A stretch of 64,000 nt of DNA from a virus. Lineage: Duplodnaviria > Heunggongvirae > Uroviricota > Caudoviricetes. Shown one piece after another: positions 1 through 64,000 of the stretch. The first letter of the stretch is position 1. Every line of letters starts with the position of its first letter. The notes beneath the pieces are model-generated. The model was not told where the DNA came from and did not search any database. It saw only the letters and a list, made by a program, of their open reading frames with translations. Location: the IMG/VR virus record IMGVR_UViG_3300008987_000001, one strand, 5' to 3'. A program made the position numbers and the translations under genes.

Positions 1-2059
1 AACCATTACAGAAGTCGGAGAAGGATACGTTCAGACAAGCGAAGGCTCCAAAGTTCCGACAACCGGGTGGAAGTATTTAATTAATCAGACGGTGTTTGAT
101 GGGAACGCCGGGGCTGATGTGAGTTGTGATATAACGAGCATCGGGGGGCGGTTATTTCTGAATGGAATCACATACACGAATTCAACAACGTACGGAGTAA
201 GTACGGTTGACACACTCTGTAATATTAATTATTGTATCTTTCATACCACAAAGGCAATTACATCAAATCATGGTGCAAATTTAGTTTTAGGTAATTCGGC
301 AATTGTTTTGGGAAAATCTCAGGTAATCTCAATAAATTACGATTCTGGGTGCGTATGCGCAAATACATTAATATCTGGAGATTCTGCGACGTATTTATTG
401 ATGATAAATACGGGGAGTGAACTTAATATATATTATTGTGGTCTTTTTGGTGGTACATATGCCATTACGGATTATACACCAGAAACACTGGCGGTTATAC
501 GGTCTTGTTACATCGATTCAACATGTACAACTGGCGCTTATGGTTACAACATAACTCTCACATCATGCACCAACAATGCTGCAACACCCGTGTATAATTT
601 GACAAGTGGGGGAAGTATTGAGGAATGGGATGGTCAGGCATTACCCAGTATTGATGATGCAACAGGCGGGCAAGTGCTGGCGTTAAAGTCTGACAAATCG
701 GCACTGGAGTTTAACTCAGTTGTAACTATTGGTGATATAGGTAATATTACAATTGTTGGGCCAGAGAGCGGTGGAACTTCAAAGTCGGAGTTTGAAGGTG
801 CTCCTGACAATTCTGTTGCAGGATTTTCGTCTGTTTTGTTACGAGGCAGAGCCCTTGCAACCGAAACCCCGGCATTTATATCGTTCTATAACAGAACCGT
901 GGCAGGAGCCAGTACAAAAATTGCAGGCGTTACTGCTGTTGCCGATGAAAATAGTTATGTAAAGGGTCACCTTTCATTTAGAACCACCGCATCATCAGAG
1001 GCTGAACGTGCAACCATTTCAGAATTGGGAATTAATCTGCTGGCCGGTAGTTATCTATTAAACGGTGTGGCACTTGCAGCATCAGATGTTGGGGCGGCAT
1101 CTTCGACAACTGCAACCACGAGTATTTATGTTGATAAAGCAGCGACTGGCGCTGGGACTGGTGTTGATTGGACAAACGCATTTACAACCATTCAGGCGGC
1201 AATTACCTCTCTTCCGGCGATTATAAACCACGCGGTTACTATCTATGTTAGGAAAGGGTCTAGTGCCTATTCAGAGTCTCCGGTCCTTCAGCGTGTGGTT
1301 GCAGGAGGATCAATTACAATTCGGGGGGAGTTTGTGTGGTATGGGACAAATGCAAGCTCTAAAACCGGTAAAATCGATTTGAATGCTGCTGATCCGGGGT
1401 ATGCAGACAAGGCAAGTATTGCATCAGGAGACAAGGTTTTAATTGTTGTATACTCCGGGACGGCTGAAGCCTCTGCACCGGCTGCATCATATGAAGATAC
1501 GGTTGCTTCAGTGTCAGGAGACGAAATCACCCTGACAACCAATACCGGAGTAGCATTTACCACTGCGGCTACGTATGTGATTGCAAAAACCGCAATTGCA
1601 GGTGACATATCTGTAAATAACACCAATGGAGTTACGATCGAAGGCCTCGATATTTCCGGTGCAATTGGAATTTCCCTGTCTAATGCCAGGAATTGTGTAA
1701 TAAATGGGAATTTTATCACCGTTACGTCAAAAGGAATTTATGCTGCTGATATGGTTGCAGCAACAGCAACCCGGAATAACATAACATCAACTACTAATAA
1801 TGCAATGGGTCTCCAAATCATCCGGATGTCTAATGTCTCAACTAACTTAAACAGGATATCGTTGACTGGCACTGGAACCAGAGGGATTTATGCGCAGTTT
1901 CTTGCATACGCGACGTTCTGGTATAATCACATCGACGACGCAGTGACTGGCGTTCAGGTCGCCACAAATGCAGTCATCAATGAGGCCAGTAAAAACCTGA
2001 ATGACGCGACCACTCCGAAATCTCCTGCATCCAGCAGCGATGGGGCATATATTTCATGA
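1..2059 (+). CDS. Receptor-binding / tail-fibre-like protein with parallel beta-helix-type repeats; 5'-partial (reading frame open to window edge, the GTG at 92 is only the first in-frame start)
   Basis: Frame 2 has no stop between nt 2 and 2059. Gly/Ser/Thr/Asn-rich repeats (e.g. NITSTTNNAMGLQIIRMSNVSTNLNRISLTGTGTRGIYA) typical of right-handed beta-helix fibres. Shares a WDG.ALPS...ALEF.SV module with the fibre at 2513-4453. Confidence 0.5.
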   Translation, partial: TITEVGEGYVQTSEGSKVPTTGWKYLINQTVFDGNAGADVSCDITSIGGRLFLNGITYTNSTTYGVSTVDTLCNINYCIFHTTKAITSNHGANLVLGNSAIVLGKSQVISINYDSGCVCANTLISGDSATYLLMINTGSELNIYYCGLFGGTYAITDYTPETLAVIRSCYIDSTCTTGAYGYNITLTSCTNNAATPVYNLTSGGSIEEWDGQALPSIDDATGGQVLALKSDKSALEFNSVVTIGDIGNITIVGPESGGTSKSEFEGAPDNSVAGFSSVLLRGRALATETPAFISFYNRTVAGASTKIAGVTAVADENSYVKGHLSFRTTASSEAERATISELGINLLAGSYLLNGVALAASDVGAASSTTATTSIYVDKAATGAGTGVDWTNAFTTIQAAITSLPAIINHAVTIYVRKGSSAYSESPVLQRVVAGGSITIRGEFVWYGTNASSKTGKIDLNAADPGYADKASIASGDKVLIVVYSGTAEASAPAASYEDTVASVSGDEITLTTNTGVAFTTAATYVIAKTAIAGDISVNNTNGVTIEGLDISGAIGISLSNARNCVINGNFITVTSKGIYAADMVAATATRNNITSTTNNAMGLQIIRMSNVSTNLNRISLTGTGTRGIYAQFLAYATFWYNHIDDAVTGVQVATNAVINEASKNLNDATTPKSPASSSDGAYIS

Positions 2060-2068
2060 GGTGAAAAA

Positions 2069-2341
2069 ATGTTTATTATTTTTGATAAAACAACAAAAAT
2101 TATTTATTCGCGTGGTTCTGGGACTCCTGAAGAATCCGGGAACAAATTGTATTTGGACGGTAAACCAATCTGCAACAATTTGTCTGTGTGCGGATGGAAA
2201 TACATTGCAGATCAAAAGATTGAACAGGATAGTGAGGGGGATTGCATTTTCGACGCGGATTACTATGAGACTGTAACCCCTACTGACAGATTGGCAGATA
2301 TTGAAGCAGCACTGTTAGATCTTGCAGAGGCGATATTATGA
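2069..2341 (+). CDS. Small acidic protein, putative fibre chaperone/assembly factor (paralog of 7168-7497)
   Basis: GAGGTGA RBS 5 nt upstream of the ATG. C-terminus DRLADIEAALLDLAEAIL resembles the C-terminus ERLDAVELAILELV of ORF 7168-7497. Sits immediately after a fibre gene. Confidence 0.35.
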   Translation: MFIIFDKTTKIIYSRGSGTPEESGNKLYLDGKPICNNLSVCGWKYIADQKIEQDSEGDCIFDADYYETVTPTDRLADIEAALLDLAEAIL

Positions 2342-2469
2342 GCGAACATTGGAAAAACATCATATTTTCGCGGTATGATGCAGATGCAATTGATGCAGAA
2401 AAAGTTAGGTCATACGTGCCGAAACTGATTACGCAGGATGAGTGTGATTGGATTTTAGGGGCTGTGTGA
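2338..2469 (+). CDS. Unannotated 43-aa micro-ORF (MSEHWKNIIFSRYDADAIDAEKVRSYVPKLITQDECDWILGAV), paralog of 7497-7631
   Basis: ATGA start/stop overlap with the upstream gene. Shares the SRYDA...KITQDECD.I.G pattern with the second micro-ORF. Confidence 0.35.
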   Translation: MSEHWKNIIFSRYDADAIDAEKVRSYVPKLITQDECDWILGAV

Positions 2470-2476
2470 TCATGAC

Positions 2477-2484
2477 ATATATAA
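2477..2484 (+). promoter_or_regulatory. TATA-like box (ATATATAA) with a downstream GGTGA RBS before the 2513 fibre gene
   Basis: Member of the recurrent CTTATATA-type motif found upstream of many genes in this window. AGGTGA lies at 2501-2506, 7 nt before the ATG. Confidence 0.4.
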
Positions 2485-2512
2485 ATCACATTTTTAAACA
2501 AGGTGATACACC

Positions 2513-4453
2513 ATGACAACATATAGAGTGTGGAATGGAACATCGTGGGAATATATCGATAATCAAAATTATGATGCACGATATTTACTACGTAGTGAGT
2601 TGGGTGCAGCAGAAGGTACTTCTTCATTAGATTCATCTGGACACATACCTACTGAACAATTACCAAGTAGTATTACCGGGGCGGTGAGTTATCAGGGAAC
2701 CTTTGATCCAACAAGTGGATCCCCAACTCCTGCAGCCCAAGGATATTACTATGTAAGTGATGGAGTAGGCACAATTGATACTACATCCTTTGCAACTGGT
2801 GATTGGCTTGTATATCGTGATGATACTACATGGGATAAAATTGCCAATAGTAGTGCTAGTATTACATGGTCTAATATATCTGATAAACCTGCAGGTTATA
2901 CACCGGAATCACATGGTAATGAAGCACATGATGTAGTTTATGCCGTGACAAGTGATATCACATATGAGACGCTTAACACAAATGGAGATGTGGGGGTTAG
3001 TGCAGGACAACTCGCCATTGGTAATCATACCCATAGTGATTTACAACCAATTGATGGAGATCTCACAGCAATCGCTGCATTAAGTGGAAGTGCAGGATTA
3101 CTTCGCAAGACTGCATCTAACACATGGACACTTGATACTAACACATATATTACATCATTAACTAAAGCACCCGATTCAACCTTATGGGATGGTACTGCAT
3201 TACCATCATTTACCGACAATGAGTTGAAGTATATAAGATTGAATGCCGGTGGTGATGCTCTTGAATTTAGCAGTGTTTCCATTGCAATAAATGCCACACA
3301 ATGGGATGGAGTAGCACGTCCAGTATTAACTGATAATGCACTAAAATATCTACGTGTTAATACTGATGCAAGTGCCCTTGAATTTGCAACTGTAAGTGGG
3401 GGAGATGGAACTTGGGGTAGCATTACTGGAACCATATCAGATCAAACTGATTTATATAGTGAATTTGCAACAGTTGATGATAGCAGGTTTACTGATGCCA
3501 GAACACCAACTGCTCATAATCTAATTGATACAACCGGGCACTCTGTTAGTGGACTTACCATTGGGCATTTCCTGAAAGCGACTGGAGCAACAACCTATGC
3601 ATTTGGTGCTCATGGTTTAACTGCCAGTGATGTAGGTGCTCAACCAGTAGATGATGAATTAACGTCACTTGCCGGATTATCACTTACTGGGAATGGTGGA
3701 AAGGTTATATCTGTTAAATCTGATGTTTCTGGATTTGAATTAACAACTCCTGCAACTGGTGGAGATATCACATCTGATGGAAACTGGGTTGCTGCAGGTG
3801 ATCTCATTGTTGGAACTGGTGAAAATACTGCAGCGATTTTAACAAAAGGAACTGAAGGACAGGTTCTCAAAGTTGGATCATCAACTCTTGAATGGGGTGC
3901 AGAAACAACGTATTCTCTTCCAACTGCCGCATCAGATACTCTTGGTGGAGTAAAAATTGGAACAGGTATATCAATTGCTGCCGGAGTAATTACACCAGAT
4001 ATTAATGGACTCACATTACTTGATGAGGCTCCAGCAGATGGAGATTATTTTGCAATATATGATACATCCGGGACTGCACTCAAAAAGGTTGCTGCATCTA
4101 ATGTGGGTGGATCGTCTGGTGGGGGTATTACATGGAATGAAGTCACAGGCACTACACAGGCTGCTGCCGTTGATAATGGATATATCTGTAACAATGCAGC
4201 ATTGGTGACTGTAACGTTACCATCTACCTGTGCATTAGGAAAGACCATCAGAGTTGCTGGTAAGGGTGCTGGGGGATGGAAAATTGCCCAAAATGCAAGT
4301 CAGCAAATCCATTTCGGTGATCAGTCTACAACATCTGGAACTGGTGGATCTATATCGTCCGGGTACAAGTACGATGCGATAGAACTGATATGTATTACTG
4401 CTGACACGACATTCCTTGTCATATCCGCAGTTGGAACGATGGATGTGGTCTAA
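2513..4453 (+). CDS. Tail-fibre / receptor-binding protein (GNHTHS HxH motif, repeated WDG..LP..D..LKY...ALEF modules)
   Basis: 646 aa, Gly/Thr/Ser-rich. HxH motif as in long-tail-fibre tips. Internally repeated ~40-aa module shared with ORF 1-2059. Confidence 0.5.
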   Translation: MTTYRVWNGTSWEYIDNQNYDARYLLRSELGAAEGTSSLDSSGHIPTEQLPSSITGAVSYQGTFDPTSGSPTPAAQGYYYVSDGVGTIDTTSFATGDWLVYRDDTTWDKIANSSASITWSNISDKPAGYTPESHGNEAHDVVYAVTSDITYETLNTNGDVGVSAGQLAIGNHTHSDLQPIDGDLTAIAALSGSAGLLRKTASNTWTLDTNTYITSLTKAPDSTLWDGTALPSFTDNELKYIRLNAGGDALEFSSVSIAINATQWDGVARPVLTDNALKYLRVNTDASALEFATVSGGDGTWGSITGTISDQTDLYSEFATVDDSRFTDARTPTAHNLIDTTGHSVSGLTIGHFLKATGATTYAFGAHGLTASDVGAQPVDDELTSLAGLSLTGNGGKVISVKSDVSGFELTTPATGGDITSDGNWVAAGDLIVGTGENTAAILTKGTEGQVLKVGSSTLEWGAETTYSLPTAASDTLGGVKIGTGISIAAGVITPDINGLTLLDEAPADGDYFAIYDTSGTALKKVAASNVGGSSGGGITWNEVTGTTQAAAVDNGYICNNAALVTVTLPSTCALGKTIRVAGKGAGGWKIAQNASQQIHFGDQSTTSGTGGSISSGYKYDAIELICITADTTFLVISAVGTMDVV

Positions 4454-5413
4454 ATGGCCAAACAATCTGCTTTTTACGAACCGCCATCTGATTCCCAGAC
4501 GTATTACCGCTCAACGGGATACTGGTCAATTGGTATTGGTATTGATCGGGGTATTATCGCGGGTGGAACCACTGGATCCGTGAGCAATGTCATTGACTAC
4601 ATCACCATATCACTTGCAGGGAACGCTACTGACTTTGGTGATCTGACAGTTGCACGAAGTCAACTTGGCGGGGCAGCATCATCAACTAGGGGTATAATTT
4701 TTGGAGGAACAACTGGATCGGTAAGCGATGTAATTGACTATGTAACAATTGCTACAGTTGGTAACGCGACAGATTTCGGAGATTTGGATGCTGCACGGCG
4801 TGGTGTATCTGGGTGTTCAAATGAGACAAGAGGATTGCAGGTTGGAGGATATACCACTGAAGCAGTCAATGTAATTACCTATGTTACTATAGCAACAACG
4901 GGTAATGCAACCGATTTCGGAGATTTAAGTGCAGTAAAATATTTTACATCAAGTTTGGCATCATCTACAAGGGGGATTGCTGCGGGTGGATATGATGCAG
5001 TAGATGTTATTGAGTATGTGACTATTGCTACAACCGGAAACGTGACGAATTTTGGTGATCTATCTACTGGAAGAGATTTGTGTGCAGGGTGTAGTTCATC
5101 AGTTCGCGGATTGATTATTGGTGGATTGAATAGTGGAGACACGTATCTGGATAGCATTGAGTATGTAACAATTGCTACAACAGGCAATGCTGCGTCTTTT
5201 GGAAGTTTGAGTGCTACACGCGGGTATTCTGCAGCAACATCAAACGCATTACGTGGAATCATTGCAGGTGGATTGAATTCAAGTGCAGAATATCTGAATG
5301 TAATTGAGTATGTAACAATTGCTACAACAGGCAGTTCAACTGATTTTGGCGATTTGACAGTATCAAGAAGCATCTCTGCTGGATTATCAGATTGTCATGG
5401 TGGGCTCGTATGA
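4454..5413 (+). CDS. Repeat protein: six ~48-aa blade-like repeats (core GG..S.VIDY[IV]TIATTGNATDFGDL), possible Kelch-like beta-propeller; C-terminus SDCHGGLV
   Basis: ATG abuts the stop codon of the fibre gene. Six full repeats are visible in the translation. Tandem paralog follows. Confidence 0.55.
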   Translation: MAKQSAFYEPPSDSQTYYRSTGYWSIGIGIDRGIIAGGTTGSVSNVIDYITISLAGNATDFGDLTVARSQLGGAASSTRGIIFGGTTGSVSDVIDYVTIATVGNATDFGDLDAARRGVSGCSNETRGLQVGGYTTEAVNVITYVTIATTGNATDFGDLSAVKYFTSSLASSTRGIAAGGYDAVDVIEYVTIATTGNVTNFGDLSTGRDLCAGCSSSVRGLIIGGLNSGDTYLDSIEYVTIATTGNAASFGSLSATRGYSAATSNALRGIIAGGLNSSAEYLNVIEYVTIATTGSSTDFGDLTVSRSISAGLSDCHGGLV

Positions 5414-6330
5414 ATAAGCAATCCATAACGTATGAGGCAAATGCAGGGATACCATTGAAACGTAAGAACGGGCAATGGGGATTGACCGGGGGTATTGGCA
5501 GAGGCATCTTTGCAGGAGGATATGTATCTGCATATTCTAATGTCATTGATTACATTACGATTGCGACAACTGGCAACGCGACAGATTTCGGAGATTTGAC
5601 TGTCGCTAAGATGTTTTTAGGGTGTCCATCTTCATCAACACGGGGGTGTTTTGGTAGTGGCGATCCAAGCAATGTAATTGATTATATTACGATTGCGACA
5701 ACCGGTAATGCTACAGATTTTGGTGATTTAAGTGTATCACGATATGGACTTACTGCATGTTCCAACGAAACTCGTGGATGTTTCGCTGGTGGAAATGGGC
5801 CAAGTAACGTAATTGATTACATAACTATCGCAGTAAAAGGCAATGCTACAGATTTTGGAGATTTAACTCGATCAAACCTATATTTAGCAGGATGTGGATC
5901 GTCAACTCGTGGGGTGTTTGGTGGTGGGCATACAACAGTAAATGTCATTGATTATATTACGATTGCCACTACTGGGAATGCAGTGGATTTTGGAGATTTG
6001 ACAGTTGGTAGAGCAATAATGCAAGCGTGCTCATCATCTACCAGAGGTGTTTGGTTAGGTGGTACTAATGGATCATATCTTAACACGATCGATTACATTA
6101 CCATAGCATCTATTGGCAATGCGACCGATTTCGGAGACTTGCCCGCAACAACATTGAGTAATGATGGTGCAGCAACATCGAATGGGATTCGGGGAGTTGC
6201 ATATTTTCGCACACTTACTGGATATACTAGGTTACAATATGTAACTATAGCAATTACTGGAAACAGTTCTAATTTTGGAGAATTATCAGTAACACGATAT
6301 GGACTTGGTGCCTGCTCTGATTGTCATGGA
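4550..6330. repeat. About 12 degenerate tandem DNA repeats of ~144 bp underlying the two repeat-protein genes
   Basis: Reiterated nucleotide core gt/aattga(c/t)ta(c/t)at(a/t)ac(g/c)attgc(g/t)ac(a/t)ac(t/c)gg(c/t)aa(c/t)gc(g/t)aca/tgatttcggagatttga. Confidence 0.5.
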
Positions 6331-6342
6331 GGACTGGTCTAA
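5410..6342 (+). CDS. Second repeat protein (paralog of 4454-5413); probable ATG at 5410 overlapping the upstream stop (ATGA). The ORF track starts at a TTG at 5392.
   Basis: Same 48-aa repeat and the same C-terminal CSDCHGGLV. Confidence 0.55.
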   Translation: MNKQSITYEANAGIPLKRKNGQWGLTGGIGRGIFAGGYVSAYSNVIDYITIATTGNATDFGDLTVAKMFLGCPSSSTRGCFGSGDPSNVIDYITIATTGNATDFGDLSVSRYGLTACSNETRGCFAGGNGPSNVIDYITIAVKGNATDFGDLTRSNLYLAGCGSSTRGVFGGGHTTVNVIDYITIATTGNAVDFGDLTVGRAIMQACSSSTRGVWLGGTNGSYLNTIDYITIASIGNATDFGDLPATTLSNDGAATSNGIRGVAYFRTLTGYTRLQYVTIAITGNSSNFGELSVTRYGLGACSDCHGGLV

Positions 6343-6380
6343 ACATGACATTATATGTAGGCAATGGAGAAGTGTAAACA

Positions 6381-7199
6381 ATGAATAGTTTAGCTATTGT
6401 AGAAGAGACTGCGATGAAGTCATTGGCATCTCCCGAATATTCCGGGATGTTAGCCAAAATCGAGGAATCTGCACTGGAGATAAACCAAACTACCCAGATT
6501 TTTCAAAAGACTCAAAGTCAGTTCATGGATAACATGATGACAGTGTCTCACCCAACTCCATTTCGGAATTTACGGCAGATACTAGCTGAAATGAAAAAAT
6601 CACGGCAGGCAATGGGTGAGGCATACTTTAACATCGAAAAGAAGAAGATCAAGATTCGAAAACTCCAGAAACAACTCGAATCATATACGGATCCGCTTGA
6701 CCGGGAAGAGGTTGAACTCAAGATCCGTGAGGCTGAATGGCAGATTGAATGTATCATGGAAAATGTGGGTGGTGCAATCAGAAAACTGGCAAATTATACT
6801 GCCCAGTTTAATCTCATTAAGGGCCAGTTAACTGATTTATCCGAACAGACCTTCGAGGAGGAAGAGGAACGATACCACATTATGAAAGCCTTTGAACAGG
6901 GCATTTGTGCTGCCCGGAGTCATGGTGGATATATTGACGAAGGGAACCAGATTTATTTTACCCAGATTGGTATCAATGGAACGGTTGCACAGGTAGAGAT
7001 GACCAATTATCTGAACTGGGAAGCAACACAACTGCACAATCAACGTGAGATAACTCATGAGGACCAGATGATGTGGCTGAACGCCATGGCTGATAAGTTC
7101 AAAGGGTGTTCGAAAGCGTATGCAGAATACAAAGGGATGGATTTGAATACAGATTATGCACTATTAGGTGATCAGCGTGAGAAAACTACTCAAGTATAA
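6381..7199 (+). CDS. Hypothetical protein, coiled-coil-rich (fibre/baseplate-associated?)
   Basis: GGAG RBS 9 nt upstream. Long charged heptad-like stretches. Lies inside the fibre cassette. Confidence 0.35.
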   Translation: MNSLAIVEETAMKSLASPEYSGMLAKIEESALEINQTTQIFQKTQSQFMDNMMTVSHPTPFRNLRQILAEMKKSRQAMGEAYFNIEKKKIKIRKLQKQLESYTDPLDREEVELKIREAEWQIECIMENVGGAIRKLANYTAQFNLIKGQLTDLSEQTFEEEEERYHIMKAFEQGICAARSHGGYIDEGNQIYFTQIGINGTVAQVEMTNYLNWEATQLHNQREITHEDQMMWLNAMADKFKGCSKAYAEYKGMDLNTDYALLGDQREKTTQV

Positions 7200-7497
7200 A
7201 TTAATTAATGGACGGGTTCCGGATTACATTGAGGACGGTGGCTATTTTGCAGATGGAGACTGGCTCATCGGAGTTTCCAAACCTCTTGATGAGATTGAAG
7301 TGCCAACTGGAACCACATGGGTATCGCAGGCAGAACTCGAATCAATGATAACTGCGGCAAACGAAAATCTCGAAGAAGGCATGGAACCTCTAACCCGTGA
7401 GATATTTGAGGACGATAAGAGGATGTATCGGTATTACGGGCTTACAAAGGATGAACGGCTCGATGCGGTCGAACTTGCCATACTGGAGTTGGTCTGA
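7168..7497 (+). CDS. Small acidic protein, paralog of 2069-2341 (putative fibre chaperone)
   Basis: C-terminal similarity RL.A.ELA.L.L to ORF 2069-2341. Confidence 0.35.
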   Translation: MISVRKLLKYKLINGRVPDYIEDGGYFADGDWLIGVSKPLDEIEVPTGTTWVSQAELESMITAANENLEEGMEPLTREIFEDDKRMYRYYGLTKDERLDAVELAILELV

Positions 7498-7631
7498 TGC
7501 CTGAACCATGGGTGACAATTTTACAGTCACGGTATGATGCAAAAGTGATTAATGAAACATATGTAAAGTCGTTTGTGGTGAAAGGAAAGATCACACAGGA
7601 TGAGTGTGATGAGATTATCGGTACGAGTTAG
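7497..7631 (+). CDS. Unannotated 44-aa micro-ORF (MPEPWVTILQSRYDAKVINETYVKSFVVKGKITQDECDEIIGTS)
   Basis: TGATG overlap with the upstream stop. Paralog of 2338-2469. Confidence 0.35.
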   Translation: MPEPWVTILQSRYDAKVINETYVKSFVVKGKITQDECDEIIGTS

Positions 7632-7680
7632 GATTTGAAAAGTTAACGTCATTAAACTTATATAGAAGTAGAACATATAT

Positions 7681-7745
7681 TATGGTGCCCAACGGCGAAA
7701 ATGCATAGGGAGGAATCTTTTCCTTCTTTCATTTTTGTCAAGAGT
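7681..7745 (+). repeat. Intergenic structured repeat, copy A (TATGGTGCCCAAC box, hairpin GGAGGAA/TTCCTTC, T tract, TCAAGAG)
   Basis: See findings. Partial 3' copies at 8033-8056 and 8143-8166. Confidence 0.5.
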
Positions 7746-8136
7746 AAATGTAATGTCTTGCTCTATTTTTAATCGTCCCACTCTAATTCATCGTTAATTT
7801 GGAAAATCAGCCAAATGGTGAAGGCGCTGACAACCGCTGCAATTAAAAAAGATATTATCATGGCTTCAACAATCATAGTTTAGTCTTGTGTATCCATAGA
7901 ATGTTCATTGCGATAAGCAGTCCTATTTCAAAATAAAAAATGTCAGGGATCATGTTAATCTTTTAATTGTCCACCACACTATTGTTCCGGCTGCAAATCC
8001 ATAAATAAACCATTAGATGTCCATAATTAATAATTCCTCATTTTTGTCAAGAGTAAAATTGTTTTTATCGTAAATTTGTGGCCCACCATAAAATGCATAT
8101 ATACAATACTATTATGAATGCCATAAATAGTATCAT

Positions 8137-8895
8137 TTAGTAGTTCCTCACTTTTGCAAAGAAGTACTTTGGCACTTTGAATATATTGTAGTTCCAAGTA
8201 TAGTCTGACCCTTCAATGTTAAATAGAACATACCCGTTATCTGGGCGCTTTTGGCTTTTGGTCATGATATAGCCATCCATGCCTTTCCAGCACGGTGTTG
8301 TCATAGCGATGTAGTTTGGCCCACCGGCATATTTGAATGTGTGACTATGTGATTTGATGTATATATCTGCATCGTCGCCATCGAGCCTCAACTGATCAAT
8401 TGAACCAATCATACTGCTGAAGGCCCCATCATTACGGGAACTGTATGGTCCATAATGCTGCACGTTCATCTTAATGTTATCAAACAGTATGTCACCAAAG
8501 TAATCGTACCATTCTCCACGAAGCATTGTACAAACAATTTCATCAGCACTTGGGTTATCATTGGTGTGATATGTTGAGCCCTGCGTGAATATATAACGCT
8601 TCGTATTGATCATTGAAAGTAACTGCTTCGCAATATCACATTGAACCATCATGTCAGTAACGAGGATATCCTTGCCCTTACTCTTACTATTGAGACCATC
8701 TACAATATCACCATTGCAAATTACGGCATCAACTTCACCTACACTCATTACCATGTTTTCCCATTGCTCATAAAGGAATTCCTGGACTTTGGATTGTGTG
8801 AGGTGTAAATCGCGATCTGCATTATAATAATTACGTGGCAGCATACCACTTGATCCCCCACAATGCAAATCACTAACAACTAGTACTTTCTTCAT
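8137..8895 (-). CDS. Calcineurin-like metallophosphoesterase (Mre11/SbcD- or lambda-PPase-like)
   Basis: VVSDLHCG ... NGDIVDG ... GSTYHTND motif series (D.H / GD..D / GNH-like). Confidence 0.55.
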   Translation of the reverse strand: MKKVLVVSDLHCGGSSGMLPRNYYNADRDLHLTQSKVQEFLYEQWENMVMSVGEVDAVICNGDIVDGLNSKSKGKDILVTDMMVQCDIAKQLLSMINTKRYIFTQGSTYHTNDNPSADEIVCTMLRGEWYDYFGDILFDNIKMNVQHYGPYSSRNDGAFSSMIGSIDQLRLDGDDADIYIKSHSHTFKYAGGPNYIAMTTPCWKGMDGYIMTKSQKRPDNGYVLFNIEGSDYTWNYNIFKVPKYFFAKVRNY

Positions 8896-9418
8896 GAGTG
8901 ATGATACCTCATTAATATATTACCAATTAATATCACAACATCAGAATAACTAATGCAATACATCTCACACTACCTCATCATCAACAATCCATAACCACTG
9001 TATGCCATACTCTGGGAATGATGAGATTTTACCATCCTCATTGATTACTTTGAATACTGCTCTATACATGCCACCAGTGTCGGTTTCCCCAGTTGCCCAT
9101 GCATATTCAACAAGTCCTTCAGATTCACTCACTATGCTACATGGTTGATCTTCAATAGCCCATGTTTCTGCATTAACTCCACGCATAGAGAATGTAACTG
9201 ACATTCCATCGAGATCGTATGGTTCAACTCCTTGGGTATCAATGTTCCACTCTTCAATGGAATACTGCAATGGAATGGTGTCACCTTTCTTGTATCTAAT
9301 GGTAACCGTCATATTATATACAAGTGATTACATTATATATAAATGTTTAGAAAGAGATTATATATTGCAAGTAATGAATTGAGTAGTTAAAAGTTATAAT
9401 ATCAGAACAATACACTAC

Positions 9419-9949
9419 TTATTTTTTTCGTCTCTTGTTTATTCTTTTGGTCAGTGGATCCATTCCATTTAACTGTTCAATCTTGTTAATTACTTTTCGT
9501 TGTCGCGTTGGCATGTATCGCAGACGTATCATGTTATCTATGTATGTGCGAAGATTAAAGTCTGGATCTTTCTTCTTGATATCGTCGATTAACAGGCAAT
9601 AGAACTTTGCAATCCGTTCTTCATTAAAGTTGTTCTCTACTACTGCAATGGATAATCGTTTCATGTAATACTCTAGGGAGAACATTGGGAGGGTGTGCTG
9701 ATAGCGTTGATACATACGGGTCTTGAAGTCACGAAGTATCTCATAGGATAGGTACTTTTTAACTATTTCAAGTTCTTCTGGGGTAGGTTCTAATCGTGAT
9801 AATGCACGATCAATAAGAATATTTTCGTATTCTGCATATTTCCAAGGATAAAAATGTTGGTCGAGTAGTTTATTGACGAATTGTTCTGGGATGATACCTT
9901 TTGCGACCATATCATACACATATTCGTCTTTAATGTTAACCATACTCAC
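9419..9949 (-). CDS. Hypothetical protein
   Basis: 176-aa ORF in an operon-like array. No recognisable motif. Confidence 0.3.
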   Translation of the reverse strand: MSMVNIKDEYVYDMVAKGIIPEQFVNKLLDQHFYPWKYAEYENILIDRALSRLEPTPEELEIVKKYLSYEILRDFKTRMYQRYQHTLPMFSLEYYMKRLSIAVVENNFNEERIAKFYCLLIDDIKKKDPDFNLRTYIDNMIRLRYMPTRQRKVINKIEQLNGMDPLTKRINKRRKK

Positions 9950-9954
9950 GACTG

Positions 9955-11196
9955 TTATGCCCCCTCATAGCATAGCATACCTTTGGTAATTGTACTCACC
10001 ATATTATACTTCTTCATTTCCTCAATCTTATCATGGACCTGTGAGATGCTCATTTGACAAGTGTGGCATATATCATTGAGCGTTGATACTTTGATATACC
10101 ATCGTGATGGGTCACTCTCATCCTGAAATCCATAATCCTTAATTAGTTCTACGACTTGAATGAGATCTGGGCCCCTGTCAATATCCATTCTCCATTTATA
10201 CTCCTGCATAATAAGGTCATATAGTGCTTTGTCTTCCACATCCATTACCATGGTTGGTTCAACATGTCCCTTTGCTAGATGATATCCAAGGATCAATCGA
10301 TCATAACATGTATACATGTATGGAGCAATATCCAAGTCGGTATACATCTCAAATACACTGTAGTCATATTCGATCTTGTTTACTCTATCAAAGGTCGATG
10401 ACCAATCATTAATGGTTTCTGTCAATAATGTGGTTTTTTCCATATCTGGTCTTTTATTTCTTGAATCCCATATTGCTTTGCCAAGTTTCTTTTTTTGTTC
10501 TTTATTTGGAATATTAAGAAGGAAGCAGAGCCGACGACCAAGTCCATCTGCAAGATCGAACTTTGCTGGCTGAATTCCTCCCCAAAGAGTAAAGTATGTT
10601 TTATATGATATTGTAGGTCCACCAACTACGTCCTTGGCCAGATTCCCGTGATCCAGACCATTGAGTAACTGGGTTCCGAATTGTGTGTTAAAGTTTGATT
10701 TGAGTGCATCCATTAACGCTCTGAACTCATCAATAAGGATGAAATCCTGTGAATGCTTACGTGCTTCTCCTTCCCTCTCCACATACCTACCTTGCTGTGG
10801 AACATAAGAGCCTACGAATGTTGCTTCATTCATATTACTCTTCATGTTCATTGAATGGTTGGCATTGGCAAAGATCGCATACTCATCGCCACCCATTTGT
10901 GACAAAAAATATGATTTCATTCCACCGGGAGGTGCTACAAACACAATGTGTAGCCGTAAGTTAGGCAAACGTTTAGATTCCCAGTATACTTTACGGCCCT
11001 GATTCATTAGATTGAATGCATGCATTGCATAACTACATACATAGTATGGTGCATAGGTCTCGTAAGCGAGCGTTTCACGGGACTTCAACTCATCGAGAAC
11101 CATTTGCATGATATCAGGGTTATCTTCCAAAAAAATCGACCTCGGGATAAAGGTTGGTATTGAAGATATATATAAGTGATGGATCGTGTGATTCAT
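9955..11196 (-). CDS. P-loop-NTPase-like protein with a deviant Walker A (APPGGMKS) and Walker B (FILIDEF)
   Basis: Motif inspection only. Function unknown (helicase/packaging-like?). Confidence 0.3.
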   Translation of the reverse strand: MNHTIHHLYISSIPTFIPRSIFLEDNPDIMQMVLDELKSRETLAYETYAPYYVCSYAMHAFNLMNQGRKVYWESKRLPNLRLHIVFVAPPGGMKSYFLSQMGGDEYAIFANANHSMNMKSNMNEATFVGSYVPQQGRYVEREGEARKHSQDFILIDEFRALMDALKSNFNTQFGTQLLNGLDHGNLAKDVVGGPTISYKTYFTLWGGIQPAKFDLADGLGRRLCFLLNIPNKEQKKKLGKAIWDSRNKRPDMEKTTLLTETINDWSSTFDRVNKIEYDYSVFEMYTDLDIAPYMYTCYDRLILGYHLAKGHVEPTMVMDVEDKALYDLIMQEYKWRMDIDRGPDLIQVVELIKDYGFQDESDPSRWYIKVSTLNDICHTCQMSISQVHDKIEEMKKYNMVSTITKGMLCYEGA

Positions 11197-11250
11197 TATA
11201 TAAAAGTGGAGAGTAAAGATTTTACAATTTTGAAAAATAGAAGTGAGGTA

Positions 11251-12159
11251 TTATACGGTGGATTGGATGGGTGTAGCACTGGTTATTGGCATGTTTCCTA
11301 CCAATGGGAGACCATTGCTACCAACTGGAATAAAGTATGTATCACCGGCACGTTCCTTCATCATTTCAATGGTATACCATTCGATATATGAAGGTGTAAT
11401 ACTGTTACTGATGATACAATTTGCATCAGCGATACCATTTGCTTCCGCAACCTTACGCTGTGCTTCCATCTGTTCTTTCTGGACTTCAAAGGACTTCTGT
11501 TGAATCTGCTGTTCCATTTGCTGTTTTGCTTCAATAGCATCAATCACTTTCTGGGGTAATGTAGTTGAGCGCAACAATACCGTTTCAACTATGATACCAC
11601 GTTCTAACAATGGAACTTCAATAGCACGCTGAATCTTTGAACTGATGTTTGTACGGTCACCAGAGTAGATAGATTTTGCATCATAAGTGGCAATTACATC
11701 ACGAATAGCAGAACGCACTTCCGGATCAATGATAACATCTTTGTATCCAAGTCCAATTGTTTTGTAGATTTCTGGGGCTTTAGATGGATCAATACGATAG
11801 TTAAGTGACATATCACATGCACAAGATAGCCCTTCGGCGGTTAATACTTGTGCTTGCTGTGTATCAACCTGAGTTTTTACATCAAATGGAATAATACCAG
11901 TGATAAATGGTGTCACAACGTGGATACCTGCTTGGAGTGGCTGATCATTAACGGTACCAAATATGTTTACTACACCTACTTCGCCGGGATTAATGATAAC
12001 AAAGCAATTGGTGATAAATAGCAGAATCAATCCACCAATTCCAATAAGAAACAGTTTCATAGCAAGGTCTTTGGAGCCGTCAAAAAGTGCCATAAATCCA
12101 AGACCAATTCCTAAGATTAACATAAGAACCGCAATTATTTCAAGTATAAATAACAACAT
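11251..12159 (-). CDS. SPFH / band-7 (prohibitin-stomatin-like) membrane protein
   Basis: Two N-terminal TM helices followed by an SPFH-like core and a Q/E-rich coiled coil (AIEAKQQMEQQIQQKSFEVQKEQMEAQRKVAEA). Confidence 0.55.
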   Translation of the reverse strand: MLLFILEIIAVLMLILGIGLGFMALFDGSKDLAMKLFLIGIGGLILLFITNCFVIINPGEVGVVNIFGTVNDQPLQAGIHVVTPFITGIIPFDVKTQVDTQQAQVLTAEGLSCACDMSLNYRIDPSKAPEIYKTIGLGYKDVIIDPEVRSAIRDVIATYDAKSIYSGDRTNISSKIQRAIEVPLLERGIIVETVLLRSTTLPQKVIDAIEAKQQMEQQIQQKSFEVQKEQMEAQRKVAEANGIADANCIISNSITPSYIEWYTIEMMKERAGDTYFIPVGSNGLPLVGNMPITSATPIQSTV

Positions 12160-12495
12160 ATTAAATCATGAGTTGTATATAATAACAACTCGACATTATA
12201 ATAAGTTAAAATAGTAAATAAAGGTATCTGAACATTGAAATTTACAAAATTAAATGGATGAAATTTTATTGTAGTGATCCTTTGCATCAGTTGTACACAA
12301 GTTCATACGAGTGATCTTGTTACGTACCGATCCTTTGTCTCGATACATTATCTGTGCAATGTCTGGGGCAGTGCATCGATTAATCAAGTATAGTTTTGAT
12401 AATAATTGTTCATCTTCTTTTGTCCACTTCATACATATATATTGGATTTATTGAGTTATATAATGTGTGATTGGTTAATTTCTAAAAAAATAGTG

Positions 12496-13185
12496 TTATA
12501 CCATCCAGTCATTTGATGTGCCCTTTATCATGTCTTTGATTCGTCGTTCCTTAACTTTTCCAATGCCTTTGATACATGATAAATCAGCACTTGCGATGTA
12601 TGTTAAATCTGTACCATATGCATCGCGGATTGCACGCCACTGGACCAGTGTAATGTTTAAGAATCGTGCCATCAGTGCATCACAATTTCGATGTGCAACT
12701 AAATCCAAGTTACCTTCACACACCTTCATGCCTACCTTGATAGATCTCTTGAGCCCATTATATTTATCTGTATCAATGAGAACCCGAATATTGTAACGAG
12801 TCATGACACTTGCAATAATCCCATCGAACACATCAGGATCAATGTGCATCTTCTTATACTTCTTCATCTTGTTAACATAGTCAGTAACTGACCCAGTAAT
12901 GAGAAGCACTACAACGCTATCTGTTTCATGGGTAATAAGCCTTGAACATTGTGCGGGGAATCTGCCGGGTTTACCCTTCGATCCCATAACACTCCCATAG
13001 AGGTCGCCAATATCTTTCCTTTCAATAATGACCTTTGTATTTTTGTCATTTTCGCAACAAATGAGGATGTCGCCTTCCTTGAGGGCTTTCTGTTCAATGG
13101 TAAGTTTTGGAAACTGTTTAATTATCCAGTTACGGAGTTCCTGTGGTTCACGTGTATCAAGTGTGATGATCAAATAGTCACCCAC
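12496..13185 (-). CDS. Short-form XPF/Mus81-type ERCC4 nuclease with C-terminal helix-hairpin-helix
   Basis: GDIL-x10-VIIERKDIGDL matches the GDxn-ERKxxxD signature. C-terminal LSCIKGIGKVKERRI is an HhH. 229 aa like crenarchaeal short XPF. Confidence 0.55.
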   Translation of the reverse strand: MGDYLIITLDTREPQELRNWIIKQFPKLTIEQKALKEGDILICCENDKNTKVIIERKDIGDLYGSVMGSKGKPGRFPAQCSRLITHETDSVVVLLITGSVTDYVNKMKKYKKMHIDPDVFDGIIASVMTRYNIRVLIDTDKYNGLKRSIKVGMKVCEGNLDLVAHRNCDALMARFLNITLVQWRAIRDAYGTDLTYIASADLSCIKGIGKVKERRIKDMIKGTSNDWMV

Positions 13186-13500
13186 TTATATATTGCTTGA
13201 CAAGTGCCAATTGATCGAACTGACTCATCCAATCTACCCACAATCCCATATCTTGTAACCATCTAACCAGATCAATAAGAATTACTGGTGGTGCATATCC
13301 ATCCAAAAGATATTGCCTATGATATACAATGTCTACATCGATTTCATCTGAAATCCACATGCCATTCTCGAAGTGTCCAACATATTGATCTATAAAATCA
13401 TTCACACACATGGAACAGGTTTTTTGTTTAAAATAGTTTGAAGATTCAGTAATAATGTGTAATACATATATGGGAGAATCCATATAACGTATTTGGGTTG

Positions 13501-13513
13501 CTTATATATAAGG
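13501..13513 (-). promoter_or_regulatory. TATA-like box CTTATATATAAGG about 20-30 nt upstream of ORF 13178-13483
   Basis: Recurrent motif; see findings. Confidence 0.4.
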
Positions 13514-13514
13514 G

Positions 13515-13985
13515 TTATGGGTAATGTTGATCGGTAGTATATAATGATGATACATAACTTTCATATAATTCATGTGGATCAAATATTGTGTATCTTGTTA
13601 TAACTTTTTCGATTCCAGCATTAATAAGTAACTTGGTACATTGGAAACATGGCCTTGGAATTATTTCACGCATGCCTTTAACATCCCACCCATATAAATA
13701 CATAACACACCCATATGATAGTCTCCCCGCTTGAATCAGAGCATTAGCTTCGCCGTGATTCGATTTACAAAGTAGATAATCGCTTCCTTGTGGAATATTT
13801 AACTCATCACGTAAGCACTTACCGTACACATCACAATGTATTTTACCAGTTGGTACTCCATTATAACCAGTACTCAATATATGACGATGGGAATCGACGA
13901 TAACAGCACCATAACGTCTCCTTAAACAAGTTGATTGTCGGGCACATGCTTCGGCCACTTCAAGGAAGAATTGACTATCATTCAT
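13515..13985 (-). CDS. dCMP deaminase (zinc-dependent cytidine/deoxycytidylate deaminase family)
   Basis: HGEANAL ... PCFQC zinc-ligand motifs. 156 aa. Confidence 0.7.
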   Translation of the reverse strand: MNDSQFFLEVAEACARQSTCLRRRYGAVIVDSHRHILSTGYNGVPTGKIHCDVYGKCLRDELNIPQGSDYLLCKSNHGEANALIQAGRLSYGCVMYLYGWDVKGMREIIPRPCFQCTKLLINAGIEKVITRYTIFDPHELYESYVSSLYTTDQHYP

Positions 13986-14061
13986 CGAGATATATGCGTT
14001 ATGCCAATATAAAATATTATCGTTACATTTAAAAATATAAAAGTGTATAGGTCATTCAAAC

Positions 14062-14538
14062 TTATTGATATTTCTCAACTTCTTCGTCGATCCATTGATA
14101 AATGCCCTGCTGATCTACCTGACTATCGTTGAAGTCTTTTGGTGACATATCCAGCCCCTCATTCCAATGATTCCCTGGTATATAACTTGGGTGATACTGA
14201 AGATGCCAATATGATACATTATTCACATTCACACCCATCATACGATTAAAGTAACATAACTTACGATGCCACCATGAATTCGTTGCAATGAGATACATCA
14301 TCCATTTAATCAGGTTGTTAAAGGCAATGTAATTTGGATTCTCTGGATCATTCTCATAACATCGTACATTACCAAGGATCTCCTTCAGAATAAATAGATC
14401 AGTTGCCCTGTAATACTTGTCATACTTCTCTTGTGACTGGGCACATGAATCCAATTCACGAAGTAAATCATCAGATATAGTAATTGTTGAGAGGAATTTG
14501 ACTATGGGATCAATAGATACATCATTATCATCATTCAC
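14062..14538 (-). CDS. Hypothetical protein
   Basis: 158-aa ORF with no recognisable motif. Confidence 0.3.
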   Translation of the reverse strand: MNDDNDVSIDPIVKFLSTITISDDLLRELDSCAQSQEKYDKYYRATDLFILKEILGNVRCYENDPENPNYIAFNNLIKWMMYLIATNSWWHRKLCYFNRMMGVNVNNVSYWHLQYHPSYIPGNHWNEGLDMSPKDFNDSQVDQQGIYQWIDEEVEKYQ

Positions 14539-14754
14539 AAGTCTTCACCTTGGCATCTACAAATATAGTAAGATTTACACTATCTGGTGCAGTTATGTCT
14601 ATATTATTTATAATAACTGTACGCTCAACTTTGTCAAAAATATGATCTATATAAAATGTATTTATGAGATTCTCACCAATATATAAATTTACAATCTTCT
14701 CATCTGGTATAATTTCATATCTTGTTTTCATTACAACTCTCCATTATATACTAT

Positions 14755-15453
14755 TCAAAATCTCCAGCCGAACATTGCATTACAAAATTTGCCACGTTTC
14801 TTTGGGAACCAATTATTCGGATTAAATGTTTCATCATCTTTCCAGTGATCAGCATTATTTGCAATAAATATCAGGCACATATTGATAGTGCGTCTAACAA
14901 ACATATCAGTTTTATATCTCTTGATTGCAATTCTAAATGCCCCATCAATCCATACTTTCGATCTCAATCGCTTATCATTGACCTTCCACCATCGATACAG
15001 ACCTTCCAATATCGCTGAATGCTCCTGATCAACAGTTTTGACTTTCCGTAACTTATCAACGTTAGATACAAGAAATGAGACCATGCCACCAAGTCGTTCA
15101 AAATAAGCACTATCATTACGATATACTGCAATGGCCATAAGAGCAGCATTCTCTACATTTTTAATGGCTTTCTCATCCTTTGCCTTGTCATTGTATACAC
15201 CGGTGAGATACTTTGCACTCATACCTCTCCAGTTATTGAGCATGGCCATGAGAAAGTCCTCACCCTTAACATACCCACCATCACCGGGTTCACAAATCGC
15301 CCATTTCTCATTTACAGGAAGTTCCGACAGTTCATCGAGTAAGCCCCCAGTTTTGTCCACATCACCTTCGATAATGCCCCTAATTTTATCCTTGGTAGTA
15401 ATGTGAAATAGAAAGGCTTCCTTCTCTACCCATTTACCATCAGAAAACTTCAT
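14755..15453 (-). CDS. Hypothetical protein (232 aa)
   Basis: Long ORF, no recognisable motif. Confidence 0.3.
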   Translation of the reverse strand: MKFSDGKWVEKEAFLFHITTKDKIRGIIEGDVDKTGGLLDELSELPVNEKWAICEPGDGGYVKGEDFLMAMLNNWRGMSAKYLTGVYNDKAKDEKAIKNVENAALMAIAVYRNDSAYFERLGGMVSFLVSNVDKLRKVKTVDQEHSAILEGLYRWWKVNDKRLRSKVWIDGAFRIAIKRYKTDMFVRRTINMCLIFIANNADHWKDDETFNPNNWFPKKRGKFCNAMFGWRF

Positions 15454-15544
15454 CTAATATAAACCTCTCGCATTGATTTATATATAAGATTGAAGATGTA
15501 TATATAAGTTTTGTTAAAAAAAGAATGTTATGGGAATGCTACAA

Positions 15545-15832
15545 TTACTCACTTACCCCATACTTATCAAACACCCTATCTAATTTCATTAGCATCACTT
15601 GTTCAATCTCACCAGTATCTATTCCATACATAAGTTCGATCTGCTTAAGTAGTAAGTATACATCGCTTATCTCTTCAGTGATCTCGCTATTAGTGCGCTT
15701 ATATCCATTCTCATAGTTTAATATTGCTTTATTTAGTTCACCAACTTCCTCACCAAGTTTTACCACCTGATGAAGTCTGCCAAAATGTTCAATGATCTTA
15801 TACAATTTGCTGGTTACGGATGGAATAGTCAT
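15545..15832 (-). CDS. MazG-like nucleoside triphosphate pyrophosphohydrolase
   Basis: EEVGELNKAI (E-E-x-x-E-L motif) in a 95-aa all-alpha protein. Confidence 0.5.
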   Translation of the reverse strand: MTIPSVTSKLYKIIEHFGRLHQVVKLGEEVGELNKAILNYENGYKRTNSEITEEISDVYLLLKQIELMYGIDTGEIEQVMLMKLDRVFDKYGVSE

Positions 15833-16043
15833 GTTAATAATTGGTTAGGTTACGATGGATCAAGTCCTCAAATATCATCTCGATATGCACATCATTTCGA
15901 TCAGATACACGTTTAGCATGCTCATACAATGAAAAAAGGTCATCTCGGTACTCCGGAGTGTGATATGTGTATAATGCCATTAGTATGGACTCCTCCCAGA
16001 GGCTATACAATATACAATTCATTACCTTATATAATAGTGGTGT

Positions 16044-16454
16044 TCAGATGTATTCAAACACCTTGAGAATTATTGCAGCAACAGCACTGGCCAGACTAAC
16101 AAGAACTGCTGCAATCTTTGCTTTTGCTCCATTTGACATCTCACTCTGTTGTTTAATGAGTTCAATTTCCTGACATTGAGCAGCATCAGCCGCATGCATC
16201 TGTTCTTTTATCTCGCCCTTTAACTCTGACATTTCAGTACGTAGATTTGCCATCTCTGTTCGTGATAACATAATATCAGCATGAGATGCATTCATCTCCT
16301 GCCTGAATGTATTGAGGTCTTCCCGAAGTGCTGCTATATCACCACAGACCTTATCATTTTCACGTTTCGCATTCTCATCTACACCCTTTATGGTATCACT
16401 AACCATATCAATGAGATCTTTCCATGATGGTTGTTCAGGCATTTTTAACTCCAA
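16044..16454 (-). CDS. Coiled-coil protein with C-terminal transmembrane anchor
   Basis: Charged heptads then AKIAAVLVSLASAVAAIILKVF. Confidence 0.35.
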   Translation of the reverse strand: MELKMPEQPSWKDLIDMVSDTIKGVDENAKRENDKVCGDIAALREDLNTFRQEMNASHADIMLSRTEMANLRTEMSELKGEIKEQMHAADAAQCQEIELIKQQSEMSNGAKAKIAAVLVSLASAVAAIILKVFEYI

Positions 16455-16516
16455 CCGAGTGCATTTTTATTTTATTAAATGGATAATTATCAACCATACA
16501 TTTCACACCAATTCAA

Positions 16517-17560
16517 TCATGTAATCGCAGTTATTACCTCACGAGCGACATGATAAAACACTTCCTTGCCATCCCACAGACCCTTAATCACCCTACTATC
16601 AACTCGAATGGATTCACCTTTACTACTAACCAATTTTGTCATACAGTGGTATCGTTCATCACGAATCATGTCACCAAGCACCTGTATAATACTTGAACAA
16701 TCACCTACCTCATGGACAATAGTAATTGACTGACCAATCAGATTCCCATTAGGATAGCCAAGCCTCATTCTCACCGCATCATTTATTGCAAGTATACTAC
16801 CTTCAAGACCCACAACAAAAATCATATCGGTCATTTTATTAAAAAGAGTGCGAAAGTTTTCACGTTCAAGATCCAACTGTTGTTGTGATGATTCAAGTGA
16901 TGAGATTGTATGCATTAAACTATCATTTGAAGTTCTCAATTCTTCTCCATGAACTTCAAGATCCATGACCTTTGCTTCTAATTCCTGCTCAACTTCGAAT
17001 CTATATAATACATGCCCGAGATGTTTTCCAAGGGTTCTTAATATATCACATACATCATCAGAGATTTCAATATCATTAAATGCCCCAATATTGATACAAC
17101 CCTTTACTGCATTATTATACAGAATTGGAACAGATATTAGTGTTTTAATACCACCGAGCAATGATGCAGTTTCCTGATACTTCTGATCATAATGCTTAAC
17201 ATAAACTGGTTTTCCAAACTGAAATAATTCACGGAGTTCCGGACGCTCTATACATATTCGATTCAACGTTTCAATAGCATGAACAGGAACAAACTTTGTT
17301 GCCACGACCTCTGCTCTACGTTCATGAATTAAGTAGATGCCCCCAATATCAAAATTGACAAAATCTATTGCTGCTTCTAGTATACCCTGAACCAACTCTT
17401 TTTGAGTCTTTGATTCATTCGCCTTGACAATAATCCCATTAAATACTTTAAGACGACGATGTTCACGAGATATAACAGAATCCTTCTCATACAATTGATG
17501 AGACAGGCTTTTTATATTATTTATTTGTTCCGCAATCGCCATCGACATTAGCAAAGACAT
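16517..17560 (-). CDS. GAF + PAS sensor-domain protein lacking an obvious output domain
   Basis: N-terminal GAF-like region and a C-terminal PAS-like segment (MTDMIFVVGLEGSILAINDAVRMRLGYPNGNLIGQSITIVHE...). Confidence 0.5.
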   Translation of the reverse strand: MSLLMSMAIAEQINNIKSLSHQLYEKDSVISREHRRLKVFNGIIVKANESKTQKELVQGILEAAIDFVNFDIGGIYLIHERRAEVVATKFVPVHAIETLNRICIERPELRELFQFGKPVYVKHYDQKYQETASLLGGIKTLISVPILYNNAVKGCINIGAFNDIEISDDVCDILRTLGKHLGHVLYRFEVEQELEAKVMDLEVHGEELRTSNDSLMHTISSLESSQQQLDLERENFRTLFNKMTDMIFVVGLEGSILAINDAVRMRLGYPNGNLIGQSITIVHEVGDCSSIIQVLGDMIRDERYHCMTKLVSSKGESIRVDSRVIKGLWDGKEVFYHVAREVITAIT

Positions 17561-17632
17561 ACCGATTTGCAGTATATAAAATGTATGGGTTCACTGTTAC
17601 ACACAATAATTATATAGAAGGAGGATCAATCT

Positions 17633-17697
17633 TATGGTGCCCAAACGGTAAGAATAACCAGGGGAAGAAATCCTTCTCCTGTTGTTTTTATCAAGCA
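17633..17697 (+). repeat. Intergenic structured repeat, copy B (TTATGGTGCCCAAACGG ... hairpin ... TTGTTTTTATCAAGCAT), antisense to both flanking genes
   Basis: See findings. Confidence 0.5.
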
Positions 17698-17758
17698 TCC
17701 AAGGTGGGCCTGTTTTAATCTGTTATTTGCGTAAAAAAAGAAAATATTAGTAGAATCA

Positions 17759-18508
17759 TTATGCTATCTGTTTTGTAACAGTTCCAATTATTTGATTTCG
17801 TTTTCTATTACAAAGTTCGGTCAACTTTTCAAATCTCTGATCGTAATTTAACCCGGCTTCTATTAATCCAGAATCCATCCGTTGTAAGTATTCAATTAAT
17901 TGAAGTTCCGTAGATGATGCAAAGTCTCTTTGGTTTCCACCAAAATCCATAGCACGCTTTCCGAATACAATTAAGTTTAACATATCCGCTTCTTCGGTAA
18001 ATGCATAGTATGGATTCTTTTTATTTGCTTCAAATTCAGGGACTATCTTTTCTTTTACGGATTCTACAAGGAATTTATATCCATTTGCTGCCATAATTCT
18101 CTGAATATCCCATGCTTCTTTCCGCTCCACTCCATTTTCATATGCTTTGATAACTTCGAGCTCAAATTCTGGAGAAAGCCACATTGCAAATTTCATTGCA
18201 ACATACTTATGTGCATATGTACCACCACCGTATCTACCACGCTTTGTTTTGATTGCTAGGTAGAACCGTCTTGGATCTAATTCCCACCTCTGGGTGGTAT
18301 TTACATCATCATGATTTAGCATAGATTCTACCACAGTTAAAAATTCTTTCGTCTGTGGAGTTTTCATCCAAACGTCAATTCTGCGTCCTGGAAAAAATGA
18401 TACCATATCATTTAAGTTGAAATATCCATCTGGATCAATGTGGATCCTATTGATAAAATTTTGATACTCAACTTGAACTTCTAGTGCTTTCTTCAAGTTC
18501 ATATACAT
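17759..18508 (-). CDS. KilA-N (APSES-type) DNA-binding domain protein
   Basis: N-terminal DPDGYFNLNDMVSFFPGRRIDVWMKTPQTKEFL resembles the KilA-N core (GY.N.. .C...G.....W......L). Confidence 0.45.
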   Translation of the reverse strand: MYMNLKKALEVQVEYQNFINRIHIDPDGYFNLNDMVSFFPGRRIDVWMKTPQTKEFLTVVESMLNHDDVNTTQRWELDPRRFYLAIKTKRGRYGGGTYAHKYVAMKFAMWLSPEFELEVIKAYENGVERKEAWDIQRIMAANGYKFLVESVKEKIVPEFEANKKNPYYAFTEEADMLNLIVFGKRAMDFGGNQRDFASSTELQLIEYLQRMDSGLIEAGLNYDQRFEKLTELCNRKRNQIIGTVTKQIA

Positions 18509-18571
18509 GAAGAAAAATTACCTATATTTAAAAGTAGTGTGTAAATAGTATTTAAAAAATATATTTACTAA

Positions 18572-18946
18572 CTAGTCTCTAAACATCCAAGTCATGTCGT
18601 ACGATCTGCCGTCCAAGTAATCCTCGCAGAATTGGGCTGCTTCTACTGGTTCGTAGCCTTTGCAACTGAATATGTCGATGAAGGTGCGGCCATCAAACTC
18701 ACTGAAATGCATGGTTATTGATGATGTGTGGATGAATTGCATGGCGCTATAACCGACCAGATCGCCTTCGCCAAAACGTTCAATGTAGGGCTCACCATGT
18801 GGTTCCATGTCAATATATTCAACCAGATCGAGGACAAAATCTCGAATGAATGATGCATCTGTTATCTTATCAAGATCGCAATCGTGAATGGTGAGCATTG
18901 TTGAAAGGCCCCAATGTCCTTCGTCATAAAACTGTTTGGTAATCAT
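18572..18946 (-). CDS. S-adenosylmethionine decarboxylase proenzyme (small pyruvoyl-dependent SpeH/SpeD-like class)
   Basis: LTIHDCD near the N-terminus and GYSAMQFIHTSSITMHFSEF...FIDIFSCKGY match the LAESHISIHTWPE...VDVFTCG pattern. 124 aa. Confidence 0.5.
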   Translation of the reverse strand: MITKQFYDEGHWGLSTMLTIHDCDLDKITDASFIRDFVLDLVEYIDMEPHGEPYIERFGEGDLVGYSAMQFIHTSSITMHFSEFDGRTFIDIFSCKGYEPVEAAQFCEDYLDGRSYDMTWMFRD

Positions 18947-18994
18947 TAGGACGAATTATATCCACATATATATAAAAGTAATGTGTGTTATGAT

Positions 18995-19252
18995 CTAATT
19001 ATATTTTTTATGCGTATCATAGATCATTTTCCATGTAGCGTACTCATCATGCATTCCAATGGCATTGAATATGAAGTAGCCACCAAACAAAATCAGGTAT
19101 GAGATATTTGCAGTGCAGATCCCAAGGGTTAGCCAGCCAATGTTACCAAGTATTGAGATGTAGAAACCCGTGAATCGCATCTCATGACGGGATACACATG
19201 CCATACCAAGAATACTGATGGCTGACAATACCAGTTCGATCATCAGAACCAC
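18995..19252 (-). CDS. Small membrane protein (2-3 TM), holin-like?
   Basis: Hydrophobic 85-aa ORF. An adjacent 61-aa two-TM ORF lies at 19243-19428. Confidence 0.25.
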   Translation of the reverse strand: MVLMIELVLSAISILGMACVSRHEMRFTGFYISILGNIGWLTLGICTANISYLILFGGYFIFNAIGMHDEYATWKMIYDTHKKYN

Positions 19253-19654
19253 ACAGCATATTTATGGAGGATGTAGAGGTTTCGCATAAATGAATAGATA
19301 ATAAGAGCGAGCCAAAATATCCCAGGAATAAGCATGGCTCCGCATAATGCTGCGAGGAATATAATCAGGGCAACTTCCATACAAGACAGCCCAAAAGAAA
19401 TGATGATGGTTAAAATATGATCAAGCATGAATGATCCACTCCTTTACATTTTATATAACCCGCATTTACACCGACCCGTCTCAACGTGTTCTTTACATGG
19501 ACATACATTATCAGGGATGCGTTCAACCTTACATGGGCAATATGCAGCACCATACTTCTTATAATTACGACGAAGTGCTTCAATTATGCGCAATACCCGT
19601 GCCCCATCATCATTTAGTGCCCAGTCAGTCACCTTAAAATTGAAAAAATCATAT

Positions 19655-22600
19655 TCAATATCGTCTGTATCCATTATTACACACCGTAAAATCTCTTGTA
19701 AATGCAAAGTAGCCTAAATTAGTTGACTTGCAAATCTTTAGGGTCATGTCCATAAGACCGCGAGGATCTGGTTTCTGCTCACCGAGGTAAATGTTGCAAA
19801 TGTTTCCACCGTCGAGTATCGGGAAGAATGCCTGCTCAATACGAATCTTTTCAGCGATTTGAATATCAGCATCTACCGGGACGTGCGTACCATTTGTATA
19901 GTAAATTGGCAAATCGCGTGATCCGGTCTCGGCATACTTTTTAATGGCAGCACGAACATCGCCTTTAACAAACTTATGAGCATCGCCATAGTTAAGTAGA
20001 TCAAGCACCGCGAACCTTTGTGCTGTCGTTTCTGCTGGAGTTCTTGAAAATGATAACTTAATATCTTGTTCGGTGGTCATTTTTTTGCAATATTTATTGA
20101 GTTCATTGCATATCTTCAATGTAAACATATGTGCTCCATTATCAGAATACAATGGTTTACCAAGCATAATCTCGCATACCTCATTCATACCAACGATTCC
20201 GATAGTGAATACGTAATCTGATAGGTCTAGGAATGGTGGAATTAATTTTCCAGTGATAGAATCTCGTTTTATATGTGTTGGAAATGGGAGCATGCCATTA
20301 TCTATACACTCGGTTATCCAACCGCGTTTAATTTTAAAAATCTCAATGGCTAATTGAATGTTTTGTTTGCACAATTCTATGAAAGTATCTATGTTACCAG
20401 TGGATTCATATGCATATCGTGGCATGTTGAGCGTTATTACCTGCGCAGAACCCATGGTAAAGTGCTTTCCATCTCTAAAGTATAGTTTGTTATCGAAATC
20501 TGGATCTCCTTCCTCGCCGCTTGAAAACGAAAATGCGCAATTCGAAGATACCATTCCTTGGGCAGTAATAAATAAATGATCTGTTACTTCTACTGGATCA
20601 TATACATCCCCATCATACGGAGATGTTTCTATCTTAACAATTGGTGATTCCCATTTACACTCTTTATTAATACACGCGAAGAAAGATTTAACTTCTTCTT
20701 GTTTATTAAGGGTTAATATATGTCTAGTTTTTCTGTTTGGTCGTTTATCTTCAACGATTGAATACTTAAAATCATATCCAAGGCTACCTGTCAATAACAA
20801 TACCCCTTCAGCTAATGGTTTTGAAATTGTATTCATTTCAATACGAAGAATTTTTGATTTTGTTCCATTCTTACGAAGGCATCCATCGCCACGATAATAT
20901 CCATTTATAAATGCCCATTTACATTTAATTGGGGCATTAAGAATGAATGTCGGAACTGTCATATCGCGACCTTTCATCGCAACACCAATTTCAATAAACC
21001 AATCATGAATCTTATTGCTGTGAATGAATACCGATGTTCCAGCACCCTTATTTACAGACTGTAATTTGGCATCATATCCAAACACATTTTTGATTATAGA
21101 AACGGTTTTATTTATTAAATCAACCTCATGTGATCCATAGCACCACATTAAATGTCTATTTGTTCCATTTGGACTGATCGTGCTACTTCCTTCTGCAGCA
21201 AATAAACCAAGTAAATAACAAAATTCAACATCATTTTGTTCTGATAAAAACTTTGGTATTTTACCATTCGTTGGTAATTCACAATTTATAAAGGCTACAT
21301 CGCCAATAGATAAATTCTTTAATTCTAATATTCCACGATTCTTTATCGGAATTTTATGATCAAATGTACCACATATTCTTCTTCCACCATCTATTTTAAT
21401 AGTATACACATATTCGTTTATATGGTGTATCATAACATGACTGAATCCATGATGTCCAGATGGTGTAACAACAACATCATCATGTTTGAGTTCTGATATT
21501 GGTATGATACGAACCATTCCATTGTCAACAATCTGAATTAACGTATCTGGTAACAACGAACACTGCATGCACGAAATGCCTTTTCCGGCCCCACGATACT
21601 GTGGAATCATGTTATCAAAATATGGGGTTCCAAATTTACTTGCTAATTGAAATGCTGAAAGATATAATTCCCGAATACTTGGGTAATCACCAGACACCCC
21701 ATGCTCATCCTCATATTCCATCTTTGCTATGTATTCGGGTTCGAACGCAATCTCTGGTTTTGGGAAGTAAAATGGTTTGCCTGCGTAATCACCTGCGAGC
21801 ATCACATCCATAAATGCCTTGAATAGCAAACGATTCTCGCGTTCGAACTCTCCATAAGTTTCTGGACCAACATTGCCCTTATAAATCGCAGGCTTGTCGT
21901 TCCACATTTCAGGTATTGAAGGCGATAACTGTACGGAACTGAAAATCTGCTGGCCGCCTCTCGAAGTAAGCATCTGCGTCATTTCAAAGATAAAACATTG
22001 CATATTCTGTTTAATTTCTTTATATGTACAATCTTTGAAATATGGTGACAAAAAGCACAGGAAATTATAGAATCCCTCGCCCCCGGCAAAGTTAACTTGC
22101 CCACTGCCTAAAGTCTTTGATGCGTGGAGTATTGCAACTTCTGGGCGCATTGCCGGTCCTGCAACTGATGTGTGCTCTCCTGTACCATCTCCTGTGAATC
22201 CATAATAAAATACATACCGTAGATCCCAATCAGCACAAAAGTATCTACTTGTGATGTATTCTAAATCATGAATGTGTAAATTACCATTAAGGTGTGCTTC
22301 AGATAAATGCTCTGGGAGCATTAAAAGTGCTTGTTCCTTTGCCAGTTGATCGGCTTTTCTTTTGTGTACGGTTTCTGGGGAACGTTGTAAATTGGCGTTA
22401 TCTCCCTTTCCACCACCAATATCAGTCATTCTCGCATCATACACTGGCATCCCAACACGAGTATATTTGCGCCGACATTCATTCATATCACGTTCTAAAA
22501 ACTTGGTATTAACAAACTCCCTAATAAGTGGGCCTGTTACTGGATCGATTTTTAGAACACTTAATGTATTATATACATCATCAACTATATCTTCAATTGC

Positions 22601-22696
22601 TTTTCCGGTGCACCCAGTTTCTTTACGCACAGAATCGATAACTTTATTTCTATCAAATGATTCAATAGATCCATCATCCTTCCTTACTCTTACCAA
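19655..22696 (-). CDS. Ribonucleotide reductase catalytic body with N-terminal ATP cone, interrupted by an intein; lacks its own glycyl-radical C-terminus (see 22923-23228)
   Basis: ATP-cone motif VRKDDGSIESFDRNKVIDSV. Extein is 672 aa after removing the 341-aa intein. A glutaredoxin and an NrdD-type GRD are encoded directly upstream on the same strand. Confidence 0.6.
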   Translation of the reverse strand: MVRVRKDDGSIESFDRNKVIDSVRKETGCTGKAIEDIVDDVYNTLSVLKIDPVTGPLIREFVNTKFLERDMNECRRKYTRVGMPVYDARMTDIGGGKGDNANLQRSPETVHKRKADQLAKEQALLMLPEHLSEAHLNGNLHIHDLEYITSRYFCADWDLRYVFYYGFTGDGTGEHTSVAGPAMRPEVAILHASKTLGSGQVNFAGGEGFYNFLCFLSPYFKDCTYKEIKQNMQCFIFEMTQMLTSRGGQQIFSSVQLSPSIPEMWNDKPAIYKGNVGPETYGEFERENRLLFKAFMDVMLAGDYAGKPFYFPKPEIAFEPEYIAKMEYEDEHGVSGDYPSIRELYLSAFQLASKFGTPYFDNMIPQYRGAGKGISCMQCSLLPDTLIQIVDNGMVRIIPISELKHDDVVVTPSGHHGFSHVMIHHINEYVYTIKIDGGRRICGTFDHKIPIKNRGILELKNLSIGDVAFINCELPTNGKIPKFLSEQNDVEFCYLLGLFAAEGSSTISPNGTNRHLMWCYGSHEVDLINKTVSIIKNVFGYDAKLQSVNKGAGTSVFIHSNKIHDWFIEIGVAMKGRDMTVPTFILNAPIKCKWAFINGYYRGDGCLRKNGTKSKILRIEMNTISKPLAEGVLLLTGSLGYDFKYSIVEDKRPNRKTRHILTLNKQEEVKSFFACINKECKWESPIVKIETSPYDGDVYDPVEVTDHLFITAQGMVSSNCAFSFSSGEEGDPDFDNKLYFRDGKHFTMGSAQVITLNMPRYAYESTGNIDTFIELCKQNIQLAIEIFKIKRGWITECIDNGMLPFPTHIKRDSITGKLIPPFLDLSDYVFTIGIVGMNEVCEIMLGKPLYSDNGAHMFTLKICNELNKYCKKMTTEQDIKLSFSRTPAETTAQRFAVLDLLNYGDAHKFVKGDVRAAIKKYAETGSRDLPIYYTNGTHVPVDADIQIAEKIRIEQAFFPILDGGNICNIYLGEQKPDPRGLMDMTLKICKSTNLGYFAFTRDFTVCNNGYRRY
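20540..21562 (-). mobile_element. Intein with LAGLIDADG homing-endonuclease domain inside the RNR gene (aa 379-719)
   Basis: N-terminal Cys (CSLLPDTLIQIVDNG block A). LAGLIDADG motifs FCYLLGLFAAEGS and KWAFINGYYRGDGC. C-terminal GMVSSN followed by +1 Cys. Confidence 0.6.
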
Positions 22697-22911
22697 ATTC
22701 CCAACTCCTTGATAGCACCAGACTTGTCATAGTATTCCCCATCAATATCAACGATTGGTGCTTCTACTAATGTTACAGATTTCATCAATAATTCCATTCT
22801 AACATCATCATCCTCAAGATCGCGTGTTATATATTTTATGTCTTTCGATTTTAATAAATTCTTTAAATCGTCACAGTTTGGACAAATTGGTAATGTATAT
22901 ATAATAATCAT
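22690..22911 (-). CDS. Glutaredoxin / NrdH-like redoxin
   Basis: CPNC active-site motif at residues 10-13. About 73 aa thioredoxin fold with PIVDIDGEYY. Confidence 0.55.
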   Translation of the reverse strand: MIIIYTLPICPNCDDLKNLLKSKDIKYITRDLEDDDVRMELLMKSVTLVEAPIVDIDGEYYDKSGAIKELGIW

Positions 22912-22922
22912 ACTATTTCCAT

Positions 22923-23228
22923 TTATAATGAATCATAACGAACGCGGCGTTTTAACTCTTCAACCTTAGCAGAATTCCAAGATCCATTTCCTACTGGACT
23001 ATAGTATCCTGTTATTCGTGATAATACCTGCACATCATGCGCACCACATTCCGGGCACATAAATTCACCACATTCCTCACAGACTTTTATACCATCAACA
23101 ACACCATGACTACATGAACCTGTATCTTGTGAACACATCGTTTCTGGAACCCGTTTACATTCTGGACAACAACCATCTATCAGGTCAGTGTCTGCTAAAA
23201 TAAGTTTACATGTCTGACACTTGAACAT
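22923..23228 (-). CDS. Stand-alone NrdD-type Zn-ribbon + glycyl-radical domain (probable ATG at 23228; the ORF track starts at a TTG at 23243)
   Basis: CxxC pairs (CQTC, CCPEC, CEEC, CPECGAHD) followed by VLSRITGYYSPVGNGSWNSAKVEELKRRVRY. The same layout as the C-terminus of anaerobic RNR as I remember it (RRVCGYLGSPDARPFNAGKQEEVKRRVKH). Confidence 0.6.
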   Translation of the reverse strand: MFKCQTCKLILADTDLIDGCCPECKRVPETMCSQDTGSCSHGVVDGIKVCEECGEFMCPECGAHDVQVLSRITGYYSPVGNGSWNSAKVEELKRRVRYDSL

Positions 23229-23250
23229 ATCATACAGGTGCAATTTGCTA

Positions 23251-23261
23251 ATATATAAGTG
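23251..23261 (-). promoter_or_regulatory. TATA-like box (CACTTATATAT in gene orientation) about 25 nt upstream of the GRD ATG
   Basis: Recurrent motif. Spacing fits an archaeal leaderless transcript. Confidence 0.4.
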
Positions 23262-23285
23262 TAGCGAAGGACGCCCACGACCATC

Positions 23286-23353
23286 ATGCTTGACAAAAGA
23301 AAAGGAAGAAGAAGATCTTCAACCTTTGTATTCTTTAGTCGGGGGGTACCATA
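23286..23353 (-). repeat. Intergenic structured repeat, copy E (between the PCNA gene and the GRD gene)
   Basis: TTATGGTACCCCCC ... GAAGATCTTC palindrome ... TTTTCTTTTGTCAAGCATG. Confidence 0.5.
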
Positions 23354-23395
23354 ATATACAATTTATCAATATATAAGGATTGTGTAGAACGAAGA

Positions 23396-24172
23396 TCATG
23401 TCTCCTTATCGATCATTGGGGCTACTAAGTATGCTAGGTTTAACCATGTGCATTCATATTCCACTTTAAATGGGGTATCATTACCAAGTATGATGTTACA
23501 TCCACTGAAATGCTTTGGGGCTGTAAAGATATCAGTAATGTAGTCTCCATGGATTCTGGTGCTATAGGATCCATCGACTTCTACTTCTACATGGTATGCC
23601 CGGTTATTATCGGTTGCATCATTTATAGTGAGGGTGTGATCTTGTAAGGTGATATCGTATTTGTTTTTGGAATTAACCATAGTGAGGATCTTTTTAATGT
23701 GTTCTGATGTGAGCGGTATGATTACATGTTCCCATTTTACTTCAGGGCCTTCGCGATCACGACGGTCCACATTAGGATCTGATAATGACGCGCAGTTGTA
23801 TACAAGTCCATCATCATGAAATACCAAGGAATTGTTGTTGTGATATATCTGCACCACATCAGATTTAATCCCTTTGATGTTTACTAGGTCGATTGCAATG
23901 GATAGGGGTGTTGCAATGGTTGTTTTATAATTCAGGACAATGAATGCAACATTTGCTGTATCAGTTGAATGTATGATAATTCCATCTTCAGTAAAGTGTA
24001 TTTTTGTAGATGATATGATACCCAGTGCATTGATAAATGATTGGAATTGTGAGAGTTCACAAATGAGTGTACCAAGTGATTTCATGTAAGTAATGTACGT
24101 TGCACTAGTATATTTATTTATTCGACAATTCCAACCATATGATATCTTCCTTGGTAGGCTTACCATACCCAC
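23396..24172 (-). CDS. PCNA-like DNA sliding clamp
   Basis: 258 aa with the two-domain pattern (IHFTEDGIIIHSTDTANVAFIVL...; second half ...ITLQDHTLTINDATDNNRAYHVEVEV...). Confidence 0.55.
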   Translation of the reverse strand: MGMVSLPRKISYGWNCRINKYTSATYITYMKSLGTLICELSQFQSFINALGIISSTKIHFTEDGIIIHSTDTANVAFIVLNYKTTIATPLSIAIDLVNIKGIKSDVVQIYHNNNSLVFHDDGLVYNCASLSDPNVDRRDREGPEVKWEHVIIPLTSEHIKKILTMVNSKNKYDITLQDHTLTINDATDNNRAYHVEVEVDGSYSTRIHGDYITDIFTAPKHFSGCNIILGNDTPFKVEYECTWLNLAYLVAPMIDKET

Positions 24173-24727
24173 AGTGAAGGCAGTATGATATACCCAACTT
24201 AAAATCTGGAAACATATATTGATGACAGCGTGGGCACTTCAACTTTGCCATAGAGTTATATACTTTATGGCTCTTGTATAAAAAAGTATAGGGTTACTTT
24301 ATTAGATAGTTAGTAAGGCTTGCAATCCTTCTTCGTCAAATATATTTGTGGATTCAACTGTAATCATGAGATCATAAGTGACACCTGTTGCATAGATACA
24401 TCCTTCAGCAACATGAGGATATGTAGCATCATAGTCATTCATGAGTTCAACAATTGACTGTTTAATTTCATTAAGATCCCGAGCAAAAAAGTGATCAGTA
24501 AAGGAATGATCTTCACCAATAACTGTATAATTTATACGATAGACACCAATCAAAACATCACCAACAATATATATAATACCATTATTAATCACTCACCACT
24601 AATACTTTTGATGGGCCGACTACTGCCACTTGTATCGTGTTGTATGGCTCTATACATTTACATTCAACTCCTTCTCTACTAATCAATGCTTCAACCAAAT
24701 CATACGTCGAAACTGCTGTCAGATCCA

Positions 24728-25450
24728 TTATTGTAACCACCTCTTTAGATAATTACCATCACGCTTGTAGTATATATGGGCATCAACATTGATGTCTTCG
24801 TAAAAGCCGACCTCACATTGGCACCTTGCTGCTATTGCAGTATGAAGGAAATGTATAGCATAGATGTTAGCACCCATACCCAGTAACACATCACGTGATC
24901 GCCAGAGTGTAAACATATTCAATTTACCATCAACTATCTCACATTTGAGCCACTGGAGACAGGGAGGACTTCTGATGTTTGTATAATTCTCATCATATGG
25001 GCGCCATGTAATTGCACAGGCACGGCGAGTTGATTTGGAAGCATTAAGTCGCTTTACTATCTCATCAATCTGATCAATTTTATACTGACGAGTATAATAT
25101 CGCTTGACCCCATCAGATGAGATACGCTCTTCATTACGTAAGACTTCATATTCACACAGTCGTTCAAAATAGGTGTAAACGAAGTCATCTGACGTATTTT
25201 TAACTTCCCGAGTATCTTGTCCTAGTATTTCATCAACATAACTGTCAAGTGATTGTATGCCCATTGGATAATAATCTGCTAACTTGGCAATGTCTCTGGA
25301 TGGGTCAGAAACGTGCAATACTAATGTGTCCTTTGATCTCCAGACCAATTCTTCATCTTCGGTTTCAAACTCGCGGTGATTCCAAATAATGTATTGAATG
25401 GCTTGTTTATATGCTTCAGCCAATGTAGGTGTCTCAATCCCTTTAACCAT
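24728..25450 (-). CDS. Thymidylate synthase (ThyA) superfamily enzyme: thymidylate synthase or dUMP/dCMP hydroxymethyltransferase
   Basis: SPPCLQW (active-site Cys) and RSRDVLLGMGANIYA align with ThyA LPPCH ... QRSxDxxLGxPFNIASY. Only 240 aa and lacks the canonical ThyA N-terminal LLWFL region. Confidence 0.55.
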   Translation of the reverse strand: MVKGIETPTLAEAYKQAIQYIIWNHREFETEDEELVWRSKDTLVLHVSDPSRDIAKLADYYPMGIQSLDSYVDEILGQDTREVKNTSDDFVYTYFERLCEYEVLRNEERISSDGVKRYYTRQYKIDQIDEIVKRLNASKSTRRACAITWRPYDENYTNIRSPPCLQWLKCEIVDGKLNMFTLWRSRDVLLGMGANIYAIHFLHTAIAARCQCEVGFYEDINVDAHIYYKRDGNYLKRWLQ

Positions 25451-26260
25451 CTAAATAGTCTCCTCAATTATGTTATATTATACTTATCTTATTAATTCGT
25501 CCAGATCTTCTTGGAGATCGATAAGGTGCATTCGAAATAACTCAAGATCCACATCATTTACATCTGGATCATGAGATGCTTCATAAATTATACGGTGCAT
25601 TCGTTCCTTAAACTTAACATAATCCTCATCTGCCATACAGCGATAAGTTTCTATAATCATAGAAAGTAGTGAGTTTTACAATTATATATAATTGATGGGA
25701 AGATTATATGTTATGATCCCCTTTGATCTTCTCAATTCGTTCATCGATGTAATCAAGCACATCGTAATATGTTTCAGATATTATATACAATGTCTCGATC
25801 TTTTCACGAGGATCAATATCAGATCGTAAGAGGAAGGATTCAACATCAGCAAAGGTCTTGATTTTATACAATCCCATGGCTTCTTTATATGTCCCGAGTC
25901 GTTCGAAGTCTATCATTATATTTCCAGACAGGTAAAATATTCACAGTTGAACTCTTTACTTACGGGTAAATTATGAATTTCACACCACCCATCATCATTG
26001 AATGGCGCACAGTATAAACAGTTAGTACAGATAGGATCAATGTTATCAGAGCACATTGTGTAAAAAGTTATCTATCCATTATATATACGTTGTGAATGGT
26101 ACAACCTTTATACAATGATCTATTTCCTCAACTGTATATCCACAATGTGCACAATACAAAAAATGAATAATTGGATCTTTATGTGTAAATGACAATACCA
26201 TTTCATCATTGCACTTTGGACAAATGTATATAATCATGGTTATTACTTAATATTTCAATC

Positions 26261-26776
26261 TTAATTATATAGATTTAACCCTATACAATAGCAATCTTCC
26301 CAACTATCAGGAATATCCGTTGTATGATATGCTTTTGTTACTTCAGTATATTCGCATTCTAAACATGCCCATTCACACAATGCTCTCATTCCATCTGGAT
26401 AGAATCTATAACAATCAACCGGATATTTATGTTCTTCCCATACAGCGGGTGCAACAATACAAAAACACCCATTGCATTTAAGAACACGTTGAATTTCTCT
26501 GAATGTTAACCATGGATATTTTGCATGTTCAATCACGCTTGCACATATTACAATGTCGATGCTCGATGTTTCAATCTCATTCCAGTGATATGGATCCTTA
26601 ACTACTATATCTACATTTGGTCCATCTTCAATATCCATCCCAATATACTTACAATTTGTAAATAAATGTTTATGACTTCCATTTATATCGCACGAACCTA
26701 TTTCAAGGACCACATCATTATCACCCACATAATCCTTTGCGAAGTTACTAACTATGTCATATGAACTCTGATGCAT
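26261..26776 (-). CDS. SAM-dependent methyltransferase (class I)
   Basis: VLEIGSCDINGS motif I. Confidence 0.45.
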   Translation of the reverse strand: MHQSSYDIVSNFAKDYVGDNDVVLEIGSCDINGSHKHLFTNCKYIGMDIEDGPNVDIVVKDPYHWNEIETSSIDIVICASVIEHAKYPWLTFREIQRVLKCNGCFCIVAPAVWEEHKYPVDCYRFYPDGMRALCEWACLECEYTEVTKAYHTTDIPDSWEDCYCIGLNLYN

Positions 26777-26807
26777 TAATATATAATGAGGATTAAGTGA
26801 TATATAA

Positions 26808-27410
26808 ATGTATTTATGTGGTTTTTGTGGAAATGAAATAGATTTGCATCACAGAGATCAATTATGTTCATGTGGTGTCCCATTTAGACAAGGAATAATA
26901 TACAAACATGTGATAAATTATAACAATCTATCTATATACAATACATCATCAACTGATATTATACATCAAAAATTTAAAGATCTCCAACAATACACTTGCT
27001 CAGAATATTATGATGATGCAACAGATCATGAAGTTATGCATCAAGATTTATGTAACTTAACATTCGAAAATGAATCATTCGACATGGTAATTACACAAGA
27101 TATTATCGAACATGTAATTGATCCATTTAAAGCACTCAATGAAATAAATAGAGTATTGAGACCTAATGGATTTCATTTATGGACAATTCCAATTGACGAA
27201 GATATTGAAACAGCATCATGTACATATGAACTTTATCATGGAGATCCATTAAGGGAATGTGGTATAAAGGTATATACACTATTTGGATTTGATATAATTG
27301 ATATGATACCAAACACATCAATAATTGAAAAATATATTATATTTGAAAAAGTAGAAAATTTAAATTACAATTTATATATTTTAAAAACTATAAAAACTCC
27401 TTGTGAATGA
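26808..27410 (+). CDS. SAM-dependent methyltransferase (Methyltransf_11/23-like)
   Basis: DMVITQDIIEHVIDPFKALNEINRVLRPNGFHLWTIP. Confidence 0.45.
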   Translation: MYLCGFCGNEIDLHHRDQLCSCGVPFRQGIIYKHVINYNNLSIYNTSSTDIIHQKFKDLQQYTCSEYYDDATDHEVMHQDLCNLTFENESFDMVITQDIIEHVIDPFKALNEINRVLRPNGFHLWTIPIDEDIETASCTYELYHGDPLRECGIKVYTLFGFDIIDMIPNTSIIEKYIIFEKVENLNYNLYILKTIKTPCE

Positions 27411-28401
27411 TGTCCTGGCATACTCCATCCAATGCTCTATTTATTGCATCATTGCGACAAAACTGTGGGCAGTCATTGTTGGGTACAGTATTAAACACTT
27501 CATACATTTGCTCACTTTTTAGCACATCAGTAATACTTTGCTCATTTAGATTACCAATGTGATATGCTTTGTTTTGTCTATGGTGGATACATGCCCACAT
27601 TTGATTATCTGCAGTAATGACCGTGTTAAAGTACATGCCATGACACCGTGTATAGGGACGTTCAATCTCACCTACATGATCATACTTGTGGGTTGATGCA
27701 CGGATATTCAGTTTTGGGAATAAATCTTGTCCTTGCTTTATATATTCACTTACATCATTACATTCGCCAGTGAATGGTCGTAATTGAGCAAAATCAACAT
27801 GTAGACTATCAGCACGCTCAAAGAAATCCATGATGCCTGATAAAGTAGATTCACCAGTCAAGTATCCAAGACCAACAGATGTAATAGATTCGCTCACTGC
27901 ACGTAGTTGCATTAACTCATCAACATTATCAATTACATGCCAAAACTCTTCTTCCTCCATGCCATGGGTTAACTTATACATTGCAGGTGTTCCAGCATCT
28001 AATGATACTCTAAAGTATGTACAGCAATCAAGTATAGCACATCGAACATAATCATTGCACATAGCAAGTCCATTAGAGTTAAGTCCAATACTGATACCTG
28101 CATTCTTGAACATGTATAGTGCTTTGACAAAGTGAGGACTCATCATTGGCTCTCCCCCACCACTAATAACCACTGACTGAACATTCAAATTGCTCATTTG
28201 ATCAACAATTGAAGTGATTTGTTCAAGAGTTAACTCTGCGCCATTCTCCTTTACTCCCACACATTTTGGACATCGATTGTTACACTTGTTAGTTAAATCT
28301 AACTCGAATGATATGAGGGTTTCATGACCATGCACATAATTGTGGATTTTATCCTGATACTGTAGGATTTTCTCATTGGCATTGAAGTTGTTTAATTTCA
28401 T
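27388..28401 (-). CDS. Radical-SAM enzyme (probably sugar-modifying; not NrdG-like)
   Basis: CNNRCPKC = CxxxCxxC at residues 39-46. 337 aa, embedded in the glycan cluster. Confidence 0.55.
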   Translation of the reverse strand: MKLNNFNANEKILQYQDKIHNYVHGHETLISFELDLTNKCNNRCPKCVGVKENGAELTLEQITSIVDQMSNLNVQSVVISGGGEPMMSPHFVKALYMFKNAGISIGLNSNGLAMCNDYVRCAILDCCTYFRVSLDAGTPAMYKLTHGMEEEEFWHVIDNVDELMQLRAVSESITSVGLGYLTGESTLSGIMDFFERADSLHVDFAQLRPFTGECNDVSEYIKQGQDLFPKLNIRASTHKYDHVGEIERPYTRCHGMYFNTVITADNQMWACIHHRQNKAYHIGNLNEQSITDVLKSEQMYEVFNTVPNNDCPQFCRNDAINRALDGVCQDIIHKEFL

Positions 28402-28934
28402 GAAAAATACACCGCATTGTCAAAATTTGGCCATGCTTTATCCTTTTCACTTAATTGCGGGGATGTTTCAAACTCAATACATGATAAGGGATTCACTCCA
28501 CGCTCATGAGTTGGCGCATACACATTATCCACCTTATATATAATCTCGGTATCATCCTCAAGAATATGAATGCCATGAGCAAATCCTCTTGGAACCCATA
28601 GAAGGGGTCCATCAGCAGTTAGTTTATATGAGCCGATTTCACCAAATGTTTTGGAATATTGTCGCATGTCCATGAAGTAATCAGTAAGGGAGCCACGTGT
28701 GCAACGAACCAACTTCCCCTGATCATATGGGTAGCGCTGATAATGCATACCACGGAATACACCTGCTTGTGAACGTGAATGATTTTCCTGGATGAAGTCA
28801 AGTCGAATTCCATTATTTAGGAATTCCTTCTCGACATATGATTCCATGAACCACCCACGATCATCACCAATCCGCTTTGGATAAATGATCTTAATATCAG
28901 GCAACTCTTCATGCCTATAAAAAGTGAAAGCCAT
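28398..28934 (-). CDS. rmlC: dTDP-4-dehydrorhamnose 3,5-epimerase (RmlC-type cupin)
   Basis: FRGMHYQ ... LWVPRGFAHGI cupin motifs. 178 aa. Confidence 0.6.
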   Translation of the reverse strand: MAFTFYRHEELPDIKIIYPKRIGDDRGWFMESYVEKEFLNNGIRLDFIQENHSRSQAGVFRGMHYQRYPYDQGKLVRCTRGSLTDYFMDMRQYSKTFGEIGSYKLTADGPLLWVPRGFAHGIHILEDDTEIIYKVDNVYAPTHERGVNPLSCIEFETSPQLSEKDKAWPNFDNAVYFS

Positions 28935-28955
28935 TATATAGTATATAAGTTAGAT

Positions 28956-30101
28956 CTATATAATTCTTCGTATCCAGTTAAGTCTTGTAACAATCTGTTT
29001 ATTTAATACTCGTTGATTAAAATTATTTAGAATATGCTCTTTACATTTATTTCCAAGCATTCTGGCGTATTGTTTATCATTCACCAATGATAGCATGTGC
29101 ATTGAAGCATGACCAATTATTGGATCTGCCCATAAAGATACTGGGTTATATAAACATTGTGATGTCATTGTTTTTATCATATTATAATCGACAAGCAATG
29201 CACATGAACTATCAGTAAATTCCATGGATCCTCCATAAGATGTGACAATAACAGGTTTCCCAAGATACATGGCTTCCATCATTCCAATACCCAGACCTTC
29301 AGATCGATGTAATGATACATAACAATCAGATGCATTTATAAGACCTAAAAATTCTGATTTATCTACAACACCTCGTATATACTTTATATTATTGTAACGC
29401 TTTATGTAATGTATAAATGGTGCTTCTTCAAATGCGAACATTTCACCAAACATTGATTTTATCACTAATTGCACATCTGCTCTATTCCCAAAAGCACTTA
29501 TGAACGAATCAACTACAGCATAAGGATTCTTTCTATCAATAGATCCATAATAATCAAAAGAATAAAAGAATGTAAATTTATTTGAATCCAGTCCATATTT
29601 TTTGTATATTGTGGGTGGTGAGCAAACATCAATTATATTTGTCTCTGGTGCATATGCAAGTTTATGTATTGGGATCCCACGGTGATCAAACTTTTTGAAT
29701 ACATCATAACAGAATTGTGAAAAGCACCATATCTCATCTACATAATTATATGCATCGGTCCATGGGAAATAATCTTCAAGTTCCCAGAACCATACTCCGA
29801 TTGTATACTCATCCTCAGAAATTTGATGGTGATTCACTATACTTATAGCAGATTCAGCCCCGCCAAGAATAACATTTATAGGATAATGATTTGGTTCAAT
29901 AAATGTTAATGTTGATTTAAATGGAGTTACGGTATGTGGAATATCATTATCAATGAGAGATTTATGAAGCACCCTTGCAATTTCCCCCATTCCATTATCA
30001 TGAAGAACTCCAGCGTATAAATCAACTCCGAATGAATTCCATTTATGTTTATTAAAAATAGAATTAGAAATTACAGAAATTGATTTATTTAAATGTAGCA
30101 T
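28956..30101 (-). CDS. Glycosyltransferase, GT-B fold (GT4-like)
   Basis: EGLGIGMMEAMYLGKPVIVTSYGGSMEF (E-x7-E motif region). Confidence 0.5.
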   Translation of the reverse strand: MLHLNKSISVISNSIFNKHKWNSFGVDLYAGVLHDNGMGEIARVLHKSLIDNDIPHTVTPFKSTLTFIEPNHYPINVILGGAESAISIVNHHQISEDEYTIGVWFWELEDYFPWTDAYNYVDEIWCFSQFCYDVFKKFDHRGIPIHKLAYAPETNIIDVCSPPTIYKKYGLDSNKFTFFYSFDYYGSIDRKNPYAVVDSFISAFGNRADVQLVIKSMFGEMFAFEEAPFIHYIKRYNNIKYIRGVVDKSEFLGLINASDCYVSLHRSEGLGIGMMEAMYLGKPVIVTSYGGSMEFTDSSCALLVDYNMIKTMTSQCLYNPVSLWADPIIGHASMHMLSLVNDKQYARMLGNKCKEHILNNFNQRVLNKQIVTRLNWIRRII

Positions 30102-31080
30102 TTATGAATCCACCCCACTTATTAATAAAATAACAACGTTCATTGTATTCTATGAGTTGCTTTTCAAGCGTTGTGTCATATCCACGGGTCTTTGATTCGT
30201 AATGATATAACTTGGCATATGGCGTATATAAAACCTTATAATTTGCCTGATTCACTTTCATGCACAGATCAATATCATTATATGCAATTGGTAAATTATC
30301 ATCCATTCCACCAAGATCCAAATATAATTCACGCTTTATTGCAACACATGCTCCAGTAACCGCTGGATATATCATTGGCTCATTTGTCCGAGGATAAATG
30401 TCACACTTATGAGAATTTACATGCATAAATCCACCAATCACTTCACTATATACAACCCCACAGTGCTGTATAGTATGGTCAGCAAATAACAATTTAGCAC
30501 CAGTCATTCCAATAGTTGGATCGTCTATCATTGGACCAACCAATTGTTCAATCCATGTAGGTTCAATAATTTCAGTATCATTATTCAGCATGATAATATA
30601 TTCACCAGAACAATGAGGTATCACGGCATTATGAATTGCTGCATAATTATACTCCAATGGATAATCAAATACCAGTATGTTATATGGGCAGTTATCAAGC
30701 CAATCAACGGTATATTCATCACTCTGATTATTCACCACTATAATTTCATAATTGTTATGGGTTGATGACGTTACTATAGATCCAATACACTTGTTTAGAT
30801 CTTTAAGATGATCTCTTGTTGGAATAACAATAGTGACTAGTGTATCATTTAGATCATATGATGGTACATTTTCAAATTTATACAACTCGCAATTCATAGG
30901 TATACTTCTAACTTTATATGCAATGTGATTCGAGATGTCAATCCATTCTTGTTTTTTAAATAATGGTCCAAGTAATCCTAATACAAATCCTCCAATTAAC
31001 ATTTTATTTTTCTGTGAAAATATATAATGTGTAAAGTACAATGACAATACTCCGTTAATATAATTCAACTTACTTATCAT
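30085..31080 (-). CDS. Glycosyltransferase family 2 (GT-A), N-terminal TM
   Basis: VTIVIPTRDHLKDLNKCIGSI ... IIMLNNDTEII (DxD). Confidence 0.5.
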   Translation of the reverse strand: MISKLNYINGVLSLYFTHYIFSQKNKMLIGGFVLGLLGPLFKKQEWIDISNHIAYKVRSIPMNCELYKFENVPSYDLNDTLVTIVIPTRDHLKDLNKCIGSIVTSSTHNNYEIIVVNNQSDEYTVDWLDNCPYNILVFDYPLEYNYAAIHNAVIPHCSGEYIIMLNNDTEIIEPTWIEQLVGPMIDDPTIGMTGAKLLFADHTIQHCGVVYSEVIGGFMHVNSHKCDIYPRTNEPMIYPAVTGACVAIKRELYLDLGGMDDNLPIAYNDIDLCMKVNQANYKVLYTPYAKLYHYESKTRGYDTTLEKQLIEYNERCYFINKWGGFINATFK

Positions 31081-31921
31081 GATTTATATAGTCCTTTAAT
31101 GCTCGTTCCCAATATGGTGTATATATAATATGCGATGCCATTGATGTATTACATTGTCCATTCGGTGACTCAAATGGTTCAATTTCTATAGATAAATTTG
31201 CTAATTCTTTTATTTTACAAGCAAACTCATACCAGGAACAAGATCCGGCATTATTTAAATGAAATGTTCCTCTAAAATTATTACGTACAAGTAAATTCAA
31301 CGCACCAGTTGCATCCCGACAATACGTTGGACTCATAATAATATTATCTGGTATCGAAAGATCATCTATAGCATGCAACACTTTCTCTATGAAATTTGGA
31401 CCCTTGTTACTTGATCCTTTGAGACCGAAGAGACTGGACACTCTCCCAATAATATAATTGTCAGTGACATCCATTATGGCTTGTTCACCACACACCTTAC
31501 TCCTCCCATATTCATTGAGAGGTGCTACAGGATCGTCCTCATAATATGGAGAGCCTTTCCTTCCATCAAATACATAGTCAGTGGAGAAGTGAATAAATGT
31601 AGCATCAATATCATTACAAGTGTATGCCATGGACTTTGGCACCTCACAGTTCATTAGGTGTGCTAACCGTGGGTTATTCTCACACCCATCAACATCATGA
31701 TATGCTGTACAATTAATCACAATGGATGGCCCCACTTCACTTATATATTTATATACAACTTCAGCATCCCTGACATCAAGATCGTGGTGACTTGGAGCAA
31801 TTGCATCAAATGCCTTGACAATCTCACACCCCAATTGTCCCGAACCACCAAATACCAAAACACGTGACATTATATAATAGTTAGTTTTCGTATATATAAA
31901 TCTAATTGTTATACAACCCAC
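31070..31921 (-). CDS. rmlD: dTDP-4-dehydrorhamnose reductase (RmlD-type short-chain reductase)
   Basis: VLVFGGSGQLG Rossmann motif. Family-typical length 283 aa. Confidence 0.55.
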   Translation of the reverse strand: MGCITIRFIYTKTNYYIMSRVLVFGGSGQLGCEIVKAFDAIAPSHHDLDVRDAEVVYKYISEVGPSIVINCTAYHDVDGCENNPRLAHLMNCEVPKSMAYTCNDIDATFIHFSTDYVFDGRKGSPYYEDDPVAPLNEYGRSKVCGEQAIMDVTDNYIIGRVSSLFGLKGSSNKGPNFIEKVLHAIDDLSIPDNIIMSPTYCRDATGALNLLVRNNFRGTFHLNNAGSCSWYEFACKIKELANLSIEIEPFESPNGQCNTSMASHIIYTPYWERALKDYINHDK

Positions 31922-31950
31922 TTATATATTATGCTGGATAATGTGTTAAG

Positions 31951-32385
31951 GTGAAACGAAACCCAGTGGTTGATGCAGTGCTCACTCCTGACATGCGTAA
32001 GTGGTTGTTACATGGCATTAAACCATCAACATTTGATAATGAAATCAACACTACACCTGCTCAAGTTATTAGACCATCGACCCACCGATCCGGCTATATG
32101 GTCGTGAAGGCCACAGTCGCCAGTGAAACAGCAAAGGCATATAATTTGAAAGTGGAGTTAGATCAAAATAAGTATCAAGTTCGATTCCCATTCAACCCAT
32201 CACTATACATTTGGATGCCAAAGAAATGCTGTAACAAAATAGATCACAACTATTGGGAAGTATTAAGTCTCTTTGCAAATGAAAATTTAAATAAAGCAAT
32301 GATACAGTTAAAAAAGAAGTTGATCGAGTCCTATCACTTTGAATCCACTGATATAATAAAGATCAATGGAATTCACTTACTTTAA
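31951..32385 (+). CDS. Hypothetical protein (probable leaderless GTG start 26 nt after a TATA box at 31920-31929)
   Basis: ACTTATATATT box upstream. Confidence 0.3.
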   Translation: MKRNPVVDAVLTPDMRKWLLHGIKPSTFDNEINTTPAQVIRPSTHRSGYMVVKATVASETAKAYNLKVELDQNKYQVRFPFNPSLYIWMPKKCCNKIDHNYWEVLSLFANENLNKAMIQLKKKLIESYHFESTDIIKINGIHLL

Positions 32386-32736
32386 GAATCCTGATATAAA
32401 GGAAGGAGTACTCACCATATCACTTGGCATTGGTTCAGTCTTATCAACCACAACACTCTTCTTCTTCTTTGGATACTCATTAATTGATTTATATGACACT
32501 GTACCCTTAATCTTTCTTGTAATGTACTCGGTATCACATGACCCAATGTAAATTAATTTCTTTCCTGATGTACGGATATCCATTGCAACACTCTTAAGCA
32601 TCGTAGGATCTTCCCCAACATACACAATGGTATCATACTGCACAATATCTGAAATGAAAGTCTCTCTATTATACTTTAGATATTTCCCTTCAATCTCACG
32701 GCTGACATCCTTACCAATGATTGCGATCATATGCAA
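32377..32736 (-). CDS. Hypothetical protein
   Basis: 119-aa ORF. Confidence 0.3.
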   Translation of the reverse strand: MHMIAIIGKDVSREIEGKYLKYNRETFISDIVQYDTIVYVGEDPTMLKSVAMDIRTSGKKLIYIGSCDTEYITRKIKGTVSYKSINEYPKKKKSVVVDKTEPMPSDMVSTPSFISGFLK

Positions 32737-32785
32737 TGATCCATCCTACCAATATATAATAGTTTTATATACTATGGGATCCAAT

Positions 32786-32856
32786 ATTATAGTCCCCCCA
32801 AAACACAAAGAACATGAGAAGGAAGATCATCTTCTTTCTGTGTTTTTTGTTAAGAG
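32786..32856 (+). repeat. Intergenic structured repeat, copy D
   Basis: TTATAGTCCCCCCAAAAC ... GAAGGAAGAT-C-ATCTTCTTTC hairpin ... TGTTTTTTGTTAAGAG. The overlapping 83-aa ORF 32627-32878 is probably spurious. Confidence 0.5.
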
Positions 32857-33106
32857 ATGCTGGCGGGTTGCGTTATAATTATCTTCTTTTGTTCCAGTTG
32901 GATGGCTTACAACTTGTTTAATATTTACTATAAGTTAATCATTACTTATACTGTAACAACTAATATATACTTATAAATCAATTATATTATACCAATAGGA
33001 TATGAATGGTTGCAGCCACCCATATCAGAAGAAATAGAAACGACATACATATGTTGTCTTTTCTTCGATATAAATGTTGTGATTGTGATCCTATTGCGAG
33101 GTATAG

Positions 33107-33907
33107 ATGACAGACATAAATGAAATTGTTAGTACGTTCTCTGGTAAAGATATCAGAGTAATAGAGTGTGATTCAGAACTATGGTTACCCATTGTAGATA
33201 TTGCCAACGCTATTGGATATGGCAACGATCAATTGACTAGATTGATAAGGAATAATAGTGAACTTTTTGAAGGATTTAACCGAACGACAAGCACTGTCGC
33301 CCGGCAAGATAAACCACCAGTGACACTTTCATGCGTTAATGAACAAGGTTTATACATGCTGCTTTCCAAGATAAGCCTTAACCAAGTTCAAGACCCAACA
33401 GTTAAACAAAACATAATCACATTCAACCGATGGATGGTTAATGAAATCAGACGTATACGTGAAGAGCGTTCTGTGAAACTTACACCAATGCAAACCCCCG
33501 GAGAAGTTCTTAAGGATGAAATGTCAATTGCCATGATGATTCAAGAATACCTTGGACTTGACAAAACCTTACTCATGGTAACTGCCATCACGCGAACAGA
33601 GAAACAGACTGGTACATCCCTAGTTGAGTATAAAAATCTGTTACCACCGGTAGTTGGGCCAGTAGCGATCCTAACTGCAACTGAAATTGGTAAACAGATA
33701 GATATGCAAGCATCGAAGGTTAACATCAAGTTAGCAGAACTCGGGCTTCATGAAAAGAAAGGTGGTATATGGACACTTACTGAAGCAGGTAAAGAGTATG
33801 GTGCCCCGTTCTATGAAAATGTGAATCATGGTTCTGGTTCCACTTGGCAGGGTGTTATTAACAAATGGTCTCCAAAAGTTATTGAATTGATTAAGGATAG
33901 CGTATAA
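33107..33907 (+). CDS. Bro-N domain protein (phage antirepressor-like)
   Basis: FSGKDIRVIECDSELWLPIVDIANAIGYGNDQLTRLI matches the Bro-N core. GAGGT RBS. Confidence 0.55.
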   Translation: MTDINEIVSTFSGKDIRVIECDSELWLPIVDIANAIGYGNDQLTRLIRNNSELFEGFNRTTSTVARQDKPPVTLSCVNEQGLYMLLSKISLNQVQDPTVKQNIITFNRWMVNEIRRIREERSVKLTPMQTPGEVLKDEMSIAMMIQEYLGLDKTLLMVTAITRTEKQTGTSLVEYKNLLPPVVGPVAILTATEIGKQIDMQASKVNIKLAELGLHEKKGGIWTLTEAGKEYGAPFYENVNHGSGSTWQGVINKWSPKVIELIKDSV

Positions 33908-34769
33908 TAAGTTATATATACTGTCAATACCAATGTTATGATCTAATTGGTGACAAGATACTTTTCAGCATCAACATTTTTCATTGGGCAGGTCACCAGG
34001 CCCAAAACAATTATGTTTAATAACATCCAAACCAAATTTTAAACTTAATATACATCCATAACAATGAACTGATCATTTTGTGCATATGCTTTCTGCACAT
34101 TTACCACGTATAAAAAAGTGGTTGCCTTAACAACAGTCATGGTCACAGAATATCATCGAGCCCTAATACTACATTTATCCGGTTTCTCAACTTGATAAGG
34201 TCATGTTTACTGATTTGAAAATTATAAGTATCGAGCCTAACGAAATATACACGTTATGAGTCTTCAGTTTCAATACTAAATACAGCACAATCAGCAGTAT
34301 TCTGGGGCCACGGATCTTCTACTAATTTAATCATTGTATCACCAGCATTCATAATTACTAATATCTTCTTCTGCTTTGCATCCTTCGCAGCATATAATTA
34401 CAACCACTCCAATACCAGTGAACCATACTTTGTAATATATCTTACCACAATGTCGTGCTTTAAATTCATCAGCACGTTGCTGTTCTATATCATTTAAATT
34501 TAATCCAGTTGACATAACATACTCCTCACGTTGTAATATTAATTAGATTTTGGATCATTTCAGCCTTTTCCCATTCATGACATAAGAATGGTGGCACTTC
34601 TGCTTCCATAAATACACATATGACTGTATTTGGTTTATCTCCCCATTCAAGGAAGTATAAACATCGCTCATCACAGTATTGTTCCATGATAAATAGTGCG
34701 TGGAAGAGTCGAACTTCCCTCAATTGGGCCAAAACCAATTATGGTTACCGATACACTAACGCACTACAG

Positions 34770-34800
34770 TCCCAATTGAAGGACTCGAACCTTCGAACCT
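34770..34800 (-). ncRNA. tRNA-like 3' fragment (T arm GAAGG-TTCGAGT-CCTTC + acceptor 3' strand) without an identifiable 5' half
   Basis: Reverse complement reads GGTTCGAAGGTTCGAGTCCTTCAATTGGGA. Confidence 0.3.
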
Positions 34801-35185
34801 ATAATGCTCGTGGGGGTTTTGATCATTGCATTATAGCACATGGTTTCACAGGGTAATACAGTGAGTAATTCACCATACACACTCCATGTGGTCAGGCCAT
34901 CTGACTTAAACTGGGTTGGTGATTTGATACACTGGTGATTTAGGTGAAACCCTTGGTGGGAATTTAACCCACATACTTGCGTCTATCACCAGTTCTGTGA
35001 CGTTGCTGCAGTATTCTTTCACATGCTTAATTACAAGGGCATGTGGATTGTCAATGTGATTCCTTGTCTATGCTCCTACGGGTGGAATCAACCCTGCGAG
35101 TCACAGCCATAGACCGCCGTATCCCGCCGAGTCGTTTCACGGGATAATTACACACTCCAACTGAATGGACTAGCGACAGTGTGGA

Positions 35186-35266
35186 TAATCGGTGCAGGAA
35201 TCGAACCTGCGACCCAATTCGGGATGACCTTTTCAGTCACGACTTTACCAATTCATCCAACCGATT
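35186..35266 (-). tRNA. tRNA-like gene, 81 nt, class-II architecture (perfect 7-bp acceptor stem AATCGGT/ACCGATT, T arm GCAGG-TTCGATT-CCTGC, variable-arm hairpin CCC-GAATT-GGG); anticodon not confidently assigned
   Basis: Hand folding of the reverse complement. Followed by a TCCA trailer. Confidence 0.5.
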
Positions 35267-35527
35267 ATTGCATTTTTTATCTGTCACTACCTAGGATAAC
35301 AGTCCTGTTATGCTTCAGGATAACCGACGGTTGGAATTGAACCAACTTTGCACCCTACTTGTCTCATCGATTACATATTATGGTGTGACCCATAAACATG
35401 TCAGACCTATCGTGGTTAGGCCAAGTTTGGTTTCGACCAACACCGTTGATCCCCTGTTTTCCTTCAGGGAGGCTTCTGGAGGTTGTTTTCACCTCTTTTA
35501 AGTTTGTTTATACCAGCCACGATCTGG

Positions 35528-35608
35528 ATGACAGCAACCGGATTCGAACCGGTGAAGGACTAACCACAGGATTTTGAGTCGTGCCTCGTTTCCACTTGAG
35601 TATACTGT
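35528..35608 (-). tRNA. tRNA, class II, probably tRNA-Leu(CAA): acceptor GACAGTA/TGCTGTC, 3-bp D stem CTC/GAG, anticodon loop CTCAAAA, T arm ACCGG-TTCGAAT-CCGGT
   Basis: Hand folding of the reverse complement. 81 nt. Followed by a TCCA trailer. Confidence 0.55.
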
Positions 35609-35827
35609 CGGGTGTTTATAATGTATTTGCATCGACATAAAGATATACATGGTTTGACCCATAGTATACCTCCCACACATTTTCGCAAACTACATATATC
35701 AGTCACAATGACATATCACTGTGCTATATACATATAAGTTGTATAGACATAAATGTGTATCGGTTACAATAGTGGTCAGGCCATGCCACAGCACCCAACC
35801 AAAAGGAGGAACTAACATGAACACCAC

Positions 35828-35900
35828 CTGCCTTGACAAAATAGAAAGGAAGAAGATCCTCCTTTCATACTATATGTCGTTTAGGGGGGTACCCAATATG
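35828..35900 (-). repeat. Intergenic structured repeat, copy G, directly upstream of the tRNA cluster
   Basis: TTGGGTACCCCCCCTAAAC ... AAAGGAGGATCTTCTTCCTTTC ... TATTTTGTCAAGGCAGG. Confidence 0.45.
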
Positions 35901-35934
35901 TATGTAGCAACTTATATATAATGGTGATGTTATA

Positions 35935-36357
35935 ATGATTTTATATATGAAGATATACTGCCCACATACAATTGGGAGCACTAAACCAGTTGTTTGTGAT
36001 CATGGGATGATACATGACACACGCTGTCCGTTTTGGCAACAGGATGGTCAATATGTCCATGTAGAGAATCTTATGGATAGTCCAATGGTGCTAGAGAGTG
36101 CTCTATGTAAATATATACCCAATATAATTCGTGATTTTGAAGTTGTGGGTAACTATAGATGGTACTGCACACAGTGGCCTGGAATCCGTGAGAAGGGGTA
36201 TGTGTGTATGTTGCAGGATGGACTAGGTAACAAGTTCACTGTGAGTGAAGTGGTATCACGTTATGCAAAGGATGAAGATTGTAATGAAATGATTAAGGAG
36301 GTGACAATTACTAATGATGGAGAAGGAGAGATCCAAGGATATAACATGTACCATTAA
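35935..36357 (+). CDS. Hypothetical protein
   Basis: TATA box AACTTATATATAA at 35910-35922. Confidence 0.3.
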   Translation: MILYMKIYCPHTIGSTKPVVCDHGMIHDTRCPFWQQDGQYVHVENLMDSPMVLESALCKYIPNIIRDFEVVGNYRWYCTQWPGIREKGYVCMLQDGLGNKFTVSEVVSRYAKDEDCNEMIKEVTITNDGEGEIQGYNMYH

Positions 36358-36594
36358 AGGTACGGTGTATGATATTGATGAAGTATATTTTGAGCACATA
36401 ATGAGGCAGTTAGGTGAGTTCTTATGTGAGCGCTATAAGCATGTTGATGTCGTAAGTCCATTGGAAGTTATGAGTCAGATTGCTTACATTGATGATCTCA
36501 CAATTCATGCCAAAATGTACATGGCATTCTGGATAGGTAAGCATAGCGAAAATTTAGAATATGAAGGATATATTTTGGCATGTATGAATAACGA

Positions 36595-38994
36595 TTAGAA
36601 CCAAGCCTCCAGTGTATTTTGGCCATTGATTGCTGATTCCCAGTTAAGGCCAATGCTCCACATATAACTTTCCATTTTATCCTTTATACATTTATCTGCC
36701 ATAAGTTTCCAATCAACATCATGAATTATTTTCGAAGTATCAAATCCATCATCAATACAGATTACTCGATCTTCTTTGAGATATACTAAACGGGGCTTCT
36801 CTCCTTCCTGGATAATATATCCATACTCATTCTTTGCATATTCTTTACCATCTAGCCATGAATTCTTCTTATCATATTTCAACTTACGTAGTTCCTTTGG
36901 TAATGATATATCATATATATCTACTTCACCATTTCGAACTCGTTGGTATAGATTCTTTACATGGTTTGTAGCCTTATTCACATCACCTTCAATAATTGCA
37001 GTTTCTAGGAAGTATAGTAGGCATTCCTTTATTATTTTCGGATTATCAGAACGTTTGATTTCAAGACCCATGAACTTTAATTCACTGCATTCAGTTCCTT
37101 CTTCCCAAATTAAGTGTCCTGCATACTTCTTTTTCCCAGTCTTGTTTCGATCTGTTGTTTTGGATTTGAATAATAGACGTCTAAATAACTTCTCCGCTTT
37201 GAGTTTGAAATGAACAGACGAACCTTTTTCATCTGACCACTTTACCAGTTCTTCATTAAGGTATTTTTCTAACTCTAAACATTCGGAGCCAGTAAAAACC
37301 TCAGATATGAAAACGGAGTCAGTATCTCCGTAGATTATCGATTTGGAGCGATTAGAACAAAGTTTCTGTATATGCCTATTGAGGTCTTGTCCAGTTTGGG
37401 TAATGAATTCAGCTTTCTCACGATCATATAATCGAGCAGATGGAGCCCCCATAATACCAAACACACTATTTACAAGACTCTTTGCAGAACTGTCGCGTGC
37501 TCCTGCTCCCAATAGTCCTTGTTTTTTCTGTTCTCTATACATCTCGCGAAGATCCATAAGCTTCTTGGTTGATTTTGCCACAACTCCATCTATATCGGGC
37601 GAAACAGAAAATCCAACGATCACATGTGGATAAAGGGCATTTAAATCCACTGTAGAAACCCATTCGTGAATTCCGAACGTTGGCTCGACTACAAGGGCAC
37701 CCTTGAACTTATCTTTTTCTCCTCCATACTTCTTACGGGGCATTGGCTTAATTCCTTCATGCATGACATACATTTCAATAACAAGTGAATTATGTAAACC
37801 ATCCATTATTTTATTCCCTGCAATCGATCTTGTAGTCTCAAAGAAATTATACAGACCAAGTTTCTTATCAATTACTTGTAGTGCTATAACATCATTCTTA
37901 CAATATTCAATGAATTCATCAAATCGTTCTTCATTGATAATCTGATCGAGGATTGGTGCAATATCTTTATAACTAAATGCAGCATCTTCTAATAATTCTT
38001 CATCAGATATAACTGATTTGAGTCCATTAGATTCGCGTTGTCCCTTTCCAATATTATATTTCTTAAATGCTTCCATCTCATCAAGAACTGCTCTACCAGG
38101 AATATATGAGCGAAACTTTCCATAAGTTGGATCATATTTAATTGAACAAGATCCATATCGTGGAATTCCTTTAAGATTTGTTCCAATATTAATAGAACGG
38201 TTAATTAAGTATGGTATATCATACTGATCTGAATTCCAAGCAGCTAAAATGTCTGGATTTATTTCATGCACATATGCGCAGAATAATTTAAACAACTCTT
38301 TTTCAGTCTCACAACATATTTGGCATGGGTCACCAGTCTCGCCAATTTGATAAGTAAATACTGCAATCTTTTCAGTATACGAATCCATGACTTGAATACT
38401 TACTACTGGATACTCTACATCCTTTGCATTTGGAAATATACCTTCCGGAGCACGAGTTTCAATATCAAAATATACAATACGTGGATCCATTACATGTTCT
38501 ATGTCAATTGGAGAAGGAATTCCATCTATAAGTGTATATGCATAACGGATTTTATGATCTACAAGAAATCGTTTATCAAACAAAACATCACTTTCATCAG
38601 TCCATGAATAGATATCACGGACTTTTGATACATCACTTGGTATCTTGACATTTACACGTTGAATTTCTCTACCTTTCGCATCAATTATTATTTCTGGATC
38701 TACATTTGTAATTAGTTCATGTATACGATGAGATTCATTAACAGGACAATAGAAGTATGGATTATATTGAAATGAATGTGTAACAGTCTCAAACTTATCA
38801 TTATAATTTCGCGAATACAAATCTACATATGGGACTCCATATTGTAAATGGTATCCACTTTCCATGACAACCCATATTTGATCATCAGACATGTATACTA
38901 TATACAACTGCAATGTATAAAAAAGATGTGAGTTATACCCACATGATACCAAGGAAGAACCCAATAATAAGTCCAATGATAACCATGAGGACAC
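36595..38994 (-). CDS. polB: Family B DNA polymerase
   Basis: Exo I FDIET. Motif A DLNALYP. Motif C IIYGDTDSVFI. 799 aa. Confidence 0.8.
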   Translation of the reverse strand: MSSWLSLDLLLGSSLVSCGYNSHLFYTLQLYIVYMSDDQIWVVMESGYHLQYGVPYVDLYSRNYNDKFETVTHSFQYNPYFYCPVNESHRIHELITNVDPEIIIDAKGREIQRVNVKIPSDVSKVRDIYSWTDESDVLFDKRFLVDHKIRYAYTLIDGIPSPIDIEHVMDPRIVYFDIETRAPEGIFPNAKDVEYPVVSIQVMDSYTEKIAVFTYQIGETGDPCQICCETEKELFKLFCAYVHEINPDILAAWNSDQYDIPYLINRSINIGTNLKGIPRYGSCSIKYDPTYGKFRSYIPGRAVLDEMEAFKKYNIGKGQRESNGLKSVISDEELLEDAAFSYKDIAPILDQIINEERFDEFIEYCKNDVIALQVIDKKLGLYNFFETTRSIAGNKIMDGLHNSLVIEMYVMHEGIKPMPRKKYGGEKDKFKGALVVEPTFGIHEWVSTVDLNALYPHVIVGFSVSPDIDGVVAKSTKKLMDLREMYREQKKQGLLGAGARDSSAKSLVNSVFGIMGAPSARLYDREKAEFITQTGQDLNRHIQKLCSNRSKSIIYGDTDSVFISEVFTGSECLELEKYLNEELVKWSDEKGSSVHFKLKAEKLFRRLLFKSKTTDRNKTGKKKYAGHLIWEEGTECSELKFMGLEIKRSDNPKIIKECLLYFLETAIIEGDVNKATNHVKNLYQRVRNGEVDIYDISLPKELRKLKYDKKNSWLDGKEYAKNEYGYIIQEGEKPRLVYLKEDRVICIDDGFDTSKIIHDVDWKLMADKCIKDKMESYMWSIGLNWESAINGQNTLEAWF

Positions 38995-39226
38995 TTAACA
39001 TCGTAGACATATAATTGAGATCATTGGTATCATGACATAGACATTTACAGGGAGATGGATCGTGCCATGCAATTAACTTACCGGTCATAACAGGTTCATC
39101 AACACTAACAAATTTATATATAGGTTTTAAGTGAGGTCCATCAATGACATCTACACTCACCTTATTGAACTGACCATCAAACCACTCACCATTTACAAAG
39201 TATCCATCATCATATTGCTTTACCAT
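38933..39226 (-). CDS. Small membrane protein (C-terminal TM)
   Basis: TATA box 24-34 nt upstream. Hydrophobic tail MSTMLSVLMVIIGLIIGFFLGIMWV. Confidence 0.3.
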   Translation of the reverse strand: MVKQYDDGYFVNGEWFDGQFNKVSVDVIDGPHLKPIYKFVSVDEPVMTGKLIAWHDPSPCKCLCHDTNDLNYMSTMLSVLMVIIGLIIGFFLGIMWV

Positions 39227-39282
39227 GTAACGTAATGGTTTGATGCAATTATATATAAGTGTAATGCTAAAAAAGTATGGGA

Positions 39283-40185
39283 TTAGTTTCTAATGATTGA
39301 CTGTCCTGAAATTTCAGCCAACCCCTTTGACTCACCATGTGTTTGATTCACTGGTTCTTCAAACTCAATAATTGATTCTTTGACTGTTTCGTTGACACGC
39401 TCTGCGCTGATGGTTGTAATGGATTGATTGTCCGTTTCAGCCTCAATCACATCATCAAATGCATCAGCAATACTTGTATATTTAGATACAACTTTTGCAT
39501 GGACTTCTGTTTCATCACCTTTAATTGCTGTACGAATGATCGTATTCATGGTTTCAGATGTATCAAGATTCATTGTGGTTGCGTTCTTATCAAATCCTTT
39601 CTTGGATGTCACAATCTTTGATTGATAGAGGTATCCTTTTTCTGGGATATCAGCAGCACCAGATAGATGTACATCCCCATCGTTGAGTCCTACTTCTGAC
39701 TGGTATGCTCCACCAGCATGTAATATAACACCTGTGCGTCCTTCAAATGACTCACTGTATGGATAGGATCCACTTGTTGCTCCACTTCCAATGGTCAAAT
39801 CTCCCTGATCACACATGTTTTCTGGTTCATTTGGCTGAATATTGATCATACCTGCTGTGTCTTCAGCATTGATCATGTAATCACCAGTAACGGTAGTGAG
39901 TCCTGCAATGTAATTTGATGATGTCTGATCAATCACCACTTCTCTTTCAAGAGTTGTATGTCCTGATGTCAACACACTTGCCTGACTTCCATCATATGTA
40001 TAGGACGTTTGATTATTACCAAATACTGGCCACTGTAATCCATCTCCAGATGTTTCCAATGATGTAGCATGACTATAGGTTAATGAACCTGATGCTGATA
40101 CATCTATGGTGGTGGTTGATACAGCAGGAGCAGTTCCTACCAGTATACAAATAATAATTATGCAAAAAATAAATTTCCGGATCAT
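39283..40185 (-). CDS. Secreted/structural protein with N-terminal signal peptide, Ser/Thr-rich
   Basis: MIRKFIFCIIIICILVGTAPAVSTT signal-like N-terminus. Confidence 0.35.
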   Translation of the reverse strand: MIRKFIFCIIIICILVGTAPAVSTTTIDVSASGSLTYSHATSLETSGDGLQWPVFGNNQTSYTYDGSQASVLTSGHTTLEREVVIDQTSSNYIAGLTTVTGDYMINAEDTAGMINIQPNEPENMCDQGDLTIGSGATSGSYPYSESFEGRTGVILHAGGAYQSEVGLNDGDVHLSGAADIPEKGYLYQSKIVTSKKGFDKNATTMNLDTSETMNTIIRTAIKGDETEVHAKVVSKYTSIADAFDDVIEAETDNQSITTISAERVNETVKESIIEFEEPVNQTHGESKGLAEISGQSIIRN

Positions 40186-41147
40186 ATGATCACTTACTTA
40201 AGAAGTTGCACATATTTTTAATCTTACGAATTGCCCGAGTATGGATTGCTGCAGATTCTTTCTTCTTCTTTTCCCAAGCCTTCATGAAGTCTGGATTATC
40301 CTCGATCATTTTACCAGTCATAGCGTCATATATACAACACACTAGTATATAATGATTATGTGATCCAATATAGTATAATCATTCCTAATATGGATAAACT
40401 ATGTTATCCAATTTGTAACTACATTATATCGCTGCGTTCTGATTTGCATATAACTTGTACACTTCTTACACCTGCCTTTTATACGAATCATACCTTCATC
40501 ATGGAGTGGTTCAAAATCAATAGGAATGTATCCATCACAAAATGAACAGCGAGTATAGATACAATTCCCATCACGTTCAAGAACAATCTTATGCATGACC
40601 TCTCCAATGTGCTAATGTCGCTACATTAAAGTTACATTCATGAAACTTATCATATAATGCACCCTGTTCTTCCATGAGTTTAAACCACTCAAGCATTTCC
40701 ATAACCTCTATATCACGCGAAGATACCGCATCACAATAATTTACTTTCCACATATTACACAACCTTTATTAAACTCCCAATTATCAGGGGGCATGATCTT
40801 GGAAATGTTGTAACTTCACTGATGTCCCGATAATGGAGATCTGTATCAAGTACACCACAGTGAAATATACTTGAATTCTTTCTCTGATGTTCCAAACATG
40901 ATACACAATTTTCGATTTCTATTTCAAGAATGCGAGTTTGTTTGAAAGTATTGACATCTAGTTCCATGTGCAACTCATCGGTATTGCACTTATATAAGTC
41001 ACATGGGATCATCAGATCGCAGCAATAATATCCCACTTCATCAACAAATTTCAATCTCTTTTCAAACGCTTCCTGATTAGCAATACAATAAGAATCCTGT
41101 GGTTCAAAGTATCGACAAGTTGAGCACGATGGCATAGTATGATCCAC

Positions 41148-41615
41148 CTACCGATAATCTACCCATACGCATTGAATTGGATAAATTGCATTACTAAATA
41201 CTATAATGGCACTTGGAAATGGTGCAGAGTTTGTATGACCAGAAAATTTCAGTCGTCCTTTCAAGAATCGTATCTGCGCTGCCTTGGACACATAATCAAA
41301 CCAAGAAATTGTCTCTGGTCTTGCTGGAAGTAACATAACAGATGTAACATTGTTGTTTATCCACTCATCATGGGCTTTCTGAATCCATGCTTTTGAATCA
41401 CTATATGGTGGATTTATATAGCAAGTTTCGCCAGTCCATTCTTGTATAAGCCCATTTGTTTCAGACGTATAATACTTATCACATAAATGATTAGTATCAT
41501 CCGCACATGGATCCAAGGTGAATTTAAACTCTGAATTCAATTTAGCATATAATTCTGGGGGCGTACGCCAATCCTGGGCATTACTCGTCATTAATGGTTG
41601 AAGAGTGTCCTTCAT
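41148..41615 (-). CDS. Phage-type DNA N6-adenine methyltransferase (Dam-like, NPPY motif)
   Basis: DWRTPPELYAKLNSEFKFTLDPCA ... YINPPYSD. Confidence 0.55.
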   Translation of the reverse strand: MKDTLQPLMTSNAQDWRTPPELYAKLNSEFKFTLDPCADDTNHLCDKYYTSETNGLIQEWTGETCYINPPYSDSKAWIQKAHDEWINNNVTSVMLLPARPETISWFDYVSKAAQIRFLKGRLKFSGHTNSAPFPSAIIVFSNAIYPIQCVWVDYR

Positions 41616-43218
41616 CAGTATATGTATACAACTGATGGTATAAAATAGGTGGGTTAGTTAGAATCTTCTTCTTTGATCCAACGTGACAAACTAACTTGCT
41701 GATCGGTTGTAAAAAGTTCTGGTAAATAATCAATTAAACTCTTCTGCATATTAGATCACATCATCCATTCTAAATACTTCATCTTCTGGTAACTCACAGA
41801 ATGCTGCAATATCACGATCACTTTCGAATTTACAGTCGTGCCCGTTCGAGTTGAATATTCGCTTTGGTGGATCAAAGTACTTACAATACATGGGGCTCCC
41901 AAGTGAACGACCTCCACTATGATATGGGCACTCATGGCATGAATCGAAAGTCTTGATCATTGCAACACGTTTCATTGCCCACCATTCAATCTTATGCACC
42001 CATTATCTTTCCAAGCACCACAACGATACTCGCATTTAATTTTACTTGGGAGTAATATCATGTAGCCATTCTCACACCCAATGAAATACGGGTTACTTGG
42101 CATGTATGGACAGATAAATATCTCACTCGCCATGCATTGCTCCTTTGATCCATTTGGTTCTATACAATGATTGCAGATACATTTCAACCACTTCAATATG
42201 TATGTCAAAATCGTCAATGGATACATCATCATGCAATATTTCCAGTAATAATTGTTTATTCCATTCAATGTTCTCAAACATCTTCTTCATTACATTACTT
42301 CGATTCATAAATATCTCCTAATATATGATAGCCACTCTGGTAATTGTATATTTACGTTGTTCTTGGATTTACCCAATTGTAGTCCAAGATAGAACCCAAC
42401 TGCCATGAAAAGTAGTGATAGAATAACCATCATGATGAACCTACTTTATATCCAAGTATAATACCAAGCACAAATGATCCCATCAATACAATCACAATCC
42501 ACCACATGTTATGACCTTTGGTTGAGCATCCCTACAACAAATGTCACTATCACAATGAATGTCGGGAATATCAATTGCCAATACTCCATATTGAGATTCA
42601 TCCATGCATTTACTATAAACATCGCACACTGAATGTATAATAATATGAACATGGGCCCACCACTTGCAGTAGCAGAATTGTTCGTATTATATACATAGGA
42701 GACTGCTGGAACAACTTCTTCAGTCATCAGAATAAGTGGATCTGATAAGTATATAAATAATTCGACAAAAAATAGTTATGCGGTTGCCTGTTCTGGCTCA
42801 ACCACTTCAATGGTATTCAGATCTGCTGCTTGATCTTCGCCCTCTTTCATGAGGCCAATGCGAAGTTCTTCAAGTTTATCAACCATTGACTTCATCTGAT
42901 TATCGGTAATGGCTTGCATCATGGCAATGGATCTATAGTATTCAAGTTCCATGTCCTTCTTTTTCTGTGCATCGGTTACCGACTCCAGATCCTGAATAGA
43001 AGTAAAAAGGTAGTTCATACACGTTAACAGAGCGAGGCCCTCTTCGTTGTTAAATTCAATAGATACCAATACAATTCACCTATTTGATAAGTAGTGTAGT
43101 CTTTGTGTGTATATAAAGGTTATGGATGATATCATATCAAGTGGTATAATATTATGATATAAGCATCAACAATATATTTTCTTTTTAAACTAAAGATATA
43201 TCTGTGACCTAATGATAT

Positions 43219-44007
43219 TTATCCCACTCGATAGTTTACCAACCCATTATATTCAGCAATCTCTTCAAGAGTACAAATGGTGCAGAAATTAGTTGAATAT
43301 CCTACTTGAAAGGTATCAACATCGATTCCACACAGTGGTTTGAATTCCCCGGTTTCAAGTGCATTTTTAATTTTGTCAATTCTCCTTTGGATTGTAGATT
43401 TCCTTGATGGATTAAATGATACAACACGCTGAAGTCTTGGATTAATCACTGTGTATATCCGTTTATACGGCTTGAGCACTTCTATACTATCAAGTAGTAT
43501 ATCATAGAATCCAAACTCCAATTGTAATTTTGATTTGTTTATGCTTTTAGTTGTCTTATACTCGATAACATTTATGGTATCTTCATCTAATATGTCAATC
43601 CTATCGATGATACCACGCAGTTGATTCCCATAATCAATAATTTGGTATTCAGTAGCAATTGGTGACCAGAATTCAGGTGATTTGTTGTATCGTTCAATCT
43701 CCAGATTTATTGTCCACTCAAGCATTGGTCGTTCTTCTTCAATGAAATCCGGATGAATAAATGACATCCACTTATCAGTTGGATACTCGTGCGCAACTTG
43801 CATAAATATTTCAAAGAATCGATGATACCGTGACCCAACACTTGATGCATGGGACGTCTCGTATGGTAGGCACTTATCAACATACTGCTTGCGATACTTG
43901 ATTTCACAAAAATCCATCAGAACTAGGCGTGATTTACTCAAATGATCAGAAGAGTTGGCCCAATCTTCTTCAGTAAAAATAGGGAGTTCTATAATTGGTC
44001 TACTCAT
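43219..44007 (-). CDS. Cas4/RecB-like PD-(D/E)xK nuclease with C-terminal Cys cluster
   Basis: IDRIDIL ... VIEYKTTKS (D ... ExK) and C-terminal C-x7-C-x2-C. Confidence 0.5.
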   Translation of the reverse strand: MSRPIIELPIFTEEDWANSSDHLSKSRLVLMDFCEIKYRKQYVDKCLPYETSHASSVGSRYHRFFEIFMQVAHEYPTDKWMSFIHPDFIEEERPMLEWTINLEIERYNKSPEFWSPIATEYQIIDYGNQLRGIIDRIDILDEDTINVIEYKTTKSINKSKLQLEFGFYDILLDSIEVLKPYKRIYTVINPRLQRVVSFNPSRKSTIQRRIDKIKNALETGEFKPLCGIDVDTFQVGYSTNFCTICTLEEIAEYNGLVNYRVG

Positions 44008-44009
44008 AC

Positions 44010-44861
44010 TTATACTTCAGCAATGACATCCCTGGCACGCTTTCCAGTGATATTGTATACACCATCAGGATACTTATCAGGGATCTTGGAGCCTTCGACC
44101 TTCGCAATAAAGACCTTCTTGTTGTTCTCGAATTTTGATTCTGCGTGTATTACCACATCAGTCTCCTCCATGACACTACCAATCCACTTTGGCACATCGA
44201 CCTTCTTAGTTACGGTCCCATCATTATCAATGATCTCATCCTTGGTAGAGTACATTGTATAGATAACACCTTTCTTTGCAATATCCATAGCCTTCATATG
44301 GATGTCATCTATGTACTGCCTACGTTCTCTCCACAGTGATCGGTTTGCAATGCCTTGATATGGCTTGAGGTTGTTCTTGGAACGCATTACAAGTTCCATG
44401 ATACCACTCATAACTTCAGTGCCATCGAACATAACCCAGTCTGGTGCAAACTTACTTCTTGACTGCTCAAGGATCGATAGAATGAATGCATGAGTCACAG
44501 CACTACTCTCAAGGTATCGCTGTTCATTAGACTTGTCAAGATACTTGATTGCATTAATAACCTTAATCTCAAGATTCCCAGCCTTCACATACGTTGCATC
44601 CTTTGGTCGTGTACTCTTGTTATCAAAGGAGAATACAAGGATCTTATCACCTTTATGTGGAATACCATAGGAGATGGTCGTCTTCCCATCATTCTTGTGA
44701 CCATAGATAGTGAAGATCTCCTTCTTCTCACCAACATCCTCTGCCTCATCAAAGTCAAATGAGTAATCAGAGGAAGAATCAACATCATTACTTTCTAACT
44801 GTACGTCAGGTTTAAATTGTTCTACAACTGCTTCAGGTTCTTCCCAAGTCAAAAAGATCAA
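44010..44861 (-). CDS. P-loop ATPase (RecA/Sak4-like?)
   Basis: Walker A GHKNDGKTT after an acidic N-terminus. Confidence 0.4.
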   Translation of the reverse strand: MIFLTWEEPEAVVEQFKPDVQLESNDVDSSSDYSFDFDEAEDVGEKKEIFTIYGHKNDGKTTISYGIPHKGDKILVFSFDNKSTRPKDATYVKAGNLEIKVINAIKYLDKSNEQRYLESSAVTHAFILSILEQSRSKFAPDWVMFDGTEVMSGIMELVMRSKNNLKPYQGIANRSLWRERRQYIDDIHMKAMDIAKKGVIYTMYSTKDEIIDNDGTVTKKVDVPKWIGSVMEETDVVIHAESKFENNKKVFIAKVEGSKIPDKYPDGVYNITGKRARDVIAEV

Positions 44862-44973
44862 CTCTCGATAGTTTTTTAGACATAAATGTAGGTTTTACAA
44901 TTATATATAAGTAATGGGTGGGTAAATATAGCAAATGAAATCATATATATCTTAATAAAATAAATATACCCCT

Positions 44974-45384
44974 ATGTATTACGGATACTGTGACGGTGGT
45001 AGCCAATGTAGCAATACACATGCTGCCTGTGCATGGATCATAACTGATGAGAATGAAAAGGTGCTCCATAGCAATTCTACTTATTTAGGGGGCGTTTCAT
45101 CGAATGCCGCAGAATATCATGCATTGATACTGTTATTAACTTCTGCGTGGGCTGGTGGTATCAAAGAACTAACTGTCTATCAGGACTCTGAATTGGTATC
45201 ACGCCAAATGACTGGTCAGTATCAGGTAAAGGCTGAACATCTCAAACCATTATATGCAACAGCAAAGCATCTCGCCAATCAATTCGACACCATTGTATTC
45301 AAGAATGTACCACGAGAACACCACATAATCAGTAAATGTGACGCATTATGTAATGTGGTAATAATGTTATATAAAAAAGAATAA
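44974..45384 (+). CDS. rnhA: Ribonuclease H (type 1)
   Basis: CDGGS ... SNAAEYHAL ... YQDSELV ... KCDALCN motif series (D-E-D-D). Confidence 0.6.
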   Translation: MYYGYCDGGSQCSNTHAACAWIITDENEKVLHSNSTYLGGVSSNAAEYHALILLLTSAWAGGIKELTVYQDSELVSRQMTGQYQVKAEHLKPLYATAKHLANQFDTIVFKNVPREHHIISKCDALCNVVIMLYKKE

Positions 45385-46330
45385 TTCTTTATTTTTCTTG
45401 GGTTACTTTAATTGGTGGTTTAACTTCTTTTGGTGACTCAACTTCTTTTTTTTCTTCCCAATTTGATGCACACCAATGATCTTGTGGAAAACCATCCCAC
45501 CATTCTGATGGATCACGTGGAATTGCCGTGCACCTAAAACGTCTTACATTTCCACCCATGAAACAGTGGATACAATTCCCACAATTTTTCTCTCTCTTAA
45601 CTACTGCCATAAGTTGCATTGCGTGAAAATTTACAATATAAAAAAGGGATGTATGCTTTTAGTATCTAGGCATTATATTAACGTATGTTCCGTTGATCCA
45701 TACGCGATGCCATTCACTGTTACTAAACCGTTTGATCTTGTTTACCATCTCATTATGTTCATGGATATCTGTAGTTTTACCTTCACGTACCCACCGATTA
45801 TCAAGATCACGCTTCTTGAATACTACAGTTCTAGTCGTATCATCATCCATTGGGGTATGAATAACAACAGTATCAACCCCAGTAATTTCAACATTATCGA
45901 GTTTCATAATAAGCACGCCTTTGTTATAATAATTACTCTTTCTGCATTAAGTAGTCTGGTAACATCTCATACAATTGGAATACATTCATGTGGTACATTT
46001 CAGCAACAGAACGAAAAGATAGGGCAAGATTTTTTAACTCAATATCGAGTTCGTTAAATCGTCCCATAGTTACATACTCACGCTGTTGTGCTTGAAGTCA
46101 TAGATTATTGCCTTTGCGATATCAATCACGCAATACATGAATACTGCTCCAACAATTGCTGACCACATACTAAATCCTTCAGCCTTGTCAATCATCGCAG
46201 CGAGAAGGATAGACATCATAATTCCTGTTCCGGACAGGATAGTTGTTAGTTCCATACAAATAATGGGTTGTATAAGTATATAATAATAGTGTATAACACA
46301 TATTATGTATCAATCTATAAAATGGTGGGT

Positions 46331-47500
46331 TTAAATGAGGCCCTTTGCACGGAGCCGTTCCATGACCTTATCATGCTCACTGTCGAATGCCTTGATAACA
46401 CCCCACAACTCATAGTATGGGACCATGATCTTGTTACCATCTTCATCGAGCACTGGATTCTTATTGTTATCGGTCTTTGCGAATGACTTCTTACATCCAA
46501 CTACAATAACATCATCACCAGTCTGAATGTTATCAGAGATGTATGCCACGGTATTCTCATAGGAACTTCCAAGGTTGATACCATTCACAACATCAACATT
46601 CCCAATACGAAGTTTGGCCTTCAGATATTTGTTCCCGCTGTATGAAGTCTGTTCATTAATGTCAACCTTCTGAACATTTCCAGAGGTAATGAACTTGGTG
46701 TACACATTCTTACGATTCCCATCAACAACCTCGATCACCGGAGTAGATACAACCTCTATGAGATCCATCCATAGATCTGTGGAAGGGAGCACTCTCATGG
46801 CCACATCATATGACTTCTGATAGATATCATTGCCTTCGTATGCATCCTTACTCACGGTAAAGTACTCACCATTTTCACGACCATACACAGTTGACTTCTT
46901 TCCAATGTCAGGATGATTTACAATCTCTTTGTCCCACGACATAGAGGCCATCTTGAACTCTGCCTTTGCATCACCATTAATTCCAGTAATGATCATTGGG
47001 ATTGAAACTTTAAATGCATCAGGGATATCCTTACCAAAGTTTGGATTTGCTTCCTCTACATTGTTTCCATCCTTGTCCTTACGCTTGATCATTGGTTCGT
47101 TATCAAGGGGGATTGGATACACATTACCATTCTTGCTGGTTGCTTCCCGAACTTTGCTAGCCTTTACTGCACCCTTTGGATCCTTCTTATATTCTTCACG
47201 AAGTTGCCATTTCTTATATGAGTTTCTATCATCTGGTGGACTGACTCCAAGGATAATTGCATTAACCGTGCTGATGAGTCCCTTTTCAGCCTGGTCCTTT
47301 GCATAAGCAAGCCCACTTAATCTAAACAGTTTTCCAATGTTATTCCCAACAATCTTCTCGACTTCAGCATCAATTTCATCTGCTTCATATATACCAGTGA
47401 GTTCAGCCTTAACTTCGGCGGCAAATTTCTCCACCTTTGCCTTGACTTCGGATGGATCTTTCTTTAGTTTTTCTGCTAATTTATCGTAATCAAATGCCAT
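46331..47500 (-). CDS. Hypothetical protein (389 aa), possibly structural or ssDNA-binding
   Basis: Long ORF with an acidic coiled N-terminus. No firm motif. Confidence 0.3.
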   Translation of the reverse strand: MAFDYDKLAEKLKKDPSEVKAKVEKFAAEVKAELTGIYEADEIDAEVEKIVGNNIGKLFRLSGLAYAKDQAEKGLISTVNAIILGVSPPDDRNSYKKWQLREEYKKDPKGAVKASKVREATSKNGNVYPIPLDNEPMIKRKDKDGNNVEEANPNFGKDIPDAFKVSIPMIITGINGDAKAEFKMASMSWDKEIVNHPDIGKKSTVYGRENGEYFTVSKDAYEGNDIYQKSYDVAMRVLPSTDLWMDLIEVVSTPVIEVVDGNRKNVYTKFITSGNVQKVDINEQTSYSGNKYLKAKLRIGNVDVVNGINLGSSYENTVAYISDNIQTGDDVIVVGCKKSFAKTDNNKNPVLDEDGNKIMVPYYELWGVIKAFDSEHDKVMERLRAKGLI

Positions 47501-47834
47501 GGTAGGTTACCTACTAGTTTTTTGTGGACCCAATAAGGTGAGTTACCATTGTATATAAGTATTGCGGGAGAATATCCGCTATTAAAATCAAAAAAGAGGT
47601 CAGGTAATTAAACCTTGTGATCAACTGCATACCAATCGCATGCTGGTCGCCGTGCTCTACATATCACCTCATGCTTATCACAATAAATAATTGGCTCTAA
47701 ATCATCATCACATGTATACAATTTCATATGCAACTCATGAGCAAACTTACATTGGTCACATACAACATCATTAAATAAGAACACATGAGTAATACCACCT
47801 ACTGTCAAAATCTTACCACTTGACATTTTTCCAC

Positions 47835-48257
47835 CTACTTATCAATCCTGATTTTGAGTCCATCTTTTTTGAGTTGTTCTGCCTGAGTTAAGGCATCATA
47901 TACTCCATTAGGATTCGGATACTCTGGGATCACATATTTACATGATCGTTTTATATAATAAGATTTGTTGTGCTTCTTATATCTGAACACCTTATGTTCC
48001 TGTAAAGTAAGGATCTCGTATAGATAGTGACGGGCCAAGTGTCGTGAAATACTGAATACATCCACAAAATCAGTAGTTTGATACACTCCATCTTCTACCC
48101 ATTCCTCGTTATAAAACTTGATAAACTTGTGATAAAGTGATGGTGCATAATGTATACAAGTTGGTTGAACTATTTCGGTAATTGCTTTGCGCTTCCTCTT
48201 GCACATATCATCTTCCCGAAATTTACATATCTCACAATTCTTTTCAGACGCACTCAT
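47835..48257 (-). CDS. Cys-rich zinc-binding protein
   Basis: CEICKF ... CIHY and further Cys/His clusters. Confidence 0.3.
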   Translation of the reverse strand: MSASEKNCEICKFREDDMCKRKRKAITEIVQPTCIHYAPSLYHKFIKFYNEEWVEDGVYQTTDFVDVFSISRHLARHYLYEILTLQEHKVFRYKKHNKSYYIKRSCKYVIPEYPNPNGVYDALTQAEQLKKDGLKIRIDK

Positions 48258-48335
48258 TATTATATAGGATGTTATTCAACTATATAAAGGTTTATATATA
48301 CACACAAATTATATATAACATTAGGAACATATCTT

Positions 48336-48403
48336 ATGGTCCCCCCAAACAACAAGAACACACCAAGGAAGATATTTTCCTTCCTTTGTTTTTGTTAAGC
48401 ATC
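48336..48403 (+). repeat. Intergenic structured repeat, copy C
   Basis: TTATGGTCCCCCCAAAC ... AAGGAAG-ATATTTTC-CTTCCTT ... TGTTTTTGTTAAGCATC. Confidence 0.5.
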
Positions 48404-49517
48404 AGGGCTGTTTTTGTTTAAGTGGTTCGCAATTTACGCAGTAATATTCGCCGGCGACAAGGTATATCCGGTCCTCGTTCGTTAATAGTCGTTTACAAGT
48501 TCGACATTTGACGAATGACAGTTTGTCCAGAACCCTCATTAATATATCAATCATTTAAGGAATTCCAATTTTATATAGGCATATTACTAACAATTATATA
48601 TCTATGCTTTTCGTTTTCGTTGTTTGATGTCACGGACCAATTTGCTGTCTATCCAGGTTTTATTGGTGTCATCTGTATAGCATTTGAATCCACGGCTGCA
48701 TACGGTGTGGAAGTAATTGCGCGACACTTCAATGCTTGGAAATTCTGAAAGGAATGCATTATATACTGCGTATTCAACGAGGTGGCGTTCTCCGAGAATT
48801 TCTGACAGATCCATCACAAAGTCGCGGATCTTAACAGACTTGTATCCTATATTGACATATTGTGAGGCTTCCTCGGCTTGCTCCCTATAAAAATCGGCTA
48901 TATTCTCCATGGTATATTATATATAGGGATAACTCTTCCATTATATAAAGTTATCGGATACCAATATATAAAGGTGTGTGAATAGTGTGTGGGTGTGAAT
49001 TGTTATGAAAGGGTTGAATTGATAAAAAAGGATATAGTCTATGTAATTATTGGCACTACATGGCACATATGATCGAGGCCCCAGCGTTTAGATCCATCAG
49101 TGTATTGGTGGACCCGTGCCTTAAATTGGATGTTGGTGCCACTCGGGGTTTCGCGCAGTAACTCTAGGGTGTTCGGGCTAACATCGGTTATATAAGCATG
49201 ATTGGTAATGATACCTTCGATATTGCTCCGAATGTTTTCGACAAGTACGAAGGTCTTGCCTTGTTTATAATGGAGGTTCCCAACTTTGCGGAATCGCCCA
49301 ACGAAGACATTTACACCCTTGAGTTCGGCCAGATTGTCCCGCCGCTTAAATGCCCGGTATTCAACCCCATGGGCCACCGATCCGCATGATGAGAGCACCC
49401 AGTTAAATAATACTCGTCCTCAAGTGTTGATTTGCCGCACTTCGTGCATTTAATGAATGGTAATTGCATAATAGATATAGGGCGGCCACGGATATAAATG
49501 CTACGATATACAATTGA

Positions 49518-49586
49518 GTGCTTGATAAAACAAAGGGAAGGAAGAAGATCCTTACCCATTCGTTCTACTTTGTTGGCACAGTTATA
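49518..49586 (-). repeat. Intergenic structured repeat, copy F (the overlapping ORF 49311-49559 is probably spurious)
   Basis: CTGTGCCAACAAAG ... GGGTAAGGATCTTCTTCCTTCCC ... TTTGTTTTATCAAGCACTC. Confidence 0.45.
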
Positions 49587-50427
49587 TATGTGTTACCTGT
49601 ATATAATTGTTACGTGTTAAGCCAAGTGGATAAATTGTAAACAATAGTCATCTTTGAAGACTCTTGGCCATGGTGGGGGTAACAAATGACATGTGCTGGT
49701 TGATGAGTCATACGCTTCACATAACTGACAACGGCCTGATACTTTAGGAATCTCGGTTATGTGGTTGGATATTCCACCACGTTTAAATATAATCCCAGTT
49801 TCATTGGCATCTATAACACATGAACTTTTAAAGGCCACATCATCTGGGTTATATTGGGGTGGTGGGATTACCTTTTTACGTCTTGTATTACGCCTTGCAT
49901 TATCACAAGTTTTGCAGATCCAATCGTGCTTCTTAAAGTTGCTTGGATAGATGTTGTCTAGTGTAAGTGGTTGCTTACAAACTCTACAATTGTGTGTCAT
50001 GAATAATACTTACCTTACTGTTTTTCTATGAACCATAATGACAATGCATTCCCAACATTGCGAATTTTTTCTGACATTTCACATAATACAAATGGTCTAT
50101 TGTCATATGGATGCGAGTCTTTACCAAATTCTAATGCAATTTCCCATAATTTATCTGCTAATTTTATAAGTTCGTTTACATCATATTGTGTAATATCAGT
50201 ATAATTCATGTATAATACTTGTAATCAGCCTTGAGGAGTTCTTTTGCTAGGAATTTCATAGAGAATGTAACTTGGACCTCTGTTTCATTATAAGTTATGG
50301 TCTCGGTTAGTTCTTTGGATATGATTTCCAGGAGGAATTCTTTGGGGTAGGTATGGGTGGAGTCAAGGCCCCAGATGTTACCAAAGCGGGTTCGTTGTAC
50401 TTTTAGAACTTTCTCTTCATTGTTCAT

Positions 50428-50564
50428 GATGTAGACCTCTTGAGGTATGCAAGGAGTTCATTGTTTTGACGAATGATGTGGTTGTTCTGTTCTATTATGA
50501 GGGCCAATAGATCCTCATCATACTTTGGAGTTTCATTGAATGTGTTATGAGTTGTATATTCCAT
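50428..50564 (-). CDS. Unannotated 46-aa micro-ORF (MEYTTHNTFNETPKYDEDLLALIIEQNNHIIRQNNELLAYLKRSTS) coupled by ATGA to ORF 50206-50427
   Basis: TATA-like boxes at 50566-50578 and 50588-50598 upstream. Stop overlaps the next start. Confidence 0.3.
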
Positions 50565-50657
50565 TTATATATAATTGTGGATGGTAATATATAAAGGTTA
50601 CTTATGATCTAATCAAGATGAAATGTAAGTAAACAATATAAAGAAAGGTTATACTCT

Positions 50658-51224
50658 TTATAGGTTACTTATGATTCTTGAGATGTTACTGTGTATGGGG
50701 GTTGAGGTGGTGTCTATCATGAGGACATTGAGATTGAATAGTTTAAATATTAGATCGTAACGGGATTGGATGCATTGGATCTGGCTGATTGATAGGTGGT
50801 GTTCTTCACTTCTTTCTGATAATCTGTGATGTATAATTGATGGTTCGGCATATACATAGATTACGAGGGCTGGTGGAAACACTGCTAACTGACTACTGTA
50901 TACTTGGTTTATTGCGCAGAATGGTGGCCAGTGATGTTTGGTTTCAATCTCTATTGATTGGTATACAAGGCTACATATGAAAGATCTGTCGCTTATGAGA
51001 TGGGTTGTGAGTGGAAATTCAATGTCTTTATATAATAAATATCTATCGTGGGCAAATAGGTCAATCTGTTTAAATACATCATTGGTTTCTTTGATTTGCT
51101 TGATGAAGGTATCATTGTGGGGTTCTTTGATGTAAGTGGCTGGATATTGTTGTTTTAGGTGTTCTAGGATAGTAGATTTTCCTGAACCATCACACCCACA
51201 AATGTTAATAATGCATGGATCCAT
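50658..51224 (-). CDS. Thymidylate (dTMP)/deoxynucleoside kinase-like P-loop kinase; probable start at the internal Met (51224). The ORF track extends to 51296 across a TATA-like box.
   Basis: MDPCIINICGCDGSGKST Walker A typical of thymidylate kinases. Confidence 0.5.
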   Translation of the reverse strand: MDPCIINICGCDGSGKSTILEHLKQQYPATYIKEPHNDTFIKQIKETNDVFKQIDLFAHDRYLLYKDIEFPLTTHLISDRSFICSLVYQSIEIETKHHWPPFCAINQVYSSQLAVFPPALVIYVYAEPSIIHHRLSERSEEHHLSISQIQCIQSRYDLIFKLFNLNVLMIDTTSTPIHSNISRIISNL

Positions 51225-51302
51225 TAGTAATGGTTGGGTGTTAATGTATATATAAGGTTGGGTAAAAATAGATGTGGTTAATATATCCCCTGCCAAGGAT
51301 TA

Positions 51303-51668
51303 TTAACCTGATGCTTGGATTGTTCTAATAGACTTTTTAATTATTTCATGGCGATCGATGTATTCTTCTTTGAGATCGCGAGCAATTTTTGTTGGGCTGG
51401 CCTTTAACTGGTAGATGTTTTCAGGTCTACCAAAGACACCAGGTTCTTTCAGTTTCATTGAAACATCGACCCAGTCATGGTGCTCAAGGGTTCGCAGGGC
51501 TGCTGACACGTATGGCTGGCGGAGTTGTAAGGCTCGTTCGATGTCCCATTGTGAGACTGGGGTGTCTTGGTTCTTCATAAGAAATGCAAGTACAGATGCT
51601 TCCTTGGATTTCAGACCGAGAGTTTTCAGTGCCTCGGTTATATCACTGGGGCTAGTATATTGCTTCAT
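51303..51668 (-). CDS. Winged-helix transcription regulator (TrmB/MarR-like)
   Basis: LGLKSKEASVLAFLMKNQDTPVSQWDIERALQLRQPYVSAALRTLEHHDWV. Confidence 0.4.
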   Translation of the reverse strand: MKQYTSPSDITEALKTLGLKSKEASVLAFLMKNQDTPVSQWDIERALQLRQPYVSAALRTLEHHDWVDVSMKLKEPGVFGRPENIYQLKASPTKIARDLKEEYIDRHEIIKKSIRTIQASG

Positions 51669-54411
51669 ACAATCTAATAGTCAACTGCGTGGTATATAAA
51701 TGTTTCTACTTGGGATTTGAGAAACGTGCTTTACGCAATTATATAATTCGTATTATAAATTTGATAAGGGTGTTTATAGATATGGGTAATATACATTTAA
51801 AGGTGTCGAATTGATATTTGGACAAAGTGGAGTGGATAGTTAATACACAGTGAGATATATGGTGTGCGCAGAGGGTTATAACCAATCAATAAAGGTGATC
51901 TTGTTTGTGTCGGGCATAAAGTGTATGTGCAATGTAGTCAACTTTTCACGGATATCTTCAATATAACTAGACAATTCGGTTATAAGCATACTAGTTACTT
52001 GTCCTTCGATATTAATCAATGGTGGATTTGGTGTTAAATATATCTCCGTTGGTACGTTTAGATATTCAAGATCTCGTGTAATATATGGTGTGTTGTCATC
52101 TGTACACCATTCAATTTTAAATTTCATAATATATTGACTCCAATTGTTTATGATCAGGGAACTTTTTCTAACCAACAGCCGTTGATACTTGTTCCATAGT
52201 TTAAAATACCTTTACGATTGAATTTAAAAAGCGATGCATAAATTTGCTTATCAACTACATTATATGTTTTACAGATATACTCTAAATGAGATGGTATCCA
52301 TACAACATTATATAATCCAGCATCGATATATAAACTTAATAAATATTGTTCTGCATCTGGATTCATTTTATGTAACCCCACATTTTAGTATAATCACGTT
52401 CAAATAAATCACAAGGAATTGTTAAATCACAACTAAATATATTTGCACTTTCATGATATTCAATACGTCGCTTAACAACTTCTGGATTTATTAAACAAAG
52501 ATTATCCAAGTTACTTGTAAAATGCTTACAAATGGAACATGAATGTTTTTCAACACTTGGTCGTATAGAGGGTGTGAATGGCATATTATCATCAATATGC
52601 TCTTCTCCTCCAAAATGCCACATTCCCATGGTTACACCCCCATTAAATTTTGTGAAAGTTCTAATGAATGTTGTCGTTCCAATAGTTTTAATCGTTCGTT
52701 TAATTCATTTACATTTGTTGCCAATTCTCTAAATGCGGGTGCTATTTGTGTGTTAATATGTTCAACTATTTGGTTAATGGATTTTGTATGTGGGTCTTCG
52801 TATTTTCCACCAATTTTAAATCCAAATAATTGTTCAATTATATCGAACTCTTCCACATATTTACCTTTTTCAAAGTGTCCCATGGTTATACCTCTATATC
52901 TTTAAACATATTTGGATTTAATACTATTAAACTACTTCCTTGGGTATAAACTCGTCCACATGAACATTTGGTATTTTCACGACAGATAAATATACGGGTT
53001 TCACATTTTGAACAGGTAACAGTATATGGTTCAACCCATACCATCTCATAAGGTATTTGTGCAACCTTCATCCAATCATTGATGTTTTTAAATTTCATAA
53101 TCGATCTACCCTACTTAATACAGGAACATCTCGCCATCAGATACACAGTGGATTAAGATTGGTTTATTAACAAGTCGAATTAATAGATCTTTAAGCCACA
53201 TTGTTGCGTGATATGTAGCATCTCCCTTTGCATCATCCATAGTTATATCATCAAACATATAATCCGTGTATATAAATTGTGGACTGATGTCTATGTAATC
53301 ACTTGAACCACGATATCGAGGTGTTTGTACCACTGCATATGTCGGTCCACTATATACTAAATAGAATTGATTATCATCAACTGATATAGCATTGTTGTCA
53401 GGAGTAATTAGGTATGTCATAATGTAATTCCTTTGTTATTACTTTCATCACATTTCATCATCTCTGGCATAAGTATATGTTACTACTTTATTACAGTTTA
53501 TGCATCTTGGTTCTTCACCATATACATGGATTGCATCAACGATTCCACAGGTAGGACACGTATAGACTCGATGTGCTGACTGAGCACCACGAGCCAAAGT
53601 TTGAAATAAATCATGATTAGTGATCATATACATAATAATGATTTAATTTCTTCATATCCTTCCATTTGCCATGCAAATGAATCTACTACACGACGACCCT
53701 TTTTAGTAAATTGCCATTTGTTATACCGACGATTATGACTCATCCCATCACCGAGGTAAAATTCTCCAGATGGTTCAAGGATGTTTTGAGTAGTAAGCAT
53801 AGTTATACGTTGTGGTGGAAACACGTGGTTAATGTCCCGTGTATAAAACGGGTTATTACCAACAGTTCTGTATAACTTTACTAACTCATCTTTATAATTG
53901 TCAAGCTTCTTTCTACATCTTCCCATGGTTATATATTAGGTGGGATTGAATTTATACTTGATCATTCATCAGTATCATCCTTATCATTACCATAGAAATA
54001 CTTACAATGTATTGATTTATCATCGATTCCAGAGTGGAATTTGCATGCTCTACATAATCGCAATGGAACATGTAATTCTGCTAAAACACACCAAATAAAT
54101 GGTTCAATTGGTTCAGCATGATATATTGTATTAGTTGTCATACATTATCACATTTCATTTGGCAAAAATCATCTGGATCTTCATCAATGTATATATCTCT
54201 GCCAATTGCAAGGCATCTCCCAACTGGTTCATTTTCATCATTATCATAAATTTTATAATGTAAACAATTAATACATATCATTCTACATCATCCTTTAATA
54301 TCCATTCTAAAATAGATAATTGTCCTCTTAATACTTTGATATCTGATTTCTTTTGGACATTGCCATATAATAGTGCAAATTTAATAAGTTCTAATTTGGG
54401 TTTCATAATGA

Positions 54412-54906
54412 TCACTCATTCCACTCTATATACTTGCCATCGGGGGTTACTCGTTCATTAAAGAATGTTAAGTATTCTTCATGAGGTAATGGGGTGTTGG
54501 TTGTGGTGATATGTTCATGTTCATGTAGGGCAAATTCTTTACAGGCGTCAATCCACTGTTTAACTTCTTCACTATCATTCTGCCATTCCATCTTGCGAAT
54601 CATTTGATTAATGCTATGATTCATTCGCTTAAAGAATGAAAGATAGATCTCGTAATTTGGATCACCAGTGTTAAGTGTTACTTGGATTGGTTTGTTTACT
54701 TCATCAGTGGCCATAAACTCATCGTAATCAACAGTCCAGCCACCTAGAGGGTTAGAATACCAAGCGAGTTGATTTCTAATCTTTTGTTTCATATCCCAGA
54801 GTGTACGTGCATCATTTGAGATTCGAGTGTTGTATATGCCCCAATATGCACACCATCCTTCATGAAAGAATGGACATGGATTGTGATCACAAAAGTAATT
54901 ACGCAT
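54412..54906 (-). CDS. Hypothetical protein (164 aa)
   Basis: ORF only. Confidence 0.25.
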   Translation of the reverse strand: MRNYFCDHNPCPFFHEGWCAYWGIYNTRISNDARTLWDMKQKIRNQLAWYSNPLGGWTVDYDEFMATDEVNKPIQVTLNTGDPNYEIYLSFFKRMNHSINQMIRKMEWQNDSEEVKQWIDACKEFALHEHEHITTTNTPLPHEEYLTFFNERVTPDGKYIEWNE

Positions 54907-56846
54907 GATTATCTATTCCCACTTTAAACTCCACTTTGAATGATTTTTACAACCATGATATTCATCAATTGATAATGGTATGATATACCTGCTACATATG
55001 CATGGATGAACACCTAATCCATCAGAATATAAACAGGTGTCACATGTAACCAGACCCTCTTTATAATTGATAATCCATTTAATAAATGATTCTAACATAA
55101 TATATCACCTTCATGGTAATGGATCCTCATATAGATAATCAACTCGATCAGTTAATATGTTAATTTGTTTTTCCAACTCGGTAATACGCTTGTTTAATTT
55201 ATTAAGTTGTGTGGATACCTGCTCAAAATTTTTATCTACTATTTGCAGTGCTTCACTCATTTTCACTTCTAAAGCCATTGCTTCAAACATATTAATTACA
55301 CCACCACTGTACATTCTGCATCTATAATTTTATCTCCATCCATTTTAAGGCAGTAATGAATCTCAAATTTTTCACCATCTTTAATTGTGATTGGATCCTT
55401 TGCAATAAATCTAATACAATTTTCCATTATATACCTCGGAGGATGCCAGTTGTTTTGTCATATACCACTTTTGCCACACTATTATTCCATGCATGGAACT
55501 CATCTTCCTTGCCAACAATATACCCAGTAACAAATGATGGAAGTGATACATGTGTACCATCTGCAAAATACCGATCATAACCATCTGATGCCATACGATG
55601 CGTAGAGTATACTTCCATGTATGGTTGATCATCATTATGTCCAAATTGGTAATATATGCTCCAACCACATTGTAAAATGTGAGTGTATTGCTTGAGTTCG
55701 AAGGTTGTCATGTCAAATTTAATCTTCCAATGACTGAATTGTTCTGTTAATTTGTCATGGAAGTAACATGCGATGTGATAATCTTCGTCAGTTGAGATGG
55801 GGTTTATTGATTGCTCATTAGTCACGATTTTCACACCTAACAACACCATTATCAATAATCATTTAACACCAAATAATACACAATATGAATCATCTACCAA
55901 ATGTAACTTATCTAAATATTCATATCCTAGTGCAATTGGTTCAGAATATGCACTACAAATATCACCATTTTCAAGATATCCATGATCACAATGTTGACCA
56001 GTCAATGGACAAAATACCATGATGCATCACCCCAATGGACATTTCAATGGTTGAATCGTGATATCATCAATGATCATTGCTCTGAATAGTATAGTTGATT
56101 CTTCAAGCATTGCCATGTATGGACGTCGTGATGCCTTACAATAGTAAATGATACCTGGAACATTGCTTTCTTTTCCACTATACATTCGTTCACTTCCTAA
56201 ATGATCACAGAGTTTGCAACAAGTATCAATCATATATACCTCTCAACGTTTAATAGATGCCCCATTATTGCTGTACGTTTTTGTTTCTTTAAGTCTTTTA
56301 TTTTTAACTCAATCAACTTAACAATTTCAACATCAGATAGGTCATCCATTTGTAATATTTTCACAACAGATACTTTAATTCCATCTACAATGATTGATAC
56401 TTCTTGAGCAAAATGAGTTTTTGTAATTACTAAAACAAGATTCGGCCATTTAGATTGTAAATATTCAACGAGTTTTTCACGATGTATCTGTGTATGATAC
56501 TGCGCTTCCAACCTACGATATTCAGGGGTATCAAATAATGACATTATGTGGGCTCCTTAATGTTTAGATGTGTTCCATCACTATGTTAGATACTCTTCCA
56601 ATTTTAAACATATCATAGGTAAAATGATAATTTGGATCAATTGTGTAAATATAATACATATCCTCCCCGTAAATTGGAAAATGTGCAATTGATGCTTTTA
56701 TCGCAGCAGTGGTTCTAAATAATTTAGCATCTAAAATATTTTTAGAGAAATTATTACTACCTTTACTATAATATTGTTCACCGTTATAATCAATATATAA
56801 TATGTATCGATGTAATTGCGAATCATTAACCATGATATTACACTCC

Positions 56847-57326
56847 TTAACGTTCAGTTGTACTCCACCTTTCTGGATATGGACAATTCATTGGCTCTAC
56901 TGTTGGATCCTCAATGATAGTGTAGGTAAATGTGATAAATTGCCTATGATCATCAATTGATGGATATTGCAGAGGCTTCTTACAATAATGACATTCCTTG
57001 TAATCATCCTTGTAATGAGTGTATAGGTAACAACCCACACACCCGTGATTTCCATCTACACGTTTTATAGTGCTCTTGGCATTTTTCAATCGTTTTTCAA
57101 GTTCGTCATTTGAGATTGTGCCATATTTAGGGCTAGCACATTTGATTATTGGTATATTATCTAAACATTCTTCGGGCATATAATCATCTGCAGAATTAAG
57201 TAAATTTTCCCAATCTTTACGTTTAATCACTTCAAATTTCGGACTTCCACTTATTATAGGTATGTTATATTCTCCATCACACATAATTAGATCTCCTTTA
57301 ATAGTGGATATCCCTGTTCTTTCCAT
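56847..57326 (-). CDS. Cys/His-rich zinc-binding protein
   Basis: GCVGCYLYTHYKDDYKECHYCKK. Confidence 0.3.
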   Translation of the reverse strand: MERTGISTIKGDLIMCDGEYNIPIISGSPKFEVIKRKDWENLLNSADDYMPEECLDNIPIIKCASPKYGTISNDELEKRLKNAKSTIKRVDGNHGCVGCYLYTHYKDDYKECHYCKKPLQYPSIDDHRQFITFTYTIIEDPTVEPMNCPYPERWSTTER

Positions 57327-58110
57327 TTTTGATCTACATAACTGATCACATCATCGGGGATTTTTGTTTCATCTTCTACATAACGAGTCCTACAGATATA
57401 TTTCAATCTAAAAAGTGTTTTTGTCTCAAAATCTTCAGTCTCATCATTAGATATACAAATAGTAAACAATTCATCTACATCTTTAGGGTGCTTCCATATC
57501 AACCGTGTAAATTGTTTGTATCGTGAATCAAAGGATTCAGTAATCACATACCAATAAGAATATTTACGTTTAGGCATAATACATCACTCTAATTCTCCTA
57601 TACAATCATGTTTAGGTTTATGCATCCAATCAGACCATGGAAGTGATTCAGGGAGTAGTAAACTCAATATATGTGGATAGATTTTTTCTCTGAAACATTT
57701 AGAACAGATATCAGGTTCAAAGTAATATATCGAACTATCATCCGGCCACGATTCACCATGTTCATAAGAGATAGTTACATCACGAATTAACACTGGCATT
57801 GATGAATATCTGGTTTCTTTGTATATGTTTTCGCCACAAATATCACACGCGGTAAGTGTTTTTTCCTTTGCAGTTTTAGTAACTTCTATATAATGATCCA
57901 TAATTCATTCCTTATATATCTGATAAATGTTATAATCAACAAATAATCCAATTATGATACCAATTAATAATCCAAACCACGGTAATCCAATATTCGATAA
58001 TACAATTTCTAACATCAATCCTATACCAATAACTGATGCAACAAATACAAGTAACATTGTAAAAATTGTATATACTATAAAACTATAATCATCACACATA
58101 GTATACACCG

Positions 58111-59127
58111 TTAAACATATTGATCTACCTCATAAATATAATCATACTTTTTTGCTTTATACATAGACCAGTCGATGTTATCTTTAATCATTGAACGAAA
58201 TATCGTACTACTTACATGTGGATATTCTGTCATTAAATACATGATATCGCAAGTTAATCCCATATCACGATAGATGCTTGCAAGGTTCTTTTCATATGTT
58301 AGATCATTCTGATCACGGATACCCCGAACAAGTGTTATGTCTCCACCATTTTGACACTGAAATGTTTTAATTAAGTCTGTAAGTGATCCTGTAAACACAA
58401 CTATCCGGTGAAATGGTAAGGCTCTACGAAGTTCTTTAATATCAGTGCCTTCTGGAACTGCTACTATTAATTGATCAAAGTGTTTATCGGCTTGCTCTAA
58501 TACTGATAGATGACCAATGTGGAATGGATTAAATGAACCAGCATACACACCAATATGGGGTTTATAAGATTGAAAGAATTCAATGTTATGTTGAAATATC
58601 TGATTATCCAGTTGAAGATCTGTTACACCATCTCGAATTAGGTTACGTAAGAAATCATTACGATTTGAAACTAACTCACCCCATGGAACAAATTGATATT
58701 CCTTAAGAATTCTAATCCCATCTGAAATTGATCTACCCCCATCATGGATGAAATACCATAAGTCGAGAGTTCGGATAACTTGAACTGCTTCCCAGATAGA
58801 ATCATCTACTTTACAGGTATATGTTTTAGGATCAGTATAATGAATTAATGATTTGATAATTGACTTATCATCCTCATTCATTTGTGGGCATAGCGTATCT
58901 ACTAGGTCTGCTGATCGTGCTTCGTTATTAGATTTTCTCGGATCGTATATTGCATCGTGTAAATCTACTGCAATACGAATAAGATGCCAATAGCGTTCAG
59001 ATACATTCCATTCATGGGACATAAGCATAGTATTCATAAATGATACATGCATGATGTTATGATAGTATCTATGTGGTTCATGATAACGATCTATAACATC
59101 AGGGACATCTTTTAATGTAACTATCAT
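58111..59127 (-). CDS. HD-domain phosphohydrolase fused to a nicotinamide/nicotinate mononucleotide adenylyltransferase (NMNAT/NadD-like) domain
   Basis: N-terminal H...HD (IMHVSF ... AVDLHDAIYD). C-terminal VYAGSFNPFHIGHLSVL, the GxFxPxHxGH nucleotidyltransferase motif. Confidence 0.5.
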   Translation of the reverse strand: MIVTLKDVPDVIDRYHEPHRYYHNIMHVSFMNTMLMSHEWNVSERYWHLIRIAVDLHDAIYDPRKSNNEARSADLVDTLCPQMNEDDKSIIKSLIHYTDPKTYTCKVDDSIWEAVQVIRTLDLWYFIHDGGRSISDGIRILKEYQFVPWGELVSNRNDFLRNLIRDGVTDLQLDNQIFQHNIEFFQSYKPHIGVYAGSFNPFHIGHLSVLEQADKHFDQLIVAVPEGTDIKELRRALPFHRIVVFTGSLTDLIKTFQCQNGGDITLVRGIRDQNDLTYEKNLASIYRDMGLTCDIMYLMTEYPHVSSTIFRSMIKDNIDWSMYKAKKYDYIYEVDQYV

Positions 59128-60219
59128 ATCATCATTCCATAAAATACGGATCCAATATCATTTTCAATTCATCATATTTCATGTGGAAACGACATGGGCA
59201 TTTTTGTACAATTGGATGTGTCAATGGATATGACCAGAGTTCCTTTGCAGTTCGTTCTCCATATATTACATAATCCATGGCAGCCATTGTACAACTATAA
59301 TTATCATTTGTCCATACACAGGTGTTACAGGGTCGATGATATCGTTCTGCAATAGGCAATATCTCAATCATAATATTACATCCTATCAATTAATAAGAAT
59401 AATATGAGCATCAATGTAGCACCAATGGCAATACCAAGTCCAAATGCACTACCTACGGCACCATATACATTGACACCCTCACATAACCACACACCAGTAT
59501 CTGTCAAGTGACAATAGTAACAACTATCACTGACACTGGTATAAATTGGATTTGTAATATTCATAAGGTAGCCACCCCGAGTTTAATCAATGATATCATA
59601 ATGATGAATGTCATGCAACATACTAACCAAAATCGGCGGGGATCCCACCATTCGAGGGTGATATCAGTGAGTGAATCTAATATACATGCCACACTATATA
59701 ATGGACTTGATAGTTAAAAAAGGTTAGTATACAAGATCAGATATAGTTCTTCACTTTACCATCTTCAATATCATAGCGTTTATTGTCTATTGTAATGTCT
59801 CCTGTTGCATCTTGATACATATCACGGATAAGTTCATTGATATAATCTTCATCAAGATCATCATCAATAGTATAGTTCACGTACATTTCAATTAATACAT
59901 GTTTAAGTGTCATGATTGGATACCTTCTTTAAGTTTAATTATCTCATCAATTGTGGTGTAATACTTGCACTTTGGATAATCAATTGGGTAGGCTGGTAGC
60001 ATTGCTTTTCCTGGCCAGTGTGCAAGTGTCGGCATTCTATGTGCTCTACATGAATAATCTGGACATCTATCATATAATATGCAATTATTACAGCACTCCG
60101 ATGGCTCAATAATGGTATAGCCTTCGGGTATTGGGTTAATAGATAGATCGAGGTGTGAAGGATCTACATACTTATACTTCCCTGATTGTGGGGGTGTAAA
60201 GATGTAGTTTAGGATCTTA

Positions 60220-61599
60220 TCAAACATATGACATTATCCTATTACGAATAGTATCTAAATCCTCTTCGATTAGTAATTTACCATTTTCATAGACTAATGG
60301 TAAATTAAACTTACCAGGTTTACTTTCCTTCCCAATAGTAGTTTTGTTTACATCTATCCACTCATTGTTTCGTTTGATGCAACTTGCTTTGATTGCCCAA
60401 CGATTCGTATCACGATTATGTTTTTGGAGTAATGATCCACCACTACCAAAGATAATGTTACTTGGTGCAAAGTGATGAATACTCACTACCTCATGGAGTA
60501 TTTGACTTATCGTATGGGCATCTATACCATCACCATAGATGACGCCGACACGTGAATTTAATACTTTGTAACCACGTTCATTTTTACTCCCACCATATGC
60601 ATCCCATAGATAGTTGAGAATTTTTACAGATACTTTAACTGGATTCCCAGTATCTGGCCTGATTACGCACTTGTCCCGACGATTAAGGATCAATTCTTTG
60701 AGATCGTTGCAGAAATATTGCTTCACTGCATGTTCCCAGTCATACGAATCACATACTAGACTAATTACTGTTGCATTACCAAATCGCTTATCAGATTCTT
60801 CAATTATATGTCTATAGGCTTCGCATTCATGTTCTTGACCCCAACTAGTAATTGTGCTATGTTCTGCAGCAATAACCGATCCACCACAAACATCACTATT
60901 GTAATACCAACGGGCTTTTTCTATAGATGGAATATTATCTGTACCTTGGAAGATTAATAAATGACCTAGCCCACATAATTCGGCACTGGTTAAACTTGAT
61001 GCACCACGAAGTCCAAAGTCATTTAAGTGAAATGGACTTACCTGTTCACCTGCTACATCTGCATACTTTTTGATTCGTTTGTATATATCATAAGATATGG
61101 TTGCAGTATTGGACATAGCATAACAATGCATGAGTAATGACTCTACGTAATTAGTTAACCATGGAACTTGTTCATCTGTATTCTCAATTGCCAACACTGG
61201 AGTTCCTGGTTTAACTATAGTTCCTTCTGGTAATGCATAAATACGCAGGGGTAATGATCCACTATGTTCATTAATAATGTGATTCCAACCATCACGATTG
61301 AAAAAGTTATTACTGCCCATAGAATTTATTACATGTTCAGCCTCTGATACCATTTCACGAGTTAGATAGGTGTGTATAAAATTGTAATGTTTTAATATGA
61401 ATTGTAATCCACACCATACAATGTCCTCATACTGTGCTCCAACACGCGGTTCCATGTAACTATACACTACTTGAGTATCTGGGGGATACTGAAAATAGTG
61501 GGTTGCTTTGTAATAATCAGTTAGAGTTATAAAATTTCTATCTCTCATACGTCTCATCAACTTGTGATTGTGTAAGGGATTACATAGAGTATTACTCAT
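60220..61599 (-). CDS. Nicotinamide phosphoribosyltransferase (NAMPT/NadV family)
   Basis: N-terminal LTDYYKATHYFQYP ... VYSYMEPR typical of NAMPT/PncB. 459 aa. Confidence 0.55.
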   Translation of the reverse strand: MSNTLCNPLHNHKLMRRMRDRNFITLTDYYKATHYFQYPPDTQVVYSYMEPRVGAQYEDIVWCGLQFILKHYNFIHTYLTREMVSEAEHVINSMGSNNFFNRDGWNHIINEHSGSLPLRIYALPEGTIVKPGTPVLAIENTDEQVPWLTNYVESLLMHCYAMSNTATISYDIYKRIKKYADVAGEQVSPFHLNDFGLRGASSLTSAELCGLGHLLIFQGTDNIPSIEKARWYYNSDVCGGSVIAAEHSTITSWGQEHECEAYRHIIEESDKRFGNATVISLVCDSYDWEHAVKQYFCNDLKELILNRRDKCVIRPDTGNPVKVSVKILNYLWDAYGGSKNERGYKVLNSRVGVIYGDGIDAHTISQILHEVVSIHHFAPSNIIFGSGGSLLQKHNRDTNRWAIKASCIKRNNEWIDVNKTTIGKESKPGKFNLPLVYENGKLLIEEDLDTIRNRIMSYV

Positions 61600-62123
61600 T
61601 TATACAGTTCCTTATCATAATGATTGCAAATAATTTGCTCTAATAAATTTCTACTATCAGTAGTGAAGTGCATTTTATCCTTGTTCTTTATATAATAGTC
61701 ATACACACTTATCCATCCTCCAGTTGGATTTGTACCTTGTGCTCTACCTGCACCGCGCCAATCGCATAACATTTCATGAATATATACTAATGGTATGTCA
61801 AGATATCGAACTTCACCTTTATCAGTTACCATAGTCCAATATTGCCAATGATGTTTGTTGGTATGTTGATGGTGAAGCCATGCAAGATCAAATGCTAAAT
61901 CTCCAGTTTGAGCAGCATCATAATAACCAGAGTTATCACGTACAAATTTACCCTTACCGTTTTTTAGGTAAAAGTATCGAGCATATGCTTTGATACTTGA
62001 AAGAGTGAATTTGTTAATGTCATGGACTAACCCACGCCAATATAATTTTTCCTTGAAACAGTAATACATTACCCAAAACTTATGTTTAGTTAAATATGAT
62101 AGATATTTAACATAGTGATTCAT
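61596..62123 (-). CDS. Hypothetical protein translationally coupled to NAMPT
   Basis: Four-nucleotide overlap with the NAMPT start. Confidence 0.3.
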   Translation of the reverse strand: MNHYVKYLSYLTKHKFWVMYYCFKEKLYWRGLVHDINKFTLSSIKAYARYFYLKNGKGKFVRDNSGYYDAAQTGDLAFDLAWLHHQHTNKHHWQYWTMVTDKGEVRYLDIPLVYIHEMLCDWRGAGRAQGTNPTGGWISVYDYYIKNKDKMHFTTDSRNLLEQIICNHYDKELYK

Positions 62124-64000
62124 ATATAAAAATGGATGTTAAAGTAATTATATGTTACGGAATGTAAAGATATGATTTAAGGATTTCACTAACCAATCAA
62201 TCACCCTTGTTGGATATTCGCTTGCAAAATTGCACTGGTAATGATTCATATTGTTTATCATTCAGAATATTCTCTTCGATGTGTTTGAGAACATTTGCTT
62301 TGCATTCATCCAATACTTCCCATTTAATGGGATTGTAAGTTATTAATGTATGATCAAATGCATTTTGATGATATACAGTTGTGTTGCAAATAACGAGTTT
62401 TCGAATACTATCTTCACTAGTATTTATTTTACCTTTTATCATAATATAACTAGTAAAATTATTAGATTCAATCATTAATTCAATGTATTCATCATTATAT
62501 ATTATTTTACTACATTTTATGGATAATCTACTATCTCCATTATCATACATGATGTTAAGTTGATTATAGATACGCTCAATATACTCCATATCGGATTTAA
62601 CCTGTGGTGGAATGATATCTTTTGGTGATTCTGTTACTTTCTTTTTAAAAATATTAAACATGATAAGTCCTCATAAATTAATTAATCACCTAGACTTGCT
62701 TAATCAATGGCATTATTTAATGGACACCATTCAGGTATTTCATTTAATGGATCTACTCCTCTACCCGGATACATACTATAGGGAATATATGCACCTTTAA
62801 TGAATTGTCCATCGTATCCTACCCCTTTATGTCTACACACTCTGCCAAACTCACAATACTTACAATCATAACAGGATGAAATTTGTAATAGTTTAATCAT
62901 GCTGCATTACATACTCCATAGATAATACATTAATATGCTAAATGCTATAGTTAATGTGATGATTATTCCAAATAAACGAATAATATCATCCATAGCGTCG
63001 ATCCCTGACATTCTTTGCATCATTGATTCGTTTAGCGATCTCATTGATACGTTGGATATCCTCAGGAGTTAGATCACCTATACTTGATTCATCCACAGCA
63101 TCACATGATAAATCATCATTCATTTATTTCATCCCTAAACAATCATCAGTCCAATCATCATTGATGACACGATTGTAATCATCATATGCACACTCACAGG
63201 TTGCTACATGTTTACATCGATCACAAAGATAATTTACTTTAGTTGTATCATCTAACATGATTAACTCTCTTTACATTCAATGCAACATTGTTTCATATAT
63301 TCAAAAGGAGTAGTAAGATCTATCCCTCTGGGATCAATTCCACTCTTACGAAATGTTTCTGCCATACGCCAATCTTTAGATATTCTATCAATCATTTCAA
63401 CTAATTGTTTTCGTGAATATTTATATTTAGACATGTTTAACACCCATTAATGTTATTACTCATAACTCATTACACATCCCATTTTTAAGATATCATTTCC
63501 TTTTAAGGTTCGCACAACACCTGTATAATTACATCTTACATATACCCCCGGACCATCTCGAAAATAATTACTAGCATTATAAAACCGTTCAACACAATAA
63601 ATACAATCTTCACATACATTCAAAACATCAATCATTATACACCACACTTGTGGATCATATTCTTACTTCTTACGTAATTTGGCACTACCTTACCACACCT
63701 TTCACATCTATGATGTCCATCCATTCCATCGGACCAAAATATTTCACTAAATGTTGGAGACCGTGGATGATAATAACAGTTAAATGGATCACATTGCATG
63801 GTGTACTCCTAATGATGCTATAACTTTATCAATGAATCGATCATTTCTCCATGCCATAATAAAATTAAATAAAAATAATAATATATTCATTATTGTACAT
63901 CCAATAATTAGTCCTTCAGATAACCACATTATTATTATACTCCTAACATTTTTTGCATTTCTTCATCAGTATAACGGGCTTTACATGGTGTAGTTGGATA

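Follow-up and report, generated by a model that had tools for sequence, protein, structure and literature searches.

Phage rebuilding of NAD+ is a current topic in phage defense research, and three pathways, NARP1, NARP2, and NARP3, have been described so far. NARP2 combines a phage Nampt with a NadM-Nudix Nmnat, as in Vibrio phage KVP40, and among phages that carry a KVP40-type Nampt, 94% are reported to encode an Nmnat as well (Osterman et al., 10.1101/2024.02.11.579819). NARP1 consists of Adps and Namat and is also described in a phosphatase-extended form (10.64898/2026.01.28.702374); its methods screen NARP1 operons for Macro-domain proteins, so the accessory phosphatase is apparently of the Macro-domain type and not an HD protein. 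A different pairing of activities is found in the mycoplasma NadD-YqeK fusion, in which the YqeK HD domain hydrolyzes erroneous dinucleotide products (PMC9426524). Here, we analyzed a 64-kb stretch of the genome of a large, uncultured Caudoviricetes phage (the window) in which a NARP2-type Nampt has lost its usual NMNAT-Nudix neighbor and is translationally coupled to the gene for an HD-like DUF5662 protein. The locus raises the question of which route leads from NMN to NAD+ in such phages.

The genes of interest are listed in Table 1. The three open reading frames singled out in an initial annotation of this DNA (the DUF5662 and NAMPT genes and a fusion gene at 58111-59127) were recovered at exactly their coordinates, all on the minus strand. 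DUF5662, NAMPT, orf105, and orf58 form a single translationally coupled block with start/stop overlaps throughout, including a 4-nt overlap between the DUF5662 stop and the NAMPT start. The DUF5662 gene had been described as coupled to and downstream of NAMPT; the coupling holds, but on the coding strand the gene lies upstream. The fusion gene belongs to a second block with its own start/stop overlaps, preceded by a 170-nt gap, and the hairpin in this gap is the sole terminator-like site between 57500 and 63000. Searches of Pfam, PHROG, and PADLOC returned no match for orf105.

Table 1. Features of the NAMPT block, the fusion block, and the gap between them
Feature	Position	Strand	Remarks
DUF5662 protein, 175 aa, divergent HD-superfamily fold (predicted)	61596..62123	-	directly 5' of NAMPT
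NAMPT/NadV, 459 aa, NARP2-type clade	60220..61599	-	domains, PRK09198, phrog_448
orf105, Cys-rich	59910..60227	-	start overlaps NAMPT stop by 8 nt; ORF list and sequence
orf58, small acidic protein, last in NAMPT block	59737..59913	-	overlaps orf105 by 4 nt
Terminator-like hairpin	59634..59650	-	within ~170-nt gap between NAMPT block and fusion block
orf62, predicted membrane protein	59376..59564	-	coupled to fusion gene
orf85, Cys-rich	59132..59389	-	coupled to fusion gene
Fusion N-domain, aa 1-186, HD superfamily, class I phosphodiesterase-like (predicted)	58570..59127	-	
Fusion C-domain, aa 187-338, HIGH-motif adenylyltransferase, closest to PPAT/CoaD branch	58111..58569	-	
orf67, small predicted membrane protein	57905..58108	-	2 nt 3' of fusion gene

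The initial annotation recognized a NAMPT in the longest of these frames, and our searches bear this out. The protein contains TDYYKATHYFQYP and matches Pfam NAMPT_N (PF18127, 1e-26) and phrog_448; the NAPRTase profile proposed as a check (PF04095) matches at 1e-40. On NCBIfam PRK09198 (NF006629) it scores 480.8 bits, above the cut-off of 405, and the scores of the NAMPT domain, nucleotidyltransferase, and phosphohydrolase profiles in this region are all far beyond chance. We tested the catalytic and substrate columns, namely AEHST with the phospho-His, the Asp of GTD, RPD, GDG, and GSGG, which we take to correspond to human NAMPT H247, D219, R311, and others. All are kept: G219, D221, E246, H247, S248, T249, R314, P315, D316, G356, D357, G387, G388, R396, and D397 are invariant in a five-sequence alignment. 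The best GenBank phage relatives adjoin NMNAT/Nudix genes, and a NadM-Nudix gene lies directly upstream of NAMPT in 51 of the 80 nearest viral relatives in IMG/VR. To judge by sequence, the protein is a bona fide nicotinamide phosphoribosyltransferase, nearest to the NARP2-type phage Nampt genes, and NAD salvage through it is supported and already known.

From its family membership and conserved active-site columns, the NAMPT would make NMN from nicotinamide and PRPP. A tblastn and motif scan of the 64-kb window, which is part of the genome, found no NMNAT of the NadM, NadR, or NadD type, and a motif scan for the Nudix box (GX5EX7REUXEEXGU) was negative throughout the window. Conversion of NMN to NAD+ would then be left to a host NMNAT or to a phage NMNAT encoded outside the window. 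The NARP1 pathway was also considered for this NAMPT and rejected: tblastn with E. coli Prs as query found no adjacent Adps and, more broadly, neither the window nor any of the 80 nearest NAMPT loci yielded a Prs/Adps-like gene.

The fusion gene encodes 338 amino acids. The initial annotation read it as an HD domain joined to a nucleotidyltransferase, and this architecture stands, with two domains, invariant HD ligands, and the HIGH motif. It also read the C-domain as an NMN adenylyltransferase, and here our results differ. The domain has the motifs GSFNPFHIGH, RGIRxxxDxxYE, and VSST, in that order; besides the first of these, the window has no HIGH-type nucleotidyltransferase motif. Residues 192-335 match the CTP_transf_like profile, another check proposed at the outset, at 4e-12. 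On the CoaD model (TIGR01510) it scores 69.6 bits, and no NMNAT model exceeds about 30 bits: TIGR01527 gives 30.1 (cut-off, 181.2), TIGR00482 gives 27.8 over the first 28 residues only (cut-off, 112.45), and the NadM-Nudix models give ∼20 to 23 (cut-offs, 397 to 409). CoaD is the best family for all 33 aligned homologs, with a best E value of 4.8e-30 compared to ∼1e-7 for NMNAT models. In sequence matches to the PDB, PPATs span the whole C-domain and NMNATs mostly just the N-terminal motif; by fold, the closest solved structures are PPATs. An identity as NadD, NadM, or NadR is therefore not supported, the curated cut-offs being missed by the window protein and by all 33 homologs. The initial annotation had itself allowed that the domain might classify elsewhere, as a cytidylyltransferase for sugars, and in spirit this is the outcome, with CoaD as the other substrate class.

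Motifs of the NMNAT type are present, both HxGH (GSFNPFHIGH; E. coli CoaD has TxGH) and the ISxTxxR type (HVSSTIFR). These do not discriminate between the two families, because PPATs have T/HxGH and ISSS, and the Helicobacter pylori PPAT has Arg133. The residues corresponding to E. coli CoaD H18, R88, G89, R91, D95, Y98, E99, S128, and S129 are kept in 27 to 33 of the 33 homologs and mostly in all of them (H18, R91, S128, and S129 in 33/33; R88 in 32/33), and at position 130 every sequence has either Ser or Thr. At the same time, 69.6 bits is below the curated TIGR01510 cut-off of 103.3, and several substrate-side positions vary. The loop with Lys42, a ligand of the phosphopantetheine 4'-phosphate, is deleted in the subclade of the window protein (Lys42 is kept in 24/33), and at Thr10, a 4'-phosphate ligand in PPAT, all 33 members have the conservative substitution Ser. 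Conservation is also lacking at the positions that match N106 and E134 of E. coli CoaD, which we take to be pantetheine contacts. Pro8 is replaced by Ala in 31/33 family members. Mutational data from H. pylori PPAT bear on both groups of residues: activity was abolished by mutation of residues that include H18, R88, R91, and S128-S130, and P8A inactivates the enzyme (PMC12784347). On sequence, the C-domain is closest to the PPAT/CoaD branch of adenylyltransferases and not to the NMNAT branch, and it most likely converts ATP and 4'-phosphopantetheine to dephospho-CoA and PPi.

The N-domain is more divergent. Residues 12-164 match phrog_19425 ("phosphohydrolase," 5e-15), and the ligands H27, H57-D58, and D122 are invariant across 33 homologs. 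The window protein has no match to Pfam HD (PF01966), and 11 of 26 family members match it weakly (best E value, 8.5e-4); it is through these weak matches and the predicted fold that the domain is recognized as HD, with both the H...HD...D ligands and the all-helical HD fold present. It is modeled as a divergent HD domain, and class I cyclic-nucleotide phosphodiesterases (PDEs) come nearest to its predicted fold. Compared to the catalytic domains of PDE7A, PDE2, PDE8, and PDEB1, it is about half the size, with only 12 to 17% identity, and a conserved Tyr of the fusion family (FHDxxYDP) takes the place of the second His in the PDE motif HDxxH. The ACP phosphodiesterase AcpH was tried as an identity and rejected (hhalign of the family profile against E. 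coli AcpH; probability, 0.2%). By analogy with the YqeK HD domain fused to NadD, the most likely role of the HD hydrolase is to supply, recycle, or proofread either the phospho-substrate or the dinucleotide product. The N-domain has no specific Pfam model, and NCBI sources give the fusion a generic name only.

For the DUF5662 protein, the initial annotation suggested a check for Nudix or ADP-ribose-processing folds. The protein is DUF5662 by profile, lacks a Nudix box, and has HD domains as its top fold matches, which are weak; it is neither a Nudix hydrolase, an identity we reject, nor a known ADP-ribose-processing fold. Modeling suggests a small divergent HD-fold protein, possibly a metal-dependent hydrolase. 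DUF5662 precedes NAMPT in the window and in relatives L086 and L087, and in L225 it comes right after a NARP1-like pair (Prs-like plus NAMPT-like). A DUF5662 protein identical to this one is on record for a 133-kb contig; the window thus covers just a part of the genome.

Are the NAMPT and the fusion parts of one pathway? The closest fusion relative (L251, 91% identical) shares the fusion block, including the orf62 region upstream, and synteny with it breaks at ∼59746 (tblastx). No NAMPT or DUF5662 lies in the 2.4 kb upstream of its fusion gene, and tblastx against window positions 59750-62123 gave no match. The next (L258, 80% identical) has no NAMPT within 6 kb. Conversely, DUF5662 and NAMPT stay together in L085, L086, and L087, where the fusion is not nearby. 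These distributions, together with the gap and its hairpin, argue for separate modules. We give about an even chance to the reading of the region as two auxiliary-metabolism modules that are neighbors yet distinct, an NAMPT/NMN cassette and a PPAT-branch fusion with an HD domain. Elsewhere, the gene for dephospho-CoA kinase (CoaE) immediately adjoins the nucleotidyltransferase in three relatives (L021, L063, and L082), and CoaE is the commonest Pfam family among the 149 nearest neighbors of 30 fusion loci. The fusion is also common among housekeeping genes on chromosomal contigs of Bacteroidota and Lentisphaerota, many copies having no NAMPT within 6 kb. No publication on the fusion family was found in the literature searched.

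The initial annotation's idea can be restated as a PPAT-fold C-domain recruited as the phage NMNAT, which with NAMPT would give a two-step NAD+ salvage, a NARP2 variant in which HD replaces Nudix. This we consider unlikely. It would account for the missing NadM-Nudix partner in a window with no other HIGH-motif nucleotidyltransferase, NMNAT candidate, or Nudix box, and the frequency of Nmnat in phages with KVP40-type Nampt speaks for it, as do the invariant HxGH, the lost Lys42 loop, and the variable positions aligned to N106 and E134. In three lineages, the fusion and NAMPT genes also share a strand and lie ∼1 kb apart (0.8 to 1.4 kb): the window, L004, and L012, the latter two fusions being 38% and 29% identical to that of the window. 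However, NMNAT profiles reach no more than 30 bits against cut-offs of 112 to 181 where every family member prefers CoaD, and the CoaE neighbors, the closest fusion relatives, and the bacterial copies without nearby NAMPT all count against it. The fusion is present in only 1 of the 29 NAMPT loci without NadM among the 80 nearest. Two phages (L077 and L078) carry a stand-alone nucleotidyltransferase of this type along with a canonical NadM-Nudix NMNAT adjoining NAMPT; thus, the fusion-type enzyme does not appear to be an NMNAT substitute. The suggestion that HD stands in for Nudix is weakened as well, since the fusion lies outside the NAMPT block. Also unlikely, in our view, is that the PPAT-like domain adenylylates another phospho-substrate (ribose 5-phosphate, a sugar phosphate, or a cofactor precursor) and is functionally neither PPAT nor NMNAT. 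The protein falls below every curated equivalog cut-off, its substrate-side residues differ from those of CoaD, and fused and stand-alone viral copies share a distinct GSFNPFHxGH subfamily. Moreover, stand-alone copies often have Prs immediately 3' (+93 to +385 nt), as in L034, L068, L075/76, and L077, an arrangement more in keeping with PRPP/NAD metabolism than with synthesis of CoA. Nothing positive points to any particular alternative substrate, though, and CoaE adjacency and the CoaD-first ranking favor the simpler reading as PPAT.

The HD folds suggest yet another role, in which the PDE-like domain, DUF5662, or both hydrolyze immune signals or NAD+ breakdown products and feed rebuilding by NAMPT, much as in phosphatase-extended NARP1; candidates would be cyclic ADPR isomers, ADPR-1''-phosphate, and cyclic mononucleotides. 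We hold this to be quite improbable. In distant HD relatives, the fusion partner is a domain named "Pycsar effector" in the source or a nucleotide cyclase domain (P0238-P0244), the placement of DUF5662 beside NAMPT genes and the NARP1-like pair is consistent with such a role, and accessory hydrolases in NAD reconstitution have precedent in a 2026 RES/Adpp preprint and an RyR-domain preprint. Yet NAMPT is nearby in only 2 of 80 DUF5662 loci and 2 of 30 fusion loci, bacterial fusion copies sit among housekeeping genes, PADLOC returned no matches, and the fusion of a PDE-like domain to an adenylyltransferase is left unexplained. A very unlikely combination of these ideas would make DUF5662 and the fusion an undescribed NAD+-reconstitution variant, with the hydrolases turning NAD+-derived defense products or signals into usable precursors and the CoaD-fold enzyme, in place of NadM, NadR, or NadD, adenylylating NMN.

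The family of HD(PDE-like)-PPAT-like fusions is widespread, with members in phages, Bacteroidota, and Lentisphaerota, and its substrate would tell whether phages boost CoA in addition to NAD+ or have recruited a CoaD-fold enzyme to another dinucleotide. A practical lesson is that the GxFxPxHxGH motif by itself is insufficient for an NMNAT call. Compared to known systems, the locus shares with NARP2 (KVP40 NadV/NatV) a full-length NAMPT-family enzyme of the NARP2-type clade, but the slot upstream of NAMPT, where NMNAT-Nudix is usual, holds DUF5662, and the window has neither a NadM/NadR/NadD-type NMNAT nor a Nudix box. Like phosphatase-extended NARP1, it couples an NAMPT-family gene to a putative hydrolase, here DUF5662; unlike NARP1, it has no Prs/Adps homolog, and its NAMPT groups with NARP2-type Nampt. 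The C-domain resembles bacterial CoaD/PPAT (TIGR01510; PDB 4nah, 1b6t, and 8xsk) in its best profile, sequence, and fold matches and in keeping His18, Arg88, Arg91, and Ser128-130, but it is fused to an N-terminal HD domain, with no CoaE nearby in the window. Finally, the fusion and NadD-YqeK each unite a HIGH-motif adenylyltransferase and an HD phosphohydrolase in one polypeptide; in the window protein the order is reversed, with HD at the N terminus, the HD domain is PDE-like and not YqeK (COG1713), and the nucleotidyltransferase belongs with the CoaD branch instead of NadD.

The nicotinamide phosphoribosyltransferase (NAMPT) hallmarks reported in the initial annotation proved sound, and its coordinates for the three ORFs, all on the minus strand, were exact (see table). 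The 459-aa NAMPT product, which includes TDYYKATHYFQYP, has NAMPT_N (1e-26) and NAPRTase (1e-40) domains, matches phrog_448 at 3e-128, and scores 480.8 bits against the NCBIfam equivalog PRK09198, passing the curated cut-off of 405. In an alignment of the window NAMPT with four viral relatives, the AEHST, GTD, RPD, GDG, and GSGG columns, which match active-site residues of human NAMPT, are invariant. The best GenBank phage relatives are ∼40% identical and adjoin bifunctional NMN adenylyltransferase (NMNAT)/Nudix genes. IMG/VR relatives were retrieved with an alignment query, as a single-protein query gave none, and a NadM-Nudix gene lies directly upstream in 51 of the nearest 80. Adjacency of NAMPT and NadM-Nudix is the NARP2 arrangement (Osterman et al., bioRxiv 10.1101/2024.02.11.579819). 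No gene resembling ribose-phosphate pyrophosphokinase (Prs) or Adps was found in the window or in the 80 nearest NAMPT loci which, together with the NadM-Nudix neighbors of its relatives, argues that the window NAMPT is a NARP2-type Nampt, not a NARP1 Namat.

The small ORF next to NAMPT is coupled to it as predicted, by a 4-nt overlap, but it is not downstream; on the coding strand it is the first gene, before NAMPT. Its 175-aa product belongs to PF18907 (DUF5662; 8.5e-34), a large family (714 matches), and residues H34, D35, K38, H85, H91, H92, E117, and D121 are invariant across 39 homologs. A general partnership with NAMPT was ruled out, with NAMPT nearby in just 2 of 80 viral DUF5662 loci. 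One of the two, L225, has a NARP1-like pair followed by DUF5662; its Prs-like gene (24% identity to E. coli Prs) is possibly an Adps, judging by sequence. A specific functional link of DUF5662 to NAD salvage is possible. Our literature search found no paper mentioning DUF5662 or COG4339.

Features of the window and of related loci
Feature	Position	Strand	Remark
DUF5662 protein	61596-62123	-	175 aa
NAMPT	60220-61599	-	459 aa
HD-nucleotidyltransferase fusion	58111-59127	-	338 aa
Fusion N-domain	aa 1-186	-	invariant R20, H23, H27, H57, D58, N68, E69, D122, E143
Fusion C-domain	aa 187-338	-	HIGH-motif nucleotidyltransferase
Block 1, coding-strand order	DUF5662 (62123-61596), NAMPT, orf105, orf58	-	start/stop overlaps of 4, 8, and 4 nt
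Inter-block gap	∼170 nt	-	hairpin 59650-59634
Block 2, coding-strand order	orf62, orf85, fusion, orf67	-	overlapping or 2-4 nt spacing
GAF + PAS protein	16517-17560	-	347 aa; GAF at 2.5e-11
Anaerobic ribonucleotide reductase NrdD	19655-22696	-	1013 aa; endonuclease-like insert inside
Radical-SAM/glycosyltransferase cluster	27388-31921	-	radical-SAM protein, 178-aa ORF, two glycosyltransferases, nucleotide-sugar epimerase
tRNA-Phe	35182-35267	-	86 nt; unusual anticodon AAA (ARAGORN)
Small, densely packed ORFs	54000-64000	-	extended series, many Cys-rich
Cys-rich small ORFs, examples	54138-54281, 54913-55098, 57584-57901, 59910-60227, 62700-62900	-	CxxC pairs
CoaE neighbor, L021			directly downstream of fusion
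CoaE neighbor, L063			directly downstream of fusion-like gene
CoaE neighbor, L082			directly upstream of stand-alone nucleotidyltransferase copy
L225	7783-8505 Prs-like, 8504-9772 NAMPT-like, 10001-10480 DUF5662		NARP1-like pair, then DUF5662
Bacterial fusion loci	L255-L337		chromosomal gene of many Bacteroidota and Lentisphaerota; examples, L273 (Rhodocytophaga aerolata) and L323 (Bacteroidia chromosome)

The joining of an HD domain to a nucleotidyltransferase in the fusion product, which includes GSFNPFHIGHL, is both real and recurrent. A search across 5.8 billion proteins recovered 36 full-length homologs, an IMG/VR scan gave 30 nonredundant full-length viral loci and 50 stand-alone copies of the C-domain, and the AlphaFold model is confident (pLDDT 92.5, pTM 0.89). 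The C-domain had been assigned to NMNAT, and profile searches did not support this assignment: CoaD (phosphopantetheine adenylyltransferase, PPAT) is the top profile for all 33 aligned family members. For the window C-domain, TIGR01510 (CoaD) gives 69.6 bits over the full domain length, short of the curated threshold (103.3 bits); the best NMNAT model reaches 30 bits, and most others cover the N-terminal motif only. PPATs make up 33 of the top 35 PDB sequence matches, which run end to end and include the RGxR...D..YE and ISSS motifs, and all of the top 50 Foldseek matches. His18, Arg88, Gly89, Arg91, Asp95, Tyr98, Glu99, Ser128, and Ser129 (E. coli CoaD numbering) are kept in 27 to 33 of the 33 members, most of them in every one. 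In Helicobacter pylori PPAT, mutating His18, Arg88, Arg91, and Ser128-130, among other residues, abolished activity (PMC12784347). Every comparison places the C-domain on the PPAT/CoaD branch, but it is an atypical CoaD: besides the low score, it has HxGH where E. coli CoaD has TxGH and Ala at the Pro8 position, and the window subclade has lost the Lys42-bearing loop.

The N-domain of the window fusion has no Pfam match, and 11 of 26 homologs match PF01966 weakly. We considered whether it might be an AcpH-like ACP phosphodiesterase that provides the PPAT domain with 4'-phosphopantetheine; it is not homologous to AcpH of E. coli, and such a supply role remains as an analogy only. Distant relatives of the HD domain (P0238-P0244) are fused to an adenylate/guanylate cyclase domain or to PF18967, a domain labeled "Pycsar system effector family protein" in one source. 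These fusions hint that the HD clade handles cyclic nucleotides.

NAMPT and the fusion lie in different gene blocks, and the hairpin between these is the sole terminator-like one in 5.5 kb. In the closest relative, L251, whose fusion is 91% identical, similarity to the window begins at 59746 and continues downstream across the fusion block; neither NAMPT nor DUF5662 is present in the 2.4 kb upstream of its fusion gene. NAMPT is likewise absent within 6 kb in L258 (CAZCND010000004.1; fusion 80% identical), a 40-kb contig from a "Candidatus Saccharibacteria" MAG that is probably a related-phage contig binned into a bacterial genome. Two loci with 63% identical NAMPT, L086 and L087, carry DUF5662 directly upstream of it and no fusion within 10 kb. 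In another relative, L085, the order is NAMPT, a radical-SAM gene, then DUF5662; a close copy of that contig (126 kb) has a fusion, P0004, with NAMPT absent within 8 kb. This block layout and synteny indicate that the NAMPT-DUF5662 pair is one module and the fusion another, separable from each other and adjacent here by happenstance.

A Pfam tally of the 149 nearest neighbors of the 30 viral fusion loci has CoaE as the most frequent family (3), then NADAR, Nudix, RNA ligase, and others (2 each), with a single NAMPT. By tblastn with E. coli CoaE, a dephospho-CoA kinase gene sits directly beside the nucleotidyltransferase in three loci. This kinase catalyzes the following step in the CoA pathway. 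For stand-alone copies, the gene directly downstream is often a true Prs (36 to 41% identity to the E. coli enzyme), and NAMPT sometimes lies a few kilobases off. In L034, L068, L075/L076, and L077, the stand-alone "GSFNPFHxGH" PPAT-like gene is at ∼10001 and Prs at +93 to +385 nt; the pairing also occurs in L047/L049 and L078.

The fusion is also common in bacteria, as shown by searching with an N-domain profile and by scanning 185,579 species genomes. Hosts include Victivallales, Lentisphaeria, and many Bacteroidota, the isolate R. aerolata among them, and the copies lie on megabase contigs with housekeeping genes around. The fusion is therefore neither an innovation of phages nor bound to NAMPT. 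We looked to operon partners as a guide to function, and the conserved neighbors (M16 peptidases, directly upstream in 39 loci; S8 protease; adenylosuccinate lyase; methylmalonyl-CoA mutase) were uninformative.

The best-supported reading of the whole, in which our confidence is about evenly balanced, is that the NAMPT cassette would make NMN and the fusion would be an independent PPAT-branch adenylyltransferase with a PDE-like HD hydrolase. NMN would be converted to NAD+ by the host NMNAT or by a phage gene beyond the window. The C-domain would, from its sequence affinities, most likely form dephospho-CoA, and the HD domain may serve in supply, recycling, or proofreading of a substrate or product, by analogy with a documented case in which the HD domain of YqeK is joined to NadD (PMC9426524).

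Three other readings are less favored. The PPAT-like domain could act on another substrate, which we consider unlikely. Quite unlikely, given the CoaD profile matches, is the original proposal that the C-domain is the phage NMNAT, despite several points in its favor: the window offers no alternative candidate for NMNAT, conservation does not extend to residues on the phosphopantetheine side, and the closeness of NAMPT and fusion is repeated in three lineages, the window, L004, and L012 (fusions of the latter two 38% and 29% identical to that of the window), with both genes on one strand and ∼1 kb apart (0.8 to 1.4 kb). As a general NMNAT substitute in NAMPT loci without adjacent NadM, the fusion or stand-alone gene was rejected: 1 of 29 such loci carries the fusion, and in L077 and L078 a NadM-Nudix NMNAT adjoins NAMPT alongside the stand-alone gene, so the PPAT-like enzyme is not the NMNAT there. 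Less probable still is that the HD domain of the fusion, DUF5662, or both serve as anti-defense signal hydrolases; none of the seven region proteins matched in PADLOC.

The window comes from a large phage not sequenced before; positions 58000-62200 gave no megablast match among 50,697 GenBank phage records. Its products include a DNA polymerase, NrdD, one protein resembling thymidylate kinase and another with a thymidylate synthase domain, as well as three tRNAs, the tRNA-Phe neighboring tRNA-Gln(UUG) and tRNA-Leu(CAA). GAF plus PAS is a small-molecule sensor architecture uncommon for phage. In L085, the NrdD homolog matches Intein_splicing, the DNA polymerase is likewise intein-bearing, and a similar radical-SAM/glycosyltransferase cluster directly adjoins NAMPT and DUF5662. 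None of the small Cys-rich ORFs in 54000-64000 has a family assignment; the 57584-57901 product matches a ZZ zinc finger weakly.

An HD-CoaD fusion was described in no paper found by our literature search, and the HD(PDE-like)-PPAT-like family is uncharacterized and broadly distributed. NAMPT in phages and NAD salvage in two steps were known before; what is new here is a NARP2-type Nampt with a coupled HD-like DUF5662 in place of the usual NMNAT-Nudix neighbor.
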